Sequence record: NC_019720.1
Direction: 5' to 3' (one strand)
DNA length: 44,120 bases
DNA from: Enterobacteria phage mEp213
In this document: positions 1-44,120 of the stretch, in pieces
Position numbering within the stretch: position 1 is the stretch's first letter
Layout: every line of letters starts with the position of its first letter
Made by a program: the position numbers and the translations under genes
The notes under the pieces: model-generated
The model's input: the letters and a program-made list of their open reading frames with translations, nothing else
What the model was told of the DNA's origin: nothing
Database searches by the model: none

Positions 1-501
1 GTGTTCACCATCATGGACCAGGAAATTGCCACTTTAAAACTCAATATCAACCAGCTGGCAGGGATAACCGGCGTACACCGTCAGACGGTTGCCGCGAGAC
101 TGAAAAATGTTGAACCTGCTCCAGGCAGCAACAGCAAGTTAAAGCTCTATCTGGTGACCGACATTCTGACCGAACTGATGATCCCTACCGTTTCGGCCAA
201 CATCGACGATATGCCCCCTTCTGACAGGCTGTCCCACTGGAAAGCAGAGAACGAGAGGCTGAAGTTCGAACAGGATACGGGGCAGTTAATACCCGCAGAT
301 GAAGTGGCGCGAGAATTCTCATTGATGGCGAAAGCCGTCGTCATGGTACTTGAAACCCTCCCGGATGTGCTCGAGCGCGACTGTGCTTTAACGCCTGCTG
401 CGGTAGTTCGTGTGCAAAGCGTTATCGATGATCTGCGCGACCAGATGGCGGAGAAGGTGCAGGACGCTGGAAAAGAGGAGGAGCAGCCTGAGGAGGACTG
501 A
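1..501 (+). CDS. Terminase small subunit (Nu1-like); likely start at ATG 14
   Basis: N-terminal HTH-like segment (LNINQLAGITGVHRQTVAARL), acidic C-terminus, stop overlaps large terminase start (TGATG); sits just downstream of cos if the genome is circularised. Confidence 0.6.
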   Translation: MFTIMDQEIATLKLNINQLAGITGVHRQTVAARLKNVEPAPGSNSKLKLYLVTDILTELMIPTVSANIDDMPPSDRLSHWKAENERLKFEQDTGQLIPADEVAREFSLMAKAVVMVLETLPDVLERDCALTPAAVVRVQSVIDDLRDQMAEKVQDAGKEEEQPEED

Positions 502-2603
502 TGGCAAAGCGGGCATCCGCCAGGGACATCCGCCGCGATGTTTCCGGTATTTTACGAGCCCCGCGTCGTATGCCGGTGGCCGATGCGGTCAGTACTTATA
601 TGCGCGTGCCAATGGGGGCGGGAAACTCAGTTCCGTGGGATCCGGATCTGGCACCCTATGTGATTGAGCCGATGAACTGTCTGGCATCGCGTGAATACGA
701 TGCGGTGGTGTTTGTGGGCCCAGCGCGAACGGGTAAAACCATCGGGCTGATTGACGGCTGGATCGTTTATAACATTGTCTGCGATCCGGCAGATATGCTT
801 GTAATTCAGGTATCTGAGGAAAAAGCGCGCGAGCATTCCAAAAAACGCCTGGACCGTACTTTTCGCTGTAGCCCTGAAGTTAAAACCCGGCTAAGCCCAA
901 GACGTAACGATAACAACGTCTACGACCGTACATTCCGCGCCGGTAACTATCTGAAGCTGGGCTGGCCATCCGTCAATATCATGTCGTCCTCGGACTATAA
1001 AAGTGTGGCGCTGACGGATTATGACCGCTTTCCGGAAGATATCGACGGGGAGGGGGATGCTTTTTCACTGGCATCGAAACGAACCACGACATTCATGTCC
1101 TCCGGGATGACGCTGGTTGAGAGCTCGCCCGGGAGGGATATCAGAGACACAAAATGGCGGCGCTCCACGCCCCATGAAGCCCCTCCGACCACCGGAATTT
1201 TATCGCTCTATAACCGTGGTGACCGCCGTCGTCTTTACTGGCCATGCCCGCATTGCGGCGAATATTTCCAGCCGGAAATGGACAATATGACCGGATACCG
1301 CGACAGCAGCGATCCTGTGCTTGCCAGCGAAGCGGCGTTTCTTCAGTGCCCTGCCTGTAAAGGCAGGATCACACCGGACATGAAGCGTGCGCTTAACATG
1401 AAATGTGTCTGGCTCCGGGACGGGCAAACCATCGACAGGAAAGGCCTGGTTAGCGGTGATGGCCGTCGTTCCCGTATTGCCTCCTTCTGGATGGAAGGTC
1501 CGGCAGCTGCTTACCAGACCTGGGCGCAGCTTATTTATAAGTTTCTGACCGCCGAGCAGGAATATGAATCCACGCGCAGCGAAGAAACCCTGAAGACGGT
1601 GATCAACACCGATTTCGGCAGGCCCTATTTGCCGCGGGCCAGCATGGAGCAGCGTAAAAGTGAATTGCTCGAGCAGCGTGCCGAAGAAGTCCCAAAACGT
1701 TCGGTACCCGATGGCGTGCAGTTTCTCACTGCGACCGTGGACGTGCAGGCCGGGCGCAACCGGCGCTTTGTTGTGCAGATTACGGGTTATGGAAGTATGG
1801 GTGAGCGCTGGATAGTTGACCGTTACAACATCCGGCATTCGCTGCGCTGCGACGGCAACGGGGAAAGCATTCAGGTGGATCCGGCGAGCTATCCGGAGGA
1901 CTGGGATCTTTTACTCACCGACGTCTTTGATAAAACGTGGCCACTCGCAGCTGACCCGTCAAAGGGCATGCGGCTGATGTCGATGGCCGTGGACTCAGGG
2001 GGTGAAGATGGCGTGACGGATAATGCCTACAAATTCTGGCGCAGATGTCGCCGTGAGGGGCTGGGTAAGCGTATCTATCTCTTCAAGGGGGACAGCGTCA
2101 GGCGCAGCAAACTTATCCAGCGAACGTTTCCCGACAACACGGGCAGATCAACGCGCCGCGCACAGGCGACGGGTGATGTGCCTCTTTATCTTCTCCAGAC
2201 CGATGCCCTTAAAGACCGGGTGAATAATGCGCTGTGGCGTGATTCACCCGGCCCTGGCTATGTGCATTTCCCCGCCTGGCTGGGCAGCTGGTTCTATGAC
2301 GAACTGACGTATGAGGAACGCTCGAATGAAGGGAAATGGAGTAAGCCCGGCCGGGGCGCAAACGAAGCATTTGACCTGCTCGTTTATGCCGACGCGCTCG
2401 CCATCCTTAGTGGTTACGAAAAAATCAAATGGCCGTCAGCTCCTGAGTGGGCACGGCGGGAAACGTGGATCGAGGACACGCAGACGGAAACTGGCGAAAT
2501 GCCATCCCCGCCGCCTGCGCCGAAATCTAAATCAAAACCAAAACGTGAGAAGCCCGTAACCGAGCAGGCTAATCCGTGGTCTTCGTCAGGAGGTTGGGTG
2601 TGA
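501..2603 (+). CDS. Terminase large subunit (lambda gpA family)
   Basis: 700 aa; P-loop-like GPARTGKT, typical gpA-family length and position after small subunit. Confidence 0.9.
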   Translation: MAKRASARDIRRDVSGILRAPRRMPVADAVSTYMRVPMGAGNSVPWDPDLAPYVIEPMNCLASREYDAVVFVGPARTGKTIGLIDGWIVYNIVCDPADMLVIQVSEEKAREHSKKRLDRTFRCSPEVKTRLSPRRNDNNVYDRTFRAGNYLKLGWPSVNIMSSSDYKSVALTDYDRFPEDIDGEGDAFSLASKRTTTFMSSGMTLVESSPGRDIRDTKWRRSTPHEAPPTTGILSLYNRGDRRRLYWPCPHCGEYFQPEMDNMTGYRDSSDPVLASEAAFLQCPACKGRITPDMKRALNMKCVWLRDGQTIDRKGLVSGDGRRSRIASFWMEGPAAAYQTWAQLIYKFLTAEQEYESTRSEETLKTVINTDFGRPYLPRASMEQRKSELLEQRAEEVPKRSVPDGVQFLTATVDVQAGRNRRFVVQITGYGSMGERWIVDRYNIRHSLRCDGNGESIQVDPASYPEDWDLLLTDVFDKTWPLAADPSKGMRLMSMAVDSGGEDGVTDNAYKFWRRCRREGLGKRIYLFKGDSVRRSKLIQRTFPDNTGRSTRRAQATGDVPLYLLQTDALKDRVNNALWRDSPGPGYVHFPAWLGSWFYDELTYEERSNEGKWSKPGRGANEAFDLLVYADALAILSGYEKIKWPSAPEWARRETWIEDTQTETGEMPSPPPAPKSKSKPKREKPVTEQANPWSSSGGWV

Positions 2604-2815
2604 ATCCAGCAGATATTCAAAACATGATCGACAGCTACGCTGCAGCCGAGCTGTCTGTTCTGGAGGGGAAATCAATCACTTTCAACGGGCAGCAGATGAC
2701 GCTCGAAAACCTGTCGGAAATCAGAAAAGGCCGTCAGGAATGGGAGCGACGACTGGCTACGCTCAATAACAAACGCCGCGGGCGACCCGGCTACAGGCTG
2801 GCGAGGTTTGGATGA
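2600..2815 (+). CDS. Head-tail joining protein (gpW-like), GTG start
   Basis: About 71 aa between terminase and portal; AGGAGG 5 nt upstream of GTG 2600; stop overlaps portal ATG. Confidence 0.55.
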   Translation: MNPADIQNMIDSYAAAELSVLEGKSITFNGQQMTLENLSEIRKGRQEWERRLATLNNKRRGRPGYRLARFG

Positions 2816-4311
2816 GTTTTTTAGATGATGCGATAGGCCTGTTTTCACCAGGCTGGAAAGCCTCACGCCTGCGTGCCCGCGCAGTTATTAAGGCGTATGA
2901 GGCGGTAAAGCAAACGCGTACCCACAAAGCCCAGAAGGAAAATCGTTCAGCCGATCAGCTCAGCCAGATGGGGGCGGTTTCACTGAGGCAGCAGGCGCGC
3001 TGGCTGGACAACAACCACGATCTGGTGATTGGCGTTTTCGACAAGCTGGAAGAAAGGGTGGTGGGTGCGAAGGGCATCATAGTTGAACCGCATCCGATGC
3101 TGACTAACGGGAAGATAGCTAAAAAGCTGGCCACTGACATCCGCAGAAAGTGGGGCGAATGGTCCGTAAGACCCGATGTTACAACCCAGTTTACCCGCCC
3201 CATGCTGGAGCGGCTGATGCTGCGAACGTGGCTCCGGGACGGTGAGGTATTTGCTCAGCTGGTTCGCGGTACCGGAAATGGTCTTCAGCCGGTTGCTGGC
3301 GTGCCGTTCTGGCTGGAAGCGCTGGAGCCGGACTTCGTGCCGATGAACAGCGATGCCGCCACCCAGCTCAATCAGGGCGTTTTTGTCGATAACTGGGGGC
3401 GCCCGAAAAAATATCAGGTCTATAAAAGCCTGCCAGTATCCGGGCGTCAGTTCGATACCAAAGAGATAGATGCAGAAAACATGCTGCATCTCAAATTCAC
3501 ACGACGCCTGCACCAGACCCGCGGAACGTCTCTATTGTCAGGTGTTCTGATGCGTCTGAGCGCGCTGAAAGAGTACGAGGACTCGGAGCTTACTGCTGCC
3601 AGAATTGCTGCGGCACTCGGCATGTATATCAAAAAAGGCGACGGACAGAGCTTCGATTCTGATTCAAGCAGCGATGACCGCGAGCTGATGATTCAGCCCG
3701 GTATGCTCTATGACGAACTGCAGGCCGGGGAAGAAATCGGGATGATTAAATCCGATCGCCCGAACCCTAACCTCGAATCTTTTCGTAACGGACAGCTGCG
3801 TGCCGTGTCCGCCGGCAGTCGCCTCAGCTTTTCCAGCACATCCAGAAACTACAACGGAACGTACAGTGCCCAGCGGCAGGAGCTTGTCGAGTCAACCGAC
3901 GGATATCTGATTCTTCAGGACTGGTTCATCGGTTCAGTGACCCGGCCCATGTACCGGGCCTGGCTGAAGATGGCTATTGCTGCCGGAGAAATCAAGCTGC
4001 CGAGAGGCATCGATATGGACTCGCTTTATAACGCGGTTTATTCGGGGCCCGTTATGCCGTGGATTGATCCCGTTAAAGAAGCGAATGCCTGGAAAACGCA
4101 GATCCGCGGCGGTGCTGCTACTGAATCCGACTGGATACGTGCCAGCGGTCGCAACCCGGATGATGTTAAGTCACGCCGTAAAGCGGAGGTTGACGAGAAC
4201 CGTGAACAGGGACTGGTGTTTGACACCGACCCCGCCAATGATAAAGGAGGCACCAGTGCCGAAGCCAAAGAACCGGGCGCGCCACCGTCCGAAAGCCAGC
4301 GCAAAAAGTAA
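2812..4311 (+). CDS. Portal protein
   Basis: 499 aa directly after terminase and W-like gene; ATGA start overlap; acidic C-terminus. Confidence 0.85.
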   Translation: MSFLDDAIGLFSPGWKASRLRARAVIKAYEAVKQTRTHKAQKENRSADQLSQMGAVSLRQQARWLDNNHDLVIGVFDKLEERVVGAKGIIVEPHPMLTNGKIAKKLATDIRRKWGEWSVRPDVTTQFTRPMLERLMLRTWLRDGEVFAQLVRGTGNGLQPVAGVPFWLEALEPDFVPMNSDAATQLNQGVFVDNWGRPKKYQVYKSLPVSGRQFDTKEIDAENMLHLKFTRRLHQTRGTSLLSGVLMRLSALKEYEDSELTAARIAAALGMYIKKGDGQSFDSDSSSDDRELMIQPGMLYDELQAGEEIGMIKSDRPNPNLESFRNGQLRAVSAGSRLSFSSTSRNYNGTYSAQRQELVESTDGYLILQDWFIGSVTRPMYRAWLKMAIAAGEIKLPRGIDMDSLYNAVYSGPVMPWIDPVKEANAWKTQIRGGAATESDWIRASGRNPDDVKSRRKAEVDENREQGLVFDTDPANDKGGTSAEAKEPGAPPSESQRKK

Positions 4312-4324
4312 TTCGTGGTTCCGC

Positions 4325-6271
4325 ATGCAGGCCAGCAATAACAGCGAGGCCGACATTTTTATCTATGACGAAATCGGGTACTGGGGCGTAACGGCGAAAC
4401 AGTTCGTCAATGATCTCCGGGCACTTGGGGACGTCACCCACATCAACCTTTATATCAACTCGCCAGGTGGTGATGTCTTCGACGGTATTGCTATTTATAA
4501 CGCGCTGAAGCACCACGGCGCGGCGATTACCGTGCATATCGACGGTCTCGCGGCCTCCATGGCCTCGGTGATTGCGATGGTAGGCAATCCGGTCATCATG
4601 CCTGAAAACACGATGATGATGATCCATAAGCCCTGGGGGTTTGCTGGTGGTGACGCGAGCGATATGCGCGACTATGCAGATCTTCTCGACAAGGTTGAAT
4701 CCGTTCTTATCCCGGCTTATGCGCAGAAAACCGGAAAATCCACCGAAGAAATTGCGGCAATGCTGGAGGACGAAACCTGGATGAACGGCAGCGAGTGCCT
4801 TGAACTGGGTTTTGCCGACCAGGTGACACCATCCCTTCAGGCTATGGCCTGTATTCATTCAAAACGTATTGAGGAATTTGAAAAAATGCCAAAAAGCATT
4901 CGCAACATGATCACCCCGCCGCGCAACACTACCCAGCGTGACCCGGTTATTACCCAGCCTCAGGAACCGCAGGCAAAAACAGACCCGGCACCGGATGAAA
5001 ATGTGATCCGCGCGCAGGTGTTGGCTGAGCAGAAAGCCCGTGTTAACGCTATCGGCGATCTCTTTGCCATGTTCGGCAATAAGCACATGGAACTGCAGAA
5101 TCAGTGTGTGGCCGACCCTGATTGTTCCGTCGATAAGGCGAAAGATTTGCTGCTGGCAGAACTCGGTAAAACGGCCACGCCGTCCAATAAAACCACCCAG
5201 CCGCATATTCATGCGGGCAATGGTAACTTCGTCGCGGATGGTATTCGCCAGGCACTGATGGCGCGTGCCGGGTTCGAAGGTCAGGAGCGGGATAACGTTT
5301 ATAACGGTATGACGCTGCGCGAGTATGCGCGTATGGCCCTGACTGAAAAAGGTATCGGCGTGGCCAGCTACAACCCGATGCAGATGGTTGGCCTGGCGCT
5401 GACCCACAGCACCTCTGACTTTGGCAACATTCTGCTTGATGTTGCGAACAAAGCGCTGATTCAGGGCTGGGACGAGGCGCAGGAAACCTTCGAACAGTGG
5501 ACCAAAAAAGGCCAGCTGTCGGACTTCAAAACGGCGCATCGTGTCGGCATGGGTGGTTTCCCTTCTCTGCGACAGGTTCGCGAAGGGGCTGAGTACAAGT
5601 ACATCACTACCAGTGACAAAGGCGAAACCATCGCGCTTGCCACGTATGGTGAAATCTTCTCAGTAACCCGCCAGGCGATCATCAACGACGATCTGAACCA
5701 GCTTACCGACGTACCGATGAAGATGGGGCGCGCGGCGAAAGCAACGATTGGCGATCTGGTTTACGCCATTCTGACCAAAAACCCGAAACTCTCAGACGGA
5801 AAGGCGCTGTTCCATGCCGATCACAAGAACCTGAGCTCGGGCGCAATTTCTGTGGCCAGCCTGGACGAATCGCGCAAGCTGATGCGTCTGCAGAAGGAGA
5901 GGGAGCGAACCCTGAATATCCGTCCGGCCTACATGCTGGTGCCCGTCGCCCTGGAAACTCTGGCAAATCAGACCATCAAGTCGGCCAGTGTTAAAGGTGC
6001 AGACATCAATGCCGGGATCGTTAACCCTATCCAGAACTTTGCAGAAGTCATTGCCGAACCACGCCTGGATGAAGCTGATGCGAAAGCCTGGTATCTGGCT
6101 GCCGCGAAGGGCACCGACACCATCGAGGTCGCTTATCTCAACGGCGTCGACACGCCATACATCGATCAGCAGGAAGGCTTCACCACTGATGGTATCGCCA
6201 CGAAAGTGCGTATTGATGCCGGTGTGGCGCCGCTGGACTATCGCGGCATGACCAAATCCTCTGGTCAGTAA
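4325..6271 (+). CDS. Prohead protease (ClpP/S49-like) fused to scaffold-like linker and major capsid protein
   Basis: N-terminal ClpP-like segment (INSPGGDVFDGIAIYNAL...HIDGLAASMASVIAM), Pro/Gln-rich linker, C-terminal major-capsid-like domain; the listed 764-aa ORF is trimmed to ATG 4325 after the portal stop. Confidence 0.8.
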   Translation: MQASNNSEADIFIYDEIGYWGVTAKQFVNDLRALGDVTHINLYINSPGGDVFDGIAIYNALKHHGAAITVHIDGLAASMASVIAMVGNPVIMPENTMMMIHKPWGFAGGDASDMRDYADLLDKVESVLIPAYAQKTGKSTEEIAAMLEDETWMNGSECLELGFADQVTPSLQAMACIHSKRIEEFEKMPKSIRNMITPPRNTTQRDPVITQPQEPQAKTDPAPDENVIRAQVLAEQKARVNAIGDLFAMFGNKHMELQNQCVADPDCSVDKAKDLLLAELGKTATPSNKTTQPHIHAGNGNFVADGIRQALMARAGFEGQERDNVYNGMTLREYARMALTEKGIGVASYNPMQMVGLALTHSTSDFGNILLDVANKALIQGWDEAQETFEQWTKKGQLSDFKTAHRVGMGGFPSLRQVREGAEYKYITTSDKGETIALATYGEIFSVTRQAIINDDLNQLTDVPMKMGRAAKATIGDLVYAILTKNPKLSDGKALFHADHKNLSSGAISVASLDESRKLMRLQKERERTLNIRPAYMLVPVALETLANQTIKSASVKGADINAGIVNPIQNFAEVIAEPRLDEADAKAWYLAAAKGTDTIEVAYLNGVDTPYIDQQEGFTTDGIATKVRIDAGVAPLDYRGMTKSSGQ

Positions 6272-6293
6272 AAAACAGTCCTGACAAACAGAC

Positions 6294-6312
6294 GCCCGTA
6301 AGGGCTTTTTTT
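6294..6312 (+). terminator. Intrinsic terminator-like hairpin after capsid gene
   Basis: GCCC-GTAA-GGGC stem-loop followed by T7; a second hairpin (CAGCCCC-GCAA-GGGGCTG, 6324-6341) sits next to the following RBS. Confidence 0.5.
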
Positions 6313-6353
6313 ATACCTGAAACCAGCCCCGCAAGGGGCTGAATGGAGAAGTT

Positions 6354-6680
6354 ATGGCTAAGAACTATGCGCAGGACGGGAAAACGATCCCTCTGGTAAA
6401 CGGCGGTGCAACCGATGTTCACAGCGGCGACCCGGTTGTTGTTGGAAAACTTATCGCGGTGGCAATTACCGATATCCCGGCTGGCGATACCGGGGACGGT
6501 TTTACTGAGGGTGTTTTCCTTCTGCCAAAAGTATCCGCAGATGCGGTTAATGCCGGGGCGCAGGTGTATCTGAAGGACGGCAAAATCACGATCGAAGAAA
6601 CGGACGCCGTTGCCGCGGGCATCGCCTGGGAAGATGCAGGGGCAAACACCACCGTTGTTGAAGTTAAGATCAATGCCTAA
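6354..6680 (+). CDS. Small capsid-associated protein (DUF2190-like, possible head decoration)
   Basis: 108 aa, Gly/Ala/Val-rich beta-type composition immediately after major capsid gene; GGAGAA RBS; family assignment from memory. Confidence 0.5.
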   Translation: MAKNYAQDGKTIPLVNGGATDVHSGDPVVVGKLIAVAITDIPAGDTGDGFTEGVFLLPKVSADAVNAGAQVYLKDGKITIEETDAVAAGIAWEDAGANTTVVEVKINA

Positions 6681-6948
6681 CCCCTTTGACCGGATGGCGG
6701 CGCGCATGGACGCGGCCACCATAAAAAAGATGGGAAAGACAGCGATCATCAATGGCAGCAGCTATGACGTTGTTCCAGCCGATCAACTCGAGGAAATGGG
6801 ACCATTGTCGGGAACAGGTACTTCGCTGGTGGTTTTCTCTGAGCTTTACCAGCCACGCCGAAACGACAGCGTCGACTACGACGGTAAGAACCTGACCGTT
6901 ACCCGCTATGACATGTTCAACGGAAAACCCCACATCCATCTCGAATGA
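6673..6948 (+). CDS. Head completion/head-tail adaptor (gpFII-like)
   Basis: 91 aa; start overlaps upstream stop; motif pattern resembles lambda FII from memory; position before gpZ. Confidence 0.5.
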   Translation: MPNPFDRMAARMDAATIKKMGKTAIINGSSYDVVPADQLEEMGPLSGTGTSLVVFSELYQPRRNDSVDYDGKNLTVTRYDMFNGKPHIHLE

Positions 6949-6957
6949 GGAGGCGCT

Positions 6958-7536
6958 ATGTCTGTGAAAGGACTGGAAAGGGCTATTCAGAACCTGAACA
7001 GCCTCAGCCGGTTAATCGTTCCTGAGGCAACCGCAAAAGCACTAAACCGGGTGGCCAGCAGAACGATAAGCCAGGGGAGCAAAGCTGTAGCGAAAGAAGC
7101 AACAGTTGATGATAACCGGAAAAAGGGACTTCCGGTTCGTCTGGTCCGCCAGCGTTCCCGTCTGCGCAAGGCTCGTCACGATCGCCAGGTCGCGTCGATA
7201 AAAATCAACCGCGGTAATCTTCCTGCGATAAAGCTCGGCACGGCGCGCGTCCGGCTCTCGCGTAAAAAAGGGGCCAGAAACGGAGCGGGCAGCGTCCTTA
7301 AAATCGGGCCCTATACCTTTCGTAACGCTTTTATCCAACAGCTCTCGAACGGGCGCTGGCAGGTCATGCGGCGCGTAGGTCAGGCCCGTTATCCGATTGA
7401 TGTGGTCAAAGTTCCTCTTGAGACACCGCTCACCGTGGCCTTCACCGCTATTTCAAAGCGCCTTATTGAAAGCGATATGCCCAAAGAACTTTCCGCAGCC
7501 CTGAAAAACCAACTGAGGATCCACCTGAAGCGATGA
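6958..7536 (+). CDS. Z: Tail completion protein Z
   Basis: 192 aa; close match to remembered lambda gpZ (NRVASR...SQ, KINRG.LP.IKLG.ARV.LSR, NGRW.VM.RV...RYPIDVVK.P). Confidence 0.85.
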   Translation: MSVKGLERAIQNLNSLSRLIVPEATAKALNRVASRTISQGSKAVAKEATVDDNRKKGLPVRLVRQRSRLRKARHDRQVASIKINRGNLPAIKLGTARVRLSRKKGARNGAGSVLKIGPYTFRNAFIQQLSNGRWQVMRRVGQARYPIDVVKVPLETPLTVAFTAISKRLIESDMPKELSAALKNQLRIHLKR

Positions 7537-7934
7537 ACAGACACAGCGCAATTCGTGCAGCCATTCTGGCAAAACTGAAAGCCGAGATCACCGACACGGT
7601 CACCTGGTTTGACGGGCGCCCTGTTTTTCTTGAAGAGCAGGATCTCCCTGCCGTGGCTGTATACCTTTCTGACGCGGAGTACACCGGCGACTCGCTTGAC
7701 GAAGATTCGTGGCAGGCGGTTGTTCACATCGAGGTATTTCTTAAAGCCTCCAGCCCCGACAGCGCGCTTGATTCCTGGATGGAAGAGAAAGTGTATCCGG
7801 CAATGGCCTTCATCCCGGGTCTGACCGAACTGGTCGAGACGTTCACCCCGCAGGGTTATGACTATCAGCGGGATGATGAAATGGCCACCTGGGGTTCAGT
7901 CGATTTCACGTACTTAATCACCTATTCAATTTAA
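7533..7934 (+). CDS. U: Tail terminator protein U
   Basis: 133 aa; matches lambda gpU motifs (FDGRP.VF.E.D.PAVAVYL..AEYTG, HIEVFL, GYDY.RDD). Confidence 0.85.
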   Translation: MNRHSAIRAAILAKLKAEITDTVTWFDGRPVFLEEQDLPAVAVYLSDAEYTGDSLDEDSWQAVVHIEVFLKASSPDSALDSWMEEKVYPAMAFIPGLTELVETFTPQGYDYQRDDEMATWGSVDFTYLITYSI

Positions 7935-7943
7935 GAGGTACTT

Positions 7944-8687
7944 ATGCCTACTCCAAACCCGCTGGCCCCCGTGAAAGGTGCCGGTACCACACTCTGGCTT
8001 TACACCGGAACGGGCAACGCTTTCGCTAACCCACTCTCGGATATCGACTGGAACCGCCTGGCGAAAATTAAAGAGCTGACGCCGGGCGAAATGACCGCAG
8101 AATCGTATGACGACACTTACCTCGACGACGAGGATGCCGACTGGAACGCGACGGCCCAGGGGGCAAAATCTGCTGGCGATACCTCGTTCACCCTCGCCTG
8201 GAAGCCGGGCGAAGAAGGGCAAAAAGACCTTGTCGCATGGTTTATTGATGGCTCAGTACGTTATTACAAAATCAAATACCCGAACGGTACCGTCGACGTT
8301 TTCTGTGGCTGGTGCAGCAGCCTGGGTAAAGCCATTCCGGCAAAAGAGGTCATTACCCGTACAGCGAAAATCACCAATACCGGCAAGCCGGAACTGGCAG
8401 AAGAAAGCGGGACCCCGAATATCCCCGTGACCGGCGTTACGCTCGATAAAGCCACGGCAAGCGTGGTCGTCGGCGCAACCACAACGCTCAATGTGACGGT
8501 TAACCCTGCCAGTGCCTCAGATACCTCGTTCCGCGTGGCAACCTCCGACGGGGCAAAAGCAACGGTCACCGTTAGCGGCAACGCGATCACCGTCACCGGC
8601 GTGGCGGCAGGCACCGCTGACGTTATTGTTATGACCAGCGACGGTAATTTCGTTGCGGTCTGCAAAGTCACCGTAACTGCAGCGTAA
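7944..8687 (+). CDS. V: Major tail protein V with C-terminal Ig-like domain
   Basis: [15 protein letters not shown]...ANPLSD.DW.RLAK, NGTVDVF.GW.SS.GKA; Thr/Val-rich C-terminal repeats. Confidence 0.9.
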
Positions 8688-8697
8688 GGAAGGACGC

Positions 8698-9138
8698 ATG
8701 TTTCTGAAAAAAGAGAAGTTCACCTGGCAAACAGAGTCCCTGACCATCTTCGAGCTGTCGGCCCTTCAGCGTATTGAGTTCCTCACGTTTATGGCAAATG
8801 AGGAGAAGGCCGTCAGCGCTGACAGCGATGGCATAAGCGATCAGGAAGTCACGACCCGGCTGATAGGTTCAAATATTCGCTGCGGTGCGCGCTTGATCGC
8901 GATGTCTTTGTGGCATAACGAGCCGGCCGGCACGGATGTGGAAACGTTGTATCAGCAGGTCCTGAGCAGCTGGCCGCCGGAGGCTATCGGCAAAGCCGAA
9001 ATGCAGGTCAAGCTACTATCAGGCATGTTATTCCCCGTTGAAGATGAGAAAGTTGATCATCAGGACGTGGAGGGTTTAACTGACTCCTCTGCTAACGAAG
9101 AATCCGTTACCGCGGAAAAGCCCTTGCCAGCGAGCTGA
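8698..9138 (+). CDS. G: Tail assembly chaperone G
   Basis: MFLK....LSELSALQRIE...AMSLWHN matches lambda gpG. Confidence 0.85.
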   Translation: MFLKKEKFTWQTESLTIFELSALQRIEFLTFMANEEKAVSADSDGISDQEVTTRLIGSNIRCGARLIAMSLWHNEPAGTDVETLYQQVLSSWPPEAIGKAEMQVKLLSGMLFPVEDEKVDHQDVEGLTDSSANEESVTAEKPLPAS

Positions 9139-9461
9139 AGTTTGTCCTGAATCTGGCGCGCGAGTTCGGTCGACCCGACTGGCGCGCCATGCTGGCTGGG
9201 ATGACTTCCAGTGAACTGGGCGACTGGCACCTGTTCTACCGGGAGCATTATTTTCAGGACGCGCAGCTCGATGCGCATTTCTCCGGGCTGCTTTATTCCA
9301 TCTCCACTCTTTTCTTCCGCGATCCGGAACTTACCCCCGCACATTTCAGCCTGCTTTCTCCTTCGGAAAGCGTCATCAGCGATGACGAGCCGGATGATGA
9401 TACGCTGATGACCGCCGCTGAGGGGATAACAGGAGGTATCCGATATGGCCCAGCAGATTAG
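8698..9461 (+). CDS. T: Tail assembly chaperone GT fusion via programmed -1 frameshift (slip near 9114-9120)
   Basis: The -1 frame is open from 9096 to 9461 and overlaps the G 3' end; G GAA AAG sits at the lambda G-T slip position; T-frame stop overlaps H start. Confidence 0.65.
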
Positions 9462-12400
9462 CGACCTGGTCATCAACCTTGATGTCGACAGTGCTACTTT
9501 TAGCGAGCAGGTTGCCCGTATAAAGGGGCAGCTAACCGGAATGGGGGACGAATCCGAAAAAGTCCGCACACGTATGCAGCAGGCCGCAGAATTGCAGGCC
9601 TCGGCGCTTGCTAAAGCAGCGGCAGGCAGCGGTGCGGCCATGTCGGATATGTTGGCTCAGCAGTCAACGGCTGCAGCTGGTCTTAGCGCTGACATGCAAA
9701 AAGTCGGCGAGTCCGTTGAACAAACCTACCAGCGAGTGGCTGGATTAAGTGAGCAACTCAGGGAGAACGCATCCCGGGCATCAGCGCTTGCGCAGCAACA
9801 GGATGCGCTGGCGGCGTCGTTCTATCGACAGATTGACGGCGTGAGGTCGCTGACCGGAGAAACGGACTCTCTGTCGTCGGTTCAGGAGCAATTCCGGAAG
9901 GCCCGTGCGCAGGGGAATATCACGCAGCAGGATTATCTTGCGCTGATATCCCAGACCACAGCCCGGCAAAAAGAACTACAACAGGCCGAAGAAAAAGCCA
10001 GTCAGGCTCGATCCCGGTTTCTTCAACAGCTCAAAACCCAGGTTGAAGAACAAAAATTATCCAGAACCGAATTACTGAATCTGAAGGCCGCGCAACTGGG
10101 TGTAAGTGAAGAAGCTGCACCACTTATTGCAAGACTTCAGGAACAGGAAAATGCATGGAGAAAAGGAACGCTCAGTGCCGGGCAGTATCGCCAGGCGATC
10201 CGTATGTTACCCGCTCAGTTTACGGATATTGCAACCTCGATAGCAGGTGGAATGCCGCTGTGGATGGTCCTGATGCAGCAGGGCGGGCAAATCAGCGATT
10301 CATTTGGTGGAGTCGGTAATCTTTTCCAGATTATCAAAGAAGAATTACTGGGGATTAAATCATCCGCAGATGAATCTGAGGAATCACTTTCTGAAAACGC
10401 CAATGCACTGGCGGAGAATGCAGAACACAGCAGAGGTTTTCTGAGGGCTCTGACTCCAGTACGTCTTGCTATGGGTGGACTTGTCGGGGGGCTGGCACTA
10501 TTGGCCTTTGCCTGGTACAAAGGCAGCAGTGAAGCATCTGAATTTAATAAACAGCTTATTCTGACGGGGAATTATGCCGGTAAGACAACCGGACAGCTGA
10601 GCGATTTAGCTCGCAAAATTTCAGAAACGGCAGGTGTCACCACCGGAAATGCAGCTGCCACTCTTGCGAAGGTTGTTGGTAGCGGGCAGTTCCGGGGAAA
10701 CCAGCTGGAATACATCACCACGGCGGCTGCAGCAATGGAGGACGCGGTCGGGCAGTCGGTTGATAAAACGCTCGCGAACTTTAAGAAATTATATGATTCG
10801 CCAACACAGGCGTCAGAAGAGCTTAACAGTCAGCTACATTACCTCTCGGCAGCTCAGTTCCAATATATTTCCGAGCTTGAGCGCAGGGGGGATAAAGAGG
10901 CGGCAGGAGAAAAGGCCGCGCAGGCTTACAGTGCTGCTGAGCAACAGCGAAGCCAGCAGATACTTGATAACCTGGGTTTGATAGATCGCTTTGTTCGTGG
11001 TGTAACGGATACCTGGGGTGCTTACTGGGATGCCGCCCTGGGTATTGGTCGCCAGCAAACGGCCAGCGATCAGCTGGAGTCTGTCAGGGCGCGGATAAAA
11101 ACACTGACGGATAACACCCGGCCGGGTGTTTTTGGAATGGGCAATACTGGTGATGGGGGGGCCGCAGAAAAAGAGTTGGCCTCATTACGTCAGAAGGAAA
11201 GTGAACTTACTTTTGTAATTCGTTCACAGGAGGGGTACAACCAGGCACAGGCCAAATCGCAGCAGTTGAATACTGAAGGAGTGAAAGCCCAGGGGATACT
11301 GAACAAGTTCCTGGACGCAGGCGCGAGCAAAGCACAGAAAAGGGCAGACGCGGAAAGGGAACTCAATAAAGCCATCACAACCAATGCTGAACTGGTCAAA
11401 AAAACGCAATTTCTTCCTGAGGGCCAGCGCGTTAAGCCTCTCAGTAAGGCAGAAATTGCTCAGGCCAGAAAGGGAATAGAGGAACTCTATAAAGATCCAA
11501 AAGTCCCTAAATCAAAAGGATATACCGCCCCTGCTGGTGACAAAGCCGAGGAAAAGGCGCAGGCCGAACTTCTCACCCTTCAGGCCCAGCTTAAAACGCT
11601 CGAGCAGCATATCAGCGTAAACGACGTTATCAGCAAACAGCGTCAGGATCTCTGGCAGACTGAAAATCAGTTCACCGTTCTGCAGGAGGCCGCGGGGCGT
11701 CGTCAGCTTACGGCGCAGGAAAAATCACTGCTGGCGCACAAGGAAGAAACGCTCGAGTACAAGCGGCAGCTGGCCGACCTGGGAGATAAGGTTGCTCAAC
11801 AGCAAAAGCTCAACCAACTGGCCGATCAGGCCGTGAAGTTTGAGCAGCAGCAAAAAGCCGCCAGGGCGGGCCTGCAGGCTCAGTCTGAGGGGGTATCCAC
11901 CCGGGAAGCAGGGCGACAAACTACGCTGCAGCGCCTCAGCGAAAGCTATTCGTACAACCCTCAGGCGCAGCAAAAGGTTCTCGAAGAGCAAAGGGCGACG
12001 TTCGAGGCTGAAGATGCCCTGCGTGCAAACTGGCTGGCCGGAGCGAAACAGGGCTGGGCCGAATATCAGGATTCAGCGACAAACGTTTTCAGCTCTGTTC
12101 AGCAGATTTCGCAGGCAACGTTCAGCGGGCTGGCGGGCCAGCTTACCAGCCTGACGACAACCGGGAAGGCGAGCTTCAGGGAATTCACCAGCTCGATCCT
12201 TAAAATGATTGTGTCCGTTATCAACCAGCTGCTGGTGGCTTACACCATCCAGAGTGCAATGGGCTGGGTTAGCGGCGGGGCGAAAACCTCCTCTGCCGGT
12301 CAGTCATTCGCGGTCCCGTCATACCGGCCACAGGGTTTTGACGTGGGCGGTTTTACCGGGCACGGCGGCAAGTACGAGCCAGCCGGTATCGTTCACCGCG

Positions 12401-12705
12401 GGGAATTCGTCTTCACCAAAGAATCAACCAGCCGCATCGGCGTGGCTAATCTCTATCGCCTGATGCGCGGGTATGCCTCGGGTGGTCTGGTCGGCGGCGG
12501 GAGCGCAGTCGGTGCTGGTATGGGGGGGATAAGTGTTTATGCCCCAGTCAGCATCAGCCAGCAGGGGGGAGACGGAAACATAAATCAGGCGAACGCCACG
12601 GGGACGGCGAAACAGCTGCAGGCGATTGTTCAGCAGACAATCACCGAGCGACTGAAAAAAGAAATGTCCGCAGGCGGCGTGCTTTATTCGAGGAGGACAC
12701 AGTGA
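9445..12705 (+). CDS. H: Tail tape measure protein H
   Basis: 1086 aa; long helical Ala/Gln-rich body; lambda gpH-like N- and C-terminal motifs (QYRQAIRMLPAQFTD, GKYEPAGIVHRGEFVFTKE). Confidence 0.9.
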   Translation: MAQQISDLVINLDVDSATFSEQVARIKGQLTGMGDESEKVRTRMQQAAELQASALAKAAAGSGAAMSDMLAQQSTAAAGLSADMQKVGESVEQTYQRVAGLSEQLRENASRASALAQQQDALAASFYRQIDGVRSLTGETDSLSSVQEQFRKARAQGNITQQDYLALISQTTARQKELQQAEEKASQARSRFLQQLKTQVEEQKLSRTELLNLKAAQLGVSEEAAPLIARLQEQENAWRKGTLSAGQYRQAIRMLPAQFTDIATSIAGGMPLWMVLMQQGGQISDSFGGVGNLFQIIKEELLGIKSSADESEESLSENANALAENAEHSRGFLRALTPVRLAMGGLVGGLALLAFAWYKGSSEASEFNKQLILTGNYAGKTTGQLSDLARKISETAGVTTGNAAATLAKVVGSGQFRGNQLEYITTAAAAMEDAVGQSVDKTLANFKKLYDSPTQASEELNSQLHYLSAAQFQYISELERRGDKEAAGEKAAQAYSAAEQQRSQQILDNLGLIDRFVRGVTDTWGAYWDAALGIGRQQTASDQLESVRARIKTLTDNTRPGVFGMGNTGDGGAAEKELASLRQKESELTFVIRSQEGYNQAQAKSQQLNTEGVKAQGILNKFLDAGASKAQKRADAERELNKAITTNAELVKKTQFLPEGQRVKPLSKAEIAQARKGIEELYKDPKVPKSKGYTAPAGDKAEEKAQAELLTLQAQLKTLEQHISVNDVISKQRQDLWQTENQFTVLQEAAGRRQLTAQEKSLLAHKEETLEYKRQLADLGDKVAQQQKLNQLADQAVKFEQQQKAARAGLQAQSEGVSTREAGRQTTLQRLSESYSYNPQAQQKVLEEQRATFEAEDALRANWLAGAKQGWAEYQDSATNVFSSVQQISQATFSGLAGQLTSLTTTGKASFREFTSSILKMIVSVINQLLVAYTIQSAMGWVSGGAKTSSAGQSFAVPSYRPQGFDVGGFTGHGGKYEPAGIVHRGEFVFTKESTSRIGVANLYRLMRGYASGGLVGGGSAVGAGMGGISVYAPVSISQQGGDGNINQANATGTAKQLQAIVQQTITERLKKEMSAGGVLYSRRTQ

Positions 12706-13040
12706 CGGACACATTTACCTGGCGCACGCGCAAAACCGCGCAGGGCACTGAAACAGCCCGAACGCTGCAGGCCCAGTTCGGGGATGGCTACAAACAGATA
12801 GCAGGGATGGGAATCAACGACAAACAGGAAACGTGGAATCTGGACTGGACTGGAACCAGACAGGAGGCGGCTGCGCTGCGTGCTTTTCTGATGTCTCACG
12901 TTACTAAATCGTTCTGGTGGACCACGCCATGGGGTGAAAAAAAGTTGTTCAGAATGAAGGCCGATTCGTTCAGCGTTTCTTTCCCTACCGGGAAAAAAGC
13001 CACTGTGGCCTTCACTTTTGAACAGGCGTTCGCGCCCTGA
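12702..13040 (+). CDS. M: Minor tail protein M
   Basis: 112 aa; FGDGY.Q motif; GTG start overlaps H stop. Confidence 0.85.
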   Translation: MTDTFTWRTRKTAQGTETARTLQAQFGDGYKQIAGMGINDKQETWNLDWTGTRQEAAALRAFLMSHVTKSFWWTTPWGEKKLFRMKADSFSVSFPTGKKATVAFTFEQAFAP

Positions 13041-13060
13041 TTTTCTCGACAAACACTGAA

Positions 13061-13089
13061 AGCTGCCTCCGGGCGGCTTTTTTTTATGG
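13061..13089 (+). terminator. Intrinsic terminator-like hairpin between M and L
   Basis: AGCTGCC-TCCG-GGCGGCT stem-loop (one wobble pair) followed by T9. Confidence 0.5.
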
Positions 13090-13096
13090 GGGGAGT

Positions 13097-13834
13097 ATGA
13101 GTTTTACGGCAGACATACAACAGCTTGAGCCCGGCAGCGTTATTCAGCTGATTGAGATCGACGGCACTGAATTCGGTATGGATCAGGTGCTGCGTTTTCA
13201 TGCGCACAATATTCAGGAAGAGGGGTGGGCAGCCTTCGCCGCAGAAAATCTGCCCGCCATTATCTGGCAGGGAAACCAGTACGATCCCCATCCCTACGAA
13301 CTTAAGGGGATGGAGTTATCGAGTACAGGTTCCCAGCCAACGCCCACGCTGTCCGTCGGGAACGTCGGAAACTATGTCACCGCGCTGTGTCTTGAATATG
13401 ACGATATGGTCAGGGCTAAGGTCAAAATCCACACCACGCTTTCGAAGTATCTCGATGCCGCCAACTGGAAAAACGGTAACCCGGGTGCCAGCCCGGCCGA
13501 TGAGCGCGTACAGCTCTTTTACGTCAATGCTAAAACCGCAGAGACGCGGGTACAGGTTGATTTCGAGCTGTGTTCTCCTTTCGATATTCAGAGCCTGCAG
13601 CTGCCGACACGGCAGATTACGCCTGTCTGCACCTGGTGTATGCGGGGCTGGTACCGAAGCGGGACCGGATGCGATTACAACGGCACGAAATACTTTACCA
13701 AAGACGGTACACCGACCGATGACCCGTCGAAAGATGTATGTGGCGGCCGCCGGCAGGATTGTCAGGATCGTCACGGCCCGGACGCGCCGCTGCCGTTCGG
13801 CGGTTTTCCGGCTGCAAACCTGCAGGGGAAATAA
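13097..13834 (+). CDS. L: Minor tail protein L
   Basis: 245 aa; W.G..Y.P.P, TCTW, GGF motifs as in lambda gpL; Cys-rich C-terminus. Confidence 0.85.
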   Translation: MSFTADIQQLEPGSVIQLIEIDGTEFGMDQVLRFHAHNIQEEGWAAFAAENLPAIIWQGNQYDPHPYELKGMELSSTGSQPTPTLSVGNVGNYVTALCLEYDDMVRAKVKIHTTLSKYLDAANWKNGNPGASPADERVQLFYVNAKTAETRVQVDFELCSPFDIQSLQLPTRQITPVCTWCMRGWYRSGTGCDYNGTKYFTKDGTPTDDPSKDVCGGRRQDCQDRHGPDAPLPFGGFPAANLQGK

Positions 13835-13835
13835 A

Positions 13836-14555
13836 ATGCGTGAAAAATTGCTGGATGCTATCCGTCAGCACGTCGCTGCTGAATACCCCAAAGAAGCCTG
13901 CGGCCTGATTGTTCAGTCAGGCCAGCAACAAATCTTTATTCCCTGCCGCAACATTGCCGATAAGCCCGAGGAGACATTCACGCTCTCCCCGGAAGACCAG
14001 CTCGCTGCCCGCGCGCGCGGTGAGATCATCATGCTCATTCATTCCCATCCGGATGTGGTTCGGCTGGTGCCATCGGAGCTGGACCGGATCCAGTGCGACT
14101 GGTCGGGGATTGAGTGGGGGATCATGTCCTGGCCGGACGGGGATTTTTGTACGATTTCCCCGCGTGAAGACCGGGATTATGCCGGGCGGCAGTGGGTGCT
14201 GGGTTACGCCGACTGCTGGTCGCTTATCCGTGAATTTTATCTGCGCGAATACGGCATTGTTCTCGGCAATTATTCAGTACCTTACGAATGGTGGGAAAGC
14301 GGCGAGGAGCGGCTCTACGACGACAACTGGGAGCGTGAGGGATTTGTTGAGGTTGCCGCTGGTGCAATGCAGCCAGGGGACATCATCATGATGAGTGTGC
14401 AGGCATCGGTGACTAATCACGCCGCGGTATATGTGGGTGACAACATCATTCTCCATCATCTTTTCGGGCACCTTTCTTCGCGAACGCCTTATGGAAAATA
14501 TTATCGCGACAGAACGGTCCGGGTGGTCAGGCATAAGGACAGAATGCATGGTTAA
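13836..14555 (+). CDS. K: Tail assembly protein K (JAB/MPN plus NlpC/P60-like)
   Basis: EYP.EACGL and HSHP motifs, C-terminal Cys/His residues; the listed 467-aa ORF is trimmed to ATG 13836 after the L stop. Confidence 0.85.
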   Translation: MREKLLDAIRQHVAAEYPKEACGLIVQSGQQQIFIPCRNIADKPEETFTLSPEDQLAARARGEIIMLIHSHPDVVRLVPSELDRIQCDWSGIEWGIMSWPDGDFCTISPREDRDYAGRQWVLGYADCWSLIREFYLREYGIVLGNYSVPYEWWESGEERLYDDNWEREGFVEVAAGAMQPGDIIMMSVQASVTNHAAVYVGDNIILHHLFGHLSSRTPYGKYYRDRTVRVVRHKDRMHG

Positions 14556-15165
14556 GACGCTAATTCTCGAAGGGAAAATGGCTAAAAAATTCGGTAAACG
14601 CGTTCAGTTTGATGTTGCCGATCTGCGCGAAATGCTCAGGGCCATGTGTTCACAGGTTCCCGGATTCAAAAAATATATGTCGGAAGCTCATATGAAGGGG
14701 ATCCGTTTCGCCTTTTTTAACGGTGACAACAATATCGGGCTGGAAGAGTTTGATATGACCCGCGGTGGAAGCGTGTACCGGATCGTGCCCGTTTATGAGG
14801 GGGCCAAAAATTCAGGCGTCCTGCAGATAGTTGTCGGGGCTGTTGCGCTGGTCGCTGCATTCTTTACCGCTGGTGCGAGCATGGCAGCCTGGGGCGCGGC
14901 GATGAGTGCAACAGCTATCAGCGCCACGTCAATTCTGACAGGGGTCGGAGTGTCGATGATGCTGGGGGGCGTTGTCCAGATGCTCACGCCCCAGCCATCC
15001 TTCGGCGCGGGTAAATCCTCCAGCACGGACAACACGCCTAACTACGCCTTCGGGGCGCCGGTCAATACCGTCGCTATGGGGCATCCTGTCCCCCTGGCCT
15101 ACGGTCTGACTGAGGCAGGGGGAGCGATAGTCAGCGCCGGTATGTACTCGAGCGATCAGCAGTAG
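14548..15165 (+). CDS. I: Tail assembly protein I
   Basis: N-terminal ubiquitin-like segment and Gly/Ala-rich hydrophobic C-terminus as in lambda gpI; start overlaps K stop. Confidence 0.8.
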   Translation: MVKTLILEGKMAKKFGKRVQFDVADLREMLRAMCSQVPGFKKYMSEAHMKGIRFAFFNGDNNIGLEEFDMTRGGSVYRIVPVYEGAKNSGVLQIVVGAVALVAAFFTAGASMAAWGAAMSATAISATSILTGVGVSMMLGGVVQMLTPQPSFGAGKSSSTDNTPNYAFGAPVNTVAMGHPVPLAYGLTEAGGAIVSAGMYSSDQQ

Positions 15166-15187
15166 GCCTGTGGCCACTAACTTAAAG

Positions 15188-15207
15188 GTGCTTCGGCACT
15201 TTTTTTA
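15188..15207 (+). terminator. Terminator-like hairpin immediately upstream of J
   Basis: GTGC-TTCG-GCAC stem-loop followed by T7 that runs into the J start codon. Confidence 0.4.
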
Positions 15208-18200
15208 TGGGTGAAAAAATGCAGCTTCTTAAACAAGAAACCATCCTGCAGGGTGCCAAAGGGGGAGGTGGCAGTTCACATACTCCTGTTGAGCAGCCTG
15301 ACGATCTGTTGTCGGTCGCAAAATTAAAAATGCTCATTGCCGTTTCTGAGGGGGAAATACAGGGCGACCTGACCGCTCAGAATATTTTTCTCAACGATAC
15401 GCCGCTGGCAAACGACAGCGGGGAATACAACTTCAGCGGCGTGAAATGGGAGTTCCGCAAGGGCACACAGGACCAGACCTATATTGCCGGGATGCCCCAG
15501 GTCGACAACGAGCTGGCCGTGGGCACAACTGTCACCACCACCGCGCCCTGGACGCGCCAGTTTACAAACCTTTCCCTGGATGCCATCCGTATCAAGCTCA
15601 GCCTTCCGGTCCAGTATCTCTATAAAGATAATGGCGATATGGTGGGCACGGTCACCGAGTATGCGATCGATTTATCAACGGACGGCGGCGCCTGGAAAAC
15701 GGTTGTAAACGGCAAGTTTGACGGAAAGACCAAGACGGAATATCAGCGTGACCACCGTATCGATCTGCCAAAATCCACGTCCGGCTGGTCTGTCAGGGTC
15801 AGGCGTATTACGGCTGATGCCAGCGGATCAAATTCGAAACTGGTTAACGCCTTCAAGGTGTTTTCGTATGCGGAAGTCATCGACAGCAAGCTTCGTTATC
15901 CTTTAACAGCGCTCCTGTATGTCGAAGTGGACAGCAGCCAATTCAACGGCAGCGCGCCGAAAGTGACCTGTAAGATAAAAGGCAAGCTGATTAAGGTTCC
16001 GGATAATTACGATCCGAAAACCCGAACCTATTCTGGTTCATGGTCCGGCGGGTTCAAAATGGCATGGTCCAATAACCCTGCCTGGATCTTTTACGATCTG
16101 GTTCTGGATGAAATTTACGGCATGGGCACGCGCGTGGATGCGTCCATGGTGGATAAGTGGGCGCTGTATTCAATCGCCCAGTACTGTGACGAAATGGTTT
16201 CCGACGGGGCCGGTGGCACCGAACCGCGTTTCACCTGCAACGTTTTCATTCAGAGCCAGGAGGACGCCTGGCAGGTACTTAACGATCTCGCCGCGGTATT
16301 TCGTGGAATAACGTTCTGGGGCAACGATCAGATTTATGTCCAGGCAGACGTCCCGCAGGACGATGTTGACTGGGTTTATAACGTCTCAAACGTTATCGAT
16401 GGGCTGTTTACTTATGCGGGCGGCTCATACAAGAATCGCTACAGCTCCTGCCTGGTGTCCTGGTCCGATCCGCAGAATCATTACAGCGATACCGTTGAGG
16501 GGGTCTACGATTCGGCGCTGGTAGAGCGTTACGACGTCCGGCAGACGTCCCTGACCGCAATCGGCTGCACCTCGCAAAGTGAAGCGCACCGGCGCGGTCG
16601 CTGGGTATTACTCTCCAATGCCAAAGACGGCACCGTATCGTTTGGCGTGGGGTTGGACGGTTATATCCCTTTGCCCGCTGAAATTATCGGTGTCGCCGAT
16701 CCTTTCCGTTCTGGTAAGGAGAACGGGGGCCGCATAAGCGCGGTCAACGGCCGCCAGATTACCCTTGATCGAGAAATAGACTACGCGGCGAAAGACCGGC
16801 TGGTGGTTAACCTTCCCGACGGAAAAGCCCAGACGCGGACAATCAGCGCGGTGAGCGCCGATAAAAAAACGGTGACGGTGGCTACGGCATTCAGTCAGGT
16901 TCCTGTGGCTGGCGCTGTCTGGGCGATAGACAGTGATAACCTCGCAATACAGTACTTCAGGGTCACCTCAATCGCGGCTAACGACGACAGCACAGGCGGT
17001 TTCACTATTACGGCCGTTCAGCACGATCCAAACAAATATCGTTACATCGATGACGGCGTTCGGGTCGAGTCTCCCCCGATCACCGTCACGCCGATAAGCG
17101 TCCTGTCTGCTCCGAAGAATATCGTGGTGACTGAGAGCGATCATGTGTCTCAGGGGCTGACTGTAGCAAGCCTGGACGTGTCATGGGATAAGGTAGAGGG
17201 CGCAATCCGGTATGTTGCCCAGTGGCGTAAGGACAACGGGGACTGGATAAACGTTCCGGTTACCAGCGCGCAGGGTTTCTCGGTTCAGGGCATTTATTCG
17301 GGCAGCTATGACGTGCGCGTACGGGCACTGAATGCGCAGGATACGTCGTCACCATGGGGATACGGTGAAACAACTTATCTCTCCGGTAAAACGGGAAAAC
17401 CGGGTACTCCGCTCAACTTCCTGGCGACCGAAGATGTGGTCTGGCATATCGACCTGACATGGAAATTTCCGGATGGCTCAGGCGACACGGCCTATACAGA
17501 GATTCAGCGCGCCACAACTGCCGACTACGCCAATCCTGAACTGCTGGTCCTGGTGCCGTACCCGGCTGCAGATTATCAGCATGGCCCCATGCCTGCCGGC
17601 GTTCGCCAGTGGTACCGCGCGCGCCTGATTGACCGTATCGGTAACGCCGGGGACTGGACCGACTGGATCATGGGCACGTCCTCGATAGATGTCAGCGAAA
17701 TAACCAATGACATTCTGGAGGATATGAAAGAGTCGGAAACGTTCAAAGACCTGATCGAGAACGCGGTGGACAGCAACGAAAAAATTGCTGGCATGGCTAA
17801 CGATATCAAACAGGCTAACGACGAACTGGAGCAGCAAGCGAAAGATATCGCCAAAAATGCCCAGGACGTAGGGAAGGTTCAGACCAGCGTTAATGAGCTT
17901 TCCAGCACGGTCGGGAATGTTTCGTCTTCACTCAGTCAGCTTGAGCAGACCGTTGCGACGGCTGATACCGCCCTGGGCCAGCGAATCGACAACATCAGCG
18001 TTTCTATGGACGGCATGACGGGCGGGGTGAAGAACTCTGCAATTGCGATAATCCAGGCCAACCTCGCTCAGGTGGCCACGCGTAAAACCCTTTCTGCATC
18101 GGTCGCCGGCAACAGCGCGAATCTGGACCGTATTGATGAGGTGATTGTCAACGACAGGGAGGCAACGGCGCGCTCGCTGCTGAGCCTGCAGACGGACGTT

Positions 18201-18887
18201 AACGGCAACAAGGCATCCATAAACAGCCTGAATCAGACGTTCTCCGACTATCAGCAGGCAACGGCGCGCTCGCTGCTGAGCCTGCAGACGGACGTTAACG
18301 GCAACAAGGCATCCATAAACAGCCTGAATCAGACGTTCTCCGACTATCAGCAGGCAACGGCCACGCAGATAAACGGCATCACGGCGACCGTGAACGGGCA
18401 TACCTCAGCCATCACCACTAATGCTCAGGCGATAGCCAACGTTAATGGCGACCTCAGCGCGATGTATAACATCAAGGTTGGCGTAACCAGTAACGGGCAG
18501 TATTACGCTGCCGGGATGGGGATTGGGGTTCAGAATACACCCTCCGGCATGCAGTCACAGGTAATATTCCTGGCCGACCGATTTGCTGTTACCACTGCTG
18601 CCGGAAACAGCGTGGCGTTACCATTTGTGATCCAGAATGGTCAGACGTTCATCAGGGCCAGCTTCATTCAGGACGGTACCATTGAGAACGCCAAAATCGG
18701 TAACTATATCCAGTCGAATAACTATGTGGCTGGCTCTGCAGGCTGGAAACTTGATAAGGGGGGCACCTGGGAAAACTGCGGCAGCGACGGTCAGGGAGCA
18801 AGAAAATCCACCAATGTCACTGACAGTATCAGGGATTCAAATGGCGTGCTCCGCGTGCAAATCGGCAAACTTACAGGGGTGTTTTGA
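15207..18887 (+). CDS. J: Tail tip/central fibre protein J (host specificity)
   Basis: 1226 aa; lambda gpJ-like through the N-terminal two-thirds (SSHTP, KWALY.I.QYCD, GGTEPR.TCN); divergent, shorter C-terminus. Confidence 0.9.
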   Translation: MGEKMQLLKQETILQGAKGGGGSSHTPVEQPDDLLSVAKLKMLIAVSEGEIQGDLTAQNIFLNDTPLANDSGEYNFSGVKWEFRKGTQDQTYIAGMPQVDNELAVGTTVTTTAPWTRQFTNLSLDAIRIKLSLPVQYLYKDNGDMVGTVTEYAIDLSTDGGAWKTVVNGKFDGKTKTEYQRDHRIDLPKSTSGWSVRVRRITADASGSNSKLVNAFKVFSYAEVIDSKLRYPLTALLYVEVDSSQFNGSAPKVTCKIKGKLIKVPDNYDPKTRTYSGSWSGGFKMAWSNNPAWIFYDLVLDEIYGMGTRVDASMVDKWALYSIAQYCDEMVSDGAGGTEPRFTCNVFIQSQEDAWQVLNDLAAVFRGITFWGNDQIYVQADVPQDDVDWVYNVSNVIDGLFTYAGGSYKNRYSSCLVSWSDPQNHYSDTVEGVYDSALVERYDVRQTSLTAIGCTSQSEAHRRGRWVLLSNAKDGTVSFGVGLDGYIPLPAEIIGVADPFRSGKENGGRISAVNGRQITLDREIDYAAKDRLVVNLPDGKAQTRTISAVSADKKTVTVATAFSQVPVAGAVWAIDSDNLAIQYFRVTSIAANDDSTGGFTITAVQHDPNKYRYIDDGVRVESPPITVTPISVLSAPKNIVVTESDHVSQGLTVASLDVSWDKVEGAIRYVAQWRKDNGDWINVPVTSAQGFSVQGIYSGSYDVRVRALNAQDTSSPWGYGETTYLSGKTGKPGTPLNFLATEDVVWHIDLTWKFPDGSGDTAYTEIQRATTADYANPELLVLVPYPAADYQHGPMPAGVRQWYRARLIDRIGNAGDWTDWIMGTSSIDVSEITNDILEDMKESETFKDLIENAVDSNEKIAGMANDIKQANDELEQQAKDIAKNAQDVGKVQTSVNELSSTVGNVSSSLSQLEQTVATADTALGQRIDNISVSMDGMTGGVKNSAIAIIQANLAQVATRKTLSASVAGNSANLDRIDEVIVNDREATARSLLSLQTDVNGNKASINSLNQTFSDYQQATARSLLSLQTDVNGNKASINSLNQTFSDYQQATATQINGITATVNGHTSAITTNAQAIANVNGDLSAMYNIKVGVTSNGQYYAAGMGIGVQNTPSGMQSQVIFLADRFAVTTAAGNSVALPFVIQNGQTFIRASFIQDGTIENAKIGNYIQSNNYVAGSAGWKLDKGGTWENCGSDGQGARKSTNVTDSIRDSNGVLRVQIGKLTGVF
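18162..18353 (+). repeat. Perfect tandem duplication, 2 x 96 bp, in frame within J
   Basis: Identical 96-nt units at 18162-18257 and 18258-18353; encodes ATARSLLSLQTDVNGNKASINSLNQTFSDYQQ twice. Confidence 0.9.
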
Positions 18888-19189
18888 TGTCATGGGGTAT
18901 ACAAACATGGGATGCGTCGGGTAAACCCAACAACTACGGTATCAAGCCAGTTTCAGTTGTTGGGCGTATACAGCTGGCTGCCGGACAAAACTCCGGCAGT
19001 TGGTCTTTCGCGATGCCCTCAGGAATGAAGGTCGGCTTTGTGCTCTCACTTGATGAAGGTGGAAACAGCGTAGGGAGGCGCATTGTCGCGTCAGGGAACA
19101 CAATAACCGTAACCGCTGCCTCTTCTGTAGGCCTAGGTAATTACCCGGCCTCTAAGTGTGAGGTGATCGTTTTCATGGAGAAAGTATAG
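18884..19189 (+). CDS. Hypothetical protein, single copy of a domain repeated in the next ORF
   Basis: 101 aa; start overlaps J stop (TGATG); shares W-G-x3-W-D-A-S-G-K motif with the downstream ORF. Confidence 0.5.
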   Translation: MMSWGIQTWDASGKPNNYGIKPVSVVGRIQLAAGQNSGSWSFAMPSGMKVGFVLSLDEGGNSVGRRIVASGNTITVTAASSVGLGNYPASKCEVIVFMEKV

Positions 19190-19863
19190 TGTCTGACTTT
19201 GGCGCAATGATATTAATGGAGAACGGCAATCCCTTTGTTACACCACAATCAACGCCTTTCTGCCTCTACGGAAAATACTCCTTCAATTCCTCAGCTAATG
19301 GCAGCTCTCAGCAGGTGGCGCAATATCTTTCGGTTCCTGACGATTATCCGGCAATGGTCTTCATAAAAACGACTAATACTGCGCAGCCGACCCCGGTCAT
19401 TTCATATCGGATTGGAGGAAATGTCTATATTAGTGGCGTAAATCCCTATAACCAGGGCTTTACGCTGACAGCATATGTATTTGCAATTTTTCCGCAAACA
19501 CTTCCCGCGTGGGGATTTGCTATCTGGGATGCCTCCGGGAAGCTTGTTCTGACGAACGAATCAAGGGTGCTTTCTGATCTGCAAACAGTGGGCACGCCAG
19601 GTGCAAGCGGCGGGATTAATATTGACCAGACGCTGAGCGGGTCATGGGCTGTTGCGCCTGCTCAGTTGGGTCAGACCATCATTGTGAATAATTCAACCAA
19701 GCCTCCGACTATCTACACGATAAATGCTTATTCTTCATGCAGGTTTGACGGGGCCAATACGAGGATAAACGCAGGGGGGACCTCCACTGGGGCAGGTTCA
19801 CCTGGAGGGGGAACGAATACTGGCATTTCATTAACCGCCATAAATACAGCGGCCTATGATTGA
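19189..19863 (+). CDS. Hypothetical protein with two tandem copies of the same domain
   Basis: 224 aa; GTG start overlaps upstream stop, GGAGAAAG RBS; second half repeats the WGFAIWDASGK motif; Gly/Thr/Ser-rich tail. Confidence 0.5.
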   Translation: MSDFGAMILMENGNPFVTPQSTPFCLYGKYSFNSSANGSSQQVAQYLSVPDDYPAMVFIKTTNTAQPTPVISYRIGGNVYISGVNPYNQGFTLTAYVFAIFPQTLPAWGFAIWDASGKLVLTNESRVLSDLQTVGTPGASGGINIDQTLSGSWAVAPAQLGQTIIVNNSTKPPTIYTINAYSSCRFDGANTRINAGGTSTGAGSPGGGTNTGISLTAINTAAYD

Positions 19864-19900
19864 TTGATCGTTTTTAGCGATCAATAACATAATATTGATC
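19863..19900. promoter_or_regulatory. Dyad with three GATC sites upstream of lipoprotein moron
   Basis: ATTGATCG-N7-CGATCAAT inverted repeat plus a third GATC 18 bp away, all within about 40 bp. Confidence 0.4.
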
Positions 19901-19974
19901 TATCCAATCAATTATACCCACCAGAATTGTATTGGTATCGTCTAAGATACTGAATTCCTCTGGATACTATCAAA

Positions 19975-20208
19975 ATGAGAAAACTGATTATCTGCATGGC
20001 AGGCGCTGTCATGCTTACAGGATGCGCTGGCGTAATTGAGAAACAGGAACCAGTTTGCAGCGGCACTGCAATCGTTGGCGGTCAGGAAACTACGGTTCAG
20101 ATTTACGGTGTGCGTAAACAAAACAACCAGACGCAGTACCGGGCTGGATATCCTTTCAGCTGGCGCTGGGTAAGTGCGAATACATTTACCGAAACAACCT
20201 GCAAATAA
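19975..20208 (+). CDS. Small lipoprotein moron (possible Cor-like superinfection exclusion protein)
   Basis: 77 aa; signal peptide with LTGC lipobox; standalone between tail genes with its own downstream terminator; Cor assignment is positional only. Confidence 0.5.
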   Translation: MRKLIICMAGAVMLTGCAGVIEKQEPVCSGTAIVGGQETTVQIYGVRKQNNQTQYRAGYPFSWRWVSANTFTETTCK

Positions 20209-20229
20209 CCCACTACGCTTAAACATAAA

Positions 20230-20252
20230 CCTCGCTCCGGCGGGGTTTTTTT
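20230..20252 (+). terminator. Intrinsic terminator after lipoprotein gene
   Basis: CCTCGC-TCCG-GCGGGG hairpin followed by T7. Confidence 0.6.
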
Positions 20253-20268
20253 ATTGCCTGGAGAAAAT

Positions 20269-21201
20269 ATGCTTTATAACACCGGCACCATCGCCATTAA
20301 TGGAAATACCGCCACCGGGACGGGTACAAACTGGACGGAACCGGCCAGCCAGGTCCGCGCTGGCCAGACGATTATCGTGATGTCTAACCCGGTGCAGCTG
20401 TTTCAGATTTCATCCGTGAACAGCGCCACGTCAATGACGGTTACGCCTGCTGCATCACCGGCGCTGAGCGGCCAGAAGTACGGCATTCTGGTATCAGACA
20501 ATATCTCGGTTGATGGGCTGGCGCTGGCCATGTCGCAGCTTATCAAGGAGTATGACGAGAATATTGGTGCGTGGGAGACGTTCGCCACAACCTCAGCCAA
20601 CCAGAACATTACCGTTACGATCAATGGCACCAGTTTATCAATCCCGGCTCTTGGGAAATTACTGCAGAAGGGGAGCAACGGAGCTTTGCCGGTTAATCAA
20701 GGTGGTACCGGCGCAACGAATGCCGCAGGCGCTCGCACAAACCTTGGTTTGGGAGAAGGTTCTCCAGCTATTGGCGTTCCGTTCTTCTGGCCGTCCGCTG
20801 CAATGCCAAATACTGTAATCGACAGCTGGTCCAGTATGGTGTTTTTGAAGTTCAACGGCGCGAAATTCTCTGCCACTGATTATCCTGTGCTGGCGAAAGT
20901 GTTTCCTTCGCTGGTATTACCTGAAGCCCGCGGTGATTTCATTCGTGTCTGGGATGACGGGCGAGGTGCAGATGGTGGTCGCGAATTATTAAGCTGGCAG
21001 GAAGCTACAAACTTTTCTCAGTTTGCCGGGAATATAGGCGTAGGTGCTGGACACGCAATTAACTTTCATGATGGCATCGTCGGAAATCAGCCAGGATTTT
21101 CACGATTTAATTTCACCAGTAACCCTGCGGGTGGTGGTGTGAATTTTGTTGCTGTCAGACCGCGAAATATTGCATTCAACTTTCTTGTAAGGGCTAAATA
21201 A
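20269..21201 (+). CDS. stf: Side tail fibre protein with C-terminal tail-collar-like domain
   Basis: N-terminal fibre repeats (GTIAINGNTATGTGT), conserved NQGGTGATNAAGARTNLGLG motif, collar-like C-terminus. Confidence 0.8.
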   Translation: MLYNTGTIAINGNTATGTGTNWTEPASQVRAGQTIIVMSNPVQLFQISSVNSATSMTVTPAASPALSGQKYGILVSDNISVDGLALAMSQLIKEYDENIGAWETFATTSANQNITVTINGTSLSIPALGKLLQKGSNGALPVNQGGTGATNAAGARTNLGLGEGSPAIGVPFFWPSAAMPNTVIDSWSSMVFLKFNGAKFSATDYPVLAKVFPSLVLPEARGDFIRVWDDGRGADGGRELLSWQEATNFSQFAGNIGVGAGHAINFHDGIVGNQPGFSRFNFTSNPAGGGVNFVAVRPRNIAFNFLVRAK

Positions 21202-21806
21202 TGAAACCTGTTTTCGATGTAAACGGACTGGCAACAGAACCGGGTGAAATCCGCTGTTATTACTACGACGCTGTGACTTCTGAATATATGGGATGGTCTG
21301 ACGAGTTTATTAACATCGGTGTCAGTATGCCCGGATGCTCTACGGCGATAGAACCAGGGGCCGAAGCAGGAGGGAAGGTATTTATTTTTTCTGGATCTGA
21401 GTGGGTGCTTAAAGAAGACCATCGTGGAGAAACAGCATACACCACCAGTAACGGGAAGCCGGTGACTATCGAATATATTGGACCGTTGCGTGAAGGCTTT
21501 ACTTTTGAAGCACCAACTACAAAGTTTGATAAATGGGATGGTAATAAATGGGTTGCCGATCCAGAAGCTCAGCGCGCATATGATATTTCTGTGGCGGCAA
21601 CAAAACTACAGGCGCTGATTAGCCAGGCCAATGACTTTATGAATGGTAAGCAATGGCCTGGTAAAGCAGCAATGGGTCGCCTGAAGGACGCAGAAAAAGA
21701 ACAATATAATGCCTGGCTTGATTATCTGGATGCGCTGGAGGGCGTTGATACCGCCAGCGCACCGGATATTGAATGGCCTACGCCTCCGGAAGTTCAGGCC
21801 AGATGA
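21201..21806 (+). CDS. tfa: Tail fibre assembly chaperone
   Basis: 201 aa; Tfa-like N-terminus and C-terminal DYLDALEGVDTASAPDIEWPTPP motif; ATG overlaps stf stop. Confidence 0.85.
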   Translation: MKPVFDVNGLATEPGEIRCYYYDAVTSEYMGWSDEFINIGVSMPGCSTAIEPGAEAGGKVFIFSGSEWVLKEDHRGETAYTTSNGKPVTIEYIGPLREGFTFEAPTTKFDKWDGNKWVADPEAQRAYDISVAATKLQALISQANDFMNGKQWPGKAAMGRLKDAEKEQYNAWLDYLDALEGVDTASAPDIEWPTPPEVQAR

Positions 21807-21837
21807 CATCCGGCGCACAGGACAAAACTGATACGCA

Positions 21838-21875
21838 CAAAGCCTTGCACTGGATTGCAAGGCTTTGTGCTCTTC
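21838..21875 (+). terminator. Terminator after tail fibre operon
   Basis: 12-bp perfect stem CAAAGCCTTGCA / TGCAAGGCTTTG with 6-nt loop, followed by a U-rich tract. Confidence 0.55.
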
Positions 21876-21907
21876 TGTGAATGTGTGGCTATATGTTTGA
21901 AGATCGT

Positions 21908-22140
21908 TGTGCCGTATTTGTGACATATATATGGCAACATCATGCATCAACTTTCTGTTTGTGCCATCAACTATAGCTTAGTGAATGCGGTTAATGCTTG
22001 CTAAAACAGATAGTTATGATTGGTGCTACAGATTCGTAATGCGAAGGTCGTAGGTTCGACTCCTATTATCGGCACCATTTAAATCAATGAGTTACCTCGC
22101 ATTTAAGTAAACCACGTTCTCCTCTTGTGCCGTATTTGTG
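21908..22140. other. attP-like region: 16-bp arm-type direct repeats flanking a tRNA-derived core
   Basis: TTGTGCCGTATTTGTG at 21908-21923 and 22125-22140; further GTGCCAT words between them. Confidence 0.5.
22032..22077 (+). other. att core: 3' 46 nt of a tRNA-Thr(CGU) gene (thrW-like), not a complete tRNA
   Basis: Matches remembered thrW 3' part from the anticodon loop through T-arm to CCA; no matching 5' acceptor strand upstream. Confidence 0.6.
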
Positions 22141-23252
22141 CCATTGCGACTTATAATCGCATCGATTTTGCTCGCGTGCTCGGTGAGATGCCCGGCTGAA
22201 AGGTGGGCGTATCTTTGAACCATTTCGAGAGTTTCCCATCCTCCCATCTCTTTAAGTGCAAGAAGAGAGACACCGGACTGAACCAGCCAGCTTGCCCAAG
22301 TATGCCTCAGGTCATGGAAGCGGAAGTTGCTAATGCCTGCCCGCTTTAACGCTCCCTTCCATGCCTTGTTGCTGTCGGTTCTCATCTTCCTTATCGCTGC
22401 TGTTTTTGTTCCGTCGCTTCGGTAGGCAGGTTTGGTGTGGACAAACACCCATCTCTTATGGAGCCCCTGCTGTTTTCTTAATATCTGGCATGCGGTTTCG
22501 TTAAGAGGAACTCCGATCGCATTGCCAGCTTTTGTTTCATCAGGGTGCATCCATGCCATTTTCTTATCCAGATCGACCTGTGACCACTCAAGGTCTGTAA
22601 CGTTGGAACGGCGAAGGCCTGTCGTGATTGCAAACATGACCACAGGGAAGAAATGAGGAGCAATTTCTGCAAACAGGCGCTTCGATTCCTCCTCTGTAAG
22701 CCATCTGATTCGTCCATTCTTAACGCGTGGTGTTGATATTTTGGGCGCCCTGTCAAGCCATCCCCATTCAACAGCCATATTGAGAATAGCGCGAAGTATT
22801 GCCAGATGCCGCGTCTTCGTTCCTTTGCTTGCCAGCTTTGGTTTATACTCCGGCACTGGCTTGCCAAGCCGCAAACACCTGTCCCGGCTCATTTCCCAGT
22901 TCAGGCGATGGCGGCGGTTTTCCATCCCGTCTACCGCCTCCATTATTTTTTCTGTTGTTATGTCAGAGAGAATGGTTTCTCTGAAGTGCAACATCCAGAA
23001 CGATATAATGCTCTTGTCATCATCAATGGACTTCTTATCCGATTTCTCACGCAGCCACCGTATACAGGCTTCCTTGAATAGCTTTTTCGGTGATTCCCCG
23101 AGATTTTTTACTCTCCACGCTTCTGCTTTCAGACGATCGTGAAGTTCTTGCGCTTGCCTTTTGTCCGATGTTTCAAGAGAGCGTCTAACTCTTGATCCAT
23201 CTGGCGCGACGAAATCACAGTGCCACGTGCCACCGCGTAGTTTGATTGACAT
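22092..23252 (-). CDS. int: Tyrosine integrase, P22 Int-like
   Basis: 386 aa; C-terminal HDLRHTWASWLVQ.GV and R..Y motifs; close to remembered P22 Int, which uses thrW. Confidence 0.9.
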   Translation of the reverse strand: MSIKLRGGTWHCDFVAPDGSRVRRSLETSDKRQAQELHDRLKAEAWRVKNLGESPKKLFKEACIRWLREKSDKKSIDDDKSIISFWMLHFRETILSDITTEKIMEAVDGMENRRHRLNWEMSRDRCLRLGKPVPEYKPKLASKGTKTRHLAILRAILNMAVEWGWLDRAPKISTPRVKNGRIRWLTEEESKRLFAEIAPHFFPVVMFAITTGLRRSNVTDLEWSQVDLDKKMAWMHPDETKAGNAIGVPLNETACQILRKQQGLHKRWVFVHTKPAYRSDGTKTAAIRKMRTDSNKAWKGALKRAGISNFRFHDLRHTWASWLVQSGVSLLALKEMGGWETLEMVQRYAHLSAGHLTEHASKIDAIISRNGTNTAQEENVVYLNAR

Positions 23253-23476
23253 GCTTTAACCTCCTGCACATCAACCGCATTCACCGCGCTATTGTGTCTT
23301 ACAGACTTAAGCGCCGCAATGCAGTCTGACTTGCAAATGCGATATGGACTTTTAGGTTTATCTGGATTTATCTTTGCGGCCTGAAGTCGTCCACTTCGTA
23401 TCCACTGCGTGATAGTGCCTTTGTCTACCTTCAGATACGATGCTGCCTCTTCACGAGTGAAGATTTCTTCTTCCAC
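23129..23476 (-). CDS. xis: Excisionase, overlapping int start
   Basis: 115 aa directly upstream of and overlapping int in another frame (P22-like arrangement); N-terminal HTH-like segment. Confidence 0.6.
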   Translation of the reverse strand: MEEEIFTREEAASYLKVDKGTITQWIRSGRLQAAKINPDKPKSPYRICKSDCIAALKSVRHNSAVNAVDVQEVKACQSNYAVARGTVISSRQMDQELDALLKHRTKGKRKNFTIV

Positions 23477-23565
23477 TTGGAATCTCCATTTATTGAGTTG
23501 GTATTATTGCGGTAGGTCTGGATATCTTGAGAAATGAACAGGCCTCATCGAGTGTGAGGCTGTGG

Positions 23566-23910
23566 TTAGTCCTTGCGTAACTCGCTGATTCTTCTGTAAG
23601 TCTCTGGTGCTTTGTTTCCGTGTATCTTCATTTCAGACTTCAACAGAGCAACGAGAGAATCCCATTCGTTGAGGATGCCTTTGAATGCCGGAACGCGCTT
23701 TGCAACCTTGTCGAATGAATCCCTGATTTCTGGAATCTGCTCAACAAGTGCAACGCATCGTCGGAAATCGGCTGCATCATGTGGAGCGCCGAAGTGATGA
23801 CCATAGATATTCTTTTTCAGTCCACATGCGATTGAGGCAAGAGTTGCGCTACTGATGCCGACATCGCCAGTCGATTGCCATTTCAAAACCTTCATAGCCA
23901 AATCTGACAT
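23566..23910 (-). CDS. Hypothetical protein
   Basis: 114 aa with GGAG RBS, located just downstream of a leftward terminator. Confidence 0.5.
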   Translation of the reverse strand: MSDLAMKVLKWQSTGDVGISSATLASIACGLKKNIYGHHFGAPHDAADFRRCVALVEQIPEIRDSFDKVAKRVPAFKGILNEWDSLVALLKSEMKIHGNKAPETYRRISELRKD

Positions 23911-23923
23911 TTCTTGTCTCCAA

Positions 23924-23949
23924 TAAAAAAACCGCCATCAGGCGGTTTT
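23924..23949 (-). terminator. Leftward intrinsic terminator (bidirectional hairpin)
   Basis: ACCGCC-ATCA-GGCGGT hairpin flanked by A7 on + (U7 on the - strand transcript). Confidence 0.6.
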
Positions 23950-24105
23950 GTGTTCTTTCAGTTCTTCAATTCGAATATTGGTTACGTCTGCATGTGCTAT
24001 CTGCGCCCATATCATCCAGTGGTCATAGCAGTCGTTGAAGTCCTCTGCTTCGATAACCCTGTTGAATGGTTCTCCATTCCATTCACCTGTGACTCGAAAG
24101 TGCAT
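23938..24105 (-). CDS. Hypothetical small protein (55 aa)
   Basis: GGAG 7 nt upstream of ATG; stop lies inside the terminator hairpin; preferred over the overlapping 79-aa listed ORF. Confidence 0.3.
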   Translation of the reverse strand: MHFRVTGEWNGEPFNRVIEAEDFNDCYDHWMIWAQIAHADVTNIRIEELKEHKTA

Positions 24106-24263
24106 TTATCATCTCCATAAAACAAAACCCGCCGTAGCGAGTTCAGATAAAAGAAATCCCCGCGAGTGCGAGGATTGTTATTGTCTTTGCTTCGTGCATT
24201 TGTCGCACTTTCGGCACCATCCAGATAGGCACATCCGTCCGCAATTAACACATATAGGCCACA

Positions 24264-24542
24264 TCATTTTTCCTCTTTTGGTTTATGAATCTGAATGGTC
24301 ATGCCGCTTTGAGTGGTGACTACAATGACAGAACCAGGCTGAAGGCTGTTAAGATTGAATGCTTCGTAAAACGAATCCAATGCCAGTGCTTTTTTATTCT
24401 TTCGGTTCCACCAACGCCATCCCCTGCTACAGGCCATGTTGACAATCCACTGCCCACTCCTGTAAGCCATATAAAACCAGATGAGCAAAACCTGAAGGAA
24501 TGCTATCCAGTCAATGATCGTATATTTCGCGAAGGAGTCCAT
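24264..24542 (-). CDS. Hypothetical membrane protein (92 aa)
   Basis: Hydrophobic N-terminal helix (IIDWIAFLQVLLIWFYMAY); start overlaps upstream stop (TGATG). Confidence 0.4.
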   Translation of the reverse strand: MDSFAKYTIIDWIAFLQVLLIWFYMAYRSGQWIVNMACSRGWRWWNRKNKKALALDSFYEAFNLNSLQPGSVIVVTTQSGMTIQIHKPKEEK

Positions 24543-24754
24543 CACTTCACCACCTGCGCCGTTTTGATGATTGCTGCCAGACAATTCTTGCAAGGAACAA
24601 GCAGCGTTCCCTGCTCAATGCTCAATAGCGCATGCTGAGCATCCTGAAAAAGCCATTCGAATGACCCTGGCCGATGACCGCACCATGTCTCAATCTCGTG
24701 CTTAGGGAGTTTAACTCCCTCTCGATAGTCATATTTGATGATGTGCTTGCTCAC
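24542..24754 (-). CDS. Hypothetical protein (70 aa)
   Basis: ORF in a chain of overlapping stop/start early genes. Confidence 0.4.
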   Translation of the reverse strand: MSKHIIKYDYREGVKLPKHEIETWCGHRPGSFEWLFQDAQHALLSIEQGTLLVPCKNCLAAIIKTAQVVK

Positions 24755-24942
24755 GACTTCACCTCCTGTTGAGCAGAAACCTGATTTTTGAGTGATTCAG
24801 AAATATTCCTGCAATACCTAGCGGATTCATCGTCGAAAATGCTTTCGAAATACTCAGCAATCCAGCCGAACACAACAACCTGCTCATTGCTTGGATTTGC
24901 ACTTTGATTGAAGGCGGTTATAAGTGATGCACTCATACTCAC
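24751..24942 (-). CDS. Hypothetical protein (63 aa)
   Basis: ORF in a chain of overlapping stop/start early genes. Confidence 0.4.
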   Translation of the reverse strand: MSMSASLITAFNQSANPSNEQVVVFGWIAEYFESIFDDESARYCRNISESLKNQVSAQQEVKS

Positions 24943-25739
24943 TTCACCTCCTGCTGCGGTGCTGCTGCGAGCATGGACTCGGTTTCTGCAATCAGGTGGC
25001 GAGGTAACTGACTGCCAGAACTTTGCATTGCGCGACCAAATGCTAACCAGCGCCGCAATATGTTAGCTGAACCATCCGGAGTTACCGGAGAGTTGCCAGC
25101 CTGAACAGTAGGCATATCCGGACCTTTGCGAATCGCCCTGGCAAGATCGATTGGGTCGTCGTATAACCAGTCACCTGTTTGCGGATGATTGGCCTCTGCC
25201 AGTTGCGCCGCCCATTCAAGGCCGTCTTTGTGACCTTGCAGATAGTCCAACGGCAACTCATCACGATTACTTACGGGTTCGATTTGTTCGGAATTACCGG
25301 ACAACTGCATGGTACCTTCATTGGTGAGGGTACCATCGGACTGAAGCATGGCGGCGCGGCAGGCGTTCACATCACCGTAAATCGGACCGATTAGATTAAA
25401 TCCTTTCATGGGGCAGCCAGCAGGAGAATAAGCAACTGCGCCATCATCGGACACGAATAAAAAGCCAACTGGTTTCAAATCAGGCACAGATGCCGGCGCT
25501 GGCGGGGCGGTGTAGAGAGTACGAGTGTCCTCACCGTCGCTGCTAAGGCGAATCATTTCATCCTCGTCTACGTCAGACCAGGTATCATCGCTGTTGCCGT
25601 AGACTTGATGCACAGCCTCCGCTTCGAGCGATGCCAGCGCGATACGCGCCAGCGCCGAAGCCTCACCACATTGAACGTGGTCAGTTTCGATAATTTGCTG
25701 TAACTGCTCTTTGGTGAATTCTTTGATAATAGTGCTCAT
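24939..25739 (-). CDS. Hypothetical acidic protein (266 aa)
   Basis: Long ORF with start/stop overlap with neighbours. Confidence 0.5.
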   Translation of the reverse strand: MSTIIKEFTKEQLQQIIETDHVQCGEASALARIALASLEAEAVHQVYGNSDDTWSDVDEDEMIRLSSDGEDTRTLYTAPPAPASVPDLKPVGFLFVSDDGAVAYSPAGCPMKGFNLIGPIYGDVNACRAAMLQSDGTLTNEGTMQLSGNSEQIEPVSNRDELPLDYLQGHKDGLEWAAQLAEANHPQTGDWLYDDPIDLARAIRKGPDMPTVQAGNSPVTPDGSANILRRWLAFGRAMQSSGSQLPRHLIAETESMLAAAPQQEVK

Positions 25740-26014
25740 GGGCGAATCTCCGTCCTGCCACCAAGTAAGCGGATTGCCACTCGTTCCCGGAAGGTAAGCG
25801 GTCGATGGTGTCCGCGGGCATTAACAATTTCAGGCTTTCCATTAGGCGGATAATTGACCCTGACCGATTGACCATCTAGCGCGTGAGAAGCCTCGAGTAG
25901 TGCTGACTTTAAGTGCGCAGGGCACTCTTTCTGCACCCGCTCGCCGTCTGAAATGACACCTGCAATCCCCTGAAGCATGCTGGCTAAATTGCTGAGATAA
26001 TTTTTCACATTCAC
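25736..26014 (-). CDS. Hypothetical protein (92 aa)
   Basis: ORF with start/stop overlap with neighbours. Confidence 0.45.
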   Translation of the reverse strand: MNVKNYLSNLASMLQGIAGVISDGERVQKECPAHLKSALLEASHALDGQSVRVNYPPNGKPEIVNARGHHRPLTFRERVAIRLLGGRTEIRP

Positions 26015-26451
26015 TCTCCTTTACCGGTGCCATAGGCAGATAAGCACTCTTCAAATCCAGCCTGATTATCCGTTTGACCTAAACTGAAGCCATGCTGAAG
26101 ACCATGACGAAATGCGCTATCTTGCAATTTATCTGCGCTATCGAGCTTCGCTTCCAGTTTAGCAATACGCTCCTCATACCGAGCGCCAACGGAAACGGCT
26201 TTATGGAAGGCTTCGCACCATTTTGACGATTGCGCCTGCATCTTCTCCAGCTCATCCAGAAGCGCCAGCACGGTAGTGGGGTTTGCTGCGGAGTTCAGCG
26301 CGTTCAAGGCAGTGATATCTGCATCAAGCTGAGTTCCTTCTGCCAGTGAGATATCGAAAATGTCATCAGGCGGCATAACACTAAGGCGCTCATGTGCGCC
26401 AACTGCTGCCGCTGCGATTTCACGCAGCGCCTGTTTGTCGATGTTGCTCAT
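26011..26451 (-). CDS. Ea22-like early protein, paralogue B
   Basis: N-terminus [16 protein letters not shown] parallels the next gene ([14 protein letters not shown]); coiled-coil middle. Confidence 0.5.
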   Translation of the reverse strand: MSNIDKQALREIAAAAVGAHERLSVMPPDDIFDISLAEGTQLDADITALNALNSAANPTTVLALLDELEKMQAQSSKWCEAFHKAVSVGARYEERIAKLEAKLDSADKLQDSAFRHGLQHGFSLGQTDNQAGFEECLSAYGTGKGE

Positions 26452-27092
26452 TGGGCTGCCTCCTTGCGAATCTGCTCCCTGAACAAGCGGGCTGAGACGA
26501 TGATGTCTCTGATGCGTACTGATTTTTCGTCGAACTGCTCACCACCGTTTTTAATATGCGCATCCAGTTCTGCACTGTGATGCCGAATGAAAGCGTTGAG
26601 GTCATGCGCCCGCGCTTCAGCCAGGAAAGCGTCGGTGGCTGGGGTTTTGTTATCTGACTCCAGCCACTGGTTGTAGTAATAATAGAACATGCCAGTAGGA
26701 TAACCACATCCGCTGTGCACGTGGTCTTTCATAGCAGAACCACACATGCAGTAGTCATTGTCAGTATTACTAATGATGTCGATAAGTTGCTGTGTCCGTT
26801 GCTTCAACATCGCATTCTCCGCCGCCAGCGCCGAAAACTTCTCGTGTGCCAACTTAACAGCTGCATCAGCCTGCTTAATTGACTCAGTCGCTTTCTGGTG
26901 GTCTTCGGCCAGCCCTGCTAAATCAGCCTCCAGTTCGGCTAGGCGTTCATTTAATGCATCTCGTTCATCCAGTAGAGCCAGCACAACCTGAGGTGTGACT
27001 TTCATACGAAATGCCAGCAATTTTTGAGGTGTTGCTACTGTTTCAATTGCTACTGCTGCCTCACGCAGTACCTGATAGTCAATCTTGCTCAC
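26448..27092 (-). CDS. Ea22-like early protein, paralogue A (GTG start)
   Basis: AAGGAGG 6 nt upstream of GTG 27092, which overlaps upstream stop (GTGA); Cys/His cluster [15 protein letters not shown]. Confidence 0.5.
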
Positions 27093-27256
27093 TGGTTGCC
27101 TCCTTTGCGCCACATCGCATTCAGATATTTGTTGTCATTAACAGAACCGAAACTATTTCTCTTAAGCAATTCCTCTCTCGATGGCATTGGCTTTACGCGT
27201 TGGCGAATAATCATTTCTGCCGGAAGAATGCCGGGATTGTATGCAAGTCCTCTCAT
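27089..27256 (-). CDS. Hypothetical small protein (55 aa)
   Basis: GAGGAA RBS 6 nt upstream of ATG 27256; trimmed from the listed 115-aa ORF. Confidence 0.35.
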
Positions 27257-27266
27257 GGTAAATTCC

Positions 27267-27560
27267 TCAGTCATTACTGATAGCGCCATAGCGTGAGCGG
27301 TAATTACGCAGGCGCGGGTCAATTTCAGGGAAGTGGGTATATGTGGCTTTGCGGAATGGTCGGATTGATGTCTGGTAAATTCGCTCGCGTTCTTCTTTCT
27401 CTGCAAGCCATATACAATGGCGAAATTCCTTTTCATCTTTCGTTTCCTGCGGTAGAGACATTATCTGGTCGTAGTTTTTCCTGAATTTATCCAGCACCTC
27501 CGATACGGATTTGCCGGAACAGCGGCGCGGGTCATCCGCACCATACAGAGGCGCTGGCAT
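27267..27560 (-). CDS. Hypothetical protein (97 aa); position and length fit P22 Abc2 but unverified
   Basis: ORF immediately downstream of the erf-ssb pair in the leftward operon. Confidence 0.4.
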
Positions 27561-27583
27561 AATGGAATCCTTATTTTGCTACT

Positions 27584-27967
27584 TTAGAAGGGAATTGAAT
27601 CGTCGTATTCAGGATGATTTTGATGATTGCTACTTTGCTGCTGTTGGCTGTTTCCTGAAGTTGCAAATCCAATCTTTGCATTCAGTAATTCAAGAGTGAT
27701 TGATTGACCATTTTGCCCCTGATAAACATCAACCCTGATGTTTTCTCCGGTAATTTCCACAATGCCACCTTCAACAAGAACACTACGGTAGTAATCCGCT
27801 TGCGCTCCTGGCTTGGCAAATACAACGGCGCTGTAGTTTGTCCATTCTTTCTTTTTTGTCTGGCGATCGTAATACTGAACGCCAGCACGGATGTTGAATC
27901 CGATATTTTCCCCGGCCTGAAACTCTCTTGCGGGTTTGTTTAGTCTTACAGTAATCGAATGTGCCAT
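27584..27967 (-). CDS. ssb: Single-stranded DNA-binding protein-like
   Basis: 127 aa; OB-fold-like body and C-terminal acidic tail ending DDSIPF; start overlaps erf stop (TAATG). Confidence 0.55.
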   Translation of the reverse strand: MAHSITVRLNKPAREFQAGENIGFNIRAGVQYYDRQTKKKEWTNYSAVVFAKPGAQADYYRSVLVEGGIVEITGENIRVDVYQGQNGQSITLELLNAKIGFATSGNSQQQQSSNHQNHPEYDDSIPF

Positions 27968-28572
27968 TAAGCAGCCGCTCCTTCTAATTCGTCTCGTCTG
28001 ATGTTGTAAACGTCCTGCGCTTTGTGCTGCTCCGGTGTTCCTTCGAGCATCTTCCACGCTTTGGCGAACGCCTGTTTAAGCTCTTCCACGGTGTTTTTCT
28101 GCATTGCTGCGTCAGTGAATGCTTTTAGAACCTGTTCAGGTGTAGGTGATGGTTTTGATTGCTTTGCTACTGCGTTCTGCTGATGTTTATGCTCGTCTGT
28201 ATCTGCATCTTTCGCATCATCAATGCCGAACAAACCATTGAGGCAATACTTGCGTGCATAAGAGCTTGTAGCTCCCGTAACTTGTGCAGAATCCATCCCT
28301 TTCTTGCTTTCTTCCTCTCGTGCAAGAGCGGTTGCCGTATGACTGTTTTCGCCATCGGTAATAGTTGCCGTGGCTTTCACGTAATACCGATCACCAATCA
28401 ACACAACTTCATCGCTGATTGATAAAAACAGGCCATTCAGTAACGGCTTAACGCCTTCAAGAATGTCTTCGCAGCTTCTGTATTTATATTTTCCGAATGA
28501 GTTGTACTGATTCTTTGGCGCGTTCAGATTTTCCTGAATAGCTGCCAGTCTTGCGTAAAATTCTTTGCTCAT
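27967..28572 (-). CDS. erf: Erf single-strand annealing recombinase (P22 Erf-like)
   Basis: MSKEFYARLAAIQENLNAPKNQYNSFGKYKYRSCEDILEGVKPLL... closely matches remembered P22 Erf. Confidence 0.85.
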   Translation of the reverse strand: MSKEFYARLAAIQENLNAPKNQYNSFGKYKYRSCEDILEGVKPLLNGLFLSISDEVVLIGDRYYVKATATITDGENSHTATALAREEESKKGMDSAQVTGATSSYARKYCLNGLFGIDDAKDADTDEHKHQQNAVAKQSKPSPTPEQVLKAFTDAAMQKNTVEELKQAFAKAWKMLEGTPEQHKAQDVYNIRRDELEGAAA

Positions 28573-28661
28573 ATGATTGTTCTCAGAATGGACATGGCCC
28601 AAGGAAATAACGCTGATTTAATACTTCAGTCTTTGCCGCATTTAAAAATACGCGAACACCT

Positions 28662-28832
28662 TCACGATCTCCCTTCTGGCGATACATTAACGCCTGCTGC
28701 GTGTACATGCGTCTCTGTAACTTGCTCTCCTTCACTGTGGTTGCAAGTGACATGAATATCTCCTTCGTTACCGATTAATTCTTTCATCTGACGAATGAAT
28801 TCTTCGTCTGACCAGTTATCTGTAAAACTCAT
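28662..28832 (-). CDS. Hypothetical small acidic protein (56 aa)
   Basis: ATG overlaps the Kil-like stop (ATGA coupling). Confidence 0.35.
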   Translation of the reverse strand: MSFTDNWSDEEFIRQMKELIGNEGDIHVTCNHSEGEQVTETHVHAAGVNVSPEGRS

Positions 28833-28981
28833 TTCCTGCGATACCACTGAAGGTTGATAGCTGATTTCATCGCTTTATTTGCTTCAAGCCACATTTTTGA
28901 ATCACCAATAAATCTGGCTATTACTGCTTTGTTCTGTGCAGCACGAAGCATCTGGTGATTGATGGCTATTTCATTGCGCAT
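28829..28981 (-). CDS. kil: Kil-like host-killing/cell-division inhibitor (50 aa)
   Basis: IARFIGDSKMWLEA resembles lambda Kil (ATFIGDEKMFREA); directly downstream of cIII-like gene. Confidence 0.5.
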   Translation of the reverse strand: MRNEIAINHQMLRAAQNKAVIARFIGDSKMWLEANKAMKSAINLQWYRRK

Positions 28982-29097
28982 AATAAGACCTCAACTCTTT
29001 TCCATCCGTCACGTAATTTACGGGTGATTCGTTCAAGTAAAGATTCATTTAATTGGAAGGCACCCATGCGAGCGCCTCCCGCGATTGCGTAAATCAT
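28966..29097 (-). CDS. cIII: cIII-like protease inhibitor (43 aa)
   Basis: MIYAIAGG....ESLLERITRKLRDGWKR matches the lambda cIII core from memory; below the ORF-track size cutoff. Confidence 0.65.
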   Translation of the reverse strand: MIYAIAGGARMGAFQLNESLLERITRKLRDGWKRVEVLLCAMK

Positions 29098-29121
29098 GGG
29101 TGGTTCCTTATGTTGGTTTTA

Positions 29122-30090
29122 TTAGTAGGTTATTTTTGTTGCGAATACTTCGCCTTTTACGATGGCTGTTATGATATTTTTAGCAACATCTTCTGATGCA
29201 CCAACCTTGATAAGGTCAGCAAGTATTTTGTTATTTACTTCTTTCCGGTGAGCTTTATCCTTTGCTCTACGCTCTTCTTCTTCCTTGATTCTTTTTTCTT
29301 CTGCTATTCTGGCTTGCTCTTTTGCTTCAGCATCGCGCCGGATTCGTTCAGCCTCCTCCTGTGCTTTTCGGCGTTCTGCTTCAATTGCCGCCTGCTTTTC
29401 TCTTTCAGCTCGTTCTGCTGCCTCTTTTGCTTCGCGCTGTGCTCGTTGCTCGGCCTCAATGCGTTCACGCTCTGCACGTTCCGCTGCGGCCTTAGCTTCT
29501 GCTTCTCTCCTTGCTGCTGCTTCAATTTCGGCTTTTGCCTTTGCTTCGGCTTCTGCTCTGGCTTTCTCTTCAGCTTCTCTTTTTAAGCGTTCTTCATGCT
29601 CTCGCTTTTCCTGCTCCGCTTTGAGTCTTGCCTCTTCTCTTTGGCGGTCAAATTCGCGATCCATCAAAATCGCTATTTCATGGTCAGACTCAATTTGCTT
29701 TGCGAGAGCTTCAGCTGCTGCCTTAGCTTCTTCTTCGGCTTTAATCCGTGCCTGTTCCTCCTCATAATCAGTAAGAGGCTGGCGCGCCTTGGCTTTCAGC
29801 TCATCAAGGCGATCACGCACTGTCTTGCGGTTGGCATCAATTAGCTTTGGAATTTCCTTCAGTTCAGCAACAAGGTCTTTGCCAAGACCATCGAGATATG
29901 TTTTCGTCTGCGCAACTTTATACGCCAGAGAAGCGATCTCCTTTCTGCCCTTTGCCGTTGTGATATCAGGCGCAAAGGACATAACTTCACGTTCAACCCT
30001 TTGAAGGATTTCTTCAATCTGGTCGGCAGACTGAAATACAGTCATTGCATTTGCTTTTTCAATAACAACTAAATCTGTTACTTCACTCAT
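29122..30090 (-). CDS. Charged coiled-coil/single-helix protein (E/R/K/A-rich), unknown function
   Basis: 323 aa from ATG 30090 (GGAGGA RBS); central 200 aa of EEARLKAEQEKREHEERLKREAEEKARAEAEAKAKAE-type repeats. Confidence 0.6.
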   Translation of the reverse strand: MSEVTDLVVIEKANAMTVFQSADQIEEILQRVEREVMSFAPDITTAKGRKEIASLAYKVAQTKTYLDGLGKDLVAELKEIPKLIDANRKTVRDRLDELKAKARQPLTDYEEEQARIKAEEEAKAAAEALAKQIESDHEIAILMDREFDRQREEARLKAEQEKREHEERLKREAEEKARAEAEAKAKAEIEAAARREAEAKAAAERAERERIEAEQRAQREAKEAAERAEREKQAAIEAERRKAQEEAERIRRDAEAKEQARIAEEKRIKEEEERRAKDKAHRKEVNNKILADLIKVGASEDVAKNIITAIVKGEVFATKITY

Positions 30091-30123
30091 ATATCCTCCG
30101 TCAAAAAAAATCGCCCCCACACT

Positions 30124-30191
30124 GGAGGGCAAAGAAGATTTCCAATAATCAGAACAAGTCGGCTCTTGTTTAGTTACGAGCGACATTGCTC
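30124..30191. repeat. 68-bp direct repeat, copy 1, followed by 9-bp-stem hairpin (30193-30220)
   Basis: 67/68 identical to 31521-31588. Confidence 0.9.
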
Positions 30192-30264
30192 CGTGTATTC
30201 ACTCGTTGGAATGAATACACAGTGCAGTGTTTATTCTGTTGTTAGTGCCAAAAATAAAGGCCGA

Positions 30265-30588
30265 CTATGCGGCCTTATCTACATTCCTGAACCAAACGCA
30301 GATCGGACCGTCTTCTGTATCGTGAATCGAACCGACAAACCATCCTTCTCCATCTGGCATGCTTGGCTCCCATCCACTGATGTTTGGATTCCCATCTTCA
30401 AAATACGCGTCAATTACCGTTTGATTGTTGTCGTTTTCCATTTCAACAATTGATGATTCAATGCCATGCTGCTTGCAGAAATATCTGAACTCATCAGCTG
30501 AAATTGCCTCTCTATCCCCAAACAGGTTGGCGTATTCTGGGTGCGTCCAGTAGCCATCCTCGCTTCGCTCTACTACTAATGCTTCCAT
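30265..30588 (-). CDS. Hypothetical strongly acidic protein (107 aa)
   Basis: About 23 Asp/Glu versus 6 Lys/Arg; stop overlaps a GGCCG-N6-CGGCC hairpin. Confidence 0.45.
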   Translation of the reverse strand: MEALVVERSEDGYWTHPEYANLFGDREAISADEFRYFCKQHGIESSIVEMENDNNQTVIDAYFEDGNPNISGWEPSMPDGEGWFVGSIHDTEDGPICVWFRNVDKAA

Positions 30589-30650
30589 ATATCACCTCAA
30601 ATAAGTGGTTTGCTGCCAAAACAATGAACCATCCGGAAATTCCAGATAGT

Positions 30651-30878
30651 TCATAATTCACTCTTCAATACTTCCAGCTTACTAATCGCCGAAAGATATC
30701 CGCGCTGATAGGGCATCATCATTCCTTCGAGCTTGCCACTTCTTAACTCCTCCCTGAGCAATTGTATTGCTTGATCAATAACCTCTGCCTTAGCGTCCTT
30801 TATGGCTTGCTTGCGGGGCTTTGCTTTCTGCTTTGGCAGATTTCTCAAGCATGATGGAATGTATGTCTGATTCATCAC
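30651..30878 (-). CDS. Hypothetical protein (75 aa)
   Basis: ORF contiguous with the upstream gene. Confidence 0.4.
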   Translation of the reverse strand: MMNQTYIPSCLRNLPKQKAKPRKQAIKDAKAEVIDQAIQLLREELRSGKLEGMMMPYQRGYLSAISKLEVLKSEL

Positions 30879-31151
30879 TTACCTCGCCGTCAGTTGTTTT
30901 GATTTCCGGTATCCTGCCGCGTAAATGGCTACGTTTGGCAGGCAAATACTTCCACTGCATTCTTCTGCCTTCTTGCAGCGAAGGCTTCCGAGTGATGCTG
31001 CTTTGTCTGCTCTGACGCAACCAGAGAGCTTTAGCGCAATTTTTCGCGCCAGTCGCTGTTCTTGCATTGCCTGCTCACGTTGAGCCTGTCTGCGTGCTCT
31101 GCGGCGATTTCTGGCGTTATCGTCAGCCAGATATGTAATGACTACTGTCAT
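30879..31151 (-). CDS. Hypothetical protein with Arg-rich N-terminus and four Cys (90 aa)
   Basis: ARNRRRARRQAQREQ segment followed by a Cys cluster. Confidence 0.4.
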   Translation of the reverse strand: MTVVITYLADDNARNRRRARRQAQREQAMQEQRLARKIALKLSGCVRADKAASLGSLRCKKAEECSGSICLPNVAIYAAGYRKSKQLTAR

Positions 31152-31520
31152 GTTGACCTCCGATGATTGACTTTGGCGGTGACGCGCCGGGTGCTTATCT
31201 TCCGGTTGCCGTCGTGCAGCTGCACTTCACGTCACCCCAAAGCCAACTACTCTTTGACTCACACTCTCGCAGTGAGCGCGCTCATGCCCTTGAGTCTCTG
31301 TCGCTTATTAGCCGCTGATAACCGGTGCGCGTCTGGCATTCGCGCTGCCTTTCCGGAGCATGTTCCCTTATTTACCCTCACATCGGTCTGCTAAACCTGC
31401 TCGCCATTACGCGACTCGGGGCAGCATCATTACTGCTGCATTGCCTTTCGGCTGCGGTCTAACCGCGTTAGTGCACCATTACAGCACCTCATGTTTGGTT
31501 AAACTCAGTTCCCGCATTTC

Positions 31521-31588
31521 GGAGGGCAAAGAAGATTTCCAATAATCAGAACAAGTCGGCTCCTGTTTAGTTACGAGCGACATTGCTC
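31521..31588. repeat. 68-bp direct repeat, copy 2, followed by 8-bp-stem hairpin (31591-31614)
   Basis: 67/68 identical to 30124-30191; adjacent hairpin has a different stem but a loop again beginning CTCG. Confidence 0.9.
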
Positions 31589-31620
31589 ACATAGCAGACT
31601 CGCAAATCTGCTATAGGTGC

Positions 31621-31782
31621 TTATTCGCATCGCATGACAACATCAAATTTTTCGAGATTACTTTGTCGCAACAATCCCTCTTCTACGCGGTCAGCTTTTC
31701 TATAATTATCAAATTCGAAATGTTTAATTACTTCTTTCGTTTCTCGCTCTATAACTTCAACAATGTATTTCTTATTCATCAT
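31621..31782 (-). CDS. Hypothetical small protein (53 aa)
   Basis: ATG overlaps upstream stop (ATGA). Confidence 0.4.
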   Translation of the reverse strand: MMNKKYIVEVIERETKEVIKHFEFDNYRKADRVEEGLLRQSNLEKFDVVMRCE

Positions 31783-32063
31783 TCTTCCCCCAGGGCCTTG
31801 CTGATGGCTGCCTTGGCTCGTTTGTATTCGGTTAACTCTCTGCACCCTTCGTCATGCTCGTAAAGGAAGACAAGCTCTTGCAGTGCTTCAAGCAAATCAG
31901 GAGCTGCTGCTATCAGTAGCGCATCCTCCCTTTCATTTCTTGTTGCTGCTTCAATGTATGTGTCACCAATCGTCACACCATGGAACGTAGTCATCATCTC
32001 GTTGACGTTTCTAACCGTGTACTTCCATTTACCAGGCGTACCCTTAAACTCTTTCATATTCAC
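31779..32063 (-). CDS. Hypothetical protein (94 aa)
   Basis: ORF in pL operon. Confidence 0.45.
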   Translation of the reverse strand: MNMKEFKGTPGKWKYTVRNVNEMMTTFHGVTIGDTYIEAATRNEREDALLIAAAPDLLEALQELVFLYEHDEGCRELTEYKRAKAAISKALGEE

Positions 32064-32111
32064 CTCTGTTGTTTATGCCAAAAGAAGGCCGACTATGCGG
32101 CATAATTATTT

Positions 32112-32300
32112 TTAACTATCATCAATACATGGCACTTTATTCCAGTCGATATCGTTTTTATTGTCGTCCCACATGTCTTTGTTTTTGTATTTCTCGCTAC
32201 ATCCTAGGCAAATGTTGTATGGCCTACCGATAAGGTTTAACGAAATACGTTGCATTTCATTTGATTCAAACATGTATCCACAGAACTGACATTTATGCAT
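32112..32300 (-). CDS. Small zinc-ribbon-like protein (62 aa)
   Basis: CxxC...CxxC pattern (CQFCG ... CLGC); first gene after N. Confidence 0.45.
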   Translation of the reverse strand: MHKCQFCGYMFESNEMQRISLNLIGRPYNICLGCSEKYKNKDMWDDNKNDIDWNKVPCIDDS

Positions 32301-32303
32301 ATC

Positions 32304-32636
32304 TCACCCCTCATACAGTAGCTTACTGCCTAATTTCATTTTCTGGCGACCAACACAAGTCACACCCATTTCACTGCGTGGCTTGCTGTACCATGTGCGC
32401 TGATTCTTGCGCTCAATACGTTGCAGGTTGCTTTCAATCTGTTCGTGGTATTCAGCCAGTACCGTAAGGTCTATCGGATTCAGTGCGCTTTCTACTCGTG
32501 ATTTCGGTTTGCGATTCAGCGAGAGAATAGGGCGGTTAACAGGTTTTGCGCTTACCCCAACCAACAGGGGATTTGCTGCTTTCCATTGAGCCTGTTTCTC
32601 TGCGCGACGTTCGCGGCGGCGTGTTTGTGCATCCAT
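32304..32636 (-). CDS. N: Antitermination protein N (lambda-like)
   Basis: MDAQTRRRERRAEKQAQWKAANPLLVGVSAKPVNRPILSLNRKPKSRVESALNPIDLTVLAEYH matches lambda N from memory; divergent C-terminus. Confidence 0.9.
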   Translation of the reverse strand: MDAQTRRRERRAEKQAQWKAANPLLVGVSAKPVNRPILSLNRKPKSRVESALNPIDLTVLAEYHEQIESNLQRIERKNQRTWYSKPRSEMGVTCVGRQKMKLGSKLLYEG

Positions 32637-32904
32637 CTGGATTCTCCTGTCAGTTAGCTTTGGTGGTGTGGTGGCTGGTAGTCTAGCTCCAGCTTGTTGA
32701 GTCTCATTCGGAGGGGTATAACCGGCACCCCAGCGATTTTTCCATGCGACAACGTGCGCGTTATGGCGGCCTTATCGCCCGCGGCTCCCCATCTCGTCCA
32801 CGCTATTGCTAGCGTTGGGAGCGCTTCACCGCTCAACAGTAGGTAAGCACTTGCCAGTGACTAGCTGGCTTCACCACACCCCAAAGCCTTCTGCTTTGAA
32901 TGCT

Positions 32905-32935
32905 GCCCTTCTTCAGGGCTTAATTTTTAAGAGCG
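32905..32935 (-). promoter_or_regulatory. nutL (boxA CGCTCTTAA and boxB GCCCTGAAGAAGGGC on the - strand)
   Basis: Reverse complement of 32905-32935 gives boxA then boxB as in lambda nutL. Confidence 0.85.
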
Positions 32936-32974
32936 TCACCTTCATGGTGGTCAGTGCGTCCTGCTGATGGCTAG

Positions 32975-33036
32975 ATAATCACAAATTGTGTTCGTGCTGT
33001 CAACACGAAATGTGATTGTTTTTATCACAACACGTG
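32975..33036 (-). promoter_or_regulatory. pL with three CAC-N5-GTG operators (OL)
   Basis: - strand -35 TTGACA (32998-33003), 17-bp spacer, -10 GATTAT (32975-32980); operator dyads at 32980-32990, 33004-33014, 33026-33036. Confidence 0.6.
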
Positions 33037-33124
33037 TTTTCATTGATTTTTAAGGTAATTTAATTTTCTTTGGGCAACAAAAAACCCGCCGAAGCGGGTT
33101 TGATGTTTTTAAGTGGCGGGTATA

Positions 33125-33766
33125 TCAGGAGAATTTCATCATCATCTGCACTGCTACGCCGATTATCTTGCAGTTGCCGTCGATTGGGATCAACGGATAG
33201 GCAGGGTTAAGCCCTTTCAGGTATTTGTTACCGCCATCAATGATTAGCTTCTTGAACGTGGCTTCATTAGCATCTGTCAGCTTCGCAACTACCAGGCTTC
33301 CATTAACGGCTTCCTTTCCAGTGTCGAACAGAACCAGCATACCCTCAGGAACGCTAAGGCCGGTAGGAGCTGTCATTGAGTCGCCCTGAACCCTGAGCCA
33401 GAAGGCGTCACCGACAACGTGACAATCTGATTCATACCACTCATCCACTGCCTGAGGGTTGTACGGCTCTACGGCCTCACTCCATGCACCTGCGCTAACC
33501 CAGCTAATCAACGGAAACTTTTCCCCTGGCTTGTATTGTCCCTGATAGTTGTCGCCAAAAAGCAGTTCTGCCGGAGCGACGCCCAAAGCTTTAGCTATTA
33601 CCTCTGCGTCATCAACACTAACGCTTCTGGTTCCTGATTCATAGTTGCCGATCCGAGATTGTGAAGCCCAGCCGCAAAGCTCCGCCAGAGCCTTCTGTGA
33701 AAGCCCTTTATCTTCCCGTAATCGCTTGATACGCGCGGCGATAGTTTCTGTTCTGTTCATGCGCAT
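33125..33766 (-). CDS. cI: CI-type repressor (HTH plus S24 LexA-like autopeptidase domain)
   Basis: N-terminal HTH (LSQKALAELCG), GDSM active-site serine motif, conserved Lys downstream; divergent from cro; terminator hairpin downstream (33084-33105). Confidence 0.85.
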   Translation of the reverse strand: MRMNRTETIAARIKRLREDKGLSQKALAELCGWASQSRIGNYESGTRSVSVDDAEVIAKALGVAPAELLFGDNYQGQYKPGEKFPLISWVSAGAWSEAVEPYNPQAVDEWYESDCHVVGDAFWLRVQGDSMTAPTGLSVPEGMLVLFDTGKEAVNGSLVVAKLTDANEATFKKLIIDGGNKYLKGLNPAYPLIPIDGNCKIIGVAVQMMMKFS

Positions 33767-33773
33767 TTTATAT

Positions 33774-33837
33774 CACATTCCGTGGTTTAAGGCTTTACAC
33801 GATTTGTGTTGACTATCAATCACAATATGTGTTTAAT
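33774..33837. promoter_or_regulatory. OR region: three CAC-N5-GTG operators with pR (and presumably pRM)
   Basis: Dyads at 33774-33784, 33798-33808, 33821-33831 (spacing 24 and 23 bp); -35 TTGACT 33809-33814, -10-like TTTAAT 33832-33837. Confidence 0.6.
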
Positions 33838-33870
33838 AAAGACTGAGTGAACTAGCTCTTAAGGAAACCT

Positions 33871-34086
33871 ATGAACAACATTGCCAACGAACGGAAAAAG
33901 CTTGGCATCACTCAATCTGCGTTAGCAGGCGCGTGTGGCTGGAACCAGTCCCGCTTAGCTAACTACGAGTCAGGTATCCGGACTCCAGATTTAGAGTCGT
34001 GCCGTCGCCTGGTAAAGGCGCTGAATAAATTGGGGAGCAAGACAACGCTAGATGGCTTGTTCCCGCCGGAACACAAAGCCGCTTAA
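33871..34086 (+). CDS. cro: Cro-type HTH repressor
   Basis: 71 aa, XRE-type HTH (LGITQSALAGACGWNQSRLANYESG), divergent from cI; AAGGAA RBS. Confidence 0.8.
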   Translation: MNNIANERKKLGITQSALAGACGWNQSRLANYESGIRTPDLESCRRLVKALNKLGSKTTLDGLFPPEHKAA

Positions 34087-34094
34087 GACATTCC

Positions 34095-34126
34095 AGCTCT
34101 TACACATCCCAGCCCTGAAAAAGGGC
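34095..34126 (+). promoter_or_regulatory. nutR (boxA GCTCTTACA, boxB GCCCTGAAAAAGGGC)
   Basis: Matches lambda nutR from memory; followed by lambda-like tR1/cII leader. Confidence 0.85.
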
Positions 34127-34205
34127 ATCAAATTAAACCACACCTATGGTGTATGCATTTATTTGCATACCTTCAATCAATTGTTATCTAAGGAAATACT
34201 TACAT

Positions 34206-34484
34206 ATGGTTCGTGCAAACAAACGCAACGAGGCTCTACGAATCGAGAGTGCTTTGCTTAACAAAATCGCAATGCTTGGAACTGAGAAGACAGCGGAAGC
34301 TGTGGGAGTTGATAAGTCGCAGATCAGCAGGTGGAAGAGGGATTGGATTCCAAAGTTCTCAATGCTGCTTGCTGTTCTTGAATGGGGTGTTGAAGACGAG
34401 GAGTTGGCGGAACTGGCTAAGAAAGTAGCCAGAATGCTGACAAAAGAAAAAGCCCCGAAGAACGGCGAATTCTTCGAGGCCTGA
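34206..34484 (+). CDS. cII: Transcriptional activator CII (lambda-like)
   Basis: MVRANKRNEALRIESALLNKIAMLGTEKTAEAVGVDKSQISRWKRDWIPKFSMLLAVLEWG matches lambda CII from memory. Confidence 0.9.
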   Translation: MVRANKRNEALRIESALLNKIAMLGTEKTAEAVGVDKSQISRWKRDWIPKFSMLLAVLEWGVEDEELAELAKKVARMLTKEKAPKNGEFFEA

Positions 34485-34518
34485 TGTAGAAAGACTGGAT
34501 CAATCCACAGGAGTAATT

Positions 34519-34680
34519 ATGACAAAACGTCGTAAGAAATACCAGGAAAAAGAAGAGATTCGACACCCTGATTCACCTGAGGGATTAGTGGTAGCCGCAG
34601 CAAATAACAGGGCGTTCGCAGAGCGCCTTGTTGGTGTTTACAGACTAGCCAAAGCAGGAGTGAAACATGGGCGTCGTTAA
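34519..34680 (+). CDS. Hypothetical small basic protein (53 aa) between cII and O
   Basis: AGGAG RBS 7 nt upstream of ATG; 3' end overlaps the O-like start; below the ORF-track cutoff. Confidence 0.4.
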   Translation: MTKRRKKYQEKEEIRHPDSPEGLVVAAANNRAFAERLVGVYRLAKAGVKHGRR

Positions 34681-35488
34681 GTTAGCTGATTACAGGCCTC
34701 AACTGGAGGTCGTGGAGCATCGCGTGGCAGATACCGAAGATGGTTTCATGCGCGTTGCTAACGAGATTACCGACAGTCTGCTGATGGCTGATTTAACCGT
34801 CCGGCAGATGAAGGTGATGCTCGCTATCATGCGCAAGACATACGGATTCAATAAGCCGATGGATCGACTCACAAACACGCAGATAGCAGCCATGACAGGT
34901 ATTCATCACACTCATGTTTGCGCTGCCAAGCGCCAGCTTATTGAGCGTAAATTCCTCATTGCTGATGGCGTGAAAATCGGAGTGAACAAGGTAGTTTCGC
35001 AGTGGATTAGCCAGGACAGCTTAACATTAGCTAAAACAGCTAATAAAACATTAGCCAAGTCGGCTAATGGGTATAAGCCAAGTCAGCTAAACACAAAAGA
35101 CAATATACAAAAGACAATAAATACAAATACCCCCTTACCCCCTAACGGGGGTGGCGATGGGCAGGTTAAACCTGAACGTCGCAAGGCAGAACGAATCGAC
35201 TACGAATCCTTCCTGAACGCCTACAACACCGAAGTCGGTGACAGACTGCCACACGCTGTTGCGGTCAACGAGAAACGCAAACGCCGCCTGAAGAAAATCA
35301 TCCCGCAACTGAAAACGCCAAACGTGGACGGTTTCAGAGCGTATGTCAGGGCGTTTGTGCATCAGGCCAAGCCGTTTTACTTCGGAGACAACGACACGGG
35401 CTGGACAGCTGATTTTGATTATCTGCTGAGGGAAGACTCGTTAACGGGAGTTCGGGAAGGGAAGTTTGCAGACAGGGGGATTGCATGA
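34667..35488 (+). CDS. O: Replication initiator (lambda O-like) containing ori
   Basis: 273 aa; N-terminal O-like DNA-binding region, iterons embedded mid-gene, stop overlaps helicase start. Confidence 0.8.
35027..35130. promoter_or_regulatory. Origin of replication: three about 18-bp dyad iterons at 24-bp spacing plus AT-rich tract
   Basis: TTAGCTAAAACAGCTAAT / TTAGCCAAGTCGGCTAAT / AAGCCAAGTCAGCTAAAC followed by ACAAAAGACAATATACAAAAGACAATAAATAC. Confidence 0.65.
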
Positions 35489-36861
35489 GACAGGATATCG
35501 AAGCGAGCGTTATCGGTGGCCTGCTGATTGGTGGATTAACGCCAACCGCCAGTGACGTTCTGGCAACGCTTGAGCCGGAAGCGTTTTCAATTCCGCTCTA
35601 CAGGAAAGCCTTCGAGGTTATCCGCAAGCAGGCGCGAAACAGAAACCTAATCGACGCGCTGATGGTTGCCGAGGCGTGCGGAGAGGAGCATTTCACGTCA
35701 ATCCTGATGACAAGCAAAAACTGCCCGAGTGCCGCAAACCTGAAGGGATATGCCGGAATGGTCGCGGATAACTATCACCGCCGTCTGGTGCTGGAAATCA
35801 TGGATGAAATGCGTGAACCAATTCAGAGCGGAACCATCGACGCATCGAGTCAGGCGATGGATGAACTTGTAAAACGTCTCTCAGCTATCAGAAAGCCCCG
35901 TGACGAGGTTAAACCTGTACGGTTAGGGGAAATCATAACTGACTACACTGACACGCTTGACAGGCGTCTGAGGAACGGAGAAGAGTCAGATACCCTGAAG
36001 ACCGGAATCGAAGAACTTGACGCCATCACCGGAGGGATGAACGCGGAAGACCTGGTGATTATCGCCGCTCGTCCTGGTATGGGGAAAACCGAACTGGCTC
36101 TGAAGATTGCCGAAGGCGTTGCAAGCCGCGTTATTCCTGGTTCTGACGTCCGGCGCGGGGTATTGATTTTCTCAATGGAAATGAGCGCATTGCAGATTGC
36201 AGAGCGAAGTATTGCCAACGCCGGGAGGATGTCGGTTAGCGTGCTGCGAAATCCTGCATCGATGGATGACGAAGGCTGGGCGCGCGTTGCTAACGGCATG
36301 AGTCAGCTTGCAGATTTGGATGTATGGGTAGTCGATGCCTCGCGGTTATCGGTCGAAGAAATACGCTCAATCGCAGAACGGCACAAACAGGAAAATCCAA
36401 ACCTGTCACTCATCATGGCGGATTATCTTGGCCTGATTGAGAAGCCGAAAGCAGATCGCAACGACCTCGCAATTGCTCACATCTCAGGAAGCCTGAAGGC
36501 GATGGCGAAAGACCTGAAAACACCGGTTATCTCCCTGAGTCAGCTTTCACGCGATGTTGAGAAGCGACCAAACAAACGCCCGACAAACGCAGATTTGCGT
36601 GATTCAGGAAGCATTGAACAGGACGCAGACTCAATCATCATGCTCTATCGGGAAGCGGTATATGACGAGAACAGTAGCGCCGCACCATTTGCTGAAATCA
36701 TTGTGACAAAAAACCGTTTTGGCTCGCTTGGTACGGTTTACCAGCGGTTCTGCAACGGACACTTTGTTGCATGTGACCAGGATGAAGCCAGACAGATTTG
36801 CACAGCATCAAATGCACCTGCTGCGCGTGGCAGACGATATGCACAAGGGGCTGACGTATGA
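35485..36861 (+). CDS. Replicative DNA helicase (DnaB family, P22 gene 12-like)
   Basis: 458 aa; Walker A (ARPGMGKTE), DnaB-type motifs. Confidence 0.85.
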
Positions 36862-36885
36862 CCATCTACATCACTGAGCTAATAA

Positions 36886-36918
36886 CAGGCCTGCTGGTAA
36901 TCGCAGGCCTTTTTATTT
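36886..36918 (+). terminator. Intrinsic terminator after helicase
   Basis: AGGCCTGC-N7-GCAGGCCT hairpin followed by T5. Confidence 0.55.
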
Positions 36919-36933
36919 GGGGGAGAGTAAATC

Positions 36934-37140
36934 GTGGTTAAGTTTATGCTCGTCGCACTCAAATGCGTTGGCGTTGGATGGATTCTTATGACGTTTTTTA
37001 TTGTTCTGCATAGCTACATTCGTCTTGTGAATGACGGTAAAGACCCATGGTATACGTTGTTTGGCGCTGCATTTGTCTGGGTGATTATCGGTGTTATGCC
37101 TGTTGTCGTAGCAAAAATGGCGTGGCGTTTTGTTAGTTGA
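36934..37140 (+). CDS. Small two-helix membrane protein (start GTG 36934 or ATG 36946)
   Basis: Two hydrophobic segments (WILMTFFIVL, AAFVWVIIGVMPVVV). Confidence 0.45.
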   Translation: MVKFMLVALKCVGVGWILMTFFIVLHSYIRLVNDGKDPWYTLFGAAFVWVIIGVMPVVVAKMAWRFVS

Positions 37141-37157
37141 ATTGAGGGTAAGTATCG

Positions 37158-37529
37158 ATGGACGAATCAAGAAAGCAGTTTGAGGAATACGTTGCCAAAA
37201 AATTGAGATTACCATTCGAGATGATAACCGAGGCAAGAAATGGTGATAGGTACTTCGCATTTTCAAGCATGGATATTCGTCACTCCTTAAATGAGTGGTG
37301 GACTTTATGGCAGGCATCGCGAGCAGCTATTGAACTGGATATCGACTGGCCCGAATCGAATGACGACTTTTGGAAAGATGGTGAAGAAGGTGCTTATGCG
37401 ATGGGGCATGAGGATGGGAAGGACAAAATGGTAATTGCAGTGATGAAAGCTATCAGAGCCGCTGGAATTAAAGAGAAGAATTTCGATGAAGCAAATATAC
37501 ATGCTTCGCAACGAAGCAATCAGAAATAA
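37158..37529 (+). CDS. Hypothetical protein (123 aa)
   Basis: ORF at the lambda ren position, overlapping the ninB start. Confidence 0.45.
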   Translation: MDESRKQFEEYVAKKLRLPFEMITEARNGDRYFAFSSMDIRHSLNEWWTLWQASRAAIELDIDWPESNDDFWKDGEEGAYAMGHEDGKDKMVIAVMKAIRAAGIKEKNFDEANIHASQRSNQK

Positions 37530-37932
37530 CGCCATAGACGCAATACTCTCACTACCCATCGACGACAAGTCACCCCACGAAGTCCACGTTAGAGAACCCA
37601 AACGCAGCAAAGCGCAGAATGACCGTATGTGGCCGATGCTGAACGATGTTTCGCGTCAGGTGCTATGGCATGGTCAACGGCTGGCGCCGGAAGACTGGAA
37701 AGACCTGTTCACTGCCCTGTGGCTTAAGACCAAAAAACTGGAGCAACGAAGTGTGCCTGGTATCGATGGTGGCGTTGTCATGCTTGGCGTGCGTACCAGC
37801 AAAATGCGAAAGGCCAACATGACTGAGCTTATCGAAATCATGTTCTGGTTCGGCTCAGAGCGCAACGTGCGATGGAGTGATGACTCCCGGCGAGAGTATG
37901 AATGGTCACAACGAAAAGGGAAGGCTGCATGA
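37486..37932 (+). CDS. ninB: NinB (Orf) recombination mediator
   Basis: DVSRQV.WHG, VMLGVRTSKMR and WSD motifs as in lambda NinB. Confidence 0.8.
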   Translation: MKQIYMLRNEAIRNNAIDAILSLPIDDKSPHEVHVREPKRSKAQNDRMWPMLNDVSRQVLWHGQRLAPEDWKDLFTALWLKTKKLEQRSVPGIDGGVVMLGVRTSKMRKANMTELIEIMFWFGSERNVRWSDDSRREYEWSQRKGKAA

Positions 37933-38456
37933 CTATCAAATCAAATACGCCAGCACACGACAAGGACTGCTGGCAAACGCCGCTTTGGCTTTTTGATGCA
38001 CTGGATATTGAGTTTGGATTCTGGCTGGATTCGGCAGCGAGCGACAAAAATGCTCTGTGCGCTCACTGGTTAACTGAGGCCGACGACGCGCTAAATTCTG
38101 AGTGGATAAGCCACGGTGCAATCTGGAATAACCCACCGTACAGCAATATCAGGCCGTGGGTGGAAAAAGCCGCTGAGCAGTGCATACAACAGCGACAGAC
38201 GGTAGTGATGCTTGTGCCAGAGGATATGTCTGTCGGATGGTTCAGCAAGGCTCTGGAGAGTGTTGACGAAGTTCGCATCATCACTGATGGACGGATTAAT
38301 TTTATCGAACCATCGACAGGGCTGGAGAAGAAGGGAAACAGCAAAGGCTCCATGCTGCTGATTTGGCGACCGTTCATCAGTCCTAGACGGATGTTTACTA
38401 CCGTATCCAAAGCGGCATTGATGGCGATCGGGCAGGGCGTCAGGAGGGCGGCATGA
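37929..38456 (+). CDS. dam: Phage DNA N6-adenine methyltransferase (Dam-like)
   Basis: NPPYS catalytic motif; ATGA start overlap with ninB. Confidence 0.75.
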
Positions 38457-38635
38457 GGCGACAACGACGAAGTATCACCGACATAATCTGCGAAAACTGC
38501 AAATACCTTCCAACGAAGCGCACCAGAAATAAACGCAAGCCAATCCCAAAAGAATCTGACGTAAAAACCTTCAACTACACGGCTCACCTGTGGGATATCC
38601 GGTGGCTTAGAGAACGTGCGAGGAAAACAAGGTGA
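38453..38635 (+). CDS. ninE: NinE
   Basis: 60 aa, matches lambda NinE from memory ([23 protein letters not shown]...). Confidence 0.85.
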
Positions 38636-38802
38636 TTGACCCAAATCGAAGTTACGAACAAGAAAGCGTCGAGCGAGCTTTAACGTGTGCTAACTGCGGT
38701 CAGAAGCTGCATGTGCTGGAAGTTCATGTGTGTGAGCACTGCTGCGCAGAACTGATGAGCGATCCGAATAGCTCAATGTACGAGGAAGAAGACGATGGCT
38801 AA
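38632..38802 (+). CDS. ninF: NinF (GTG start)
   Basis: 56 aa, [44 protein letters not shown] as in lambda NinF; below the ORF-track cutoff. Confidence 0.75.
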
Positions 38803-39400
38803 ACCAGCGCGAAGGAAATGCAAAATATGCAAGGAATGGTTTCACCCGGCATTCTCAAATCAGTGGTGGTGCTGCCCGGAACACGGAACTCAGTTAGCAC
38901 TCAAACTACAAAGTAAACAGCGAAAAAAAGCGGAAAAAGCAGCAGAGAAGAAACGACGACGAGAGGAGCAGAAACAGAAAGATAAACTGAAGATTCGAAA
39001 ACTCGCCTTAAAGCCCCGCAGTTACTGGATTAAACAAGCCCAACAAGCCGTAAACGCCTTCATCAGAGAAAGAGACCGCGACTTACCATGTATCTCGTGC
39101 GGAACGCTCACGTCTGCTCAGTGGGATGCCGGACATTACCGGACAACTGCTGCGGCACCTCAACTCCGATTTGATGAACGCAATATTCACAAGCAATGCG
39201 TGGTGTGCAACCAGCACAAAAGCGGAAATCTCGTTCCGTATCGCGTCGAACTGATTAACCGCATAGGGCAGGAAGCAGTAGACGAAATCGAATCAAACCA
39301 TAGCCGCCATCGCTGGACTATCGAAGAGTGCAAGGCGATCAAGGCAGAGTACCAACAGAAACTCAAAGACCTGCGAAATAGCAGAAGTGAGGCCGCATGA
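38795..39400 (+). CDS. ninG: NinG (Rap) recombination endonuclease
   Basis: 201 aa, lambda NinG-like Cys/His motifs. Confidence 0.85.
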
Positions 39401-39603
39401 CGTTCTCAGTAAAAACCATTCCAGACATGCTCGTTGAAGCATACGGAAACCAGACAGAAGTAGCACGCAGGCTGAAATGTAGTCGCGGCACGGTCAGAAA
39501 ATACGTTGATGATAAAGACGGGAAAATGCACGCCATCGTCAACGACGTTCTTATGGTTCATCGCGGATGGAGTGAAAGAGATGCGCTATTACGAAAGAAT
39601 TGA
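39397..39603 (+). CDS. ninH: NinH
   Basis: 68 aa, matches lambda NinH from memory. Confidence 0.85.
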
Positions 39604-40246
39604 TGGCAGCAAATACCGAAATATTTGGGTAGTTGGCGATCTGCACGGATGCTACACGAACCTGATGAAAAAACTGGAGACGATAGGATTCGACACCAAA
39701 AAAGACCTGCTTATCTCGGTTGGCGATTTGGTTGATCGCGGTACAGAGAACGTCGAATGCCTGGAATTAATCACATTCCCCTGGTTCAGAGCTGTACGTG
39801 GAAACCATGAGCAAATGATGATTGATGGCTTATCAGAGCGTGGAAACGTCAATCACTGGCTGCTTAATGGCGGTGGCTGGTTCTTTAATCTCGATTACGA
39901 CAAAGAAATTCTGGCTAAAGCTCTTGCCCATAAAGCAGGTGAACTTCCGTTAATCATCGAACTGGTGAGCAAAGGTAAAAAATATGTCATCTGCCACGCC
40001 GATTATCCTTGTGACGAATACGAGTTTGGAAAGCCAGTTGATCATCAGCAGGTAATCTGGAACCGCGAACGAATCAGCAACTCACAAGACGGGATCGTGA
40101 AAAAAATCAAAGGCGCGGACACGTTTATCTTTGGTCATACGCCAGCAGTGAAACCACTTAAATTTGCCAACCAAATGTATATCGATACCGGCGCAGTGTT
40201 CTGCGGAAACCTCACATTGATTCAGGTACAGGGAGAAGGCGCATGA
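39584..40246 (+). CDS. ninI: Ser/Thr protein phosphatase (lambda NinI/PPase)
   Basis: GDLHG, GDLVDRG, RGNHE metallophosphatase motifs; start trimmed to MRYYERIDG. Confidence 0.9.
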
Positions 40247-40866
40247 GACTCGAAAGCGTAGCTAAATTTCATTCGCCAAAAAGCCCGATGATGAGCGACT
40301 CACCACGGGCCACGGCTTCTGACTCTCTTTCCGGTACTGATGTGATGGCTGCTATGGGGATGGCGCAATCACAAGCCGGATTCGGTATGGCTGCATTTTG
40401 CGGTAAGCACGAACTCAGCCAGAACGACAAACAAAAGGCTATCAACTATCTGATGCAATTTGCACACAAGGTATCGGGGAAATACCGAGGTGTGGCAAAG
40501 CTCGAAGGAAATACTAAGGCAAAGGTACTGCAAGTGCTCGCAACATTCGCTTATGCGGATTATTGCCGTAGTGCCGCGACGCCGGGGGCAAGATGCAGAG
40601 ATTGCCATGGTACAGGCCGTGCGGTTGATATTGCCAAAACAGAGCTGTGGGGGAGAGTTGTCGAGAAAGAGTGCGGAAGATGCAAAGGCGTCGGCTATTC
40701 AAGGATGCCAGCAAGCGCAGCATATCGCGCTGTAACGATGCTAATCCCAAACCTTACTCAACCAACCTGGTCACGCACTGTTAAGCCGCTGTATGACGCT
40801 CTGGTGGTGCAATGCCACAAAGAAGAGTCAATCGCAGACAACATTTTGAATGCGGTCACACGTTAG
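40243..40866 (+). CDS. Q: Late antiterminator Q (lambda-like)
   Basis: 207 aa, matches lambda Q from memory, including the Cys zinc motif. Confidence 0.9.
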
Positions 40867-40908
40867 CAGCATGATTGCCACGGATGGCAACATATTAACG
40901 GCATGATA

Positions 40909-40937
40909 TTGACTTATTGAATAAAATTGGGTAAATT
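40909..40937 (+). promoter_or_regulatory. Late promoter pR' (-35 TTGACT, 17-bp spacer, -10 TAAATT) with qut region
   Basis: Sequence matches the lambda pR' region from memory up to about 40950. Confidence 0.7.
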
Positions 40938-40972
40938 TGACTCAACGATGGATAAATGCACTAGTTAAATAA

Positions 40973-41002
40973 AGCCCTGAGTTAATAGCTCGGGGCTTTT
41001 TG
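40973..41002 (+). terminator. Extra terminator hairpin in a substituted 6S-RNA region
   Basis: AGCCCTGAG-N7-CTCGGGGCT stem followed by T5, about 35 nt after the expected late start. Confidence 0.5.
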
Positions 41003-41151
41003 CGTTTTAAGCACGGCCTTTCTGAAAGCACATCAAACCAAATACCAGACAGACAAAAATAATCACCTTATCCGCTGTGGCTACGGTGCGGTGTGCTTTG
41101 CTTTGCATAAAAGAAAACTAGCTCAATGTCTGGCTTCGTGAAAGCTGGTGA

Positions 41152-41184
41152 CAGGAGGTTGCGCTAACAACCTCCTGCCGTTTT
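41152..41184 (+). terminator. tR' (lambda-like late terminator)
   Basis: CAGGAGGTTG-CGCTAA-CAACCTCCTG followed by CCGTTTT, as in lambda. Confidence 0.75.
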
Positions 41185-41304
41185 GCCCGTGCATATCGGT
41201 CACGAACAAATCTGATTACTAAACACAGTAGCCTGGATTTGTTCTATCAGTAATCGACCTTATTCCTAATTAAATAGAGCAAATCCCCTTATTGGGGGTA
41301 AGAC

Positions 41305-41628
41305 ATGAAGATGCCAGAAAAACATGACCTGTTAGCCGCCATTCTCGCGGCAAAGGAACAAGGCATCGGGGCAATCCTTGCGTTTGCAATGGCGTACCTT
41401 CGCGGCAGATATAATGGCGGTGCGTTTACAAAAACAGTAATCGACGCAACGATGTGCGCCATTATCGCCTGGTTCATTCGTGACCTTCTCGACTTCGCCG
41501 GACTAAGTAGCAATCTCGCTTATATAACGAGCGTGTTCATCGGCTACATCGGTACTGACTCGATTGGTTCGCTTATCAAACGCTTCGCTGCTAAAAAAGC
41601 CGGAGTAGAAGATGGTGGAAATCAATAA
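41305..41628 (+). CDS. S: Holin S (dual-start MKM motif)
   Basis: 107 aa, three transmembrane segments, lambda S-like. Confidence 0.9.
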
Positions 41629-42088
41629 TCAACGTAAGGCGTTCCTCGATATGCTGGCGTGGTCAGAGGGAACTGATAACGGACGTCAGAAAACCAGAAA
41701 TCATGGTTATGACGTCATTGTAGGAGGAGAGCTATTCACTGATTACTCCGATCACCCTCGCAAACTTGTCACGCTAAACCCCAAACTCAAATCAACAGCC
41801 GCCGGACGTTACCAGCTTCTTTCCCGTTGGTGGGATGCCTACCGTAAGCAGCTTGGCCTGAAAGACTTCTCTCCGAAAAGCCAGGACGCTGTGGCACTGC
41901 AACAGATTAAAGAGCGTGGCGCTTTACCGATGATTGATCGCGGTGATATCCGTCAGGCAATCGACCGTTGCAGCAATATCTGGGCTTCGTTGCCCGGGGC
42001 TGGTTATGGACAGTTCGAGCATAAGGCTGACAGCCTGATTGCAAAATTCAAAGAAGCAGGCGGAACGGTCAGAGAGATTGAGGTATGA
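41612..42088 (+). CDS. R: Endolysin R (lytic transglycosylase)
   Basis: 158 aa, lambda R-like (catalytic Glu in WSEGTDNG). Confidence 0.9.
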
Positions 42089-42522
42089 GCAGAGTAACCG
42101 CGATTATCTCCGCTCTGGTTATCTGCATCATCGTCAGCCTGTCATGGGCGGTTAATCATTACCGTGATAACGCCATTACCTATAAAGAACAGCGCGATAA
42201 GGCCGCATTCATTATCGCTGACATGCAGAAACGTCAACGCAATGTAGCAGAACTCGACGCCAGATATACAAAGGAGCTTGCTGATGCTAACGCGACTATC
42301 GAAAGTCTCCGTGCTGATGTTTCTGCTGGTCGTAAGCGCATGCAAGTCGCCGCCACCTGTGCAAAGTCAACGACCGGAGCCAGCAGCATGGGCGATGGAG
42401 AAAGCCCAAGACTTACAGCAGATGCTGAACTCAATTATTACCGTCTACGAAGTGGAATCGACAGGATAACCGCGCAGGTTAACTACCTGCAGGAGTACAT
42501 CAGGACGCAATGCCTTCGATGA
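42085..42522 (+). CDS. Rz: i-spanin Rz
   Basis: N-terminal transmembrane segment plus coiled coil, lambda Rz-like. Confidence 0.85.
42284..42469 (+). CDS. Rz1: o-spanin Rz1 (lipoprotein embedded in +1 frame of Rz)
   Basis: Signal peptide with VSAC lipobox, Pro-rich mature region; AAGGAG RBS inside Rz. Confidence 0.7.
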
Positions 42523-42815
42523 TAGCGATAATTCTACTCATCATCCTTCACATCTGGCTCTGTAGACAGGGTGGTGATCACTTCTGGAGTGAATCCAGAT
42601 TAAACATCTCATTGCTGATGCTTGAAGTTAAGCATATGGCGCGCGGCAAGGGGCTGCGTTGAGATAAGAGCCAGTTCATTACAAAGCCTATCTACGGGTG
42701 GGCTTGATAATGGATATCCCCGCAAGCGGATAATATGGTTTTTATCCCCTGCGGGGTATAAATAGGACTTGCAAATGCGTGGTTTATCATTTTGAAGCCA
42801 ATGACAGGAGTGGGT

Positions 42816-42974
42816 ATGACACTTGAAGAACGAATTACAGCTTTAGAAAAGGCAGTCACATGCATTGTGAATGAAAAGCAAGAGGACACAACTGCCTTTG
42901 TTGATAAAATTATTCAGGAGATGCGTCAGTCCTCAGTATTTTCGCAGCTTCTAGAAAGGCCTCGTGAAGATTAG
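42816..42974 (+). CDS. Hypothetical small protein (52 aa)
   Basis: AGGAG RBS; 3' end overlaps a convergent gene by 65 nt; TATAAAT box and hairpin upstream. Confidence 0.35.
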   Translation: MTLEERITALEKAVTCIVNEKQEDTTAFVDKIIQEMRQSSVFSQLLERPRED

Positions 42975-43170
42975 GGATGTTTTTAACACGTTCAGGATCA
43001 AGTTTTTCCTGGACAAATTTTGTCAACCCATCATATAAATCTTTGTTCGGGTACAGCTCATTAACTGCTTTAATTAGTGCTCCAAAAGCAAGCTGATTTG
43101 CTATTTTTTGTACGGCTAATTCTTTTTCTAACTGCTCAACCTTTTCTTTTAAACCAAAACCTTCTGACAT
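42910..43170 (-). CDS. Hypothetical helical protein (86 aa)
   Basis: AAGGA RBS 7 nt upstream of ATG; coiled-coil-like sequence. Confidence 0.5.
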   Translation of the reverse strand: MSEGFGLKEKVEQLEKELAVQKIANQLAFGALIKAVNELYPNKDLYDGLTKFVQEKLDPERVKNIPNLHEAFLEAAKILRTDASPE

Positions 43171-43299
43171 TTTTGATTCCTTATTCTGAGGTAATCAGCC
43201 ATTACTCTTTATTAAGTGCGCCAGTGTCCCACCACCGACGGGCTGAATGCCTACATTAACCAGGGTTAAGACGAAACAACACCCTGATATTCAAACAGT

Positions 43300-43323
43300 A
43301 GCCGCCATCACGCGGCTTTTTTA
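43300..43323 (+). terminator. Intrinsic terminator (+ strand)
   Basis: GCCGC-N5-GCGGC hairpin followed by T6. Confidence 0.5.
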
Positions 43324-43435
43324 TGCGCATCGCACGCGCACATCGTAGAAAGTCTTTCAGCTGTGAGCCTGGGCAAACCGTTAACTTTCGGCGGCTTTGC
43401 CGTGCGACAGGCTCACGCCTAAAAGGAAATAAATC

Positions 43436-43903
43436 ATGGGTCATAAAATTATCACGTTGTCCGGCGCGGCGACGGATGTTCTGTATGCGCTGTTTTTCCG
43501 TGGCGCGCTTCAGTCTGGTGATCTGCCAGCCAAATCTGGTGCTGCTGAGCTTCTAGAGCTGGGATTCGCTGAAACACGCCATACCGCGACGGAGTATCAA
43601 AAGGAAAATTATTACACCTTCCTGACCGCTGAAGGGCAGGAGTTCGCCATTAAGCACCTGGTGAATACGCGCTTTGGTGTTCCTGCTGGTGGTTATATTG
43701 GTGGCTCTGTAAATATTCAGTTTGGCCGGATAGAGAACGACCCACGAAAAGGCTATGCCATCAATGTTGGCATCTGTCCCGAAATTAAGACCGGCGTGAA
43801 GCTATCCCCTGAAATGGTAAAAGCGATCTCAGATGTTGTGTCCGAGGAACTGAAGAAGAGTCTTCGGCCAGGTGGCACGATATGGTCAGCGCTGTCGCGA
43901 TGA
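43436..43903 (+). CDS. Hypothetical protein (155 aa) between lysis cassette and cos
   Basis: AAGGA RBS; preceded by a long compound dyad at 43363-43416. Confidence 0.5.
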   Translation: MGHKIITLSGAATDVLYALFFRGALQSGDLPAKSGAAELLELGFAETRHTATEYQKENYYTFLTAEGQEFAIKHLVNTRFGVPAGGYIGGSVNIQFGRIENDPRKGYAINVGICPEIKTGVKLSPEMVKAISDVVSEELKKSLRPGGTIWSALSR

Positions 43904-44003
43904 ATGGACGTTTAGACGTCCAAATTGGTGCGAATCAAGTCGCATTCACGCAAATGATAATCATTATCATTTGCGGGTCCTCCCGGCAGGGTGGCCTGCC
44001 ACG

Positions 44004-44015
44004 GGGCGGCGCGCT
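44004..44015. other. cosN-like cohesive end site (GGGCGGCGCGCT)
   Basis: Flanking sequence ...GGGTCC...CCACG|GGGCGGCGCGCT|CGCGGG parallels the lambda cos junction from memory; palindromes upstream. Confidence 0.55.
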
Positions 44016-44120
44016 CGCGGGAAACGGCTAGTTTTTCGGATCCAGGGTCATCATCATCAAGTGCGCAGGTCTTTGATTTAATTAGAGGCCATTTTCGCAA
44101 GATGTCGAATCGTTCAAAAA

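Follow-up and report, generated by a model that had tools for sequence, protein, structure and literature searches.

A PreS small RNA gene and a terminator-less copy of its body in the left operon of phage mEp213

Results

The left operon of mEp213 carries two copies of a 68-nt sequence

The window analysed here is the whole 44,120-nucleotide stretch of Enterobacteria phage mEp213 (NC_019720.1). Its gene order is cI, pL, N1 ... PreS, TolA-like gene, kil, bet, and the same order is found in mEp043. Features of the region are listed in Table 1. A repeat search of the window detected a 68-nt pair (30124-30191 and 31521-31588) that is identical at 67 of 68 positions with a spacing of 1397 bp, and a search of the window at up to three mismatches returned exactly two copies (0 expected from shuffles). 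The pair is thus as an earlier note on this DNA had described it, with the copies 1.4 kb apart. A second repeated boundary patch is also present, as 30235-30278 resembles 32065-32106; in lambda the same patch comes after ral.

The minus strand of the mEp213 68-mer corresponds to nt 1-68 of the lambda sRNA PreS/LPR1. The earlier note had suggested a selected RNA element, and this is borne out, with the 68-mer forming the body of an sRNA gene. Its statement that the sequence was no lambda or P22 element fails on both counts, since the ral-ea10 interval of lambda itself contains the hairpin, 68-mer and terminator, and a diverged version is present in P22-like Salmonella phages. The three small early genes said to be bracketed by the repeats are indeed there, but one of them is a second N antiterminator gene (N2), and the block described as ORF-free is the leader of N2. 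Rfam 15 produced no match at the gathering score over the whole window, and at E <= 10 over 29000-34000 no model fell on either PreS copy.

Table 1. Features of the mEp213 left operon around the two PreS copies (positions in the window)
Feature	Position	Strand	Basis or remark
PreS/LPR1-type sRNA gene, copy 1	30103..30191	-	68-mer, 3' half of terminator and U8 tail
tL2a-type intrinsic terminator (GCCCUCC AGUGU GGGGGC + U8)	30103..30132	-	Scan and fold; PreS 3' end and, by likeness to lambda, putative Hfq-binding module
PreS seed, copy 1, UGUUCUGAUUAUUGGAAA	30139..30156	-	Equals the 18 nt of the lpr1 seed deletion
Hairpin allele A, adjoining and partly including the PreS 5' end of copy 1	30183..30230	-	Inverted repeat, fold
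Terminator-like hairpin after orf107	30257..30276	-	Repeat search, terminator scan; belongs to the 30235-30278 boundary patch
orf107	30265..30588	-	phrog_1372, E = 1.5e-43; hypothetical in PV340538.1
orf75	30651..30878	-	phrog_5305, E = 4.8e-38
Second N antiterminator gene N2, HK620/Stx-phage type	30879..31151	-	PF25694 N_peptide, phrog_271
N2 leader, beginning in mid-boxB	31152..31520	-	BLAST pieces; comparison with Stx2_5044
Putative recombination junction: tL2a stem left arm GCCCUCC fused to boxB loop and right arm GAAAUGCGGGAAC	31507..31527	-	Sequence comparison
PreS copy 2, nt 1-68 only	31521..31588	-	68/68 identical to lambda; seed intact; no terminator
PreS seed, copy 2 (TGTTCTGATTATTGGAAA)	31536-31553	-	Exact match
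Hairpin allele B (UAUAGCAGAUU UGCG AGUCUGCUAUG), beside copy 2	31590..31615	-	Fold
Small gene phrog_6949	31621..31782	-	In E. coli phages, usually found ahead of hairpin B
Lambda-type N gene N1	32304..32636	-	Pfam N36, 91.8 bits
N1 nutL	boxA 32927-32935, boxB 32905-32919		Motif matches; upstream of N1
pL	32975-33003		Promoter scan; upstream of N1

Copy 1 is a complete PreS gene

In lambda, PreS/LPR1 is an Hfq-bound sRNA of ~88 nt that runs to the intrinsic terminator tL2a, lies in the ral-ea10 interval and is made during lytic growth; a shorter processed form has been reported (bioRxiv 10.1101/2024.10.31.621285). Its seed pairs upstream of host dnaN and opens the dnaN ribosome-binding site, and the resulting activation aids phage DNA replication; alaS is repressed (bioRxiv 10.1101/2024.10.31.621285). 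PreS is also listed in a review (PMC12197685). We took the PreS 5' end from the authors' cloning primer P810 (Table S5) and the ~88-nt band, rather than from mapped ends. The opening bases of P810, which starts the cloned lpr1, are GAGCAATGTCGCTCGTAACT and coincide with the 5' end of the 68-mer. The limits of the seed were deduced from primers P970/P971, which delete the 18 nt TGTTCTGATTATTGGAAA (the lpr1 seed deletion) that both mEp213 copies carry. The M1 mutation CTG>GAC falls within this seed, and northern probe P843 matches the plus strand of the window exactly at 30131-30164.

Copy 1 is set apart from lambda PreS (~88 nt) by nothing more than G26A, a single A-to-G change in the terminator stem and two added U. 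It matches lambda LPR1, which starts GAGCAATGTCGC, at 67/68 positions over nt 1-68, and its terminator stem has a U-G pair where lambda has U-A. The GCCCUC/GGGGGC hairpin and U8 tract that had been called a terminator after copy 1 were recovered by both terminator scan and folding (8-bp stem followed by U8, -12.0 kcal/mol), and tL2A is annotated at the homologous site of HK620. In the promoter scan, pL was the sole sigma-70-like site in 29900-33200, with no sigma-70 promoter of the sRNA's own, which fits production of PreS from pL. The gene lies downstream of N and accessory genes and upstream of the ea10/cIII/kil region.

Copy 1 and lambda PreS are therefore alike in seed, terminator architecture, 5' hairpin and place in the pL operon after the N-proximal accessory genes, whereas the downstream gene is ea10 in lambda and the TolA-like gene in mEp213. 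A further difference is that mEp213 adds a copy of nt 1-68 without terminator, fused to the leader of another gene; the preprint has no such copy. Having every sequence feature of PreS, copy 1 probably works as in lambda, and its identity to the lambda sequence suggests that lytic expression, Hfq binding and dnaN activation carry over to mEp213.

A single PreS copy is the usual state, and Salmonella phages carry a second type

One PreS copy followed by the terminator is the usual arrangement, seen in 120 IMG/VR contigs and in HK620. The conserved patch was present in 118-125 of ~127 sampled loci, and the flanks on both sides drop to few loci within 50-100 bp. P22-like Salmonella phages carry a PreS-like sRNA, which we label PreS2. 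It shares with PreS the first ~24 nt, the position of the hairpin, a related seed and a place upstream of a cIII-type leader, but differs in its seed (CUCGUUCUGGUUAAUCGAAAAAUC), its terminator (GCCGCUC...GGGCGGC and a U-run) and its length, the RNA being ~15 nt longer. The first 20 nt are the best-conserved part between the two sRNA types. Homologues collected in the preprint have at least 92% identity (bioRxiv 10.1101/2024.10.31.621285), and PreS2 lies outside that set.

A covarying hairpin adjoins the PreS 5' end

The earlier note had placed a hairpin after each 68-mer. Both hairpins are real, but the genes here run leftward, so on the transcript the hairpin precedes the 68-mer. Allele A has a 14-bp stem that extends to ~20/22 pairs over its full span (-24.5 kcal/mol, z = -6.8) and is the commonest hairpin allele among the sampled contigs. 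Allele B has an 11-bp stem; its 53-nt fold reaches -15.0 kcal/mol (z = -1.75), and the hairpin alone reaches -13.2 kcal/mol, with 2/1000 shuffles as good. Hairpin B occurs 98 times among the sampled contigs and precedes PreS of both types.

PreS-type loci display four alleles of the stem, in which eight pairs in a row covary, and the hairpin always adjoins the 5' end of the sRNA. The apex (AUU...AGU) and base (GCAC/GAGC) are constant and the eight middle pairs covary freely. Covariation of the stem beside a conserved neighbour, as proposed from the two mEp213 copies, thus extends to four alleles in the wider family; the conserved CTCG loop proposed with it proved to be mostly the conserved stem top, as the loops themselves differ (CAAC vs UGCG). 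Covarying pairs were counted in Python using structure-based registers. RNAalifold on the MAFFT alignment missed the 5' hairpin because a MAFFT gap fell inside the 5' arm of allele B. A scan of GTDB species representatives added no further alleles, returning mostly lambda DNA contamination in unrelated genomes together with four chance matches. Hairpin alleles are shuffled among phages independently of the sRNA body.

Some Hfq sRNAs are cut from operons or 3'UTRs by endonucleases, CpxQ and SroC being examples. PreS resembles these operon- and 3'UTR-derived sRNAs in having no promoter of its own, lying in a polycistronic transcript, ending at an intrinsic terminator and having a shorter processed form. 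What sets it apart from them is the stable, variable-stem hairpin directly 5' of the sRNA, on which the preprint text is silent (bioRxiv 10.1101/2024.10.31.621285). A search of the literature yielded no usable map of RNase III or processing sites for this stretch of the pL operon. We infer that the hairpin beside each copy is a separate conserved structural element with a role in processing or stability. It may mark or shape the cut by which PreS is released from the pL transcript, and may protect the 3' end of the upstream mRNA. A more specific and tentative possibility is that the hairpin and the conserved first ~20 nt, which are trimmed in the short form, act together as a dedicated maturation module that sets the sRNA cut site in the antiterminated pL transcript; such a module would also process copy 2. 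If so, the PreS seed would sit at the 5' end of an orphan N2 mRNA in mEp213.

Copy 2 ends inside a boxB hairpin upstream of a second N gene

Terminator scanning found no intrinsic terminator at copy 2 and no U tract downstream of it; the right arm and U tract are replaced by boxB sequence. The end of copy 2 (CCCTCC) merges into the boxB hairpin of an HK620/Stx-type nutL. Intact boxA, boxB (GTCCCGCCGAAATGCGGGAAC) and the same leader are seen in Stx2_5044; set against that boxB, the mEp213 junction reads TTTGCCCTCC joined to GAAATGCGGGAAC. The 13 nt after copy 2 and the leader that follows correspond to the loop, right arm and downstream part of the HK620/Stx2-phage nutL, whereas boxA and spacer are gone, the left arm is replaced and a G-C pair has become a U-C mismatch. 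The hybrid hairpin at the junction folds at -4.0 kcal/mol, no better than shuffles, compared to -10.5 for the intact boxB. With no boxA before it and the left arm of boxB altered, the junction does not constitute a nut site. The intact boxB sites in the window are of lambda type only, and no other nut site of N2 type was found there. By its sequence, then, N2 has lost boxA and a stable boxB.

N2 itself scores 58.9 bits against Pfam PF25694 N_peptide (cut-off 27.9) and matches phrog_271 at E = 3e-34, and by BLAST its region and the N region of HK620 share 98.4% nucleotide identity. Ten other genomes have it directly after the repressor. These matches identify N2 as a bona fide N gene. Within its leader, a ~245-nt block (~31257-31500) is present in Stx2c phages and missing from HK620, ECP1 and JEP4. 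It should also be noted that, by eye, the PreS seed shows a 10-bp match with one mismatch to the N2 initiation region or leader. Pairing of the seed with these regions was rejected, the duplex energies being no better than those of shuffles (fractions 0.41, 0.45).

Since the terminator hairpin and U tail are missing, transcription probably runs on through copy 2, making it the 5' segment of the N2 mRNA, and copy 2 would yield no Hfq-type sRNA. A 3' end for copy 2 could still come from processing, and "inert" is our reading of it.

No other instance of the junction turned up in 50,697 phage records, in 5,426 E. coli genomes (2,228 with the element), in IMG/VR or in the JGI metagenomes. Neither an att- nor an attC-like site fits, as there is no recombinase among the flanking genes and the junction recurs in no other genome searched; nothing points to the recombinase site that the earlier note listed as a candidate. 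The closest comparison is mEp043, which matches window positions 26624-30191 at 99.4%; hairpin B, PreS, tL2a and the TolA-like gene are all there, but the N2 cassette is not. On this otherwise equal backbone, the 1397-bp insert is missing.

Present-day relatives allow a crossover history to be rebuilt. The starting point would have been an mEp043-like left operon consisting of a lambda-type N, three small genes, hairpin B, PreS, tL2a and the TolA-like gene. A single illegitimate crossover to a second phage, at an HK620/Stx-type nutL, may then have fallen between the left arm of the tL2a stem (GCCCTCC) and that of boxB (TCCCGCC); the two arms have 2 nt in common by exact match and 5/7 by a loose one. 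The product would be a tandem module of 1397 bp, made up of half a boxB, the N2 leader, N2, orf75, orf107 and hairpin A, with a copy of PreS nt 1-68 on each side.

Discussion

The mEp213 repeat is a known element plus a phage-specific recombination scar and does not represent a new class of element. We put the probability at roughly 85% that the 68-mer is the PreS body, with copy 1 a functional-type gene and copy 2 a by-product of rearrangement without terminator, a reading drawn from sequence comparison. The two copies are not a symmetrical pair, as had been proposed, since copy 1 is a whole gene and copy 2 a truncated duplicate, apparently from one illegitimate recombination event.

It has also been suggested that the repeats are module-exchange boundaries, and part of this stands, as the conserved patch does lie at mosaic module boundaries; the copies themselves, however, are not symmetrical borders of a cassette. 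Like the "boundary sequences" or linkers of lambdoid phages, the PreS patch is short, near-identical in hundreds of phages and has unrelated genes on either side, but it differs in having a known product, the sRNA. The boundary-sequence concept for lambdoid mosaic genomes reportedly comes from the HK620 genome paper. We consider it unlikely that the patch is mainly linker homology for module swapping and that the two copies are the exchange borders of the N2 cassette. The persistence of the patch in nearly all sampled loci while its flanks vanish favours such a role, and crossovers do occur at the hairpin/sRNA border, as alleles A and B are each found with both sRNA types. The CUS-3 record even annotates a "boundary sequence" (bsq) in this operon, bsq5 being the cI-N spacer and not the PreS element. 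However, the patch is filled by the seed and terminator of an sRNA that has been characterised experimentally, which is sufficient cause for its conservation, and use in recombination would be a consequence of that conservation, at most a putative function. The junction of copy 2 also falls within a microhomology of 2-7 nt and not at a homology border, which argues that the cassette was not inserted by exchange at two linkers.

More doubtful still is that both copies are working sRNA genes, with copy 2 freed by cleavage at hairpin B and downstream processing to give a doubled PreS dose or a 3' variant. Full identity of copy 2 to lambda PreS over 68/68 nt, seed included, and retention of a 5' hairpin of the type seen at genuine PreS loci are consistent with two genes. 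The main Hfq-binding module of Hfq-dependent sRNAs is the terminator hairpin with its U tail. This feature has been pointed to in LPR1 as well (bioRxiv 10.1101/2024.10.31.621285), but copy 2 has neither terminator nor U tract, and the hybrid hairpin in their place is no more stable than shuffles.

There is little to recommend the hairpin and the adjoining conserved CGCUCGUAA as a nut- or rrn-like (boxB-boxA) antitermination signal before tL2 terminators. The stem is variable as in boxB, CGCTCGTAA matches the nutL boxA of the window (CGCTCTTAA) at 8/9 positions, and conservation between the two sRNA types is highest over the first 20 nt of PreS. Against this, a loosened motif occurs 5 times in the window versus 2.4 expected, which is not significant, allele A co-occurs with lambda-, phage-21- and HK620-type N and so does not track N specificity, and the order of hairpin then boxA is opposite to that of phage nut sites.

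We give hardly any credence to a small protein encoded by the 68-mer from the ATG at nt 6-8 (MSLVTKQEPTCSDYWKSSLPS...). The frame is open throughout the 68-mer, continuing in the window into the TolA-like gene, and 6/8 variable sites among PreS1 copies are at third codon positions (p ~0.02 before correction for three frames), but these same sites also fall where the sRNA is predicted to be unpaired. Moreover, the Salmonella-type homologue has ATA or ATT in place of the ATG, the ATG itself is hidden within the hairpin stem with GGAG just 2 nt away, and the C-terminus varies with the length of the terminator T-run. An assembly artefact or two-phage chimera is just as improbable: mEp213 is a single record in the collections and its arrangement is seen nowhere else, but two phages joined at the shared 68-mer would give X-PreS-Y and retain the terminator, the real junction lies outside the shared sequence and inside boxB where similarity is only 2-7 nt, assemblers are more prone to collapse repeats of 68 bp than to produce them, and each copy has its own flanks, with one base distinguishing the two.

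The recently described PreS redirects the host sliding-clamp gene dnaN in favour of phage replication. In mEp213, a natural duplicate of the PreS body without terminator runs into the leader of a second N gene that lacks a nut site, making it a ready test of which PreS parts are needed for release and Hfq loading. The four-allele covarying hairpin at the PreS 5' end bears on how an sRNA is excised from an antiterminated operon transcript, and the Salmonella-phage version with its different seed could show whether dnaN targeting is conserved. The locus also offers, at base resolution, an example of how a lambdoid mosaic may arise by microhomology crossover between two sequences that encode RNA hairpins.

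A duplicated segment of the lambda sRNA PreS

The window is 100% identical to PV340538.1 (Escherichia phage mEp213). A repeat search confirmed the two near-identical 68-nt copies reported 1.4 kb apart: they form a two-copy family, identical at 67 of 68 positions and spaced by 1397 bp. No further copy with three or fewer mismatches occurs in the window, and none in shuffled sequence. Since all genes at the locus run leftward from pL, the minus strand is the relevant one. On this strand each copy reads GAGCAAUGUCGCUCG...UUUGCCCUCC, with a hairpin on its 5' side. Both hairpins fold as the earlier note claimed, but on the transcript they precede the 68-mer rather than follow it. Allele A, at copy 1, has a predicted 14-bp stem extendable to ~20/22 pairs (-24.5 kcal/mol, z = -6.8); allele B, at copy 2, has an 11-bp stem. 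A terminator scan and folding both recovered the terminator expected beyond copy 1.

Features of the repeat locus in mEp213
Feature	Position	Strand	Remark
PreS gene, whole (copy 1)	30103-30191	minus	match to lambda
Terminator tL2a of copy 1	30103-30132	minus	terminator scan and fold
68-mer, copy 1	30124-30191	minus
Terminator-like hairpin	30257-30276	minus	then hairpin A and copy 1
Two small proteins, no assigned function	after N2	minus	phrog_5305, phrog_1372
N2, 90-aa N antiterminator	30879-31151	minus	Pfam N_peptide, phrog_271
Rest of N2 leader	31152-31520	minus	downstream of junction
68-mer, copy 2	31521-31588	minus
N1, lambda-type N	32304-32636	minus	Pfam N36
boxB, lambda-type	32905-32919		
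pL	32975-33003	minus	promoter scan
boxB, lambda-type	34112-34126		

The earlier note did not recognise the repeat as any lambda or P22 element. Lambda itself, however, has the same three parts (hairpin, 68-mer and terminator) in the 182 nt that separate ral (34087-34287) from ea10 (33536-33904). Phage 21 and HK620 have them as well, and the HK620 record labels the terminator tL2A. The Hfq-enriched sRNA LPR1, renamed PreS, lies 'between ea10 and ral' and measures ~88 nt, with a stronger processed form of ~68 nt; its 3' end 'corresponds to ... tL2a', and in lambda its expression is confined to the lytic cycle (bioRxiv 10.1101/2024.10.31.621285). PreS opens the dnaN ribosome-binding site, activating dnaN translation, and represses alaS (10.1101/2024.10.31.621285).

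The published supplementary primer table settles the identity at the sequence level. The cloning primer starts with GAGCAATGTCGCTCGTAACT, which is nt 1-20 of the 68-mer; the left edge of the full deletion falls directly after ...GAGTGAATACACG, where hairpin A ends; the primers for the seed deletion take out TGTTCTGATTATTGGAAA; and the northern probe AAAGAAGATTTCCAATAATCAGAACAAGTCGGCT is window plus strand 30131-30164. By these matches the 68-bp repeat corresponds to PreS nt 1-68, and the other ~20 nt are the loop, right arm and U tail of tL2a. The ~68-nt band (LPR1-S) is not the 68-mer and is probably a 5'-trimmed form that retains the terminator. An Rfam 15 search of the window did not recognise the element, and the earlier note missed the sRNA because PreS was described only in late 2024.

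Copy 1 is complete and copy 2 is truncated at a microhomology junction

All sequence-level features of PreS are present in copy 1. It differs from lambda by G26A, in a predicted loop, by one A-to-G change in the terminator that turns a U-A pair into U-G, and by a U8 rather than U6 tail. G26A (CAGGAG>CAAGAG), upstream of the seed, is the sole difference between the copies (window 30166) and is found in mEp213 only, among ~125 sampled instances of lambda-type PreS (PreS1). This private change sits in the complete gene; the shortened copy 2 matches lambda exactly (68/68). The ORF listing also contains a 354-aa ORF (29122-30186) that starts within PreS, crosses the terminator and continues in frame with the TolA-like gene (annotated start 30090). 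This reading depends on the length of the U8 tract, and the ORF is very likely not a true extension of that gene.

After copy 2 the sequence continues GAAATGCGGGAACTGAGTTTAACC..., and the expected AGTGTGAGGGC followed by a T-run is absent. The same continuation occurs in the Stx2c phage Stx2_5044, preceded by pL, boxA (GGCTCTTTAAC) and GTCCCGCC, where, according to the HK620 annotation, it is part of the nutL boxB hairpin serving HK620-type N. The comparison indicates that mEp213 carries a fusion of ...UUUGCCCUCC to GAAAUGCGGGAAC..., in which the left stem arm of tL2a stands in for boxA, the spacer and the boxB left arm. The parental arms, GCCCTCC (tL2a) and TCCCGCC (boxB), share the final CC exactly and 5/7 bases overall, in sequence a typical microhomology junction. 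The predicted energy of the hybrid hairpin (-4.0 kcal/mol) is no better than that of shuffles, compared to -10.5 for intact boxB and ~-12 to -13 for tL2a, and the terminator scan found no U tract after the junction. Copy 2 thus lacks the terminator of PreS, and the junction does not conform to a nut site. Pairing in cis between the seed in copy 2 and the ribosome-binding site of N2 was considered and rejected, as duplex energies were not significant.

A 221-nt junction-spanning query matched mEp213 only, among phage records at ≥80% coverage. At the same coverage it matched none of 5,426 complete E. coli genomes, 2,228 of which hold the element itself, and the exact junction 23-mer was not found in IMG/VR or JGI metagenome contigs.

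Two N genes in one operon and a probable origin of the duplication

The three small genes and ORF-free block said to lie between the copies are present, but one of the genes encodes an N antiterminator and the block is its leader. N2 scores 58.9 bits against Pfam N_peptide (cut-off 27.9) and is 98.4% identical in nucleotides to HK620 N. On the 5' side of copy 2 are lambda-type N (91.8 bits), lambda-type nutL and three small genes, so mEp213 has two N genes of different types in series in one pL operon. The identical N2 protein, found in ten other genomes, is always encoded by the first gene after the repressor. As the only boxB sites in the window are lambda-type, N2 has no intact cognate nut site here.

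Within the N2 leader, a block of ~245 nt (31257-31500, minus) is absent from HK620, ECP1, JEP4 and CUS-3 and is found in Stx2c-converting phages (88.8% identity); its transcript strand contains no ORF, and Rfam gave no match. Folded in full, the leader is somewhat more stable than its shuffles (z = -2.8). A second repeated 'boundary' patch (D8/D12; 30235-30278 and 32065-32106) consists of a terminator-like hairpin (AAGGCCGCATAGTCGGCCTT), then TTTTGGCA..AACAGA. One copy precedes hairpin A and the other separates orf62 from orf94; in lambda the same patch is found behind ral.

As to whether the bracketed genes vary between relatives, mEp043, from the same collection, lacks them. Its order is cI, lambda-type N, small genes, hairpin B, PreS, tL2a, TolA-like gene, kil ... 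bet. It matches window 26624-30191 at 99.4%, unbroken through the TolA-like gene, tL2a and the 68-mer, 31522-31811 at 96.9% and the N1 region at 97.9%, with no match between 30191 and 31522. The N2 cassette is ~98% identical to ECP1, JEP4, HK620 and Stx2_5044. From these alignments, a single illegitimate crossover would account for the structure: a mEp043-like genome, broken at the tL2a stem, would have joined at boxB a genome with N2 directly behind pL, with PreS, tL2a and the TolA-like gene lying downstream in both parents. Such a crossover would reproduce mEp213 exactly, 68-bp direct repeat included.

A less likely reading takes the patch as a boundary or linker for module exchange. Coverage profiles show very sharp mosaic edges around it, and recombination clearly uses it; however, its conservation is already explained by the sRNA, and no homology edge coincides with the junction at copy 2. 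An assembly artefact is unlikely, because a chimera formed via the common 68-mer would not place the breakpoint within boxB.

A PreS variant and a replaceable 5' hairpin

P22-like Salmonella phages carry a diverged sRNA, here PreS2, at the same position (e.g. epsilon34, EU570103.1 29128-29230; IMG/VR loci L256-L317). It shares the first ~24 nt with PreS but has a different seed (CUCGUUCUGGUUAAUCGAAAAAUC) and its own terminator, and falls below the ≥92% identity cut-off of the PreS preprint (10.1101/2024.10.31.621285). Of the 61 phage records in which we found it, 54 are Salmonella phages. PreS2 also bears on a small-ORF reading of the 68-mer, which is unlikely. A frame starting at an ATG (nt 6-8) stays open to the end of the 68-mer, and third codon positions are over-represented among the variable sites. 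Against this, ATA or ATT replaces the ATG in PreS2, the C-terminus shifts with T-run length, and variable sites also fall in predicted loops.

In 120 IMG/VR contigs holding the PreS core, the element is single-copy and the 68-mer nearly invariant (96/125 instances identical). A terminator follows it, and only hairpin A (~113) or B (8) precedes it; scans with any other base at -1 and -2 added three contigs, all point variants of A. Hairpin B as query gave 98 instances, ~30 of them before PreS2, and the PreS2 seed recovered two more hairpins, C (AATGACCA...) and D (AATGCGGA...), plus A and B; A and B are each found with both sRNA types. Many unrelated GTDB species-representative assemblies (Pseudoxanthomonas, Shewanella, Pseudomonas, Bacillaceae, Bradyrhizobium and others) hold low-coverage contigs identical to lambda at this locus, such as L135 (Shewanella canadensis, 48,542 nt, coverage ~1), L129, L131, L133, L138, L141-L145, L147, L148 and L151; these are almost certainly lambda DNA contamination or spike-in.

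With the pairing register picked per sequence to maximise pairing, 94% of stem cells are standard-paired (structure-based register; ~55-60 unique sequences), compared to 27-52% after shifting the 3' partner by 1-3 nt. In a run of eight adjacent stem pairs, each position has 2-4 pair types; the three apex-side pairs (A-U, U-G, U-A) are invariant, and the stem base GCAC/GAGC, which includes the first PreS nucleotides, is nearly so. The alleles are four haplotypes rather than many independent substitutions, and counts are biased by the search patterns. The earlier suggestion of a selected structure with a replaceable stem was correct. A nut-like element, suggested by the boxA resemblance of CGCTCGTAA, fits poorly, as the motif is not enriched in the window and the hairpin alleles do not follow N type (A occurs with lambda-, 21- and HK620-type N).

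The promoter scan predicted no promoter for PreS itself, and PreS is seen only while pL is active (10.1101/2024.10.31.621285). We infer that the hairpin would mark or bound the site at which an endonuclease cuts to form the 5' end of PreS, and would shield the 3' end of the upstream message. The preprint text and supplements mention no hairpin, stem-loop, RNase E or RNase III (10.1101/2024.10.31.621285).

The element behind the repeat pair, PreS with tL2a, is already known; to it mEp213 adds a duplication scar specific to this phage. The new points are modest: a shortened second PreS copy joined to the leader of N2, a second N gene and an orphan, a four-allele hairpin at the sRNA 5' end, and a PreS variant with a different seed in Salmonella phages.

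Follow-up and report, generated by a model that had tools for sequence, protein, structure and literature searches.

In the lambdoid coliphage mEp213, a gene which we term orf107 (30265–30588, minus strand, an ORF from ATG to TAG) encodes a strongly acidic protein of 107 residues and belongs to PHROG 1372, a gene family that is already catalogued and wholly uncharacterised. Coordinates refer to the window, that is, the whole stretch of 44,120 nucleotides that was analysed (NC_019720.1). The gene is real and subject to purifying selection, and its product is a plausible and well-defined anti-defence candidate, though not a discovery. Judged by sequence searches and by its predicted fold, the protein is not homologous to Ocr, ArdA or any structurally solved DNA mimic. 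We tentatively propose a polyanion with a new fold that may inhibit a DNA-binding enzyme or serve it as a decoy. The data fit a portable cargo of elements entering new hosts, in the form of a stably folded polyanion with one conserved acidic hairpin. For the family, the databases and literature searched yielded no function, whether experimental or annotated; accession- and topic-based literature searches returned nothing on the protein, and the literature on mEp213 does not discuss the gene.

The product of orf107 is XSB40816.1 (100% identity; UniProt K7PKY8), annotated in mEp213 as "hypothetical protein", and the 3.2 kb surrounding the gene are 100% identical to PV340538.1 (Escherichia phage mEp213, 44,124 bp). 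The ORF and the composition given for it in the initial annotation, namely 23 Asp/Glu against 6 Lys/Arg and a net charge of −17, were confirmed exactly. The acidic residues comprise 10 Asp and 13 Glu (21.5% D/E), the basic ones 2 Lys and 4 Arg, plus three His, and the computed charge at pH 7 is −17.2 with a pI of 4.09. A Shine–Dalgarno sequence read off the DNA, GAGGTG (30593–30598, minus strand), lies 4 nt upstream of the ATG. At the other end of the gene there is an intrinsic-terminator-like hairpin followed by a T-run (AAGGCCGCATAGTCGGCCTT; 30247–30276, minus strand, with the hairpin itself at 30276–30257), and the TAG stop codon is located in the hairpin loop.

Upstream, a pL-like sigma-70 promoter (TTGACA, 17-nt spacer, GATTAT; 32975–33003, minus strand) adjoins cI and is the only promoter-like site within 29000–33200. 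A hairpin search identified GCCCTGAAGAAGGGC (32905–32919, minus strand), which we take to be the lambda nutL boxB. The first gene of the early left operon, N1 (32304–32636, minus strand; ORF and record annotation), is a lambda-type N whose product starts with MDAQTRRRERRAEKQAQWKAANPLLVG, presumably the lambda N arginine-rich motif. Three small ORFs separate N1 from a 68-nt distal boundary repeat (31521–31588), which opens a cassette containing a second N-type antiterminator gene, N2 (30879–31151, minus strand; annotated N, Pfam PF25694 N_peptide, E = 7.7e−16), the gene of a small basic protein, orf75 (30651–30878, minus strand), directly upstream of orf107, and orf107 itself. The cassette is closed by a proximal 68-nt repeat (30124–30191). 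As the two repeats, detected by a repeat search, are direct and 99% identical, the repeat-bracketed cassette in which the gene had been placed is real. A strong terminator (30132–30111) accompanies the proximal repeat, downstream of which follow a TolA-like coiled-coil gene, kil, bet and abc2. The 68-nt sequence, which also borders the variable slot of phi296, BY63, E2348/69 and strains 97.3 and 222, resembles a joint at which modules are exchanged by recombination. That orf107 is expressed from the N-antiterminated early operon had been claimed as well. Here the position is borne out, and because orf107 follows pL, nutL boxB and N on the same strand and no promoter-like site intervenes, its expression from an N-antiterminated early-left transcript can soundly be inferred from the sequence. 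The small protein encoded by orf75 has no Pfam, NCBIfam or PADLOC family. It accompanies N2 in relatives and was rejected as a conserved partner of orf107, the ORFs upstream of the homologues in D6 and mEp460 being unrelated to it.

The terminator-like hairpin of orf107 (30252–30278) has an 85% identical copy at 32080–32106, directly 3′ of a 62-aa CxxC...CxxC ORF (32112–32300) that itself follows N1; unrelated cargo genes thus have a 3′ joint in common. Between the orf107 terminator and the boundary repeat there is, in addition, a 22-nt imperfect inverted repeat (30183–30230; 82% complementary, 4-nt loop) that lacks a T-run and lies in a region kept in phi296 and strain 222. Rfam yielded no match in 28500–33500, this inverted repeat included.

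In E. coli lambdoid phages, orf107 is located at the very start of the early-left operon, which is also the site of ral. Close relatives in E. coli prophages have it as the first or second gene behind N; of the ~32 closest viral-contig relatives, ~28 have an N gene that begins 90–860 nt upstream, and in 13 the stop of a lambda-type N adjoins the orf107 start. The prophage of EPEC E2348/69 carries the same N2-orf75-orf107 module after its immunity region. In the Stx-type phage phi296, N2-orf75 is 97.9% identical up to window position 30582, a point within the initial codons of orf107, and 95.8% identity to mEp213 is retained in the boundary sequence; the slot between these flanks (96–98% identical) holds ral and one other ORF in place of orf107. 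Ral, DUF7446 or Nmad5 genes lie under matches to the orf107 region in other E. coli prophages. Ral (lambda restriction alleviation) shares with orf107 the slot one or two genes behind N in the pL operon but is unrelated in sequence, and the 66-aa Ral of phi296 is not notably acidic. The two genes are not strictly alternative cargo, since one E. coli-type viral contig (IMGVR_UViG_2698536618_000022) carries both orf107 (3214–3537) and, ~1 kb downstream, ral (at ~4236). In E. coli strain 222 the neighbours of orf107 differ on both sides; orf107 thus travels as a single-gene unit.

More distant phage homologues (45–50% identity) do not adjoin N and are found deeper in early accessory regions, next to Ea22-like, DUF551, exonuclease and methyltransferase genes. 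No conserved neighbour was found across 130 loci; the neighbourhoods are heterogeneous, most of the recurrent neighbours have no Pfam family, and apart from methyltransferases in a minority of these loci, no known anti-defence partner recurs. In 17 loci from viral contigs, a Hok/Gef toxin gene (Pfam E = 3e−23) is present two to three genes downstream of 46%-identical homologues.

Searches with orf107 retrieved PHROG 1372 (E = 1.5e−43, residues 1–106) and PHROG 20322 (E = 8.1e−16). The protein is a direct member of these clusters; both are devoid of functional annotation and thus carry no information on mechanism. A profile built from 30 homologues collected 1,010 representatives of 50%-identity clusters from a library of 1.8 billion proteins, 503 of them with E < 1e−10, and the orf107 cluster in a 15-billion-protein collection has 142 members, all called "hypothetical" or "prophage protein". 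With tblastn, relatives were detected in 78 sequenced phages, including Burkholderia phi1026b/phiE125, phages of Pseudomonas, Vibrio, Erwinia and Klebsiella, Yersinia PY54, P1-like D6 and mEp460. Further relatives are found in more than 547 viral contigs of IMG/VR, and many species of Enterobacterales and Pseudomonas carry them in prophages. The conserved core of the family consists of an N-terminal V.R..G.W.HP motif and a near-invariant C-terminal motif, W.P..P.G.GWF.SIHDTEDGP.C.W.R. Comparison of orf107 with a relative at 93.5% nucleotide identity gave a dN/dS of 0.10; against more distant relatives dS is saturated and dN amounts to 0.11–0.21. A chance ORF is ruled out by this conservation.

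With −15.9 charges per 100 aa, orf107 ranks second among the 70 annotated mEp213 proteins, in the company of NinF (−17.9), a tail protein (−15.1) and another small ORF (−14.3). Its acidity is therefore an outlier in mEp213 but not unique, and composition by itself is weak evidence. The acidity extends to the family: in 181 copies of the ~100-residue domain, the median net charge is −15 (5th–95th percentile, −19 to −8), with 20% D/E versus 6.7% K/R. Only 12 alignment columns are consistently acidic, accounting for ~9.5 residues per protein, and ~12 more acidic residues per protein occupy variable positions, while Lys and Arg are almost limited to R8, R101 and the C-terminal tail. Acidic residues at variable positions and the near absence of Lys/Arg suggest selection on overall negative charge in addition to selection on a specific acidic hairpin (D90, E92, D93).

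AlphaFold2 predicted an alpha/beta fold (30-sequence alignment; pLDDT 86.7, pTM 0.71). An N-terminal beta-hairpin, helices 19–23, 31–40 and 56–64 and strand 43–49 are followed by a long conserved loop (65–83) and a C-terminal beta-hairpin (84–102). According to the model and the alignment, D90, E92 and D93 of the conserved motif lie at the turn of this last hairpin. A Foldseek search of the model against 350,542 PDB chains gave a best E-value of 0.56, with no solved structure matching, and neither a single-sequence (phmmer) nor a profile search of PDB sequences returned a match. Matches in BFVD were only uncharacterised proteins of the same family. The Pfam-A scan at E ≤ 1 yielded only a chance match to RAG2_PHD and none to Ocr, ArdA or ArdB/KlcA; NCBIfam has no family for the protein, PADLOC has 0 families matching at E ≤ 0.1, and none of the known anti-defence families matched in the Pfam, PHROG and NCBIfam searches.

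These results bear directly on the assignment, in the initial annotation, of the protein to DNA-mimic anti-defence candidates of the Ocr/ArdA type. A plausible candidate it remains, owing to the acidity of its family, the ral slot and the occurrence on plasmids; the kinship with Ocr and ArdA does not survive. The empty PDB sequence searches, the Foldseek result and the restriction of BFVD matches to the protein's own family all argue against homology. Ocr, an inhibitor of type I restriction–modification and BREX that takes the place of DNA, is an all-helical, elongated dimer resembling bent B-DNA. Membership in the Ocr (T7 gp0.3) family was rejected because there is no Pfam or PDB sequence match and the predicted fold is alpha/beta rather than all-helical, and membership in the ArdA family, which has a three-domain fold, because a Pfam, PDB sequence or fold match is equally lacking. 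It is thus hardly conceivable that orf107 is a true Ocr or ArdA homologue: the one point in favour is composition (21% D/E, pI 4.1), and the mixed alpha/beta prediction and the lack of any Pfam match at E ≤ 1 or PDB sequence match stand against it. DNA mimics form a functional, non-homologous class marked by high Asp/Glu content and low pI, by a spacing of surface carboxylates that matches duplex phosphates, and by competition with DNA for a DNA-binding protein; the high Asp/Glu content and low pI are present in orf107, and its family shares the acidity. As with Ocr and ArdA, we deal with a small, very acidic protein presumably made early at mobile-element entry, and, as with ArdA, both phages and conjugative plasmids carry the family. 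The differences lie in sequence and fold, a predicted alpha/beta domain with a conserved acidic hairpin versus an elongated helical DNA-shaped dimer, and in the location of the homologues outside the leading region in the plasmids inspected.

Plasmids represent the other large reservoir of the family: tblastn detected relatives in 2,442 plasmid records (1,896 Klebsiella; 2,130 conjugative). Four Klebsiella IncFII/IncFIB plasmids that we inspected (including pGR-1780) share the gene order traX-finO-...-membrane protein-DUF2726-homologue-PLD family-repA2, the block from the membrane protein to the PLD-family gene occupying positions 1513–3123 in L011, 5336–6946 in L065, 2845–4457 in L068 and 2836–4442 in L069. 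The start of each homologue (34–44% identical to orf107) and the stop of DUF2726 overlap by 4 nt. The product of the DUF2726 gene (Pfam E ~5e−22) shows a weak match to REase_MTES_1575 and has an N-terminal TM helix; the DUF2726 Pfam family is classed as PD-(D/E)XK nuclease-like. The sequence KGR following the TM helix suggests that the nuclease-like domain is cytoplasmic and membrane-tethered. The PLD-family protein encoded after the homologue has a signal-peptide-like N-terminus. In pF16EC0617-2 the homologue is preceded by a homologue of the membrane protein and not by DUF2726, and in Enterobacter IncF plasmids it separates traW from traU in the tra operon and has no nuclease beside it. In one such plasmid, from Enterobacter hormaechei (6943–9306 of the locus), the homologue and four other hypothetical ORFs are inserted between traW and traU, and the stop of the homologue overlaps the traU start. 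Every plasmid homologue inspected thus lies either tra-distally or within the tra operon, and none is in the leading region, the usual place of anti-defence genes of plasmids. No DUF2726 relative was found near the homologue in the mEp213 window or in the phage, prophage and other loci examined; a search for DUF2726, PIN or PLD relatives near phage and prophage copies recovered only PLD, in two plasmid-like loci.

Analysis of domain architectures showed that, among the 150 best family representatives, roughly half are multidomain, with 74 flanks of at least 50 aa. Fusion partners of the orf107 domain include an Rv2179c-like 3′–5′ exonuclease (DEDD-type) and a DHH/DHHA1 phosphoesterase, and there is one tandem duplication. 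A frequent, shuffled partner is an unnamed module with the pattern ERQRQ...HDD...AEIERLDR. A separate profile search with a 65-sequence alignment returned no multidomain match bearing a Pfam annotation. The ERQRQ module is ~100 aa long, occurs as a fusion with the orf107 domain in 17 representatives (P0088, P0062, P0095 and P0092 among them) and has the consensus ...ERQRQ...G.T...DD.Y..GELA.AA.Y...WPW...KP...R.L.KAGAL..AEIERLDR. It also constitutes the C-terminus of at least nine PHROGs without assigned function, and had no Pfam, PHROG-function or PDB match.

Taken together, the reading that we tentatively favour is the following. The protein would be a folded, cytoplasmic, polyanionic accessory protein, presumably made early in lytic growth from pL, and would act in stoichiometric amounts, either inhibiting a positively charged nucleic-acid-binding enzyme or serving as its decoy. 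The target class may be a nuclease or restriction-type defence protein, encoded by the host or by a resident mobile element; the coupling to a PD-(D/E)XK-like protein on plasmids hints at a nuclease. The acidic beta-hairpin of the conserved motif (...SIHDTEDGP.C.W.R), together with the acidic surface around it, would then cover the DNA-binding surface of the enzyme, so that orf107 would be functionally "DNA-mimic-like", with a fold and family (PHROG 1372) unrelated to Ocr or ArdA. Ugi, phi29 p56, T7 gp5.9, barstar and NuiA provide parallels, as these are small acidic blockers of DNA- or RNA-binding sites with folds of their own; some of them are encoded beside the nuclease that they inhibit, in parallel to the DUF2726 coupling in IncF plasmids. 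Family-wide acidity, the conserved hairpin site, the dN/dS of 0.10, the ral slot, the distribution and the association with nucleases all point in this direction, and our preference remains tentative in view of several observations to the contrary. mEp213 encodes three further proteins of similar acidity, none of the known anti-defence families matches, the neighbourhoods in the 130 loci are heterogeneous, and the plasmid copies lie outside the leading region. The coupling to DUF2726 was seen in what is essentially a single plasmid lineage, with pF16EC0617-2 lacking it, and fusion to nucleases would be odd in a nuclease inhibitor. It is rather doubtful, though worth stating, that orf107 is the founding example of a whole family of new-fold polyanionic inhibitors, carried alike by temperate phages, by P1-like phage-plasmids and by IncF conjugative plasmids (pKpQIL-type plasmids of Klebsiella among them), which neutralise a nuclease-type barrier to incoming DNA, possibly the membrane-tethered DUF2726 proteins with their translational coupling to the plasmid homologues, the lambdoid copy being an "orphan antidote" in the ral slot.

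We regard as somewhat doubtful the possibility that orf107 is an accessory or adaptor module of mobile-element DNA metabolism and not an anti-defence protein. The domain would tether or regulate phage or plasmid nucleases, phosphoesterases and recombination proteins, or recruit a host factor. The abundance of multidomain representatives, the nature of the partners (Rv2179c-like exonuclease, DHH/DHHA1 phosphoesterase and ERQRQ module), the location of distant homologues among Ea22-like, DUF551 and exonuclease genes rather than beside N, and the presence of paralogues within one locus are all consistent with such a role. However, in mEp213 the domain stands alone, and its gene has a ribosome-binding site and a terminator of its own, is exchanged singly between differing flanks and lacks a conserved partner gene. 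In mosaic early-left regions, moreover, in-frame fusions are frequent and may be functionally meaningless. Alternatively, orf107 could be an immunity or antidote protein for a nuclease of the same element, with the phage copy acting as an orphan antidote that guards incoming phage DNA against nucleases of this kind borne by plasmids or prophages. The 4-nt start/stop overlap with the DUF2726 gene in four Klebsiella plasmids, the likely membrane-tethered, cytoplasmic nuclease-like domain and the recurrence of PLD-family genes beside homologues in two further loci would be explained in this way. We nonetheless consider it unlikely, because no DUF2726 relative accompanies the homologue outside the plasmid block in the loci examined, a different membrane protein is upstream in pF16EC0617-2, the Enterobacter IncF homologue between traW and traU has no nuclease, and the nuclease activity and toxicity of DUF2726 are themselves putative. 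A small metal-binding protein or enzyme, acting for example on a small molecule or signal through H16, H89, D90, E92, D93 and C97, seems very unlikely. The conservation of these residues (74–99% over 180 sequences) is more site-specific than a pure charge decoy requires. Against this, H89 is conserved in only 78% and C97 in only 74% of the sequences, the predicted fold has no enzyme relative, and the 100-aa domain is strongly anionic, without obvious pocket-forming basic residues.

If the family does consist of anti-defence proteins or nuclease inhibitors, it would add a new fold to the few acidic inhibitors used by mobile elements and would assign a function to a gene that thousands of clinically important IncF plasmids and hundreds of prophages carry. 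The slot right after N in lambdoid phages would then be a general anti-defence cargo site. If it does not, orf107 would be one more well-conserved gene of the early-left accessory pool.

Several features of the surrounding region are worth recording in their own right. Two N-type genes in tandem are present in one early-left operon, N2 being located ~1.2 kb downstream of N1. The same N1-N2 tandem occurs in a prophage of the E. coli O68:H12 strain 97.3, and the N2 type is the sole N in E2348/69 and phi296. In phage CUS-3 a "boundary sequence bsq5" is annotated under the match to the boundary-repeat region. Finally, the 322-aa "TolA" protein encoded downstream of the cassette (29122–30090, minus strand) is E/K/A/R-rich and coiled-coil-like, with degenerate internal repeats; given its negligible match to the TolA model (E = 0.72), this annotation is probably compositional.

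Follow-up and report, generated by a model that had tools for sequence, protein, structure and literature searches.

Positions 31152-31520 of the window, the 44,120-nt stretch of DNA analysed here (100% identical to Enterobacteria phage mEp213, NC_019720.1), are non-coding and form the leader of a second antiterminator gene, N2. Most of this leader consists of an insert, here called X, which very probably represents a structured-RNA family that has spread as a self-contained module among temperate phages of Enterobacterales and occurs in hundreds of enterobacterial prophages. The family is new, with no match found in databases or in the literature, and its mechanism appears to be new as well. 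Members combine a covarying, pseudoknotted fold with a ribosome-binding site, a start codon and an almost immediate stop. The best explanation of the segment, to which we give about an even chance, is an N2 leader that carries X as a ribosome-docking leader module; the docking function itself is inferred.

Composition and origin of the N2 leader

The segment is a composite of three unrelated pieces, namely a boxB remnant, X, and the proximal leader of N2 (Table 1). Judged from sequence features, it is probably transcribed leftward, on the minus strand. N2 lies outside the segment that leads into it; it is annotated as N in PV340538, and two N genes are annotated and confirmed in mEp213. The first-pass annotation, which had drawn attention to the segment as a dyad-rich block free of open reading frames, gave its coordinates and dyads correctly, and all of them are present in the sequence. 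Its description as ORF-free stands insofar as only short ORFs (25-75 aa) overlap the segment and none is open across relatives, but it does not hold for a conserved three-codon mini-ORF at 31479-31468. It also overlooked the identity of the N2 leader, the three-piece make-up, the lack of conservation of one dyad, and the ribosome-binding site that accompanies the mini-ORF.

The proximal leader is 99-100% identical to the N leaders of HK620, mEpX2, HK630, and others. Its long hairpin corresponds to the GGTGACG...CGTCACC dyad around TGCAGCTGCA, with stem arms at 31246-31230 and 31184-31167 and an apical GUGCAGCUGCAC hairpin. The hairpin is predicted to fold at -43.5 kcal/mol (z = -3.43), an energy that none of 200 shuffled sequences matches. 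The Shine-Dalgarno (SD) sequence GGAGG at 31161-31157 precedes the N2 start codon (31151-31149). A stem motif, UUUGGGGUG...CACC.CCAAAG, is common to this leader and to the leader of the lambda-type N1 gene in the same window; the covariance model gives no support to a further, diverged copy of X in that N1 leader.

At the upstream end of the segment, a recombination junction (31520/31521) lies inside boxB. The mEp213 remnant reads GCCCUCCGAAAUGCGGGA followed by AC, compared with UCCCGCCGAAAUGCGGGA in HK620. The junction cuts into the 5' arm and thereby removes two of the six pairs of the stem (GCCCUC-CGAAAU-GCGGGA here versus UCCCGC-CGAAAU-GCGGGA in the intact element). The boxA element (GCTCTTTAACA), present in HK620 and in the Escherichia coli WEM25 prophage, is absent upstream of the mEp213 remnant, and a duplicated TolA-like gene start occupies its place upstream of 31527. 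No other boxB of the HK620/H-19B type occurs in the window, whose nutL and nutR sites are lambda-type. The N2 gene of mEp213 is without its cognate nut site.

A second copy of the 68-nt direct repeat is found at 30124-30191 (99% identity, spacing 1397), and the two copies flank a 1397-bp module composed of X, N2, and two ORFs. N2 entered mEp213 as this 1.4-kb module bounded by the 68-nt duplication. The operators and pL of the donor, which lie upstream of nutL there, were not transferred. No minus-strand terminator is predicted between N1 and X in the window.

The lambda N leader comprises nutL, a long hairpin processed by RNase III, and the N ribosome-binding site. The mEp213 segment resembles it in opening with a boxB element, here a remnant, and in closing at an N start codon, with 31152-31256 providing the long N-leader hairpin ahead of the N ribosome-binding site and the N gene. 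Unlike the lambda leader, it has no boxA, its boxB is broken, and a 251-nt insert separates boxB from the hairpin.

Table 1. Positions of the leader elements, the parts of X and the neighbouring features in the window
Feature	Position	Strand	Description and evidence
68-nt direct repeat, upstream copy	31521-31588	minus	Truncated start of a TolA-like gene (MSLVTKQEPTCSDYWKSSLPS...); repeat search and ORF list
nutL boxB remnant, HK620/H-19B type	31508-31527	minus	Cut by the recombination junction; compared against nutL as annotated in HK620 and against the WEM25 prophage of E. coli, where the locus is intact
X, 251-nt insert relative to HK620	31257-31507	minus	Between boxB-AAC and CAAAG; bounds set by HK620, where the site is empty, and the WEM25 prophage, where it is filled
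SD and mini-ORF of X	31468-31490	minus	SD GAGG 31490-31487; AUG 31479-31477, GUG CAC, UAA 31470-31468
5' hairpins H1-H3 of X	31421-31466	minus	Covariation
H1	31466-31463 / 31457-31454	minus	Loop UUAGA; mostly invariant
H2 (GCC-TTTC-GGC dyad)	31452-31450 / 31445-31443	minus	GAAA loop; covaries
H3 (GCAGCA-N-GCTGC dyad)	31439-31434 / 31426-31421	minus	Loop GUAAUGA; compensatory changes in 6/6 pairs
Pseudoknot CCC/GGG	CCC 31420-31418 with GGG 31377-31375 (region 31375-31420)	minus	One pair (C31418-G31377) covaries
Pseudoknot interior	P4-5' GAG 31417-31415; H5 31414-31411 / 31404-31401; H6 about 31399-31396 / 31386-31384	minus	H5 and H6 covary
P7	CCGG 31356-31353 / 31325-31322 (region 31305-31356)	minus	Encloses H8; compensatory changes in every pair
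H8	31345-31341 / 31331-31327	minus	Loop with conserved GCCA; compensatory changes in every pair
H10, peripheral hairpin	31321-31318 / 31308-31305	minus	Replaced by different modules in other subfamilies
Invariant 3' tract ACUCAAGGGCAUGAGCGCG	31295-31277	minus	95-100% conserved in 87 distinct sequences
P4, proposed helix	CUC 31294-31292 with GAG 31417-31415	minus	Pair does not vary
H9, terminal hairpin	31276-31272 / 31262-31258	minus	Compensatory; closing pair G-C, C-G, U-A, A-U
Proximal leader of N2	31152-31256	minus	Small CAAAG/CUUUG hairpin, long stem, SD, then N2 ATG
N2, second N-type antiterminator gene, HK620/H-19B/21 type	30879-31151	minus	phrog_271 E 3e-34; Pfam PF25694 N_peptide E 8e-16

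Fold, relatives and genomic settings of X

The fold of X was built by hand on a length-homogeneous subset of copies and then extended with a covariance model, R1. RNAalifold applied to raw MAFFT alignments of all copies gave a poor consensus because of modular insertions. In a MAFFT alignment (A2), 93.1% of the cells pair, and 20 pairs show double changes. The covariation score of 0.303 compares with 0.129 in shuffles, none of 500 of which reach it, and with 0.03-0.05 for slid partners. Across 91 distinct sequences (A3), 95.1% of the cells pair and 32 of the 43 pairs carry compensatory double changes (score 0.303 versus 0.114), these larger counts being drawn from an alignment that was itself fitted to the covariance model.

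The resulting structure has eleven helices, a pseudoknot, and an invariant tract, and it contains invariant unpaired nucleotides as in aptamer-like folds. The pairs with the highest mutual information fall on the helices and also bring out the pseudoknot pair, which is C-G in 64 sequences, U-A in 23, U-G in 1, and other in 2. P7 and H8 are 98-99% paired. Peripheral hairpins are swapped between copies and the core is kept, as is the 19-nt tract in every context and host genus. Within the helices, G-U pairs outnumber A-C mismatches by 231 to 69. This excess points to structure at the RNA level and fixes the minus strand of the window as the RNA strand.

Two observations limit the case for the fold. 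On both strands, the predicted folding energy of 31250-31520 is within what chance would give (z = -0.55 and -0.90), the mEp213 copy being no more stable than its shuffles at z = -0.55; the evidence for structure here is therefore comparative and not thermodynamic. Additionally, the proposed P4 helix (GAG/CUC) is invariant, which speaks neither for nor against the pairing, and 7 of the 91 sequences have an uncompensated change there. Three further pairings were tried and rejected. The H10 register derived from mEp213 is only 56% paired across the family, and the family register was used instead. An extension of P4 that pairs CCC with the 3' AAGGG was dropped since, by eye, the AAGGG/AAAGG variants do not track CCCC/CCCU and the internal GGG does. 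A translation-operated switch between H1 and the GCGG of the H10 loop was set aside because both are invariant and H10 is replaced in many copies.

These results bear out the earlier suggestion of a structured ncRNA in the leftward early operon, as homologues in many phages keep a common fold by compensatory changes, and no protein-coding frame stays open in the relatives. The suggestion of protein-binding DNA sites finds no support, with the G-U excess pointing to RNA. The dyads are not all parts of one structure. Those of H2 and H3 covary and the GGTGACG dyad belongs to the N2-leader hairpin, whereas TGAGCGCGCTCA is a lineage-specific palindrome that shares bases with the invariant 3' tract and with one H9 arm. 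In most relatives, GAGCGCGGCCAC stands at its place, which puts the TGAGCGCGCTCA dyad outside the conserved fold.

The covariance model matches 31253-31488 with 232 bits (E about 4e-89 to 4e-91), as a single copy in the window, and finds one copy per locus in 100 phage or prophage loci. X is present in 15 of 50,697 phage records. A blastn search of 5426 E. coli genomes matched only X copies, in 122 genomes, and X thus has no relative among core-genome RNAs. E. coli 55989 and O145:H28 RM13514 are among the strains that carry X. Kinship with RNase P RNA, tmRNA, 16S rRNA, or a tRNA anticodon arm was considered and discarded, the resemblances being only short. In a pattern scan of GTDB, most of the 120 listed rows are chance matches; the model recognised true X copies in 14 of the first 100 loci.

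An Rfam-type search likewise returned no family. With Rfam 15 (4227 models) at the gathering threshold, there were no matches in the whole window and none to X in 20 related loci. At E values up to 10, only two chance-level matches appeared in 30800-31900, and nothing relevant in any of three diverse X copies, among them those of phiKO2 and 733R5. ARAGORN found no tRNA or tmRNA genes in the window. No description of an X-like RNA was found in the literature on start-stop ORFs, prophages, minigenes, lambdoid ncRNAs, nutL-N leaders, or mEp213. A group I intron, for which the base before the 5' boundary should be U and the last base of the insert G, was rejected. RF00028 gave no match, the insert is preceded by C (AAC/UGAG), and it ends in U (GAGU/CAAAG).

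X occurs in three settings, on the sense strand throughout: after nutL, after the late terminator tR', and after the lysis genes. The nutL sites that precede it carry at least five different boxB sequences. The tR'-like terminators lie downstream of Q, and in the third setting X follows spanin genes, between the lysis and terminase genes. In every case X stands immediately behind a transcription-control point: nutL, tR' or a different terminator, or the close of the lysis cassette. Of 84 copies, 24 have a terminator-like hairpin in the 90 nt upstream and 14 have one downstream; in several loci, the upstream terminator ends about 10 nt before the SD of X. Genes for tRNAs come after some copies, X adjoins tRNA genes in Klebsiella RothC, and the downstream genes (N, tRNAs, lysis genes, terminase) share no functional theme. 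X is also found far from any N gene, and it coexists with N and Q. N leaders may be hot spots for inserted structured RNAs.

The start-stop frame and a possible ribosome-docking role

In mEp213, the mini-ORF at 31479-31468 (minus strand) reads ATG GTG CAC TAA and comprises three codons. An SD followed by ATG is present in 85 of 97 distinct X copies, and an in-frame stop follows within three codons in 79 of these 85, compared with 7 and 3 in the other two frames. The mini-ORF has one codon in 13 copies, two in 9, and three in 57. Its peptides are not conserved (MVH, MKQ, MHQ, MK, and M, for example), and the sense codons vary (AAG, GUG, CAC, CUG, GUU, and others). The AUG stands 14-15 nt before H1, counted to its CGG, in 80 of 83 copies. 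The two substitutions seen in alignment with the WEM25 copy both fall in the SD region and change GGAGG to GAGG. None of the six frames is conserved across X relatives (median of 2-5 stops per frame), the longest open stretches lie at inconsistent positions, and the indels are not multiples of three. The mini-ORF probably does engage ribosomes.

Under the explanation favoured here, X would be made only within read-through, antiterminated lytic transcripts, on which its strong SD and AUG would load a ribosome. The first hairpin, some 13-15 nt past the AUG, would sit at roughly the downstream edge of the initiating ribosome. A stop after zero to two further codons would free the ribosome before it could unfold the RNA beyond H1, and because of this obligatory early release the pseudoknotted core would stay folded. 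Ribosome-occupied and folded, X may then serve long phage transcripts as a cis-acting leader or insulator at their promoter-proximal end, shielding or conditioning the RNA that follows. It could, for example, form a barrier to 5'-end-dependent attack by RNase E or a defined processing unit.

This cis-acting leader or stabiliser role is proposed only tentatively. A simple barrier or stabiliser needs neither a 19-nt invariant single-stranded tract nor a conserved pseudoknot. Both fit recognition by a specific partner better and therefore favour a trans-acting RNA. Furthermore, the setting between lysis and terminase genes is not promoter-proximal, and the downstream terminator-like hairpins and the tRNA genes after some copies give X the look of a discrete RNA gene.

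With greater reserve, X may be regarded as the first representative of a novel phage RNA class, a prospect to which we assign a low probability. Its start-stop frame would dock a host ribosome with H1 parked at the mRNA entry site, and the core and tract would target either the translation machinery or a defence or quality-control factor linked to the ribosome. X would then be an RNA-only device for host takeover or anti-defence, expressed from antiterminated lytic transcripts.

Known ribosome-recruiting elements offer partial parallels. Start-stop or minimal ORFs have been seen in E. coli by ribosome profiling, and the STAB-SD of Bacillus is a 5' ribosome-binding 'stabiliser'; both are isolated short sequences. 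As with these elements, a ribosome would be recruited to X, essentially nothing synthesised, and the proposed effect is on the RNA. Unlike them, the start-stop frame of X is a conserved part of a mobile structured RNA, at a fixed spacing from H1. The put RNAs of HK022, each some 70 nt long and made up of two stem-loops without a ribosome-binding site, are cis-acting antiterminators located just downstream of pL and pR. X resembles them as a structured RNA in a promoter-proximal lambdoid early leader with no dedicated protein gene, but it coexists with N and Q. With filters off, R1 scored at most 3.3 bits against HK022 24000-40751 (early and late regions), which shows no similarity to put.

The start-stop frame, kept at constant spacing from the first helix, sets X apart from every catalogued bacterial RNA class against which it was matched, and it suggests an RNA function that needs a seated ribosome without a product. 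If this is true, a widespread structured RNA has gone unannotated in the lambdoid phages, the best studied of all temperate phages, at the most regulated positions of their genomes, after nutL, the late terminator, and the lysis genes. X would then offer a handle on the purpose of 'start-stop' sites, on the protection or processing of long antiterminated phage transcripts, and on whether phages interfere with translation or escape defence by means of RNAs, beside proteins and tRNAs.

Alternative explanations

The main rival to a cis-acting leader is a trans-acting RNA. X would be a discrete, processed ncRNA, an RNA 'moron', whose tract and core recognise a partner of host or phage origin; the ribosome, translation factors, RNases, and defence proteins are candidates. 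We consider this a minority possibility. The start-stop ORF could then deliver the RNA to the ribosome or stabilise it, with possible roles in host takeover or anti-defence. Such an RNA would account for a tract that is invariant across contexts and host genera and for the retention of the core when peripheral hairpins are swapped. The accessory distribution of X and its classical moron sites adjoining tRNA genes are also in keeping with it, and the terminator-type hairpins that often bracket X would protect processed ends. However, no co-occurring partner gene is adjacent in the loci inspected, no complementarity to host RNAs was identified, and no promoter of its own is evident, the preceding terminator ending just before the SD in several loci; the observations in favour are all indirect. 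Orphan phage RNAs in Rfam (GOLLD, ROOL, and C4-type) are likewise covarying prophage ncRNAs of unknown or partly known function, sometimes located by tRNA genes. X differs from them in matching no Rfam 15 family, in size and host range, and in its start-stop ORF.

It is unlikely that the mEp213 segment is an inert by-product of recombination. On this view, the phage picked up a pL-nutL-X-N module from a donor on the downstream side of its resident lambda-type N, its nut site was destroyed, and both X and N2 are of no consequence to mEp213. The junction within boxB, the loss of boxA, and the lack of a cognate boxB elsewhere in the window would be expected of such an event, which the 68-nt duplication marks, and both substitutions relative to WEM25 hit the SD region. 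Yet X, at 232 bits, and N2, as a full-length ORF, are otherwise intact, and both are about 99% identical to functional-looking copies. In other contexts X is independent of nut, and this explanation concerns the mEp213 copy and not the family.

A ligand-sensing, riboswitch-like RNA that responds to a global cue, for instance a nucleotide second messenger or an alarmone, and alters read-through or its own ribosome binding appears very unlikely as a model. The intricate, pseudoknotted fold, in which junction and tail nucleotides are invariant, the position in leaders, and an intrinsic terminator after some copies, which could serve as an expression platform, are what one would look for. Nevertheless, the ribosome-binding site lies upstream (5') of the fold and not downstream, the genes that follow are unrelated, most copies have no following terminator, and the transcripts come from terminator-resistant polymerase. 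No Rfam riboswitch matched, even weakly.

The bar minigenes of lambda and CreT have a strong SD, an AUG, and a very short ORF with an immediate stop. X shares this outline, likewise on the RNA of a phage or mobile element, and it could be a toxic minigene RNA whose tiny ORF sequesters a particular tRNA as peptidyl-tRNA and shuts down host translation. The strong SD, the AUG with one or two sense codons before the stop (an ORF of this kind is found in the same 79 of 85 copies), and the structure downstream agree with this idea. It is nonetheless highly improbable. There is no conserved (rare) last sense codon, the codons being unconstrained, and the 13 copies with a bare AUG-stop would be unable to trap an elongator tRNA. 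The conserved pseudoknotted domain of roughly 210 nt and the invariant tract, which the minigenes lack, would be superfluous.

A small-protein gene, or a set of DNA-level protein sites (for example, operators that remain from the immunity region of the donor), is scarcely credible despite the several dyads and the hypothetical ORFs annotated over X, given the lack of a conserved open frame, the indel lengths, the RNA signature of the helices, and the fact that the donor operators and pL were left behind. Those annotated ORFs, in RefSeq and some phage records, are short and antisense, and they vary from one record to another. Recognition of X would correct these spurious 'hypothetical protein' calls.

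Leader of the second N gene

The window is 100% identical to Escherichia phage mEp213 (PV340538.1), and the segment at 31152-31520 lies within its leftward early operon (see the table of features). Because it directly precedes a second N gene, N2, in the minus-strand gene order, the "ORF-free" block of the first-pass annotation is the N2 leader. The observation itself is confirmed: every dyad quoted in that annotation is present, and the ORFs that overlap the segment are all short. The two N antiterminator genes of mEp213 differ in specificity, N1 being lambda-type and N2 HK620/H-19B-type. The boxB sites in the window, one in nutL and one in nutR, are lambda-type only, and no HK620-type boxB occurs elsewhere in the window besides a remnant at the upstream end of the segment. 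Thus, N2 has no intact cognate nut site here and appears to be orphaned.

Features of the early region of mEp213 and of the N2 leader
Feature	Coordinates	Strand	Remarks
nutR boxB	34112-34126		lambda-type
cI	33766-33125	minus	first in minus-strand order
pL-like promoter	33003-32975	minus	after cI
nutL boxB	32919-32905	minus	lambda-type; between pL-like promoter and N1
N1 leader stem	32885-32872 / 32673-32660	minus	
N1	32636-32304	minus	lambda-type N gene; Pfam N36
Three small ORFs		minus	between N1 and the segment
68-nt direct repeat	31521-31588 and 30124-30191		99% identical
Segment	31520-31152	minus	directly before N2
Insert X	31507-31257	minus	251 nt
GAGG of X	31490-31487	minus	
AUG of X	31479-31477	minus	followed by GUG CAC
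UAA of X	31470-31468	minus	
Covariance model match	31488-31253	minus	232 bits
Invariant tract of X	31295-31277	minus	19 nt
Proximal leader stem	31246-31230 / 31184-31167	minus	
N2	31151-30879	minus	PF25694 and phrog_271; HK620/H-19B/21 type

In HK620, which has the same N gene, the annotated nutL boxA (GCTCTTTAACA) and boxB (UCCCGCCGAAAUGCGGGA) stand directly ahead of CAAAGAGUAGUUGG... and N. An E. coli WEM25 prophage has the order cI, pL, the nutL found in HK620, an extra stretch, and then, as in HK620, CAAAGAGUAG... and N. The extra stretch is also found in mEp213, and the insert relative to HK620 is referred to as X. Upstream of X, mEp213 keeps only the remnant ...CUCCGAAAUGCGGGAAC; in place of the boxB 5' arm and the entire boxA there is a 68-nt copy of the beginning of the TolA-like gene, the full copy of which lies 1397 nt downstream. 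This direct repeat brackets a 1397-bp module, and the junction falls within the boxB of nutL, where there is a short CC microhomology. Together, the truncated boxB, the replaced boxA, and the repeat show that X, N2, and two ORFs were captured as a module by recombination at this microhomology. The repeat and the boxB junction clearly mark an illegitimate recombination event between lambdoid phages.

The proximal 105 nt of the leader (31152-31256) match the N leaders of HK620, mEpX2, HK630, and others at 99-100% identity. They contain a long stem, which would correspond in position to the N-leader hairpin that RNase III processes in lambda, and its motif, UUUGGGGUG ... CACC.CCAAAG, is common to the N1 and N2 leaders. 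The fold of 31145-31262 (-43.5 kcal/mol, z = -3.43) was equaled by 0 of 200 shuffles; 31250-31520 folds no better than shuffles in either orientation (minus strand, z = -0.55; plus strand, z = -0.90). The N1 leader (32655-32895) also folds well (z = -3.84). Its stem encloses a 198-nt interior (32674-32871) that is presumably unlike that of lambda and is 100% identical in Sf6, HK544, HK446, mEp043, and Sf101. This interior and X have the short strings CCGGUUAU and GAGACUCAA in common, and the X model does not match it.

X is a conserved folded RNA

Relatives of X with 77-90% identity were found by blastn in Stx2c phages, Hafnia yong1, Providencia PSTCR7lys, Klebsiella RothC/RothD, phiKO2, E. 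coli 733R5, and mEp237, and its 18-nt motif CTCAARGGCATRAGCGYG matches at least 120 IMG/VR contigs. The structured RNA proposed in the first-pass annotation is both supported and sharpened here. In a hand-built structure, based on 21 copies of homogeneous length aligned with MAFFT, 93.1% of cells pair compared with 83.7% after shuffling (0 of 500 shuffles reach the observed value), 20 pairs are changed on both sides (9.6 in shuffles), and the covariation score is 0.303 (0.129 shuffled, 0.03-0.05 with slid partners). A covariance model of X detects exactly one copy per locus in 100 loci. The 91 distinct sequences aligned with it pair in 95.1% of cells, with double changes in 32 of 43 pairs and a covariation score of 0.303 (0.114 shuffled, at most 0.043 with slid partners); this alignment is fitted to the model, which flatters the counts, and the independent 21-copy alignment agrees. 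When mutual information is computed for all column pairs, the helices reappear, and it adds a pseudoknot between CCC(C/U) after helix H3 and (G/A)GG after H6, with a pair that is C-G in 64 copies and U-A in 23, each state occurring in all three genomic contexts.

The helices contain 231 G-U versus 69 A-C, which places the structure on the minus strand of the window, the transcribed strand. This bias contradicts DNA-level protein-binding sites, the other reading first offered for the segment, and a coding region is contradicted by the lack of a conserved frame on either strand across relatives. X, a conserved folded RNA, combines a pseudoknot and an invariant tract with a terminal hairpin and a start-stop preceded by a ribosome-binding site that is itself conserved.

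Neither the gathering thresholds of Rfam 15 nor a relaxed cutoff (E up to 10) gave anything for the window, 20 related loci, and two further diverse copies. ARAGORN found nothing, and full-text literature searches by sequence string and by topic yielded no description of X. The anti-sRNAs of EHEC prophages were ruled out, being 51-60 nt long, located elsewhere, and unrelated. Judged by these databases and by the literature that can be searched, the family is new.

Start-stop frame, genomic settings, and candidate roles

Every X subfamily begins with GGAGG, GAGG, or GGAG, 6-9 nt, an ATG (occasionally TTG), and a near-immediate stop. By a strict rule, a Shine-Dalgarno sequence and ATG are present in 85 of 97 distinct 5' regions, and 79 of these 85 have an in-frame stop within three codons (7 in the +1 and 3 in the +2 frame). 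The mini-ORFs have one (13 copies), two (9), or three codons (57). Their peptides are unrelated among copies, and copies without the usual UAA ahead of helix H1 have an earlier in-frame stop instead; selection thus acts on termination and not on one particular sequence. In 80 of 83 copies, the start-codon A is followed after 14-15 nt by the conserved CGG of H1, a distance that would roughly reach the downstream edge of a ribosome with AUG in the P site.

X occurs in 15 of 50,697 phage records and 122 of 5426 complete E. coli genomes, where the copies are chromosomal, usually single (a median of one place and a maximum of two per genome), and left without annotation except for an occasional "hypothetical protein" call. 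GTDB carriers include genomes of Kluyvera, Citrobacter, Pseudocitrobacter, Silvania, and Yokenella; X is absent from HK620 and HK022. Three settings recur: between nutL and N, directly past Q and its terminator ahead of tRNA or lysis genes, and between the lysis cassette and terminase. Without exception, X is sense-oriented. Its upstream neighbors are nut sites (with no fewer than five boxB sequences), terminators (tR'-like and others), or spanin genes. Of 84 copies, 24 have a terminator-like hairpin no more than 90 nt upstream and 14 have one no more than 110 nt downstream. X is located behind transcription-control points in lytic operons.

As a hypothesis for its function, we tentatively favor a cis-acting, ribosome-occupied leader module that would condition the downstream transcript through stability, processing, or insulation. 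A ribosome would load at the start codon, reach the stop after at most two translocations, and open H1 at most, leaving the X core folded. A processed trans-acting RNA with a specific partner fits nearly as well and is likewise only a tentative possibility; the invariant tract, the tRNA neighbors, and the flanking hairpins fit it. For the mEp213 copy only, X is possibly a neutral hitch-hiker, because the nut site of its N gene is destroyed. Unconstrained mini-ORF codons and the existence of bare AUG-stop copies make a toxic minigene of the bar or CreT type unlikely. A riboswitch is also unlikely, given a ribosome-binding site upstream of the fold and downstream genes that are unrelated to each other.

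Sequences bordering X in other loci

Many non-nutL copies have a common 3' element 5-60 nt after helix H9 (L006, L102, L103, L048, L095, L034, L089, and L094, among other X-carrying loci), composed of AAAG-CAUUACAG, a hairpin, and CGAUAAUGC, within which CAUUA pairs with UAAUG. Late-operon copies have an intrinsic terminator in its place. Thus, the 3' boundary of the family may be about 50 nt further on than the covariance model extends.

Antisense "hypothetical protein" genes overlie X at L004 3564-3719 (RefSeq WP_170995389.1) and, in RothC, at L007 2416-2752 (XDI99235, XDI99236); such calls are very probably spurious. Just 3' of X in IMG/VR loci L059 (about 7650-7760), L086, and L106, the leader-stem interior has a roughly 40-nt stretch, AGCUAGUUGGUGAGGUAAUGGCUCACCAAGGCGACGA, that presumably matches 16S rRNA around positions 240-285 and may represent a fragment or a mimic of rRNA within the early leader of a phage. 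In L079 (IMG/VR, about 11340-11420), the stem interior just 3' of X is tRNA-like (GGUUCGAUUCC T-loop, ...ACCACCA end); Rfam at the gathering threshold made no tRNA call there. Providencia/Morganella-type copies have GGUGAGUUGAUUAAUAG(A/G)..GGAGA on both flanks of X (L005, Providencia PSTCR7lys, about 2180-2215 and 2445-2480; also L097, L100, L053, and L054). The downstream gene's translation-initiation region appears to have been duplicated when the insertion took place, and the string may be a boundary sequence for module exchange. Lastly, L010, the Stx2c phage Stx2_EH1904, has an ALIL pseudoknot (RF01497; 120 bits), which is a frameshift element of the IS3 family, at 3992-4108. Its presence at a distance of about 1.2 kb from X indicates that the early-left region of this phage contains an insertion sequence.

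Follow-up and report, generated by a model that had tools for sequence, protein, structure and literature searches.

Genes of the immunity region

The window, that is, the whole 44,120-nucleotide stretch of Enterobacteria phage mEp213 DNA analysed here (NC_019720.1), contains a divergent cI-cro gene pair set between lambda-type N and cII genes. The genes and the terminator of the locus are as follows.

32304..32636, minus strand: N antiterminator gene of lambda type, outside the swapped module (Pfam PF11438, N36, E = 1.7e-26)
33082..33101, minus strand: intrinsic terminator after cI, an 8-bp stem followed by a T run, 24 bp beyond the cI stop codon
33125..33766, minus strand: cI repressor gene, 213 amino acids, or 211 if the second ATG (33760) is used
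33871..34086, plus strand: cro, 71 amino acids, of the 434/P22 HTH_3 type
34206..34484, plus strand: cII gene of lambda type (Pfam Phage_CII, E = 1e-44)

The cI protein possesses the HTH_3 and Peptidase_S24 domains of Pfam, matches the lambda cI structures 3bdn, 2ho0 and 1f39, and aligns with lambda cI along its whole length at 34% identity. Its recognition helix starts with Q36-S37-R38, and its self-cleavage site (A92-G93) and catalytic pair (S130 and K172) align with A111-G112, S149 and K192 of lambda cI. The start of the gene has been annotated differently, at 33766 in PV340538.1 and at 33760 in phage CurroJimenez. The immunity transcript ends at the terminator behind cI, and rexAB genes are absent. 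Cro is a match to Pfam HTH_3 (E = 1.3e-12), while the Pfam search did not place it in the lambda Cro family; it is of the all-helical HTH_3 fold type, in contrast to the lambda Cro fold of its lambda counterpart, and at the DNA level the identity between the two cro genes is at random level. The Cro recognition helix, Q26-S27-R28-L-A-N-Y-E, is similar to its counterpart in cI (QSRLANYE versus QSRIGNYE). The sequence-only reading had described both genes as unlike those of lambda; they are indeed divergent, but cI remains a relative with the same domain architecture. The two genes are separated by 104 bp, which hold the operators OR3, OR2 and OR1.

Flanks and limits of the module

32905..32935, minus strand: nutL, with boxB GCCCTGAAGAAGGGC at 32905-32919 and boxA CGCTCTTA at 32928-32935
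32956..32969, minus strand: left module joint CATCAGCAGGACGC, the base before the predicted PL start followed by +1 to +13
34095..34126, plus strand: nutR, with boxA AGCTCTTA at 34095-34102 and boxB GCCCTGAAAAAGGGC at 34112-34126
34215-34228, minus strand: PRE cII box TTGCGTTTGTTTGC, read directly from the sequence

On the left side, 94 of 96 positions between nutL and the PL start agree with lambda, in a segment that contains the boxB hairpin, and identity with lambda stops at about 32971. On the right side it returns at about 34096 and extends, with 108 of 110 positions identical over 34096-34205, from nutR to the cII ribosome-binding site. The 5' parts of the two flanking genes are also close to lambda, with 251/256 nucleotides identical in N (98.0%) and 182/188 in cII (96.8%). 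The flanks, previously regarded as lambda-identical, are better called lambda-like: they agree with lambda at about 98% in nutL, nutR, 5' N and 5' cII, but the 3' end of N has diverged, the 3' half of cII is only 50% identical, and about 200 bp of the N leader are substituted relative to lambda. A 60-amino-acid ORF within this leader (32654-32836), listed as hypothetical in CurroJimenez, was taken as spurious, as the stretch behaves as N-leader RNA; it is 100% conserved in many phages.

Set against lambda, the module appears to cover about 32972-34095. The joint CATCAGCAGGACGC is common to lambda, mEp213 and the phages ECP1 and mEpX1, in the last of which it adjoins OL, and identity with ECP1 starts at 32956. 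As the alignments place its limits, the module is bordered on the left by this short joint, conserved at the start of PL, and on the right by the cro stop codon together with the nutR boxA. The exchange of an immunity module of textbook type is borne out by the divergent cI and cro between lambda-type nutL/N and nutR/cII, while the interval to which it had been assigned, 32975-33837, holds the operators and cI but omits cro (33871-34086), which is part of the cassette.

A separate observation concerns a structured RNA, conserved, about 230 nt long and including a mini-ORF, which lies at 31257-31503, 1.5 kb to the left of the cassette, and is apparently undescribed. Over 100 enterobacterial phage contigs contain it, and no credible Rfam match was obtained in 30500-34600 (E up to 1) or in 31200-31560 (E up to 10). 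When genome contigs were scanned with a 17-base pattern of this RNA, 5 of 120 matches were genuine, those identified being from Enterobacterales, and the others were mostly chance matches in GC-rich genomes. This RNA, which lies outside the cassette, is a more interesting item than the immunity module itself.

Six operators in two groups of three

A pattern scan of the whole window for CAC-N5-GTG recovered the six dyads of the sequence-only reading, at 32980, 33004 and 33026 on one side of cI and at 33774, 33798 and 33821 on the other, so that its account of three dyads per side at 22-24-bp spacing holds at every position. Measured between centres, the distances are 24 and 22 bp in OL and 24 and 23 bp in OR. 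Each dyad lies in a 17-bp site, listed below with its score on a weight matrix that was trained on the 12 mEp213 half-sites and then scored across the window.

32977-32993: OL1 AATCACAAATTGTGTTC, 20.5 bits
33001-33017: OL2 CAACACGAAATGTGATT, overlapping the PL -35 hexamer, 19.6 bits
33023-33039: OL3 TATCACAACACGTGTTT, 20.1 bits
33771-33787: OR3 TATCACATTCCGTGGTT, 15.6 bits, the lowest match of the six
33795-33811: OR2 TTACACGATTTGTGTTG, overlapping the PR -35 hexamer, 16.7 bits
33818-33834: OR1 AATCACAATATGTGTTT, 21.9 bits, the highest match of the six

The consensus of these sites is n-A-(T/A)-C-A-C-(A/G)-N3-(T/C)-G-T-G-(A/T)-T-n. They are the top six sites of the matrix (15.6-21.9 bits), followed by a site of 11.1 bits; the check is circular, yet the gap is clear. 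Another CAC-N5-GTG, at 34141, is not regarded as an operator, because it lies inside lambda-identical nutR/tR1 sequence.

That the dyads arise by chance from the composition of AT-rich promoter DNA, or are bound by a host factor such as CRP, is hardly credible. The bare pattern is indeed not enriched across the whole window, where 11 occurrences were seen against 9.3 expected, and TGTGA and TCACA are also words of the CRP half-site. It is by clustering, not by total count, that the dyads exceed chance: a triplet within 60 bp was produced in none of 300 first-order Markov simulations and has an analytic expectation of about 0.0008 per window, but two are observed. Moreover, the dyads occupy the positions of lambda operators for three promoters, and triplets of this kind are present in five related phages as well. 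CRP in particular is rejected by the arrangement of the half-sites, TCACA...TGTGT around a 3-bp centre, which is the reverse of TGTGA-N6-TCACA. No biochemical characterisation of the mEp213 operators (binding, footprinting or transcript mapping) was found in the searchable literature.

Promoters and operator geometry

32975..33003, minus strand: PL, TTGACA, 17-nt spacer, GATTAT, with TG ahead of the -10 hexamer
33809..33837, plus strand: PR, TTGACT, 17-nt spacer, TTTAAT, read directly from the sequence
33767..33772, minus strand: candidate PRM -10 hexamer TATAAA, proposed from geometry

PL matches the sigma-70 consensus at 10 of 12 positions and is the sole call of the consensus scan within 32600-34250. 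Its layout is the same as that of lambda PL, with which it aligns in register, and its predicted start is 32968. The centre of OL1 is 17 bp from this start, equal to lambda; that of OL2 is at -41, also as in lambda, the two OL2 sites being in register on alignment, and that of OL3 is at -63 versus -61 for lambda. PR has the -35 hexamer of lambda PR, at the identical position, and its start is expected at about 33844. Neither the PR -10 hexamer (TTTAAT) nor the putative PRM was called by the sigma-70 scan; PR was missed because position 2 of its -10 hexamer is T, and the PRM -35 hexamer is poor, in line with an activator-dependent promoter. PRM would yield a leaderless cI mRNA starting at A33760, and with this start the centres of OR3, OR2 and OR1 lie at -19, -43 and -66, versus -19, -42 and -66 in lambda. 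Overall, the offsets between operators and promoters are within 2 bp of lambda at PL, PR and PRM, and OR2 matches lambda OR2 at 12 of 17 aligned positions.

Comparison with lambda, 434, P22 and phage 21

The region has the layout of lambda immunity, with divergent cI and cro, a tripartite operator at PR/PRM, and OL at a PL that drives N via nutL. Both phages share tripartite 17-bp operators with 22-24-bp spacing between centres, PL and PR -35 hexamers, and a cI of HTH and S24 domains. The distance between OL1 and OR1, in contrast, is 841 bp in mEp213 versus 2,407 bp in lambda, the shorter distance being due to the absence of rexAB.

The resemblance extends into the operators, and one may ask whether lambda cI recognises them, so that the phage would share the immunity of lambda, at least in part. 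The outer half-site A-T/A-C-A-C resembles lambda TATCAC, being equal to its positions 2-6, and OL1, OL2 and OR2 are in register with lambda operators on alignment. Operator positions 7-11, however, are AT-rich in mEp213 and CCGCC-like in lambda; lambda operators score just 1.4-9.3 bits on the mEp213 matrix; and the two cI proteins share just 34% identity. Furthermore, lambda/mEp213/mEp235 triple lysogens and all single and double lysogens have been built, with both the lambda and the mEp213 prophage inducible (PMC3442831), which implies a plating of mEp213 of about 1 on a lambda lysogen. Recognition by lambda cI is for these reasons very improbable. The specificity of imm-lambda, with its TATCACCGC-type operators, is not that of mEp213, in view of cI identity and the different operator centres, and heteroimmunity to lambda, as predicted, has been established experimentally in the literature, where lysogens carrying both phages are described.

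Among other lambdoid phages, the C-terminal domain of cI is nearest to the 434/P22 group; the whole protein is 54.8% identical to 434 cI and 48-49% identical to the repressors of P22 (C2) and phage 21 (cI). Like those of 434 and P22, Cro is a small HTH_3 protein with a recognition helix akin to that of its own repressor. Nevertheless, 434, P22 and phage 21 are not among the 40 matches listed for the cI DNA-binding domain, and by cI identity and the DNA-binding domain matches listed the specificity is not imm434, imm21 or immP22. The operator consensus of 434 is ACAA-N6-TTGT, and the mEp213 operators differ from this type as well as from that of P22.

A probable lambda-style switch

mEp213 is reported to form an immunity group of its own (PMC3442831). 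The group was defined by phenotype, for which PMC3442831 and PMC11893012 cite Kameyama 1999, and the mEp collection comprises 19 lambdoid immunity groups (PMC11893012). We consider it highly probable that the region described here is the working immunity region of temperate lambdoid mEp213, a bistable switch in the manner of lambda but with a specificity of its own. In this switch, cI dimers would occupy the six 17-bp pseudo-palindromes, three over PL and three over PR and PRM. At OL1/OL2 and OR1/OR2, cI would silence transcription leftward through the N operon and rightward through the cro-cII operon; at OR2 it would probably activate PRM, and at OR3 it would repress this promoter. Cro would presumably bind the same six sites with a preference opposite to that of cI. 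The binding of cI, the order of operator strengths and the activation of PRM are predictions from the arrangement of the sites. RecA-dependent induction is expected, since cI keeps the self-cleavage apparatus of LexA and lambda cI (A92-G93, S130 and K172), and establishment would rely on the lambda-type cII acting at the conserved PRE box.

Occurrence of the cassette in other phages and genomes

Over 1,161 bp the cassette is 100% identical to the mEp213 record PV340538.1, which carries annotations for both cI and Cro. The known phage that it matches exactly is mEp213 itself, with its phenotypically defined immunity group. The published mEp213 cI qPCR primers (PMC3442831) both lie inside the cI gene: 5'-TCGCCCTGAACCCTGAGCCA corresponds to the plus strand at about 33371-33390, and 5'-GGAGTGAGGCCGTAGAGCCGT is the reverse complement of about 33453-33473.

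Besides mEp213, ECP1 and CurroJimenez possess the cassette, and among 5,426 complete E. coli genomes 14 carry it, with an identity of 98.6-100% in the E. coli prophages listed. In ECP1 it is 98.6% identical but is carried on a different backbone (Hendrixvirinae) with a different N/nut system, composed of a PF25694-type N and its cognate boxB TCCCGCCGAAATGCGGGA on both sides. The operator substitutions of ECP1 fall solely at centre positions or at position 15, and CAC and GTG are never hit. CurroJimenez (Bas106), a P22-like Lederbergvirus that forms clear plaques on K-12 (PMC11990801), is 99.8% identical to the 1,161-base query and 100% identical over 32965-34094. As an identical cassette resides in a clear-plaque phage, the cassette alone is no guarantee of lysogeny in every phage-host pair.

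Relationship to the mEpX1/VT1-Sakai family

The nearest DNA-binding domains of cI are those of mEpX1/VT1-Sakai, Salmonella S107, Edwardsiella GF-2 and Citrobacter Chris1, with 57-67% identity, and the nearest Cro proteins belong to the same family, with 54-64% identity. Tripartite (A/T)CAC-N5-GTG operators are found in mEpX1, S107, GF-2 and Chris1, and stand in the same frame to a TTGAC(T/A) PR -35 hexamer as in mEp213. The operator grammar is not unique to mEp213 but common to the mEpX1/VT1-Sakai family. Binding of lambda cI to the operators of other phages, as described in PMC10742460, concerns VT2-Sakai and Stx2-I, which are outside the mEp213 family.

The family is divided at the first residue of the recognition helix, which is Gln in mEp213 and Chris1 and Pro in mEpX1, S107 and GF-2. 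The Gln phages have A at operator position 2 in 19 of 20 half-sites and the Pro phages in 15 of 28 (Fisher p = 0.003, for sites related by phylogeny and in part picked by the mEp213-trained matrix); for mEp213 and mEpX1 the counts are 11/12 and 6/12. In lambda, cI Gln44 contacts A2 of the operator, and by analogy Gln36 of mEp213 cI may contact the adenine at position 2.

The DNA-binding domains of mEp213 and mEpX1 cI are 64% identical, and it might be supposed that the specificity of mEp213 is not distinct, its repressor and operators being interchangeable, fully or in one direction, with those of the mEpX1/VT1-Sakai type, the latter an Stx1 phage. In favour of this, besides the identity of the domains, four of the six operators of mEpX1 reach 15.3-18.2 bits when scored with the mEp213 matrix, overlapping the 15.6-21.9 bits of the mEp213 sites themselves, mEpX1 OR1 and mEp213 OL1 are identical at 15 of 17 positions, and the recognition helices of the Cro proteins of the family are near-identical. 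The Gln/Pro difference and the position-2 counts speak against it: with A at this position in only 6 of 12 half-sites, five of the six mEpX1 operators have at least one half-site lacking the base that mEp213 cI appears to need. mEpX1, which also has extra genes between cI and OL, has been placed in an immunity group separate from that of mEp213 (PMC3442831). Interchangeability is distinctly unlikely, and mEp213 most probably has a specificity of its own. A related and tentative idea, which we regard as unlikely, is that the mEp213 and mEpX1/VT1-Sakai types belong to a single operator superfamily that goes back to a lambda-like ATCAC operator, with specificity residing chiefly in the Gln- or Pro-dependent need for A2.

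Implications

The immunity module belongs to an already known, sequenced and annotated phage and is a real but ordinary modular exchange. An explicit map of the operators and promoters of the mEp213 immunity type was not found in print, and the present one is of modest value. One OL-cI-cro cassette joined to two N/nut systems via a 14-nt joint provides clean evidence for the module boundary. Also of modest value, the link between Gln36 and A2 could be tested across the family, including the repressor of the Stx1 prophage. If the two types do form one superfamily, cross-repression could be partial or one-way, for example by a Pro-type repressor of Stx1 phage acting on mEp213 operators, and cross-reaction of the Cro proteins would also be conceivable; the pair would then be a natural case in which a change of one residue and one base creates a new immunity group.

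Operators, repressor and Cro of the mEp213 cassette

The six CAC-N5-GTG dyads proposed by the sequence-only reading, in two groups of three at 22-24-bp spacing, were all located at their claimed positions by pattern scan, with successive centres separated by 24 and 22 bp in the left group and by 24 and 23 bp in the right group. They are listed here as 17-bp extensions of the dyads.

Putative operators
32977-32993, OL1, AATCACAAATTGTGTTC
33001-33017, OL2, CAACACGAAATGTGATT
33023-33039, OL3, TATCACAACACGTGTTT
33771-33787, OR3, TATCACATTCCGTGGTT (weakest match)
33795-33811, OR2, TTACACGATTTGTGTTG
33818-33834, OR1, AATCACAATATGTGTTT

The bare pattern is not enriched over the whole window (11 matches against 9.3 expected), and the decisive evidence is clustering: none of 300 Markov simulations gave even one triplet within 60 bp, where two are observed and the analytic expectation is about 0.0008. 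The half-site consensus (n=12) is n-A-(T/A)-C-A-C-(A/G)-(A/T); C4, A5 and C6 never vary, and A2 is missing from just one of the 12. On the weight matrix made from these half-sites the six operators are the top six sites in the window (15.6-21.9 bits, the next site scoring 11.1), a ranking that is circular, though the gap is large. ECP1, a phage that carries the same cassette, has three substitutions within its operators, at position 15 or at the centre position 10, and none in CAC/GTG. No published map of the mEp213 operators was found, and the literature that mentions mEp213 holds, judging by titles and passages, no molecular study of the immunity region.

Genes and terminator of the cassette
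33082-33101, intrinsic terminator 3' of the cI ORF
33125-33766, minus strand, cI, 213 aa, with HTH_3 and Peptidase_S24 domains, between the operator triplets
33871-34086, cro, 71 aa, HTH_3 protein, right of cI

The rex genes are absent from the cassette. The best matches of mEp213 cI among solved structures are lambda repressor entries, and the protein retains the self-cleavage site A92-G93 and the catalytic residues S130 and K172. Alignment to known immunity types revealed no well-characterised repressor close to it: overall identity is 54.8% with 434, 48-49% with phage 21 and P22, and 34%, over the full length, with lambda. A repressor at least 99% identical is present in only four phage records. 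The start of cI is annotated in two ways, at the ATG at 33766 (213 aa) in PV340538.1 and at the ATG at 33760 (211 aa) in the P22-like phage CurroJimenez; a leaderless cI mRNA from 33760 is favoured by lambda-like spacing from the TATAAA -10 hexamer, OR2 and OR3. A domain search did not place Cro in the lambda Cro family. The recognition helices of Cro (QSRLANYE) and cI (QSRIGNYE) are alike; in the 434 system, like recognition helices let repressor and Cro share operators.

OL1, OL2 and OR2 can be aligned in register with OL1, OL2 and OR2 of lambda. Both phages have A-T/A-C-A-C and G-T-G-x-T at the outer positions, whereas positions 7-11 are AT-rich in mEp213 and CCGCC-like in lambda, and the mEp213 matrix gives the lambda operators low scores (1.4-9.3 bits). 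The description of this cassette as unlike that of lambda is thus right for specificity but overstated for ancestry.

Identity and distribution of the cassette

Across this region the sequence matches that of Escherichia phage mEp213 (PV340538.1) at 100% identity, and that record annotates the two genes as cI and Cro. mEp213 belongs to the Mexican mEp collection, in which 46 lambdoid phages were assigned by experiment to 19 immunity groups (PMC11893012), and its group is distinct from lambda, HK022, mEpX1 and others used in a study that also describes a lambda/mEp213/mEp235 triple lysogen with all the single and double lysogens (PMC3442831). Heteroimmunity to lambda was therefore already established. 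ECP1 carries the cassette at 98.6% identity, and the P22-like phage CurroJimenez (Bas106) at 99.8% over a 1,161-base query and 100% over 32965-34094. Among 5,426 complete E. coli genomes, 14 contain it. Comparison of cI, cro, operators and flanks supports its interpretation as a textbook module swap, but the phage and its immunity region were known already, and the mosaic is of a textbook kind.

CurroJimenez is reported (PMC11990801) as forming clear plaques and not behaving as temperate on K-12, despite its 100% identical cassette. Its differences from mEp213 within 32300-34300 all lie outside the cassette, at 32935, 32921 and 32964 and in a different cII, so neither cI and cro nor the operators account for the clear plaques. 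Position 32935 is the first base of nutL boxA, changed from C to G on the RNA strand.

Module boundaries and flanking regions

On the left, identity with lambda breaks off at about 32971; on the right it picks up again at about 34096. The N and cII flanks had been called lambda-identical; they are lambda-like but include diverged segments.

Flanking segments compared with lambda
nutL to PL start, 94/96 identical
nutR to cII ribosome-binding site, 108/110 identical
5' part of N, 251/256 identical
5' part of cII, 182/188 identical
32677-32875, minus strand, N leader, about 200 bp substituted between nutL and N
3' end of N, diverged
3' half of cII, diverged

The N leader (32677-32875) is 100% identical in Sf6, HK544, HK446, HK633, mEp043, Sf101 and CurroJimenez. 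Its fold has a long-range stem of GGCUUUGGGGUGUGGUG and CACCACACCACCAAAGCU (z = -3.65), and the leader is probably an enlarged version of the RNase III-sensitive N-leader hairpin of lambda.

ECP1 combines this cassette with another N gene, of the PF25694 family, with matching boxA/boxB on both sides, and identity between mEp213 and ECP1 begins at 32956. A 14-nt string at the PL transcription start, CATCAGCAGGACGC (32956-32969, minus strand), is common to lambda, mEp213, ECP1 and mEpX1, in which it is flanked by differing immunity cassettes or N modules. It looks like a left recombination joint between modules and is a candidate for that role.

Operator family and recognition helix

Among the matches listed, the closest cI DNA-binding domains (57-67% identical) are those of mEpX1/VT1-Sakai, Salmonella S107, Edwardsiella GF-2 and Citrobacter Chris1. 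In each of these phages three operators of this form occur, placed in the same frame with respect to a TTGAC(T/A) -35 hexamer, and mEpX1 has three at OL too. On the mEp213 matrix, the scores of four of the six mEpX1 operators fall in the range of the mEp213 sites, so that the operator grammar is a family trait and not unique to mEp213.

The recognition helix begins with Gln in mEp213 and Chris1, and with Pro in mEpX1, S107 and GF-2. In the Gln group 19 of 20 half-sites have A at operator position 2, versus 15 of 28 in the Pro group (Fisher p = 0.003), a correlation that is no more than indicative, as the sites are not independent. It parallels the contact of Gln44 of lambda cI with adenine 2, and offers a simple explanation of why separate immunity groups have been reported. 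The Chris1 homologue (1501-1881 of its stretch), with a DNA-binding domain 67% identical, has 126 aa and no S24 autopeptidase domain, which implies a different induction mechanism on the same operator type.

Promoter geometry and proposed regulation

Predicted promoters
33003 down to 32975, PL, TTGACA-17-GATTAT
33809-33837, PR, TTGACT-17-TTTAAT

PL would start at 32968, within ATCAGCAGG, a string that also opens the lambda PL transcript; the lambda start positions in this comparison are those of the lambda record. The PR -35 hexamer is identical to that of lambda PR and in the aligned position. The PRM offsets below take the second cI ATG (33760) as a leaderless PRM start.

Operator centres relative to predicted transcription starts
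PL start, OL1/OL2/OL3: mEp213 -17, -41, -63; lambda -17, -41, -61
PRM start, OR3/OR2/OR1: mEp213 -19, -43, -66; lambda -19, -42, -66
PR start, OR1/OR2/OR3: mEp213 -18, -41, -65; lambda -17, -41, -64

As this layout closely matches that of lambda, a lambda-type mechanism, suggested as a whole by geometry and homology, is best supported. PL and PR would be repressed by cI dimers at OL1/OL2 and OR1/OR2, while cI at OR2, which abuts a weak PRM -35 hexamer, would activate PRM. Negative autoregulation would operate via OR3, the weakest match, and Cro would act through the same sites as cI. Prophage induction would follow from RecA-stimulated self-cleavage of cI, and establishment would depend on lambda-type cII acting on a conserved PRE box, TTGCGTTTGTTTGC (34215-34228).

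A second N gene and a candidate structured RNA

Two further features were observed in the PL operon.

30879-31151, minus strand, second antiterminator gene, ECP1-type N, Pfam PF25694 (N_peptide), in the operon with the lambda-type N
31257-31503, minus strand, candidate undescribed structured RNA of about 230-250 nt

The DNA with the second N gene (30582-31256) is 97.9% identical to ECP1, whose homologue is the sole N-type gene found in the ECP1 stretch examined. boxA is missing upstream of the mEp213 gene (31152-31560), and the only boxB-like element there is a degenerate hairpin, CCCTCCGAAATGCGGGA (about 31530-31546), so the second N may be an orphan; ECP1 has cognate boxA/boxB on either side of the cassette.

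The RNA element is a precise 247-nt insertion, absent from ECP1, between the degenerate hairpin and the second-N leader. Homologues with 77-88% identity are found in Stx2c phages, Hafnia phage yong1, Klebsiella RothC and RothD (where it lies between Q and tRNA genes), a Providencia phage and others, and the element is also present in phages of Kluyvera and Enterobacter. A 17-base signature matched at least 120 IMG/VR contigs, and nhmmer detected the element, mostly near full length, in 118 of those listed. It is present in 113 of 5,426 complete E. coli genomes, annotated as RNA in none, and matches no family in Rfam 15. Among 35 representatives (pairwise <93% identical), a 52-pair structure is 94.5% paired, versus 26-39% with partners slid. 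Changes on both sides occur in 13 pairs and 40 cells, versus 6.1 and 10.1 in shuffles, and none of the 500 shuffles came up to these counts; covariation support for the structure is moderate. The G-U pairs fix the strand as PL sense. Most representatives open with a strong, conserved Shine-Dalgarno, an ATG (TTG or ATT in a few) and a mini-ORF one to about six codons long, whose stop lies in most just ahead of the first hairpin. The element is often directly 3' of an intrinsic terminator, and its setting varies between PL leaders that precede an N gene and sites 3' of Q or of lysis genes. This putative RNA behaves like a mobile non-coding "moron", and it merits investigation of its own.

Follow-up and report, generated by a model that had tools for sequence, protein, structure and literature searches.

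A classic lysogen-expressed moron is lambda bor, a prophage-expressed gene that runs against the late operon, downstream of Rz. Phages mEp213, mEp043 and HK97, which figure prominently below, grow on E. coli K-12. Genes 22 and 23 of HK97 are annotated as 'moron product' and 'reverse moron product', and corresponding pairs are genes 22 and 23 of HK022 and genes 24 and 25 of ES18 (GenBank AF069529, AF069308 and AY736146, respectively). In the moron concept, extra DNA separates genes that are neighbours in related phages, has a base composition unlike that of the genes beside it and brings its own terminator as well as a promoter that is active in the repressed prophage (Juhala et al., 2000; Cumby et al., 2012; PMC3594210). 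In phi80, taiEcA (orf63) and atiEcA (orf64) form a defence/counter-defence pair within a non-contiguous operon, and TaiEcA is produced in the lysogen and lowered upon Q expression (He et al., 2024; PMC11364771).

Here, we analyse a pair of small convergent genes near the right end of the genome of Enterobacteria phage mEp213. The window, that is, the whole stretch of DNA analysed (NC_019720.1, 44,120 nucleotides), is 100% identical to mEp213 and mEp043. We find that the HK97, HK022 and ES18 pairs are flanked by the same leader as the pair in the window; by blastn, the 160-nt leader matches HK97, HK022, ES18 and HK633 at 74-87% identity over 85-93% of its length. The region is very probably a member of the HK97 22/23-type family of moron/reverse-moron cassettes. 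The cassette type itself is known from HK97, HK022 and ES18, and the leader that its members share is an undescribed element.

Results

A low-GC cassette between the lysis genes and cos

The gene order in the window is Q (40243-40866), S, R, Rz, the cassette, a homologue of phi80 orf66, and cos. The cassette spans ~42713-43323, with the Rz/gene-65 module to its left and the phi80-like orf66 module to its right. On the left, homology to Sf6 and P22-like phages, which takes in the flank with Rz and gene 65, stops at ~42712. On the right, homology to phi80, mEp237 and HK639 begins at ~43311-43319; these phages have the flank 43311-43440 in common with the window, but carry other inserts next to it. 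GC content is 0.34-0.41 over 42800-43300, compared to 0.47-0.53 in the flanks, and in a multi-locus alignment only the cassette stretch is homologous across differing genomic contexts. Thus, the cassette is extra DNA, inserted where related phages have adjoining genes and unlike these genes in base composition, and it has its own terminators, a minus-strand hairpin with a U-tract at 42841-42899 and a plus-strand terminator at 43300-43323.

An earlier note on this DNA, made from the letters alone, had described a 52-aa ORF on the plus strand (42816-42974), with an AGGAG, a TATAAAT box and a hairpin upstream, which overlaps by 65 nt the 3' end of an 86-aa ORF on the minus strand (42910-43170) with its own AAGGA. 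All of these are where it placed them. The plus strand is that of the late operon, the overlap covers 42910-42974, and the AGGAG (42806-42810) and the AAGGA (43182-43178) lie 5 nt and 7 nt, respectively, ahead of their ATG. Both ORFs are annotated in mEp043, as mEp043_069 (phrog_28630) and mEp043_070 (phrog_21164), and both are open in 11 of 11 related loci that we fetched, down to 70% amino-acid identity. Because of this annotation and conservation, we take the overlapping pair to exceed chance and both ORFs to be real, conserved genes; conservation of one ORF alone, which the note had named as evidence against its reading, is not what we see. In 11 loci the two ORFs occur together as a unit, beside differing lysis cassettes and, in locus L010, in the tail region between genes M and L. 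Their convergent, cis-antisense arrangement is likewise real and preserved in relatives, and a late transcript of the plus strand is necessarily antisense through the 86-aa gene. The note had also placed the pair in the slot where lambda carries bor; this is indeed a moron slot, and phi80 tai/ati is found there too.

At the right end of the cassette, a pattern scan detects an intrinsic terminator on the late strand (AGCCGCCATCACGCGGCT followed by T6, 43300-43323). As the note had claimed, it is the only canonical plus-strand intrinsic terminator ahead of the next gene. Other variants retain it with altered stems, for example GCCACCTAAGGTGGC and GCCACCTCCGGGTGGC, and it is annotated as putative in HK97 and ES18; variants such as L005 are without it.

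The minus-strand gene and its terminator

An insert of low GC content, the 86-aa gene evolves under purifying selection, which is strong in the part outside the overlap (pN/pS 0.14-0.35). Its homologues comprise eight close ones and nine representatives of 50% clusters. The product is acidic and soluble, and its AF2 model is all-helical (pLDDT 68); a Foldseek search of this model against the PDB returned nothing at E < 5. Both peptides of the pair are acidic, hydrophilic and helical, and neither translation contains a hydrophobic or membrane segment. An N-terminal signal or lipobox is absent from both ORFs, and Pfam gives no match to Bor. The homology searches that the note had proposed for both peptides yielded no significant match in Pfam or NCBIfam and 0 matches in PADLOC.

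Several specific relationships were considered and set aside. Similarity to helices 3-5 of the lambda CI N-terminal domain was too weak (full-sequence E = 0.0056, domain i-E = 0.21), and for an IraP-like anti-adaptor the hhalign probability of the window family was 0.1%. The separate 73-aa cargo class, which includes HK022 'srb', reached an hhalign probability of 40% against an approximate IraP sequence; a literature search for HK022 'srb' or 'reverse moron' found no account of them. Paralogy of the 52-aa and 86-aa ORFs was rejected as well, as BLASTP gave no alignment and the two profiles share 13 columns only.

The 86-aa gene likely ends in an intrinsic terminator of its own on the minus strand (42841-42899), with the stem AAAGGCAGU...ACUGCCUUU, a large variable loop and then UCUAAAG. 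This hairpin sits inside the 52-aa ORF and was overlooked by the earlier note; our pattern scan for terminators also skipped it because its loop is longer than 8 nt. The stem and U-tract do not vary across five relatives except at some inner pairs, and the annotations of HK97 (gene 23) and ES18 (gene 25) place a putative minus-strand terminator at the corresponding position.

A conserved leader precedes the minus-strand gene

Upstream of the 86-aa gene lies a conserved leader on the minus strand (43171-43299), predicted to comprise a promoter and a ~78-nt 5'UTR of the cargo gene. Across its occurrences the leader is ~150 nt long, with a 105-nt core whose mean pairwise identity is 82% (65 variants). 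It is present in 93 viral contigs, 148 E. coli genomes, 25 phage records and 9 plasmids. In a scan of genome contigs, with one genome per species, four matches were true (two Enterobacter, one Dryocola and one Kluyvera) and the rest were due to chance. The start codon of the cargo gene lies at a constant 56-59 nt from the core.

The leader contains a -10-like hexamer, TAATGT in the window (43258-43253), which has the general form TAnnnT: T1 and T6 are found in 65 of 65 variants and A2 in 64. A consensus sigma-70 promoter is not found in the leader of any variant; the -35 element is poor and the spacer is 15 nt. We infer that the leader holds a weak sigma-70-type promoter (TTGYTT-N15-TAnnnT), with transcription starting near 43247, followed by a structured 5'UTR. 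A sigma-54 promoter, suggested by a match to TGGTGGGACACTGGC, was rejected by inspection because the -12 GC is lost in variant L124.

Four helices are predicted: P2 (43220-43226 with 43233-43239), P1 (43196-43200 with 43241-43245), P0 (43188-43190 with 43205-43207) and P3 (43260-43266 with 43281-43287), the last upstream of the -10 element. Among the deviations in P2 and P0, variants L124 and L130 show a full compensatory change, CAGCG/CGCTG. Rfam gave nothing at the gathering threshold for the whole window. The anti-sRNAs AgvB and AsxR and the Pas sRNAs, which are 51-60 nt long, belong to a different locus, the Q-S moron site. A literature search found the leader core sequence in no paper.

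One leader, many cargo genes

In the 93 viral contigs with the leader core, the minus-strand ORF that begins 56-59 nt away encodes one of 50 distinct cargo proteins, which fall into 13 BLAST clusters. Across phages, one leader thus precedes at least 13 mutually unrelated classes of cargo, with the junction at the start codon. Insertion sites number six or more: after Rz, in the gap between DUF1327/ydfR and lysozyme, upstream of the holin gene and, in the tail region, between M and L, upstream of M, and between I and J. L005 has both an iss/bor gene and a leader cassette, at separate places. Large flanking ORFs (at least 150 aa) amount to 105,572 aa on the late strand versus 6,218 aa on the opposite strand, part of the latter being large cargo genes themselves. 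The cargo is therefore antisense to the late operon almost everywhere.

The small ORF on the late strand

The 52-aa ORF belongs to a small-ORF family of ~30 protein clusters (47-124 aa) from Enterobacteriaceae with a common N-terminus. The N-terminal motif of the ORF, M-T-L-E-E-R-I-x-A-L-E, is conserved, and the family-wide form is M-T-L-E-x-R-V-x-x-L-E. The 52-aa frame is open in 12 of 12 loci, and no second frame is open in all 12. When contexts were fetched via the small ORF, an antisense cargo gene with the leader came after it in six of six.

The earlier note had counted a TATAAAT box and a hairpin upstream of the plus-strand ORF as features of the gene. Both are there: two similar hairpins lie at 42715-42732 (TATCCCCGCAAGCGGATA) and 42743-42760 (TATCCCCTGCGGGGTATA) on the plus strand (fold z = -2.63), and TATAAAT (42757-42763) abuts the second. 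The stems are kept despite sequence change in L006, L014 and L023 (in L014, CCATGACATGG). A promoter role finds no support, as these elements are found only in cassette copies after lysis genes and are absent from the tail-region copies L010, L016, L038 and L058. The sole promoter-like site on the plus strand (42883-42910) has a -10 T1 that is not conserved among relatives, and no conserved plus-strand promoter was seen in other variants. Because the TATAAAT and hairpins are missing between tail genes, where the small ORF comes directly after the upstream late gene, the 52-aa ORF reads as a late-operon ORF, not as an antisense gene with its own promoter.

Alternative explanations

If only the 86-aa gene were functional, the 52-aa frame might be kept open passively by the terminator hairpin and the 3' coding end of the cargo. 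Inside the window's own subfamily, the pN/pS of the small ORF is 0.66-0.81, indicating weak protein-level constraint and similar to the 0.62 of an antisense frame. Its conservation overlaps in part with the terminator stem, on which the LEKA codons lie; its C-terminal 21 codons are antisense to the end of the 86-aa gene, substitutions within the overlap follow the cargo frame, and a 2025 re-annotation of mEp213 omitted it. Against this, the N-terminal motif is retained in six DNA-divergent subfamilies, whose differences over codons 2-13 number 74, 58 and 124 at codon positions 1, 2 and 3, and a Shine-Dalgarno sequence lies 6-9 nt upstream in all six. Leucine codons show synonymous double changes, the many clusters share one N-terminus, and in L010 the ORF stays open through an in-frame 15-nt deletion, which falls in the loop of the 42841-42899 hairpin. 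We consider passive maintenance improbable and take the 52-aa ORF to represent a genuine protein family on the late strand, spanning the cargo terminator hairpin and the cargo 3' end. A different proposal, raised by the earlier note, is that the two genes form a toxin-antitoxin or antisense-controlled toxin pair, in which one peptide is toxic and is neutralized by the other or by the overlapping antisense transcript. The convergent overlap with full antisense coverage is real, each small-ORF subfamily is paired with one cargo class, and at their N-termini both proteins have in common a short motif that resembles a coiled coil (hhalign probability 47%, 13 columns); one small-ORF homologue has a weak match to an antitoxin-annotated PHROG (E = 0.007). 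However, neither of the two acidic, soluble peptides has a membrane segment of the kind found in type I toxins, neither has a significant match in PADLOC, Pfam or NCBIfam, type II systems are co-directional operons whereas this pair is convergent, and a conserved plus-strand promoter for an antisense RNA was not found. Moreover, the overlap length is not conserved (65, 44, 32 or 18 nt, or none, between homologous cassettes), and the small-ORF family is also found beside unrelated cargo genes, including an aspartyl protease. Since two thirds of cassettes are without an MTLEERV-type ORF, the cargo generally needs no such partner. The toxin-antitoxin proposal thus finds no support in our data, and we regard it as very unlikely.

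The remaining alternatives place the function in RNA. The leader could be mainly a plus-strand small-RNA module, made up of P3, an A/U-rich spacer and a terminator resembling an Hfq-type 3' end. Such an RNA would arise through late transcription or read-through and target the cargo 5'UTR and Shine-Dalgarno sequence in cis, or act in trans, with the cargo merely docking alongside. The leader's fold z-score is better on the plus strand (-2.69 versus -1.31 on the minus strand), the terminator is conserved with compensatory stem changes, and one-sided changes in P3 and P1 leave G.U pairs more often on the plus strand (16 versus 6 and 5 versus 0). There is also a weak resemblance to IsrK (RF01394), which we rejected: in a search of the region at E ≤ 5 it scored 17.6 bits against a threshold of 50 (E = 0.39), in the window only, and was carried by the terminator. 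Because of the z-score and the P3/P1 asymmetry, part of the leader may act as plus-strand RNA. Yet deviations in P2 and P0 give G.U on the minus strand only (64 and 19 cases), so that G.U asymmetry is mixed and was discarded as a means of assigning the leader to a strand. The conserved TAnnnT is on the minus strand, and the Shine-Dalgarno sequence and fixed spacing tie the leader to the minus-strand cargo; no Rfam match was found at E ≤ 1 in 14 other variants, a conserved plus-strand promoter is lacking, and the terminator is missing altogether in variants such as L005. A leader that is chiefly a plus-strand RNA module thus seems to us an outside possibility. Finally, the minus-strand transcript might itself be the active agent, as an antisense RNA directed at the late transcripts of related phages entering the cell, with the 86-aa ORF incidental. 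Prophage antisense RNAs to late genes can exclude superinfecting phage (PMC7067206), STnc6030 of BTP1 being the model, and the cargo is transcribed antisense to the late strand. But the 86-aa ORF is under strong purifying selection, cargo changes freely between otherwise similar phages, and the transcript, if stopped at its terminator, is complementary to the cassette only and not to essential late genes. We consider this the least probable of the explanations and very nearly negligible.

Discussion

We favour, with some confidence, an explanation in which the region is one copy of a mobile accessory-gene cassette of the HK97 22/23 type. It lies in reverse orientation within the Q-dependent late operon, with the lysis genes on one side and the packaging-proximal ORF on the other. 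Given the predicted leader promoter and 5'UTR, the weak promoter would allow the repressed prophage to produce the 86-aa protein. Upon induction, polymerase modified by Q would set out from PR' and pass through the cassette and the 43300-43323 terminator. This read-through would allow translation of the 52-aa ORF, and the read-through RNA, antisense to the entire cargo mRNA, would lower cargo expression. The same logic has been shown experimentally for taiEcA/atiEcA at the phi80 slot. We are evenly balanced as to whether the cargo is expressed in the prophage and switched by late antisense transcription.

What the two proteins do is more speculative. The 86-aa protein might be a factor that benefits the lysogen, through exclusion or defence, and the 52-aa protein a late-expressed partner or neutralizer; we hold such a defence/counter-defence function of the pair to be doubtful. 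A broader possibility, which seems to us slightly less doubtful but still tentative, is that the leader constitutes a hitherto undescribed plug-and-play expression platform of enterobacterial lambdoid prophages, in which a promoter and a structured 5'UTR are combined with a back-to-back terminator. Recombination would have supplied it with a fast-changing repertoire of at least 13 cargo classes, always antisense to the late operon. The cassettes would then be a large family of lysogen-expressed defence or host-modulating genes silenced by late antisense transcription, with the MTLEERV-type peptide as a generic counter-factor.

If true, the platform reading would extend the non-contiguous-operon logic of phi80 tai/ati to the reverse morons of HK97, HK022 and ES18, and many unannotated small genes in lambdoid late operons, including these 25-year-old reverse morons, would share one reading. 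Each reverse moron would be a cargo slot under one shared leader, which provides a simple sequence handle: the leader core CCACCACYGRCGGGCTGAATGC together with a cargo start codon at 56-59 nt could serve to search prophages for accessory genes that evolve fast, possibly encoding defence, exclusion or host-modulating factors. The cassette would also offer a tractable test of whether antisense placement in a late operon silences a prophage gene on induction.

Among known systems, the pairs of HK97, HK022 and ES18 are the most similar. They share with the window the homologous leader and the plus-strand terminator, as well as the order of late-strand ORF, convergent overlapping or abutting minus-strand ORF, leader, terminator and next late gene. 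A minus-strand terminator lies within or beside the late-strand ORF, and the whole is a low-GC insert between genes that are neighbours in other phages. Their cargo, however, is unrelated to the 86-aa protein: HK97 gp23 and ES18 gp25 represent other classes, and HK022 gp23 ('srb') is in the 73-aa class. In HK97 and HK022, the late-strand partner is outside the MTLEERV family, and the three phages carry the insert between I and J or M and L, whereas the cassette in the window follows the lysis genes.

In position, phi80 tai/ati is closer. It occupies exactly the same slot, upstream of a conserved module and the orf66 homologue and before the packaging genes, and it too has a minus-strand gene interrupting a Q-dependent late operon with a small late-strand partner alongside. 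The proteins appear unrelated, as none of the cargo and small-ORF proteins matched TaiEcA or AtiEcA in BLASTP at an E-value below 0.46. Tai has 204 aa, the phi80 pair is divergent (5' ends overlapping by 20 nt) whereas the pair in the window is convergent, and nhmmer finds no match to the conserved leader in phi80. The defence phenotype belongs to tai/ati; the pair in the window is known here from its sequence.

Like the 86-aa gene, lambda bor lies in the general area after the lysis cassette and in antisense orientation, but Bor is a lipoprotein with a signal peptide, unlike the 86-aa protein. The overlap of opposite-strand transcripts recalls hok/sok, symE/symR and lambda oop/cII, in that the late-strand RNA covers the Shine-Dalgarno sequence and coding region of the cargo. 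In contrast to these, the pair in the window includes no small hydrophobic toxin, no conserved promoter for an antisense RNA was found, the cargo is interchangeable and the overlap variable. A last parallel is with the PeSL elements, mobile regulatory cassettes that Arbiol et al. reportedly described in T4-type phages in 2010. PeSLs belong to another phage group and an early strand context, are ~50 bp long and have no sequence relation to the leader. Nevertheless, both are short conserved promoter/stem-loop modules flanking diverse accessory ORFs, a likeness that suggests that the cargo of the window's cassette family may be shuffled by recombination at the conserved module.

A convergent gene pair in a moron slot of the late operon

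The region is 100% identical to Escherichia phages mEp213 and mEp043, and the window as a whole, from the terminase genes to cos, represents the complete genome of a lambdoid phage. Q (40243-40866) is followed by the holin, lysozyme and Rz/Rz1 genes, a 50-aa ORF, the pair studied here, a 155-aa phi80-like ORF and cos; the pair thus occupies the distal end of the Q-dependent late operon. As an earlier note had described, a plus-strand 52-aa ORF (42816-42974, the small ORF; AGGAG 5 nt upstream) overlaps by 65 nt a minus-strand 86-aa gene (42910-43170; AAGGA 7 nt upstream), with a plus-strand terminator at 43300-43323. The placement in the slot where lambda carries bor, a moron slot, also holds, as does the cis-antisense layout: the 86-aa gene lies opposite the late strand, and the small ORF is intact in 11/11 loci that encode 86-aa homologues. 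The observation is real and not an artefact. In the mEp043 annotation both ORFs (069 and 070) are hypothetical, and a 2025 re-annotation retains only the 86-aa gene.

The pair sits in a segment with clear limits. Homology to Sf6 and P22-like phages stops at ~42713, homology to phi80, mEp237 and HK639 starts at ~43323, and the GC content between them falls to 0.34-0.41. With high confidence, we regard this segment as a reverse-moron cassette. At its left junction, the half-Fur-box-like TGATAATGGATATC (42705-42718) overlaps both the point at which Sf6-like homology ends and the first hairpin. The 50-aa ORF (42510-42662, plus strand; phrog_11822, Sf6 gene 65-like) overlaps the end of Rz; its N-terminus (18 residues) is strongly hydrophobic, and its product may be a small membrane protein that belongs to the lysis module.

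Downstream of the cassette and upstream of the 155-aa ORF is a separate non-coding module (43324-43435), which is 92-98% identical in phi80, HK639, mEp237, mEp390, Salmonella phage FSL SP-016 and Aeromonas phage AsXd-1. Within the module, GTGAGCCTG...CAGGCTCAC (43365-43373 and 43409-43417) forms a long inverted repeat; HK639 annotates the equivalent of the module as a terminator. Between the 155-aa ORF and cos lies a perfect 25-nt palindrome, GCAAATGATAATCATTATCATTTGC (43950-43974). Its core, TGATAAT-C-ATTATCA, fits the Fur-box consensus, and the phi80 annotation near this position reads "putative Fur-regulated protein".

A shared leader precedes interchangeable cargo genes

A stretch of 150 nt preceding the 86-aa gene (43171-43323) matches unannotated DNA in 148 E. 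coli genomes at 75-87% identity. At every locus inspected, this leader is followed immediately by a different small minus-strand gene (the cargo) within a prophage late region. An exact-pattern scan for the leader core (window 43229-43250) found it in 93 viral contigs, and in ~100 instances a minus-strand ORF begins 56-59 nt away from it. Together these cargo genes encode 50 distinct proteins, which BLAST groups into 13 clusters. The window's 86-aa family is the largest, with 43 instances; the rest are DUF1883 proteins, a 154-aa aspartyl-protease-like protein, proteins of 178 and 210 aa, and several families of 63-98 aa, mostly helical. Similarity between variants is high up to and through the Shine-Dalgarno sequence and is lost at the cargo start codon; over a 105-nt core, mean pairwise identity is 82% (65 variants). 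The leader belongs to no Rfam family, and its core sequence did not occur in the literature searched. It is also present in 9 non-mobilizable plasmids of phage-like size (28-51 kb). Three viral contigs (L019, L022 and L059) each contain two nhmmer matches to the leader, the second only partial in L022 and L059, and so a single prophage may carry more than one cassette.

On the minus strand, the leader contains a -10-like hexamer in which T1, A2 and T6 are kept in 64-65 of 65 variants. It occurs as TAAGGT (46), TATGTT (9), TAATGT (5, including the window's, at 43258-43253) and four rarer forms; no consensus sigma-70 site was called in any variant, and the -35 is poor. Transcription would start near 43247, giving a ~78-nt 5'UTR that holds helices P2 (43220-43226/43233-43239), P1 (43196-43200/43241-43245) and P0 (43188-43190/43205-43207), and leaving hairpin P3 (43260-43266/43281-43287) and the plus-strand terminator upstream. 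We read this split as agreeing with a strand test of substitutions. One-sided changes in P2 and P0 give G.U pairs on the minus strand only (64 and 19 cases), while changes in P3, and in P1 on the 5'UTR side, favor the plus strand (16 vs 6 and 5 vs 0). A full compensatory change, CAGTG/CACTG to CAGCG/CGCTG, is found in two loci (L124 and L130). The strand to which each helix is assigned is what we infer from these patterns; the plus strand folds well too (fold z -2.69, vs -1.31 for the minus strand).

Both genes of the pair are conserved

Homology searches with each protein found relatives of both. The 86-aa protein has 8 close homologues at 70-99% identity, for the most part from Enterobacter, and a library of 1.84 billion proteins yielded 9 representatives. 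Outside the overlap, the 86-aa gene shows clear purifying selection (pN/pS 0.14-0.35), and within the overlap substitutions track its frame. Searches for families, defence models and structures assigned nothing to either the 86-aa or the 52-aa protein. Residues 28-78 of the 86-aa family weakly resemble helices 3-5 of the lambda CI N-terminal domain (FGALINAINAL vs VGALFNGINAL), a likeness of insufficient significance to use (PDB hmmsearch E = 0.0056, domain i-E = 0.21).

The small ORF is only weakly constrained within the window's subfamily (pN/pS 0.66-0.81), and no further frame is open across all loci compared. A profile search gathered ~30 clusters of proteins 47-124 aa long (Enterobacter, Citrobacter, Salmonella, Phytobacter and E. 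coli), whose N-termini share the pattern M-[TSP]-L-[EA]-x-R-[VIM]-x-x-[LI]-E. Between 6 subfamilies with divergent DNA, codons 2-13 show 74 differences at first, 58 at second and 124 at third codon positions, and each subfamily has a Shine-Dalgarno sequence 6-9 nt upstream. Our reading is therefore that the small ORF is a genuine gene whose protein has a conserved helix at the N-terminus and is free to vary at the C-terminus. On the minus strand, 11 nt past the cargo stop codon, a stem AAAGGCAGU/ACUGCCUUU followed by UCUAAAG (42841-42899) is the probable cargo terminator, located within the small ORF. Apart from some inner pairs, the stem and the sequence after it are invariant in 5 divergent relatives, and an in-frame 15-nt deletion at one locus (L010) falls in the loop and leaves the small ORF open.

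The TATAAAT box (42757-42763) noted earlier beside a hairpin is present in the window. In cassette copies from tail regions, both it and the hairpins are missing and the small ORF directly follows the upstream late gene, so that it resembles a late-operon ORF. The region has a single promoter-like site, which is inside the small ORF (42883-42910, plus strand; AGGACA-16-TAAAAT with an upstream TG). RNA from this site would end at 43323, antisense to the entire 86-aa gene; in relatives, its -10 has lost the first T (CAAAAT or GAAAGA).

Cargo genes oppose the late strand

Counting ORFs of >=150 aa within 4 kb of a cassette, we find 105,572 aa on the leader's plus strand vs 6,218 aa opposite, a minority that includes some large cargo genes. 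Almost all cargo thus runs antisense to the late genes. Cassettes are inserted downstream of Rz, as in this window, or upstream of either the holin gene or tail gene M; others lie in the gaps between DUF1327/ydfR and the lysozyme gene, between M and L, and between I and J.

The antisense overlap had suggested a toxin-antitoxin-like pair. That reading fails on defining features: neither protein is a hydrophobic toxin or belongs to a known family, the overlap varies (65, 44, 32 or 18 nt, or none), the cargo is interchangeable, and most cassettes lack the small ORF. Late-strand ORFs of its family (MTLEERV-type) occur in 34/106 cassettes, spanning 5 cargo classes, and other cassettes have a YdfR/DUF1327-like late gene at that position; starting from the small-ORF family, antisense cargo and leader follow in 6/6 contexts fetched. 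The constant antisense orientation and the analogy with phi80 argue, with moderate confidence, for a model in which cargo would be expressed in the prophage via the shared leader and opposed by antisense late transcription after induction. That the 52-aa late protein is a cassette-linked partner we propose only tentatively.

Relation to known moron arrangements

Sensitive blastn with the leader located it in several known phages. In HK97 it lies between I and J, where gene 22 carries the label "moron product" and gene 23 "reverse moron product"; the two terminators are marked as well. It flanks genes 22 and 23 in HK022 and genes 24 and 25, between M and L, in ES18, and it is also present in HK633, SPN3UB and further phages. 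The layout in the window is therefore the classical moron plus reverse-moron arrangement, to which this pair is a new addition. Two elements appear to be undescribed so far: the leader common to at least 13 cargo classes, and the conserved small late-strand protein family. HK022 gp23 (L137 1275-1496), the "srb protein", belongs to a 73-aa cargo class (cluster 1, for example L030 and L017) that weakly matches the RssB anti-adaptor IraP, a lead only (hhalign probability 40% over 45 columns).

In phi80, taiEcA (minus strand) and atiEcA (late strand) occupy the identical slot. TaiEcA is a defence protein that blocks tail assembly and is produced in the lysogen, the late-operon gene product AtiEcA acts as the counter-defence, and TaiEcA decreases upon Q expression, an arrangement named a "non-contiguous operon" (He et al., 2024, PMC11364771). 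Tai and Ati have no sequence homology to the window proteins, and their genes are divergent whereas the window pair is convergent. Just upstream of the shared module in phi80 (locus L128, ~1455-1490) is CAGGTAATGAATCCTGATATAAAGACAGG, which resembles hairpin P3 plus the leader's CCTGATATTCAGACAG spacer and may be the decayed remnant of an earlier cassette beside tai/ati.

Follow-up and report, generated by a model that had tools for sequence, protein, structure and literature searches.

The gene between the lysis genes and cos in Enterobacteria phage mEp213 is preceded by a conserved RNA fold that we interpret as a putative gate on its translation. The window (the whole 44,120-nt stretch of DNA that was analysed, record NC_019720.1) carries this element on its + strand. 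Comparison of about 170 distinct copies in all shows that each of six proposed helices is kept by compensatory changes; two of these helices are pseudoknots, and the basal one, P1, takes in the Shine-Dalgarno (SD) sequence of the downstream gene. On balance, we favour the view that the element is a cis-acting translational gate within the late operon, with the SD held in P1 under the pseudoknotted fold. We infer the gating of translation initiation only from the pairing of the SD and from the position of the element.

By BLAST, positions 43150-44120 of the window are 100% identical to phage mEp043, and the window is that of a lambdoid coliphage. Its genes run from Q through holin, endolysin, Rz and small open reading frames (ORFs) to an inverted repeat, or dyad, and then to cos. 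This order places the dyad at the far end of the late operon and makes + the transcribed strand. A consensus scan, which was the only kind of promoter search made, found no sigma-70 promoter between the upstream terminator and the ATG in types A, B, and D of the element (see below). Transcription of the element should therefore come from polymerases that run past the terminator, and this suggests late, Q-modified transcription. A −10-like TATAAT in the linker of one copy (L059) was considered as a promoter within the element, but such boxes are not conserved and the scans were negative. We also rejected an upstream 77-aa ORF that would begin at ATG 43323 inside the first stem-loop, SL1, as many copies have ACG, CCG, or GAG instead. 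SL1 must be part of the RNA, because its loop covaries with a bulge further downstream. The initial annotation had described this as a position often used for lysogenic-conversion cargo; the interval between lysis genes and cos does accommodate variable cargo, but no promoter was found that would serve expression in a lysogen.

The same annotation had pointed out a nested dyad of 54 nt (43363-43416) just 5′ of the ribosome-binding site (RBS) of a 155-aa ORF, and both the repeat and its placement are as described. Its arms are GTGAGCCTG (43363-43371) and GGCAAA (43372-43377) on one side and TTTGCC (43396-43401), GTGCGA, and CAGGCTCAC (43408-43416) on the other; an inverted-repeat search recovered the outer arms, and the SD AAAGG and then the ATG follow. 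RNAfold predicts a 20-bp interrupted hairpin of -30.3 kcal/mol (z = -2.6), and two of 200 shuffles folded as well as the dyad. This energy is only moderately unusual, and is suggestive rather than decisive alone. That the dyad is not due to chance follows from the conservation of the block and from diverged copies that retain the stems through compensatory changes. The absence of the dyad from relatives with the same gene had been named as grounds for abandoning it, yet every such relative keeps it (mEp237, Phi06, SaltyDalty, phi80, L024, and L130), and the proposed check for covariation in homologues found that the stems covary, with compensatory changes.

Three roles had been suggested for the dyad. 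Its description as a riboregulator agrees with our results, as the dyad belongs to a strand-specific, covarying RNA structure in which the basal helix pairs with the SD. A transcription attenuator does not: the sequence beyond the last hairpin position, 43416, is GCCUAAAAGGAAAU, so that there is no U-run 3′ of the hairpin to make up the G+C-rich hairpin plus U-run of an intrinsic terminator or attenuator, and the sole terminator-like site (43300-43322) lies upstream. Nor does an operator in the DNA, given the G-U pairs in the stems, the covariation between a bulge and a loop 70 nt apart, and the strand asymmetry of the covariance model R1, which scores 17 bits on the reverse strand vs 130 bits on the + strand. 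In sum, the annotation had recognised only the hairpin at the centre; SL1, the two pseudoknots, the pairing of the SD, and the independence of the element from the gene downstream had escaped it.

P2 and P3, which make up the dyad, are the core of a larger RNA with six helices (SL1, P1, P2, P3, PK1, and PK2; Table 1), which is about 110 nt long here and 125-135 nt in other subtypes. In PK1, the SL1 loop UCGCAC is the exact complement of the bulge GUGCGA. Other copies have UCUCAC/GUGAGA, UCGCAU/AUGCGA, UCGUAC/GUACGA, UAGCAC/GUGCUA, UUCACC/GGUGAA, or UCACAC/GUGUGA at these positions. PK2 is similarly varied, with the versions CGAGAG/CUCUCG, AGAGAG/CUCUCU, CGAUA/UAUCG, CCCGAG/CUCGGG, CCCAGAG/CUCUGGG, CCAAGAG/CUCUUGG, and CCUGGAG/CUCCGGG. 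The P2 core GAGCC/GGYUC is conserved across subtypes while the other helices drift. Nearly all positions in the alignments are helical, and conserved unpaired nucleotides are so few that there is no obvious ligand pocket.

Table 1. Features of the late region and of the RNA element in the window.
Feature	Position	Strand	Remarks
Q	40243-40866		First in the gene order Q, holin, endolysin, Rz
Rz	42085-42522		Follows Q, holin, and endolysin; small ORFs, dyad, and cos come after it
Intrinsic terminator	43300-43322	+	Stem AGCCGC/GCGGCU plus U-run; directly 5′ of the element
Whole RNA element	43320-43430	+	Covariance model R1, 129.8 bits; sole copy in the window
SL1	43324-43340	+	5-bp stem UGCGC/GCGCA; 7-nt loop AUCGCAC (43329-43335)
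PK1 5′ strand, UCGCAC	43330-43335	+	In SL1 loop; pairs with bulge 43402-43407
PK2 5′ strand, GAAAGU	43348-43353	+	In linker; pairs with P3 loop 43384-43389
P1 5′ strand	43353-43362	+	Anti-SD UCUUU 43353-43357, AG 43359-43360, U43362; partner 43417-43426
P2 5′ strand, GUGAGCCUG	43363-43371	+	Outer arm of the dyad in the initial annotation
P3 5′ strand, GGCAAACCG	43372-43380	+	Inner arm of that dyad plus 3 extra pairs
PK2 3′ strand, ACUUUC	43384-43389	+	Within P3 apical loop 43381-43391
P3 3′ strand, CGG-(C bulge)-UUUGCC	43392-43401	+	RNAfold, covariation
PK1 3′ strand, GUGCGA	43402-43407	+	6-nt 3′-side bulge between P2 and P3
P2 3′ strand, CAGGCUCAC	43408-43416	+	Inverted repeat, RNAfold, covariation
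P1 3′ strand	43417-43426	+	Includes SD AAAGG 43422-43426; SD paired in minimum-free-energy fold
155-aa ORF	43436-43903	+	Cargo at this copy
cos, GGGCGGCGCGCT	44004-44015		3′ of dyad and 155-aa ORF

R1 is a model of the nested helices only and was built without a diverged subtype, type D. Among the fetched loci it matches seventy-five copies, of which sixty-four are distinct. The alignment of types A-C was fitted to these nested helices, though not to PK1 or PK2, and 91.4 per cent of its cells are paired (20-48 per cent in slid controls). Both sides changed in eighteen pairs, where shuffles gave 9.0 +/- 1.4 (0/500 reached the observed number); because of the relatedness of the sequences, such controls are lenient and overstate the significance. 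The pairs involved include three of the five in SL1 and five of the six in lower P3. PK1 lies outside the model, which means that the alignment was not fitted to it, and here 99.5 per cent of cells are paired and five of six pairs changed on both sides. PK2 can be formed with 5-8 bp in 64/64 distinct copies and exists in at least ten sequence versions; when the loops were dealt among the linkers, the observed complementarity was reached in 0/5000 permutations. By the standard of comparative analysis we take the RNA fold to be established, while covariation alone cannot tell whether P1, PK1, and PK2 form simultaneously or alternate.

The apparent invariance of P2 was partly an effect of ascertainment, because the pattern used to scan the collections required an exact P2. 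As an unbiased sample, we used eighty IMG/VR loci that had been chosen by the Rha protein of phi80 rather than by P2. A member of the family was found upstream in 79/80, with about forty-five of the phi80-rha type and thirty-three of type D. In type D, P2 is AUGAGCCUUUG/CAAAGGUUCAU, with a compensated variant GAGCCGUUG/CAACGGUUC; PK1 is CCGCA/UGCGG; and PK2 is either CGUCGA/UCGACG or CACCGA/UCGGUG. R1 still detects type D at full length (E = 2.6e-5 in L295, 1.5e-4 in P22). We aligned 106 type D copies, P22 among them, with MAFFT alone and imposed the structure only afterwards; 95.5 per cent of cells are then paired, vs 37-42 per cent in slid controls. For PK2 this value is 98.9 per cent, and three of its six pairs changed on both sides (exchanges GC/AU 60/44 and UA/CG 78/28). 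Changes on both sides were also found at three of five pairs in PK1, all four in SL1, and five of ten in P3. P2 has one UA/GC exchange and one G-U pair that is invariant in the 106 copies. This pair argues for selection on RNA and not DNA, since the opposite strand could not form it.

In P1, UCUUU pairs with the SD AAAGG, and the minimum-free-energy folds of types A, B, and C all pair the SD. There were thirty-four distinct combinations of flanks, thirty-three of them with an SD core (AAGG or UAGG) that could be located; in all thirty-three the core is paired at three or four of its four positions, and in 34/34 the basal extension contributes -7 to -21 kcal/mol. P1 also covaries (CCUAUAG/CUAUAGG), as CCUUUCAG.../...CUAAAAGG is replaced by CCUAUAGAAAG/CUUUCUAUAGG in diverged copies. 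Both SD G residues of type D have an unpaired probability of at most 0.10. Its SD lies 2-3 nt beyond the contiguous P1 helix, with CC:GG in 86 per cent of cells and no double changes, which is weak evidence. The element thus has the form of an SD-sequestering leader, with an SD paired in a conserved helix just 5′ of the start codon, though less clearly so in type D. An RNA thermometer of the fourU or ROSE kind was considered and rejected, given P1 extensions of -13 to -21 kcal/mol in some subtypes and the two further conserved pseudoknots.

The element is independent of what follows it. BLAST found a block of about 117 nt (43314-43430) that is 94-98% identical in phages with unrelated flanking genes (HK639, mEp390, Fraca, FSL SP-016, LMessi, and phi80), and homology of the element stops at the start codon. 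The HK639 copy lies between the major tail gene and an unknown gene. Remoter copies (70-80% identity) occur in phages of Klebsiella and Enterobacter, always 3′ of the lysis genes and in sense orientation. The distance from element to ATG is 4-8 nt, and an intrinsic terminator is visible directly upstream in most of the seventy-five copies. The downstream genes encode Rha (PF09669), KilA-N (PF04383), ANT (PF03374), a 485-aa GT2-like glycosyltransferase, mosaic proteins containing Phage_Tail_Tip, small membrane proteins, and the 155-aa ORF. Type D precedes rha in P22, ES18, and BTP1, and it precedes KilA-N genes in Stx2 phages, HK544, and others; the start annotated for rha of P22 falls within the RNA. 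Two elements are present in each of thirteen contigs, where each one heads a cassette of its own. In phi80, one element lies before rha and another before ORF x171.28.

Type D is abundant in IMG/VR, where at least 102 distinct sequences match its pattern (a few of them by chance). Using megablast against complete E. coli genomes, we found type A-like copies in 122/5426 (about 2 per cent) and type D in 836/5426 (about 15 per cent), with up to five copies per genome and none annotated as RNA. We also scanned 596 Gb of genome contigs for the P2 pattern, which is too unspecific for a collection of this size. Among the matches listed there was one real copy, in Enterobacter intestinihominis (L255), and the others were due to chance, so it is the phage, IMG/VR, and E. 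coli collections that define the taxonomic range given here.

In the mechanism that we favour, the transcript of the late, Q-antiterminated operon would carry the element as a structured leader, and P1 would hold the SD at the foot of a compact pseudoknotted fold, gating the first gene of the cassette. The cassettes often appear to encode potentially harmful antirepressor-like proteins (Rha, KilA-N, ANT), which would otherwise sit on a very abundant late transcript. On a minimal reading the gate would be a tight constitutive throttle. It would more likely be a switch, given how elaborate the fold is; expression would then be determined by whatever stabilises one of the states, be it a protein, an RNase cut, an ion, or a ligand. 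What speaks against a gate is that a simple hairpin would suffice as a throttle, which leaves two pseudoknots over.

The geometry of the fold bears on this choice. The PK2 5′ strand runs straight into the P1 5′ strand, so P3 would have to fold back along P2-P1 to reach it, and SL1 and PK1 would clamp the turn between P2 and P3 in this folded-back arrangement. For type A, P3 plus a 3-nt spacer looks short for such a reach; the PK2 5′ strand also abuts the anti-SD, with an overlap of 1 nt, so that docking of PK2 and closure of P1 may compete sterically. The two may therefore alternate. We can speculate that alternating P1 and PK2 states would make the element a switch and not a lock.

Several other explanations can be weighed against a translational gate. 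The first, which we consider unlikely, is that the element serves RNA processing or stability, with the P2-P3 helix of about 18 bp and its one-sided loop acting as a site for RNase III (or RNase E). Cleavage would part the cassette from the upstream late mRNA and would then make the SD accessible or else leave behind a protective structure at the 5′ end. This is how RNase III sites of T7 and the lambda N leader act, and the T7 R1.1 and lambda N leader hairpins resemble the element in being intercistronic, interrupted hairpins of about 20 bp with a one-sided loop near an RBS. The hairpin described here likewise spans about two helical turns, has an asymmetric 6-nt loop, and lies between cistrons of a long phage transcript; it is portable and found at cassette boundaries. 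A cut would also make sequestration of the SD bimolecular instead of intramolecular, which is a plausible ‘on’ step. However, while the shape is that of R1.1, the ‘internal loop’ is not free, as it is engaged by the covarying PK1, and unlike those hairpins the element has further helices. RNase III substrates need neither two pseudoknots nor a conserved P2 sequence.

The elaborate fold could also mark a new class of switchable RNAs (a riboswitch responding to ligand, ion, or protein, or else a self-cleaving ribozyme), built from two pseudoknots around GAGCC/GGYUC. With it, temperate phages of Enterobacteriaceae, among them P22, phi80, and Stx phages, would allow antirepressor-like and other accessory genes to be translated only in a particular intracellular state; this broad proposal seems improbable to us. 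Its narrower form, a ligand-sensing riboswitch or self-cleaving ribozyme in which a doubly pseudoknotted aptamer or catalytic core would open or close P1 in response to a small molecule, an ion, or a signal of the state of infection, is distinctly unlikely. Pseudoknots are a typical topology among small riboswitches and ribozymes, and the complexity of the fold, the strong covariation, and a P2 core that stays conserved as other helices drift are all in its favour. So is an SD in a helix that adjoins the fold, much as in an expression platform; in preQ1-II and SAM-II/V riboswitches, as proposed here, the folding of a pseudoknotted 5′ leader controls how accessible the SD is. Unlike them, though, the element is far larger and almost fully helical, with few conserved unpaired positions and no ligand candidate, and it has neither a coherent gene set nor similarity to them in sequence or model. 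The downstream genes (Rha, KilA-N, ANT, GT2, tail-tip-like) have no common metabolic theme. Searches with Rfam 15 also gave no riboswitch or ribozyme model, even at E up to 10. The whole window had no match at gathering score, and at E up to 10 only chance-level hits of uxuA, DUF2815, and asX2 within 43200-43480 overlap the element (13-17 bits vs cut-offs of 41-70). There was no match at type A, B, and D loci at E up to 1.

We think it very unlikely that the element is a trans-acting module like c4 of phages P1 and P7. In this scenario a small RNA made of SL1 and the linker would be set free, and its two short code segments would pair with the bulge and loop of target leaders in the same, a co-resident, or a superinfecting phage, giving type-specific, immunity-like control of antirepressors. 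The parallel is close in some respects. In P1 and P7, c4 lies upstream on the same transcript and controls an antirepressor gene at its RBS, regulating icd-ant via two short complementary segments that differ between phages. Our element has many discrete versions of PK1 and PK2 around a fixed P2 core, the PK2 codes of co-resident copies differ in eleven of the thirteen genomes with two copies, many of the target genes are antirepressor-like, and covariation alone cannot separate pairing in cis from pairing in trans. But c4 is a processed, separate antisense RNA whose target covers the RBS, whereas the partners here are adjacent and probably intramolecular, with the SD paired by its own anti-SD. 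Kinetics favour pairing within the molecule, as both partners invariably sit side by side on the same transcript. No promoter or processing site that would yield a free small RNA was found, the Rfam C4 model has no match in the window or at type A, B, and D loci, and co-resident copies sometimes share the same code (L102, L356). Under the broad proposal of a switchable RNA above, the many discrete PK1 and PK2 codes might in addition insulate co-resident copies from one another or allow c4-like cross-talk.

Last, a neutral linker at mosaic boundaries, a DNA operator, or a transcription attenuator is extremely improbable: the element does lie exactly at mosaic junctions with homology stopping at the ATG, its conservation would favour homologous exchange of cargo, and it is an inverted repeat, but compensatory changes in six helices (two of them long-range), along with the G-U pairs and strand asymmetry, point to selection on an RNA fold, the half-sites of an operator would be separated by a variable 36-60 nt, and an attenuator would lack its U-run.

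The translational gate that we prefer has a precedent in com-mom of phage Mu, where a leader structure blocks translation from starting on an accessory gene, potentially harmful, that is last in a late transcription unit. In Mu this is done by a simple hairpin that the phage protein Com opens, while our element has two pseudoknots and no known activator, and is common to many unrelated genes and phages. The element also recalls morons (Hendrix/Juhala), which are promoter-gene-terminator insertions in late operons, in that it heads variable, terminator-bounded cargo between conserved late genes. It differs from them in that no promoter was found, and the conserved unit is a structured RNA leader and not a transcription unit. 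A relationship to JUMPstart/ops (RfaH) was considered and rejected, as only GGCGG of the ops motif GGCGGTAGnnTG is shared (GGCGGCTTTGCC in the window) and the Rfam JUMPstart model was negative. A full-text search of the literature, in a collection that is incomplete, found no description of the element. It is apparently undescribed, and would be a new RNA family working by a known principle.

The 155-aa protein that follows the element in the window was called uncharacterised in the initial annotation, and homology and structure searches leave it much as it was. It has no Pfam match and belongs with phrog_16910, a family of unknown function. We found 458 homologues in Enterobacteriaceae, whose annotations vary between ‘Fur-regulated protein’, ‘phage tail tip fiber protein’, and DUF1983. 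Residues 1-80 form a conserved module common to ORF x171.28 of phi80 and to N15 gp59-like mosaic proteins of the ‘Fur-regulated’ or ‘tail tip fiber’ kind. AlphaFold predicts helix-helix-beta hairpin-helix for this module with low confidence (pLDDT 58.7 overall and about 70 locally in residues 1-80). Foldseek returned only weak PadR/MarR-like winged-helix matches (best E = 0.03), a hint that the predicted fold may be winged-helix-like. Separately, a Fur box lies nearby, which drew attention to a 7-mer, CUGAAAG, that is complementary to RyhB; we judged this to be chance, as the order of the segments is wrong for a duplex.

If our reading is correct, well-studied phages such as P22, phi80, ES18, and Stx2 phages carry an unannotated folded RNA before rha, kilA, ant-type, and other cargo genes. 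An old observation may be related: Rha is reported to impair the growth of phage in IHF mutants. The regulation of rha is reportedly the subject of work by Henthorn and Friedman from 1995. Recognising the element would correct gene starts and spurious ORFs, the rha start of P22 being one example, and its modular pseudoknot codes could serve as orthogonal parts in synthetic translational control. A portable ‘cassette leader’ of this kind would explain the sharp mosaic junctions at start codons, and would provide a handle on how toxic antirepressor-like genes are restrained on an abundant late transcript.

Many phages carry two copies of the RNA element that differ in subtype, each leading its own accessory cassette, as seen in phi80 and thirteen IMG/VR contigs. 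A Rha or KilA-N gene typically comes first in these phages, followed by a gp59-like or glycosyltransferase gene in the second cassette. The sequence of pseudoknot PK2 is unlike between the paired copies in eleven of the thirteen contigs.

Subtypes B and D also share a further conserved block, (G)TATCYGMATTTCAC, upstream of stem-loop SL1, which is absent from the type A copy in the window and bears a loose likeness to an IHF half-site. The coordinates of this and the other features are collected in the table.

Features associated with the RNA element and its surroundings
Feature	Location	Strand	Remarks
First RNA element, phi80	L003 908-1033
Second RNA element, phi80	L003 2502-2612
Conserved block (G)TATCYGMATTTCAC	e.g. 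L270 548-562		found in subtypes B and D; terminator–SL1 interval, 15-20 nt
rha leader region, P22	L457 (NC_002371) 1796-1940		P22 39503-39647
Small 'hypothetical protein' CDS atop element, CharmingMan	L009 2013-2129
Small 'hypothetical protein' CDS atop element, LMessi	L016 94-231
Small 'hypothetical protein' CDS atop element, phi80 (PHI80_65)	L003 2495-2794	-
Weak isrK-like Rfam match	window 43242-43322	+	17.6 bits vs cut-off of 50; E = 0.098
Perfect 27-nt palindrome CGCAAATGATAATCATTATCATTTGCG	window 43949-43975		core matches Fur-box consensus GATAATGATAATCATTATC
Cohesive-end sequence GGGCGGCGCGCT	window 44004-44015		same as annotated in phage LLS

Several existing annotations run across the element. 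In P22, rha is annotated to start at 39575, a position within the P3 loop, and an alternative ATG at 39644 (MNELIANHDFDFRQLV...), 8 nt past the Shine–Dalgarno sequence, is likely the true start. The small coding sequences that overlie the element in CharmingMan, LMessi, and phi80 are probably spurious. This enterobacterial element occurs in the records labelled Aeromonas phage AsXd-1 (97 per cent identity) and Elizabethkingia phage EKP1 (80 per cent identity), in both cases within a typical lambdoid lysis region. These two phages may have been given the wrong host or propagated on contaminants.

Upstream of the element, the stretch with the weak isrK-like match is common to mEp043 and mEp213 only, and its 3′ end falls in the intrinsic terminator (43300-43322). 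The match could reflect either a small RNA or a simple resemblance between terminators. On the other side, the 27-nt palindrome is placed between the stop codon of the 155-aa ORF and cos. The cohesive-end sequence lies about 100 nt short of the window end, so the window represents the complete genome, about 44.1 kb long, in permuted form.

Homologues of the 155-aa ORF are frequently named 'Fur-regulated protein' (e.g. phi80 ORF x171.28). The cargo proteins, as represented by the ORFs downstream of the element at seven fetched loci (L002, L042, L129, L130, L134, L009, L103) and by the window's own (43436-43903), are mosaics. Their N-terminal modules vary, a Phage_Tail_Tip segment (PF09327/DUF1983) is often present, and the C-terminal motif ...(K/R)PGGx(I/L)(W/Y)xxxxR is common to them.
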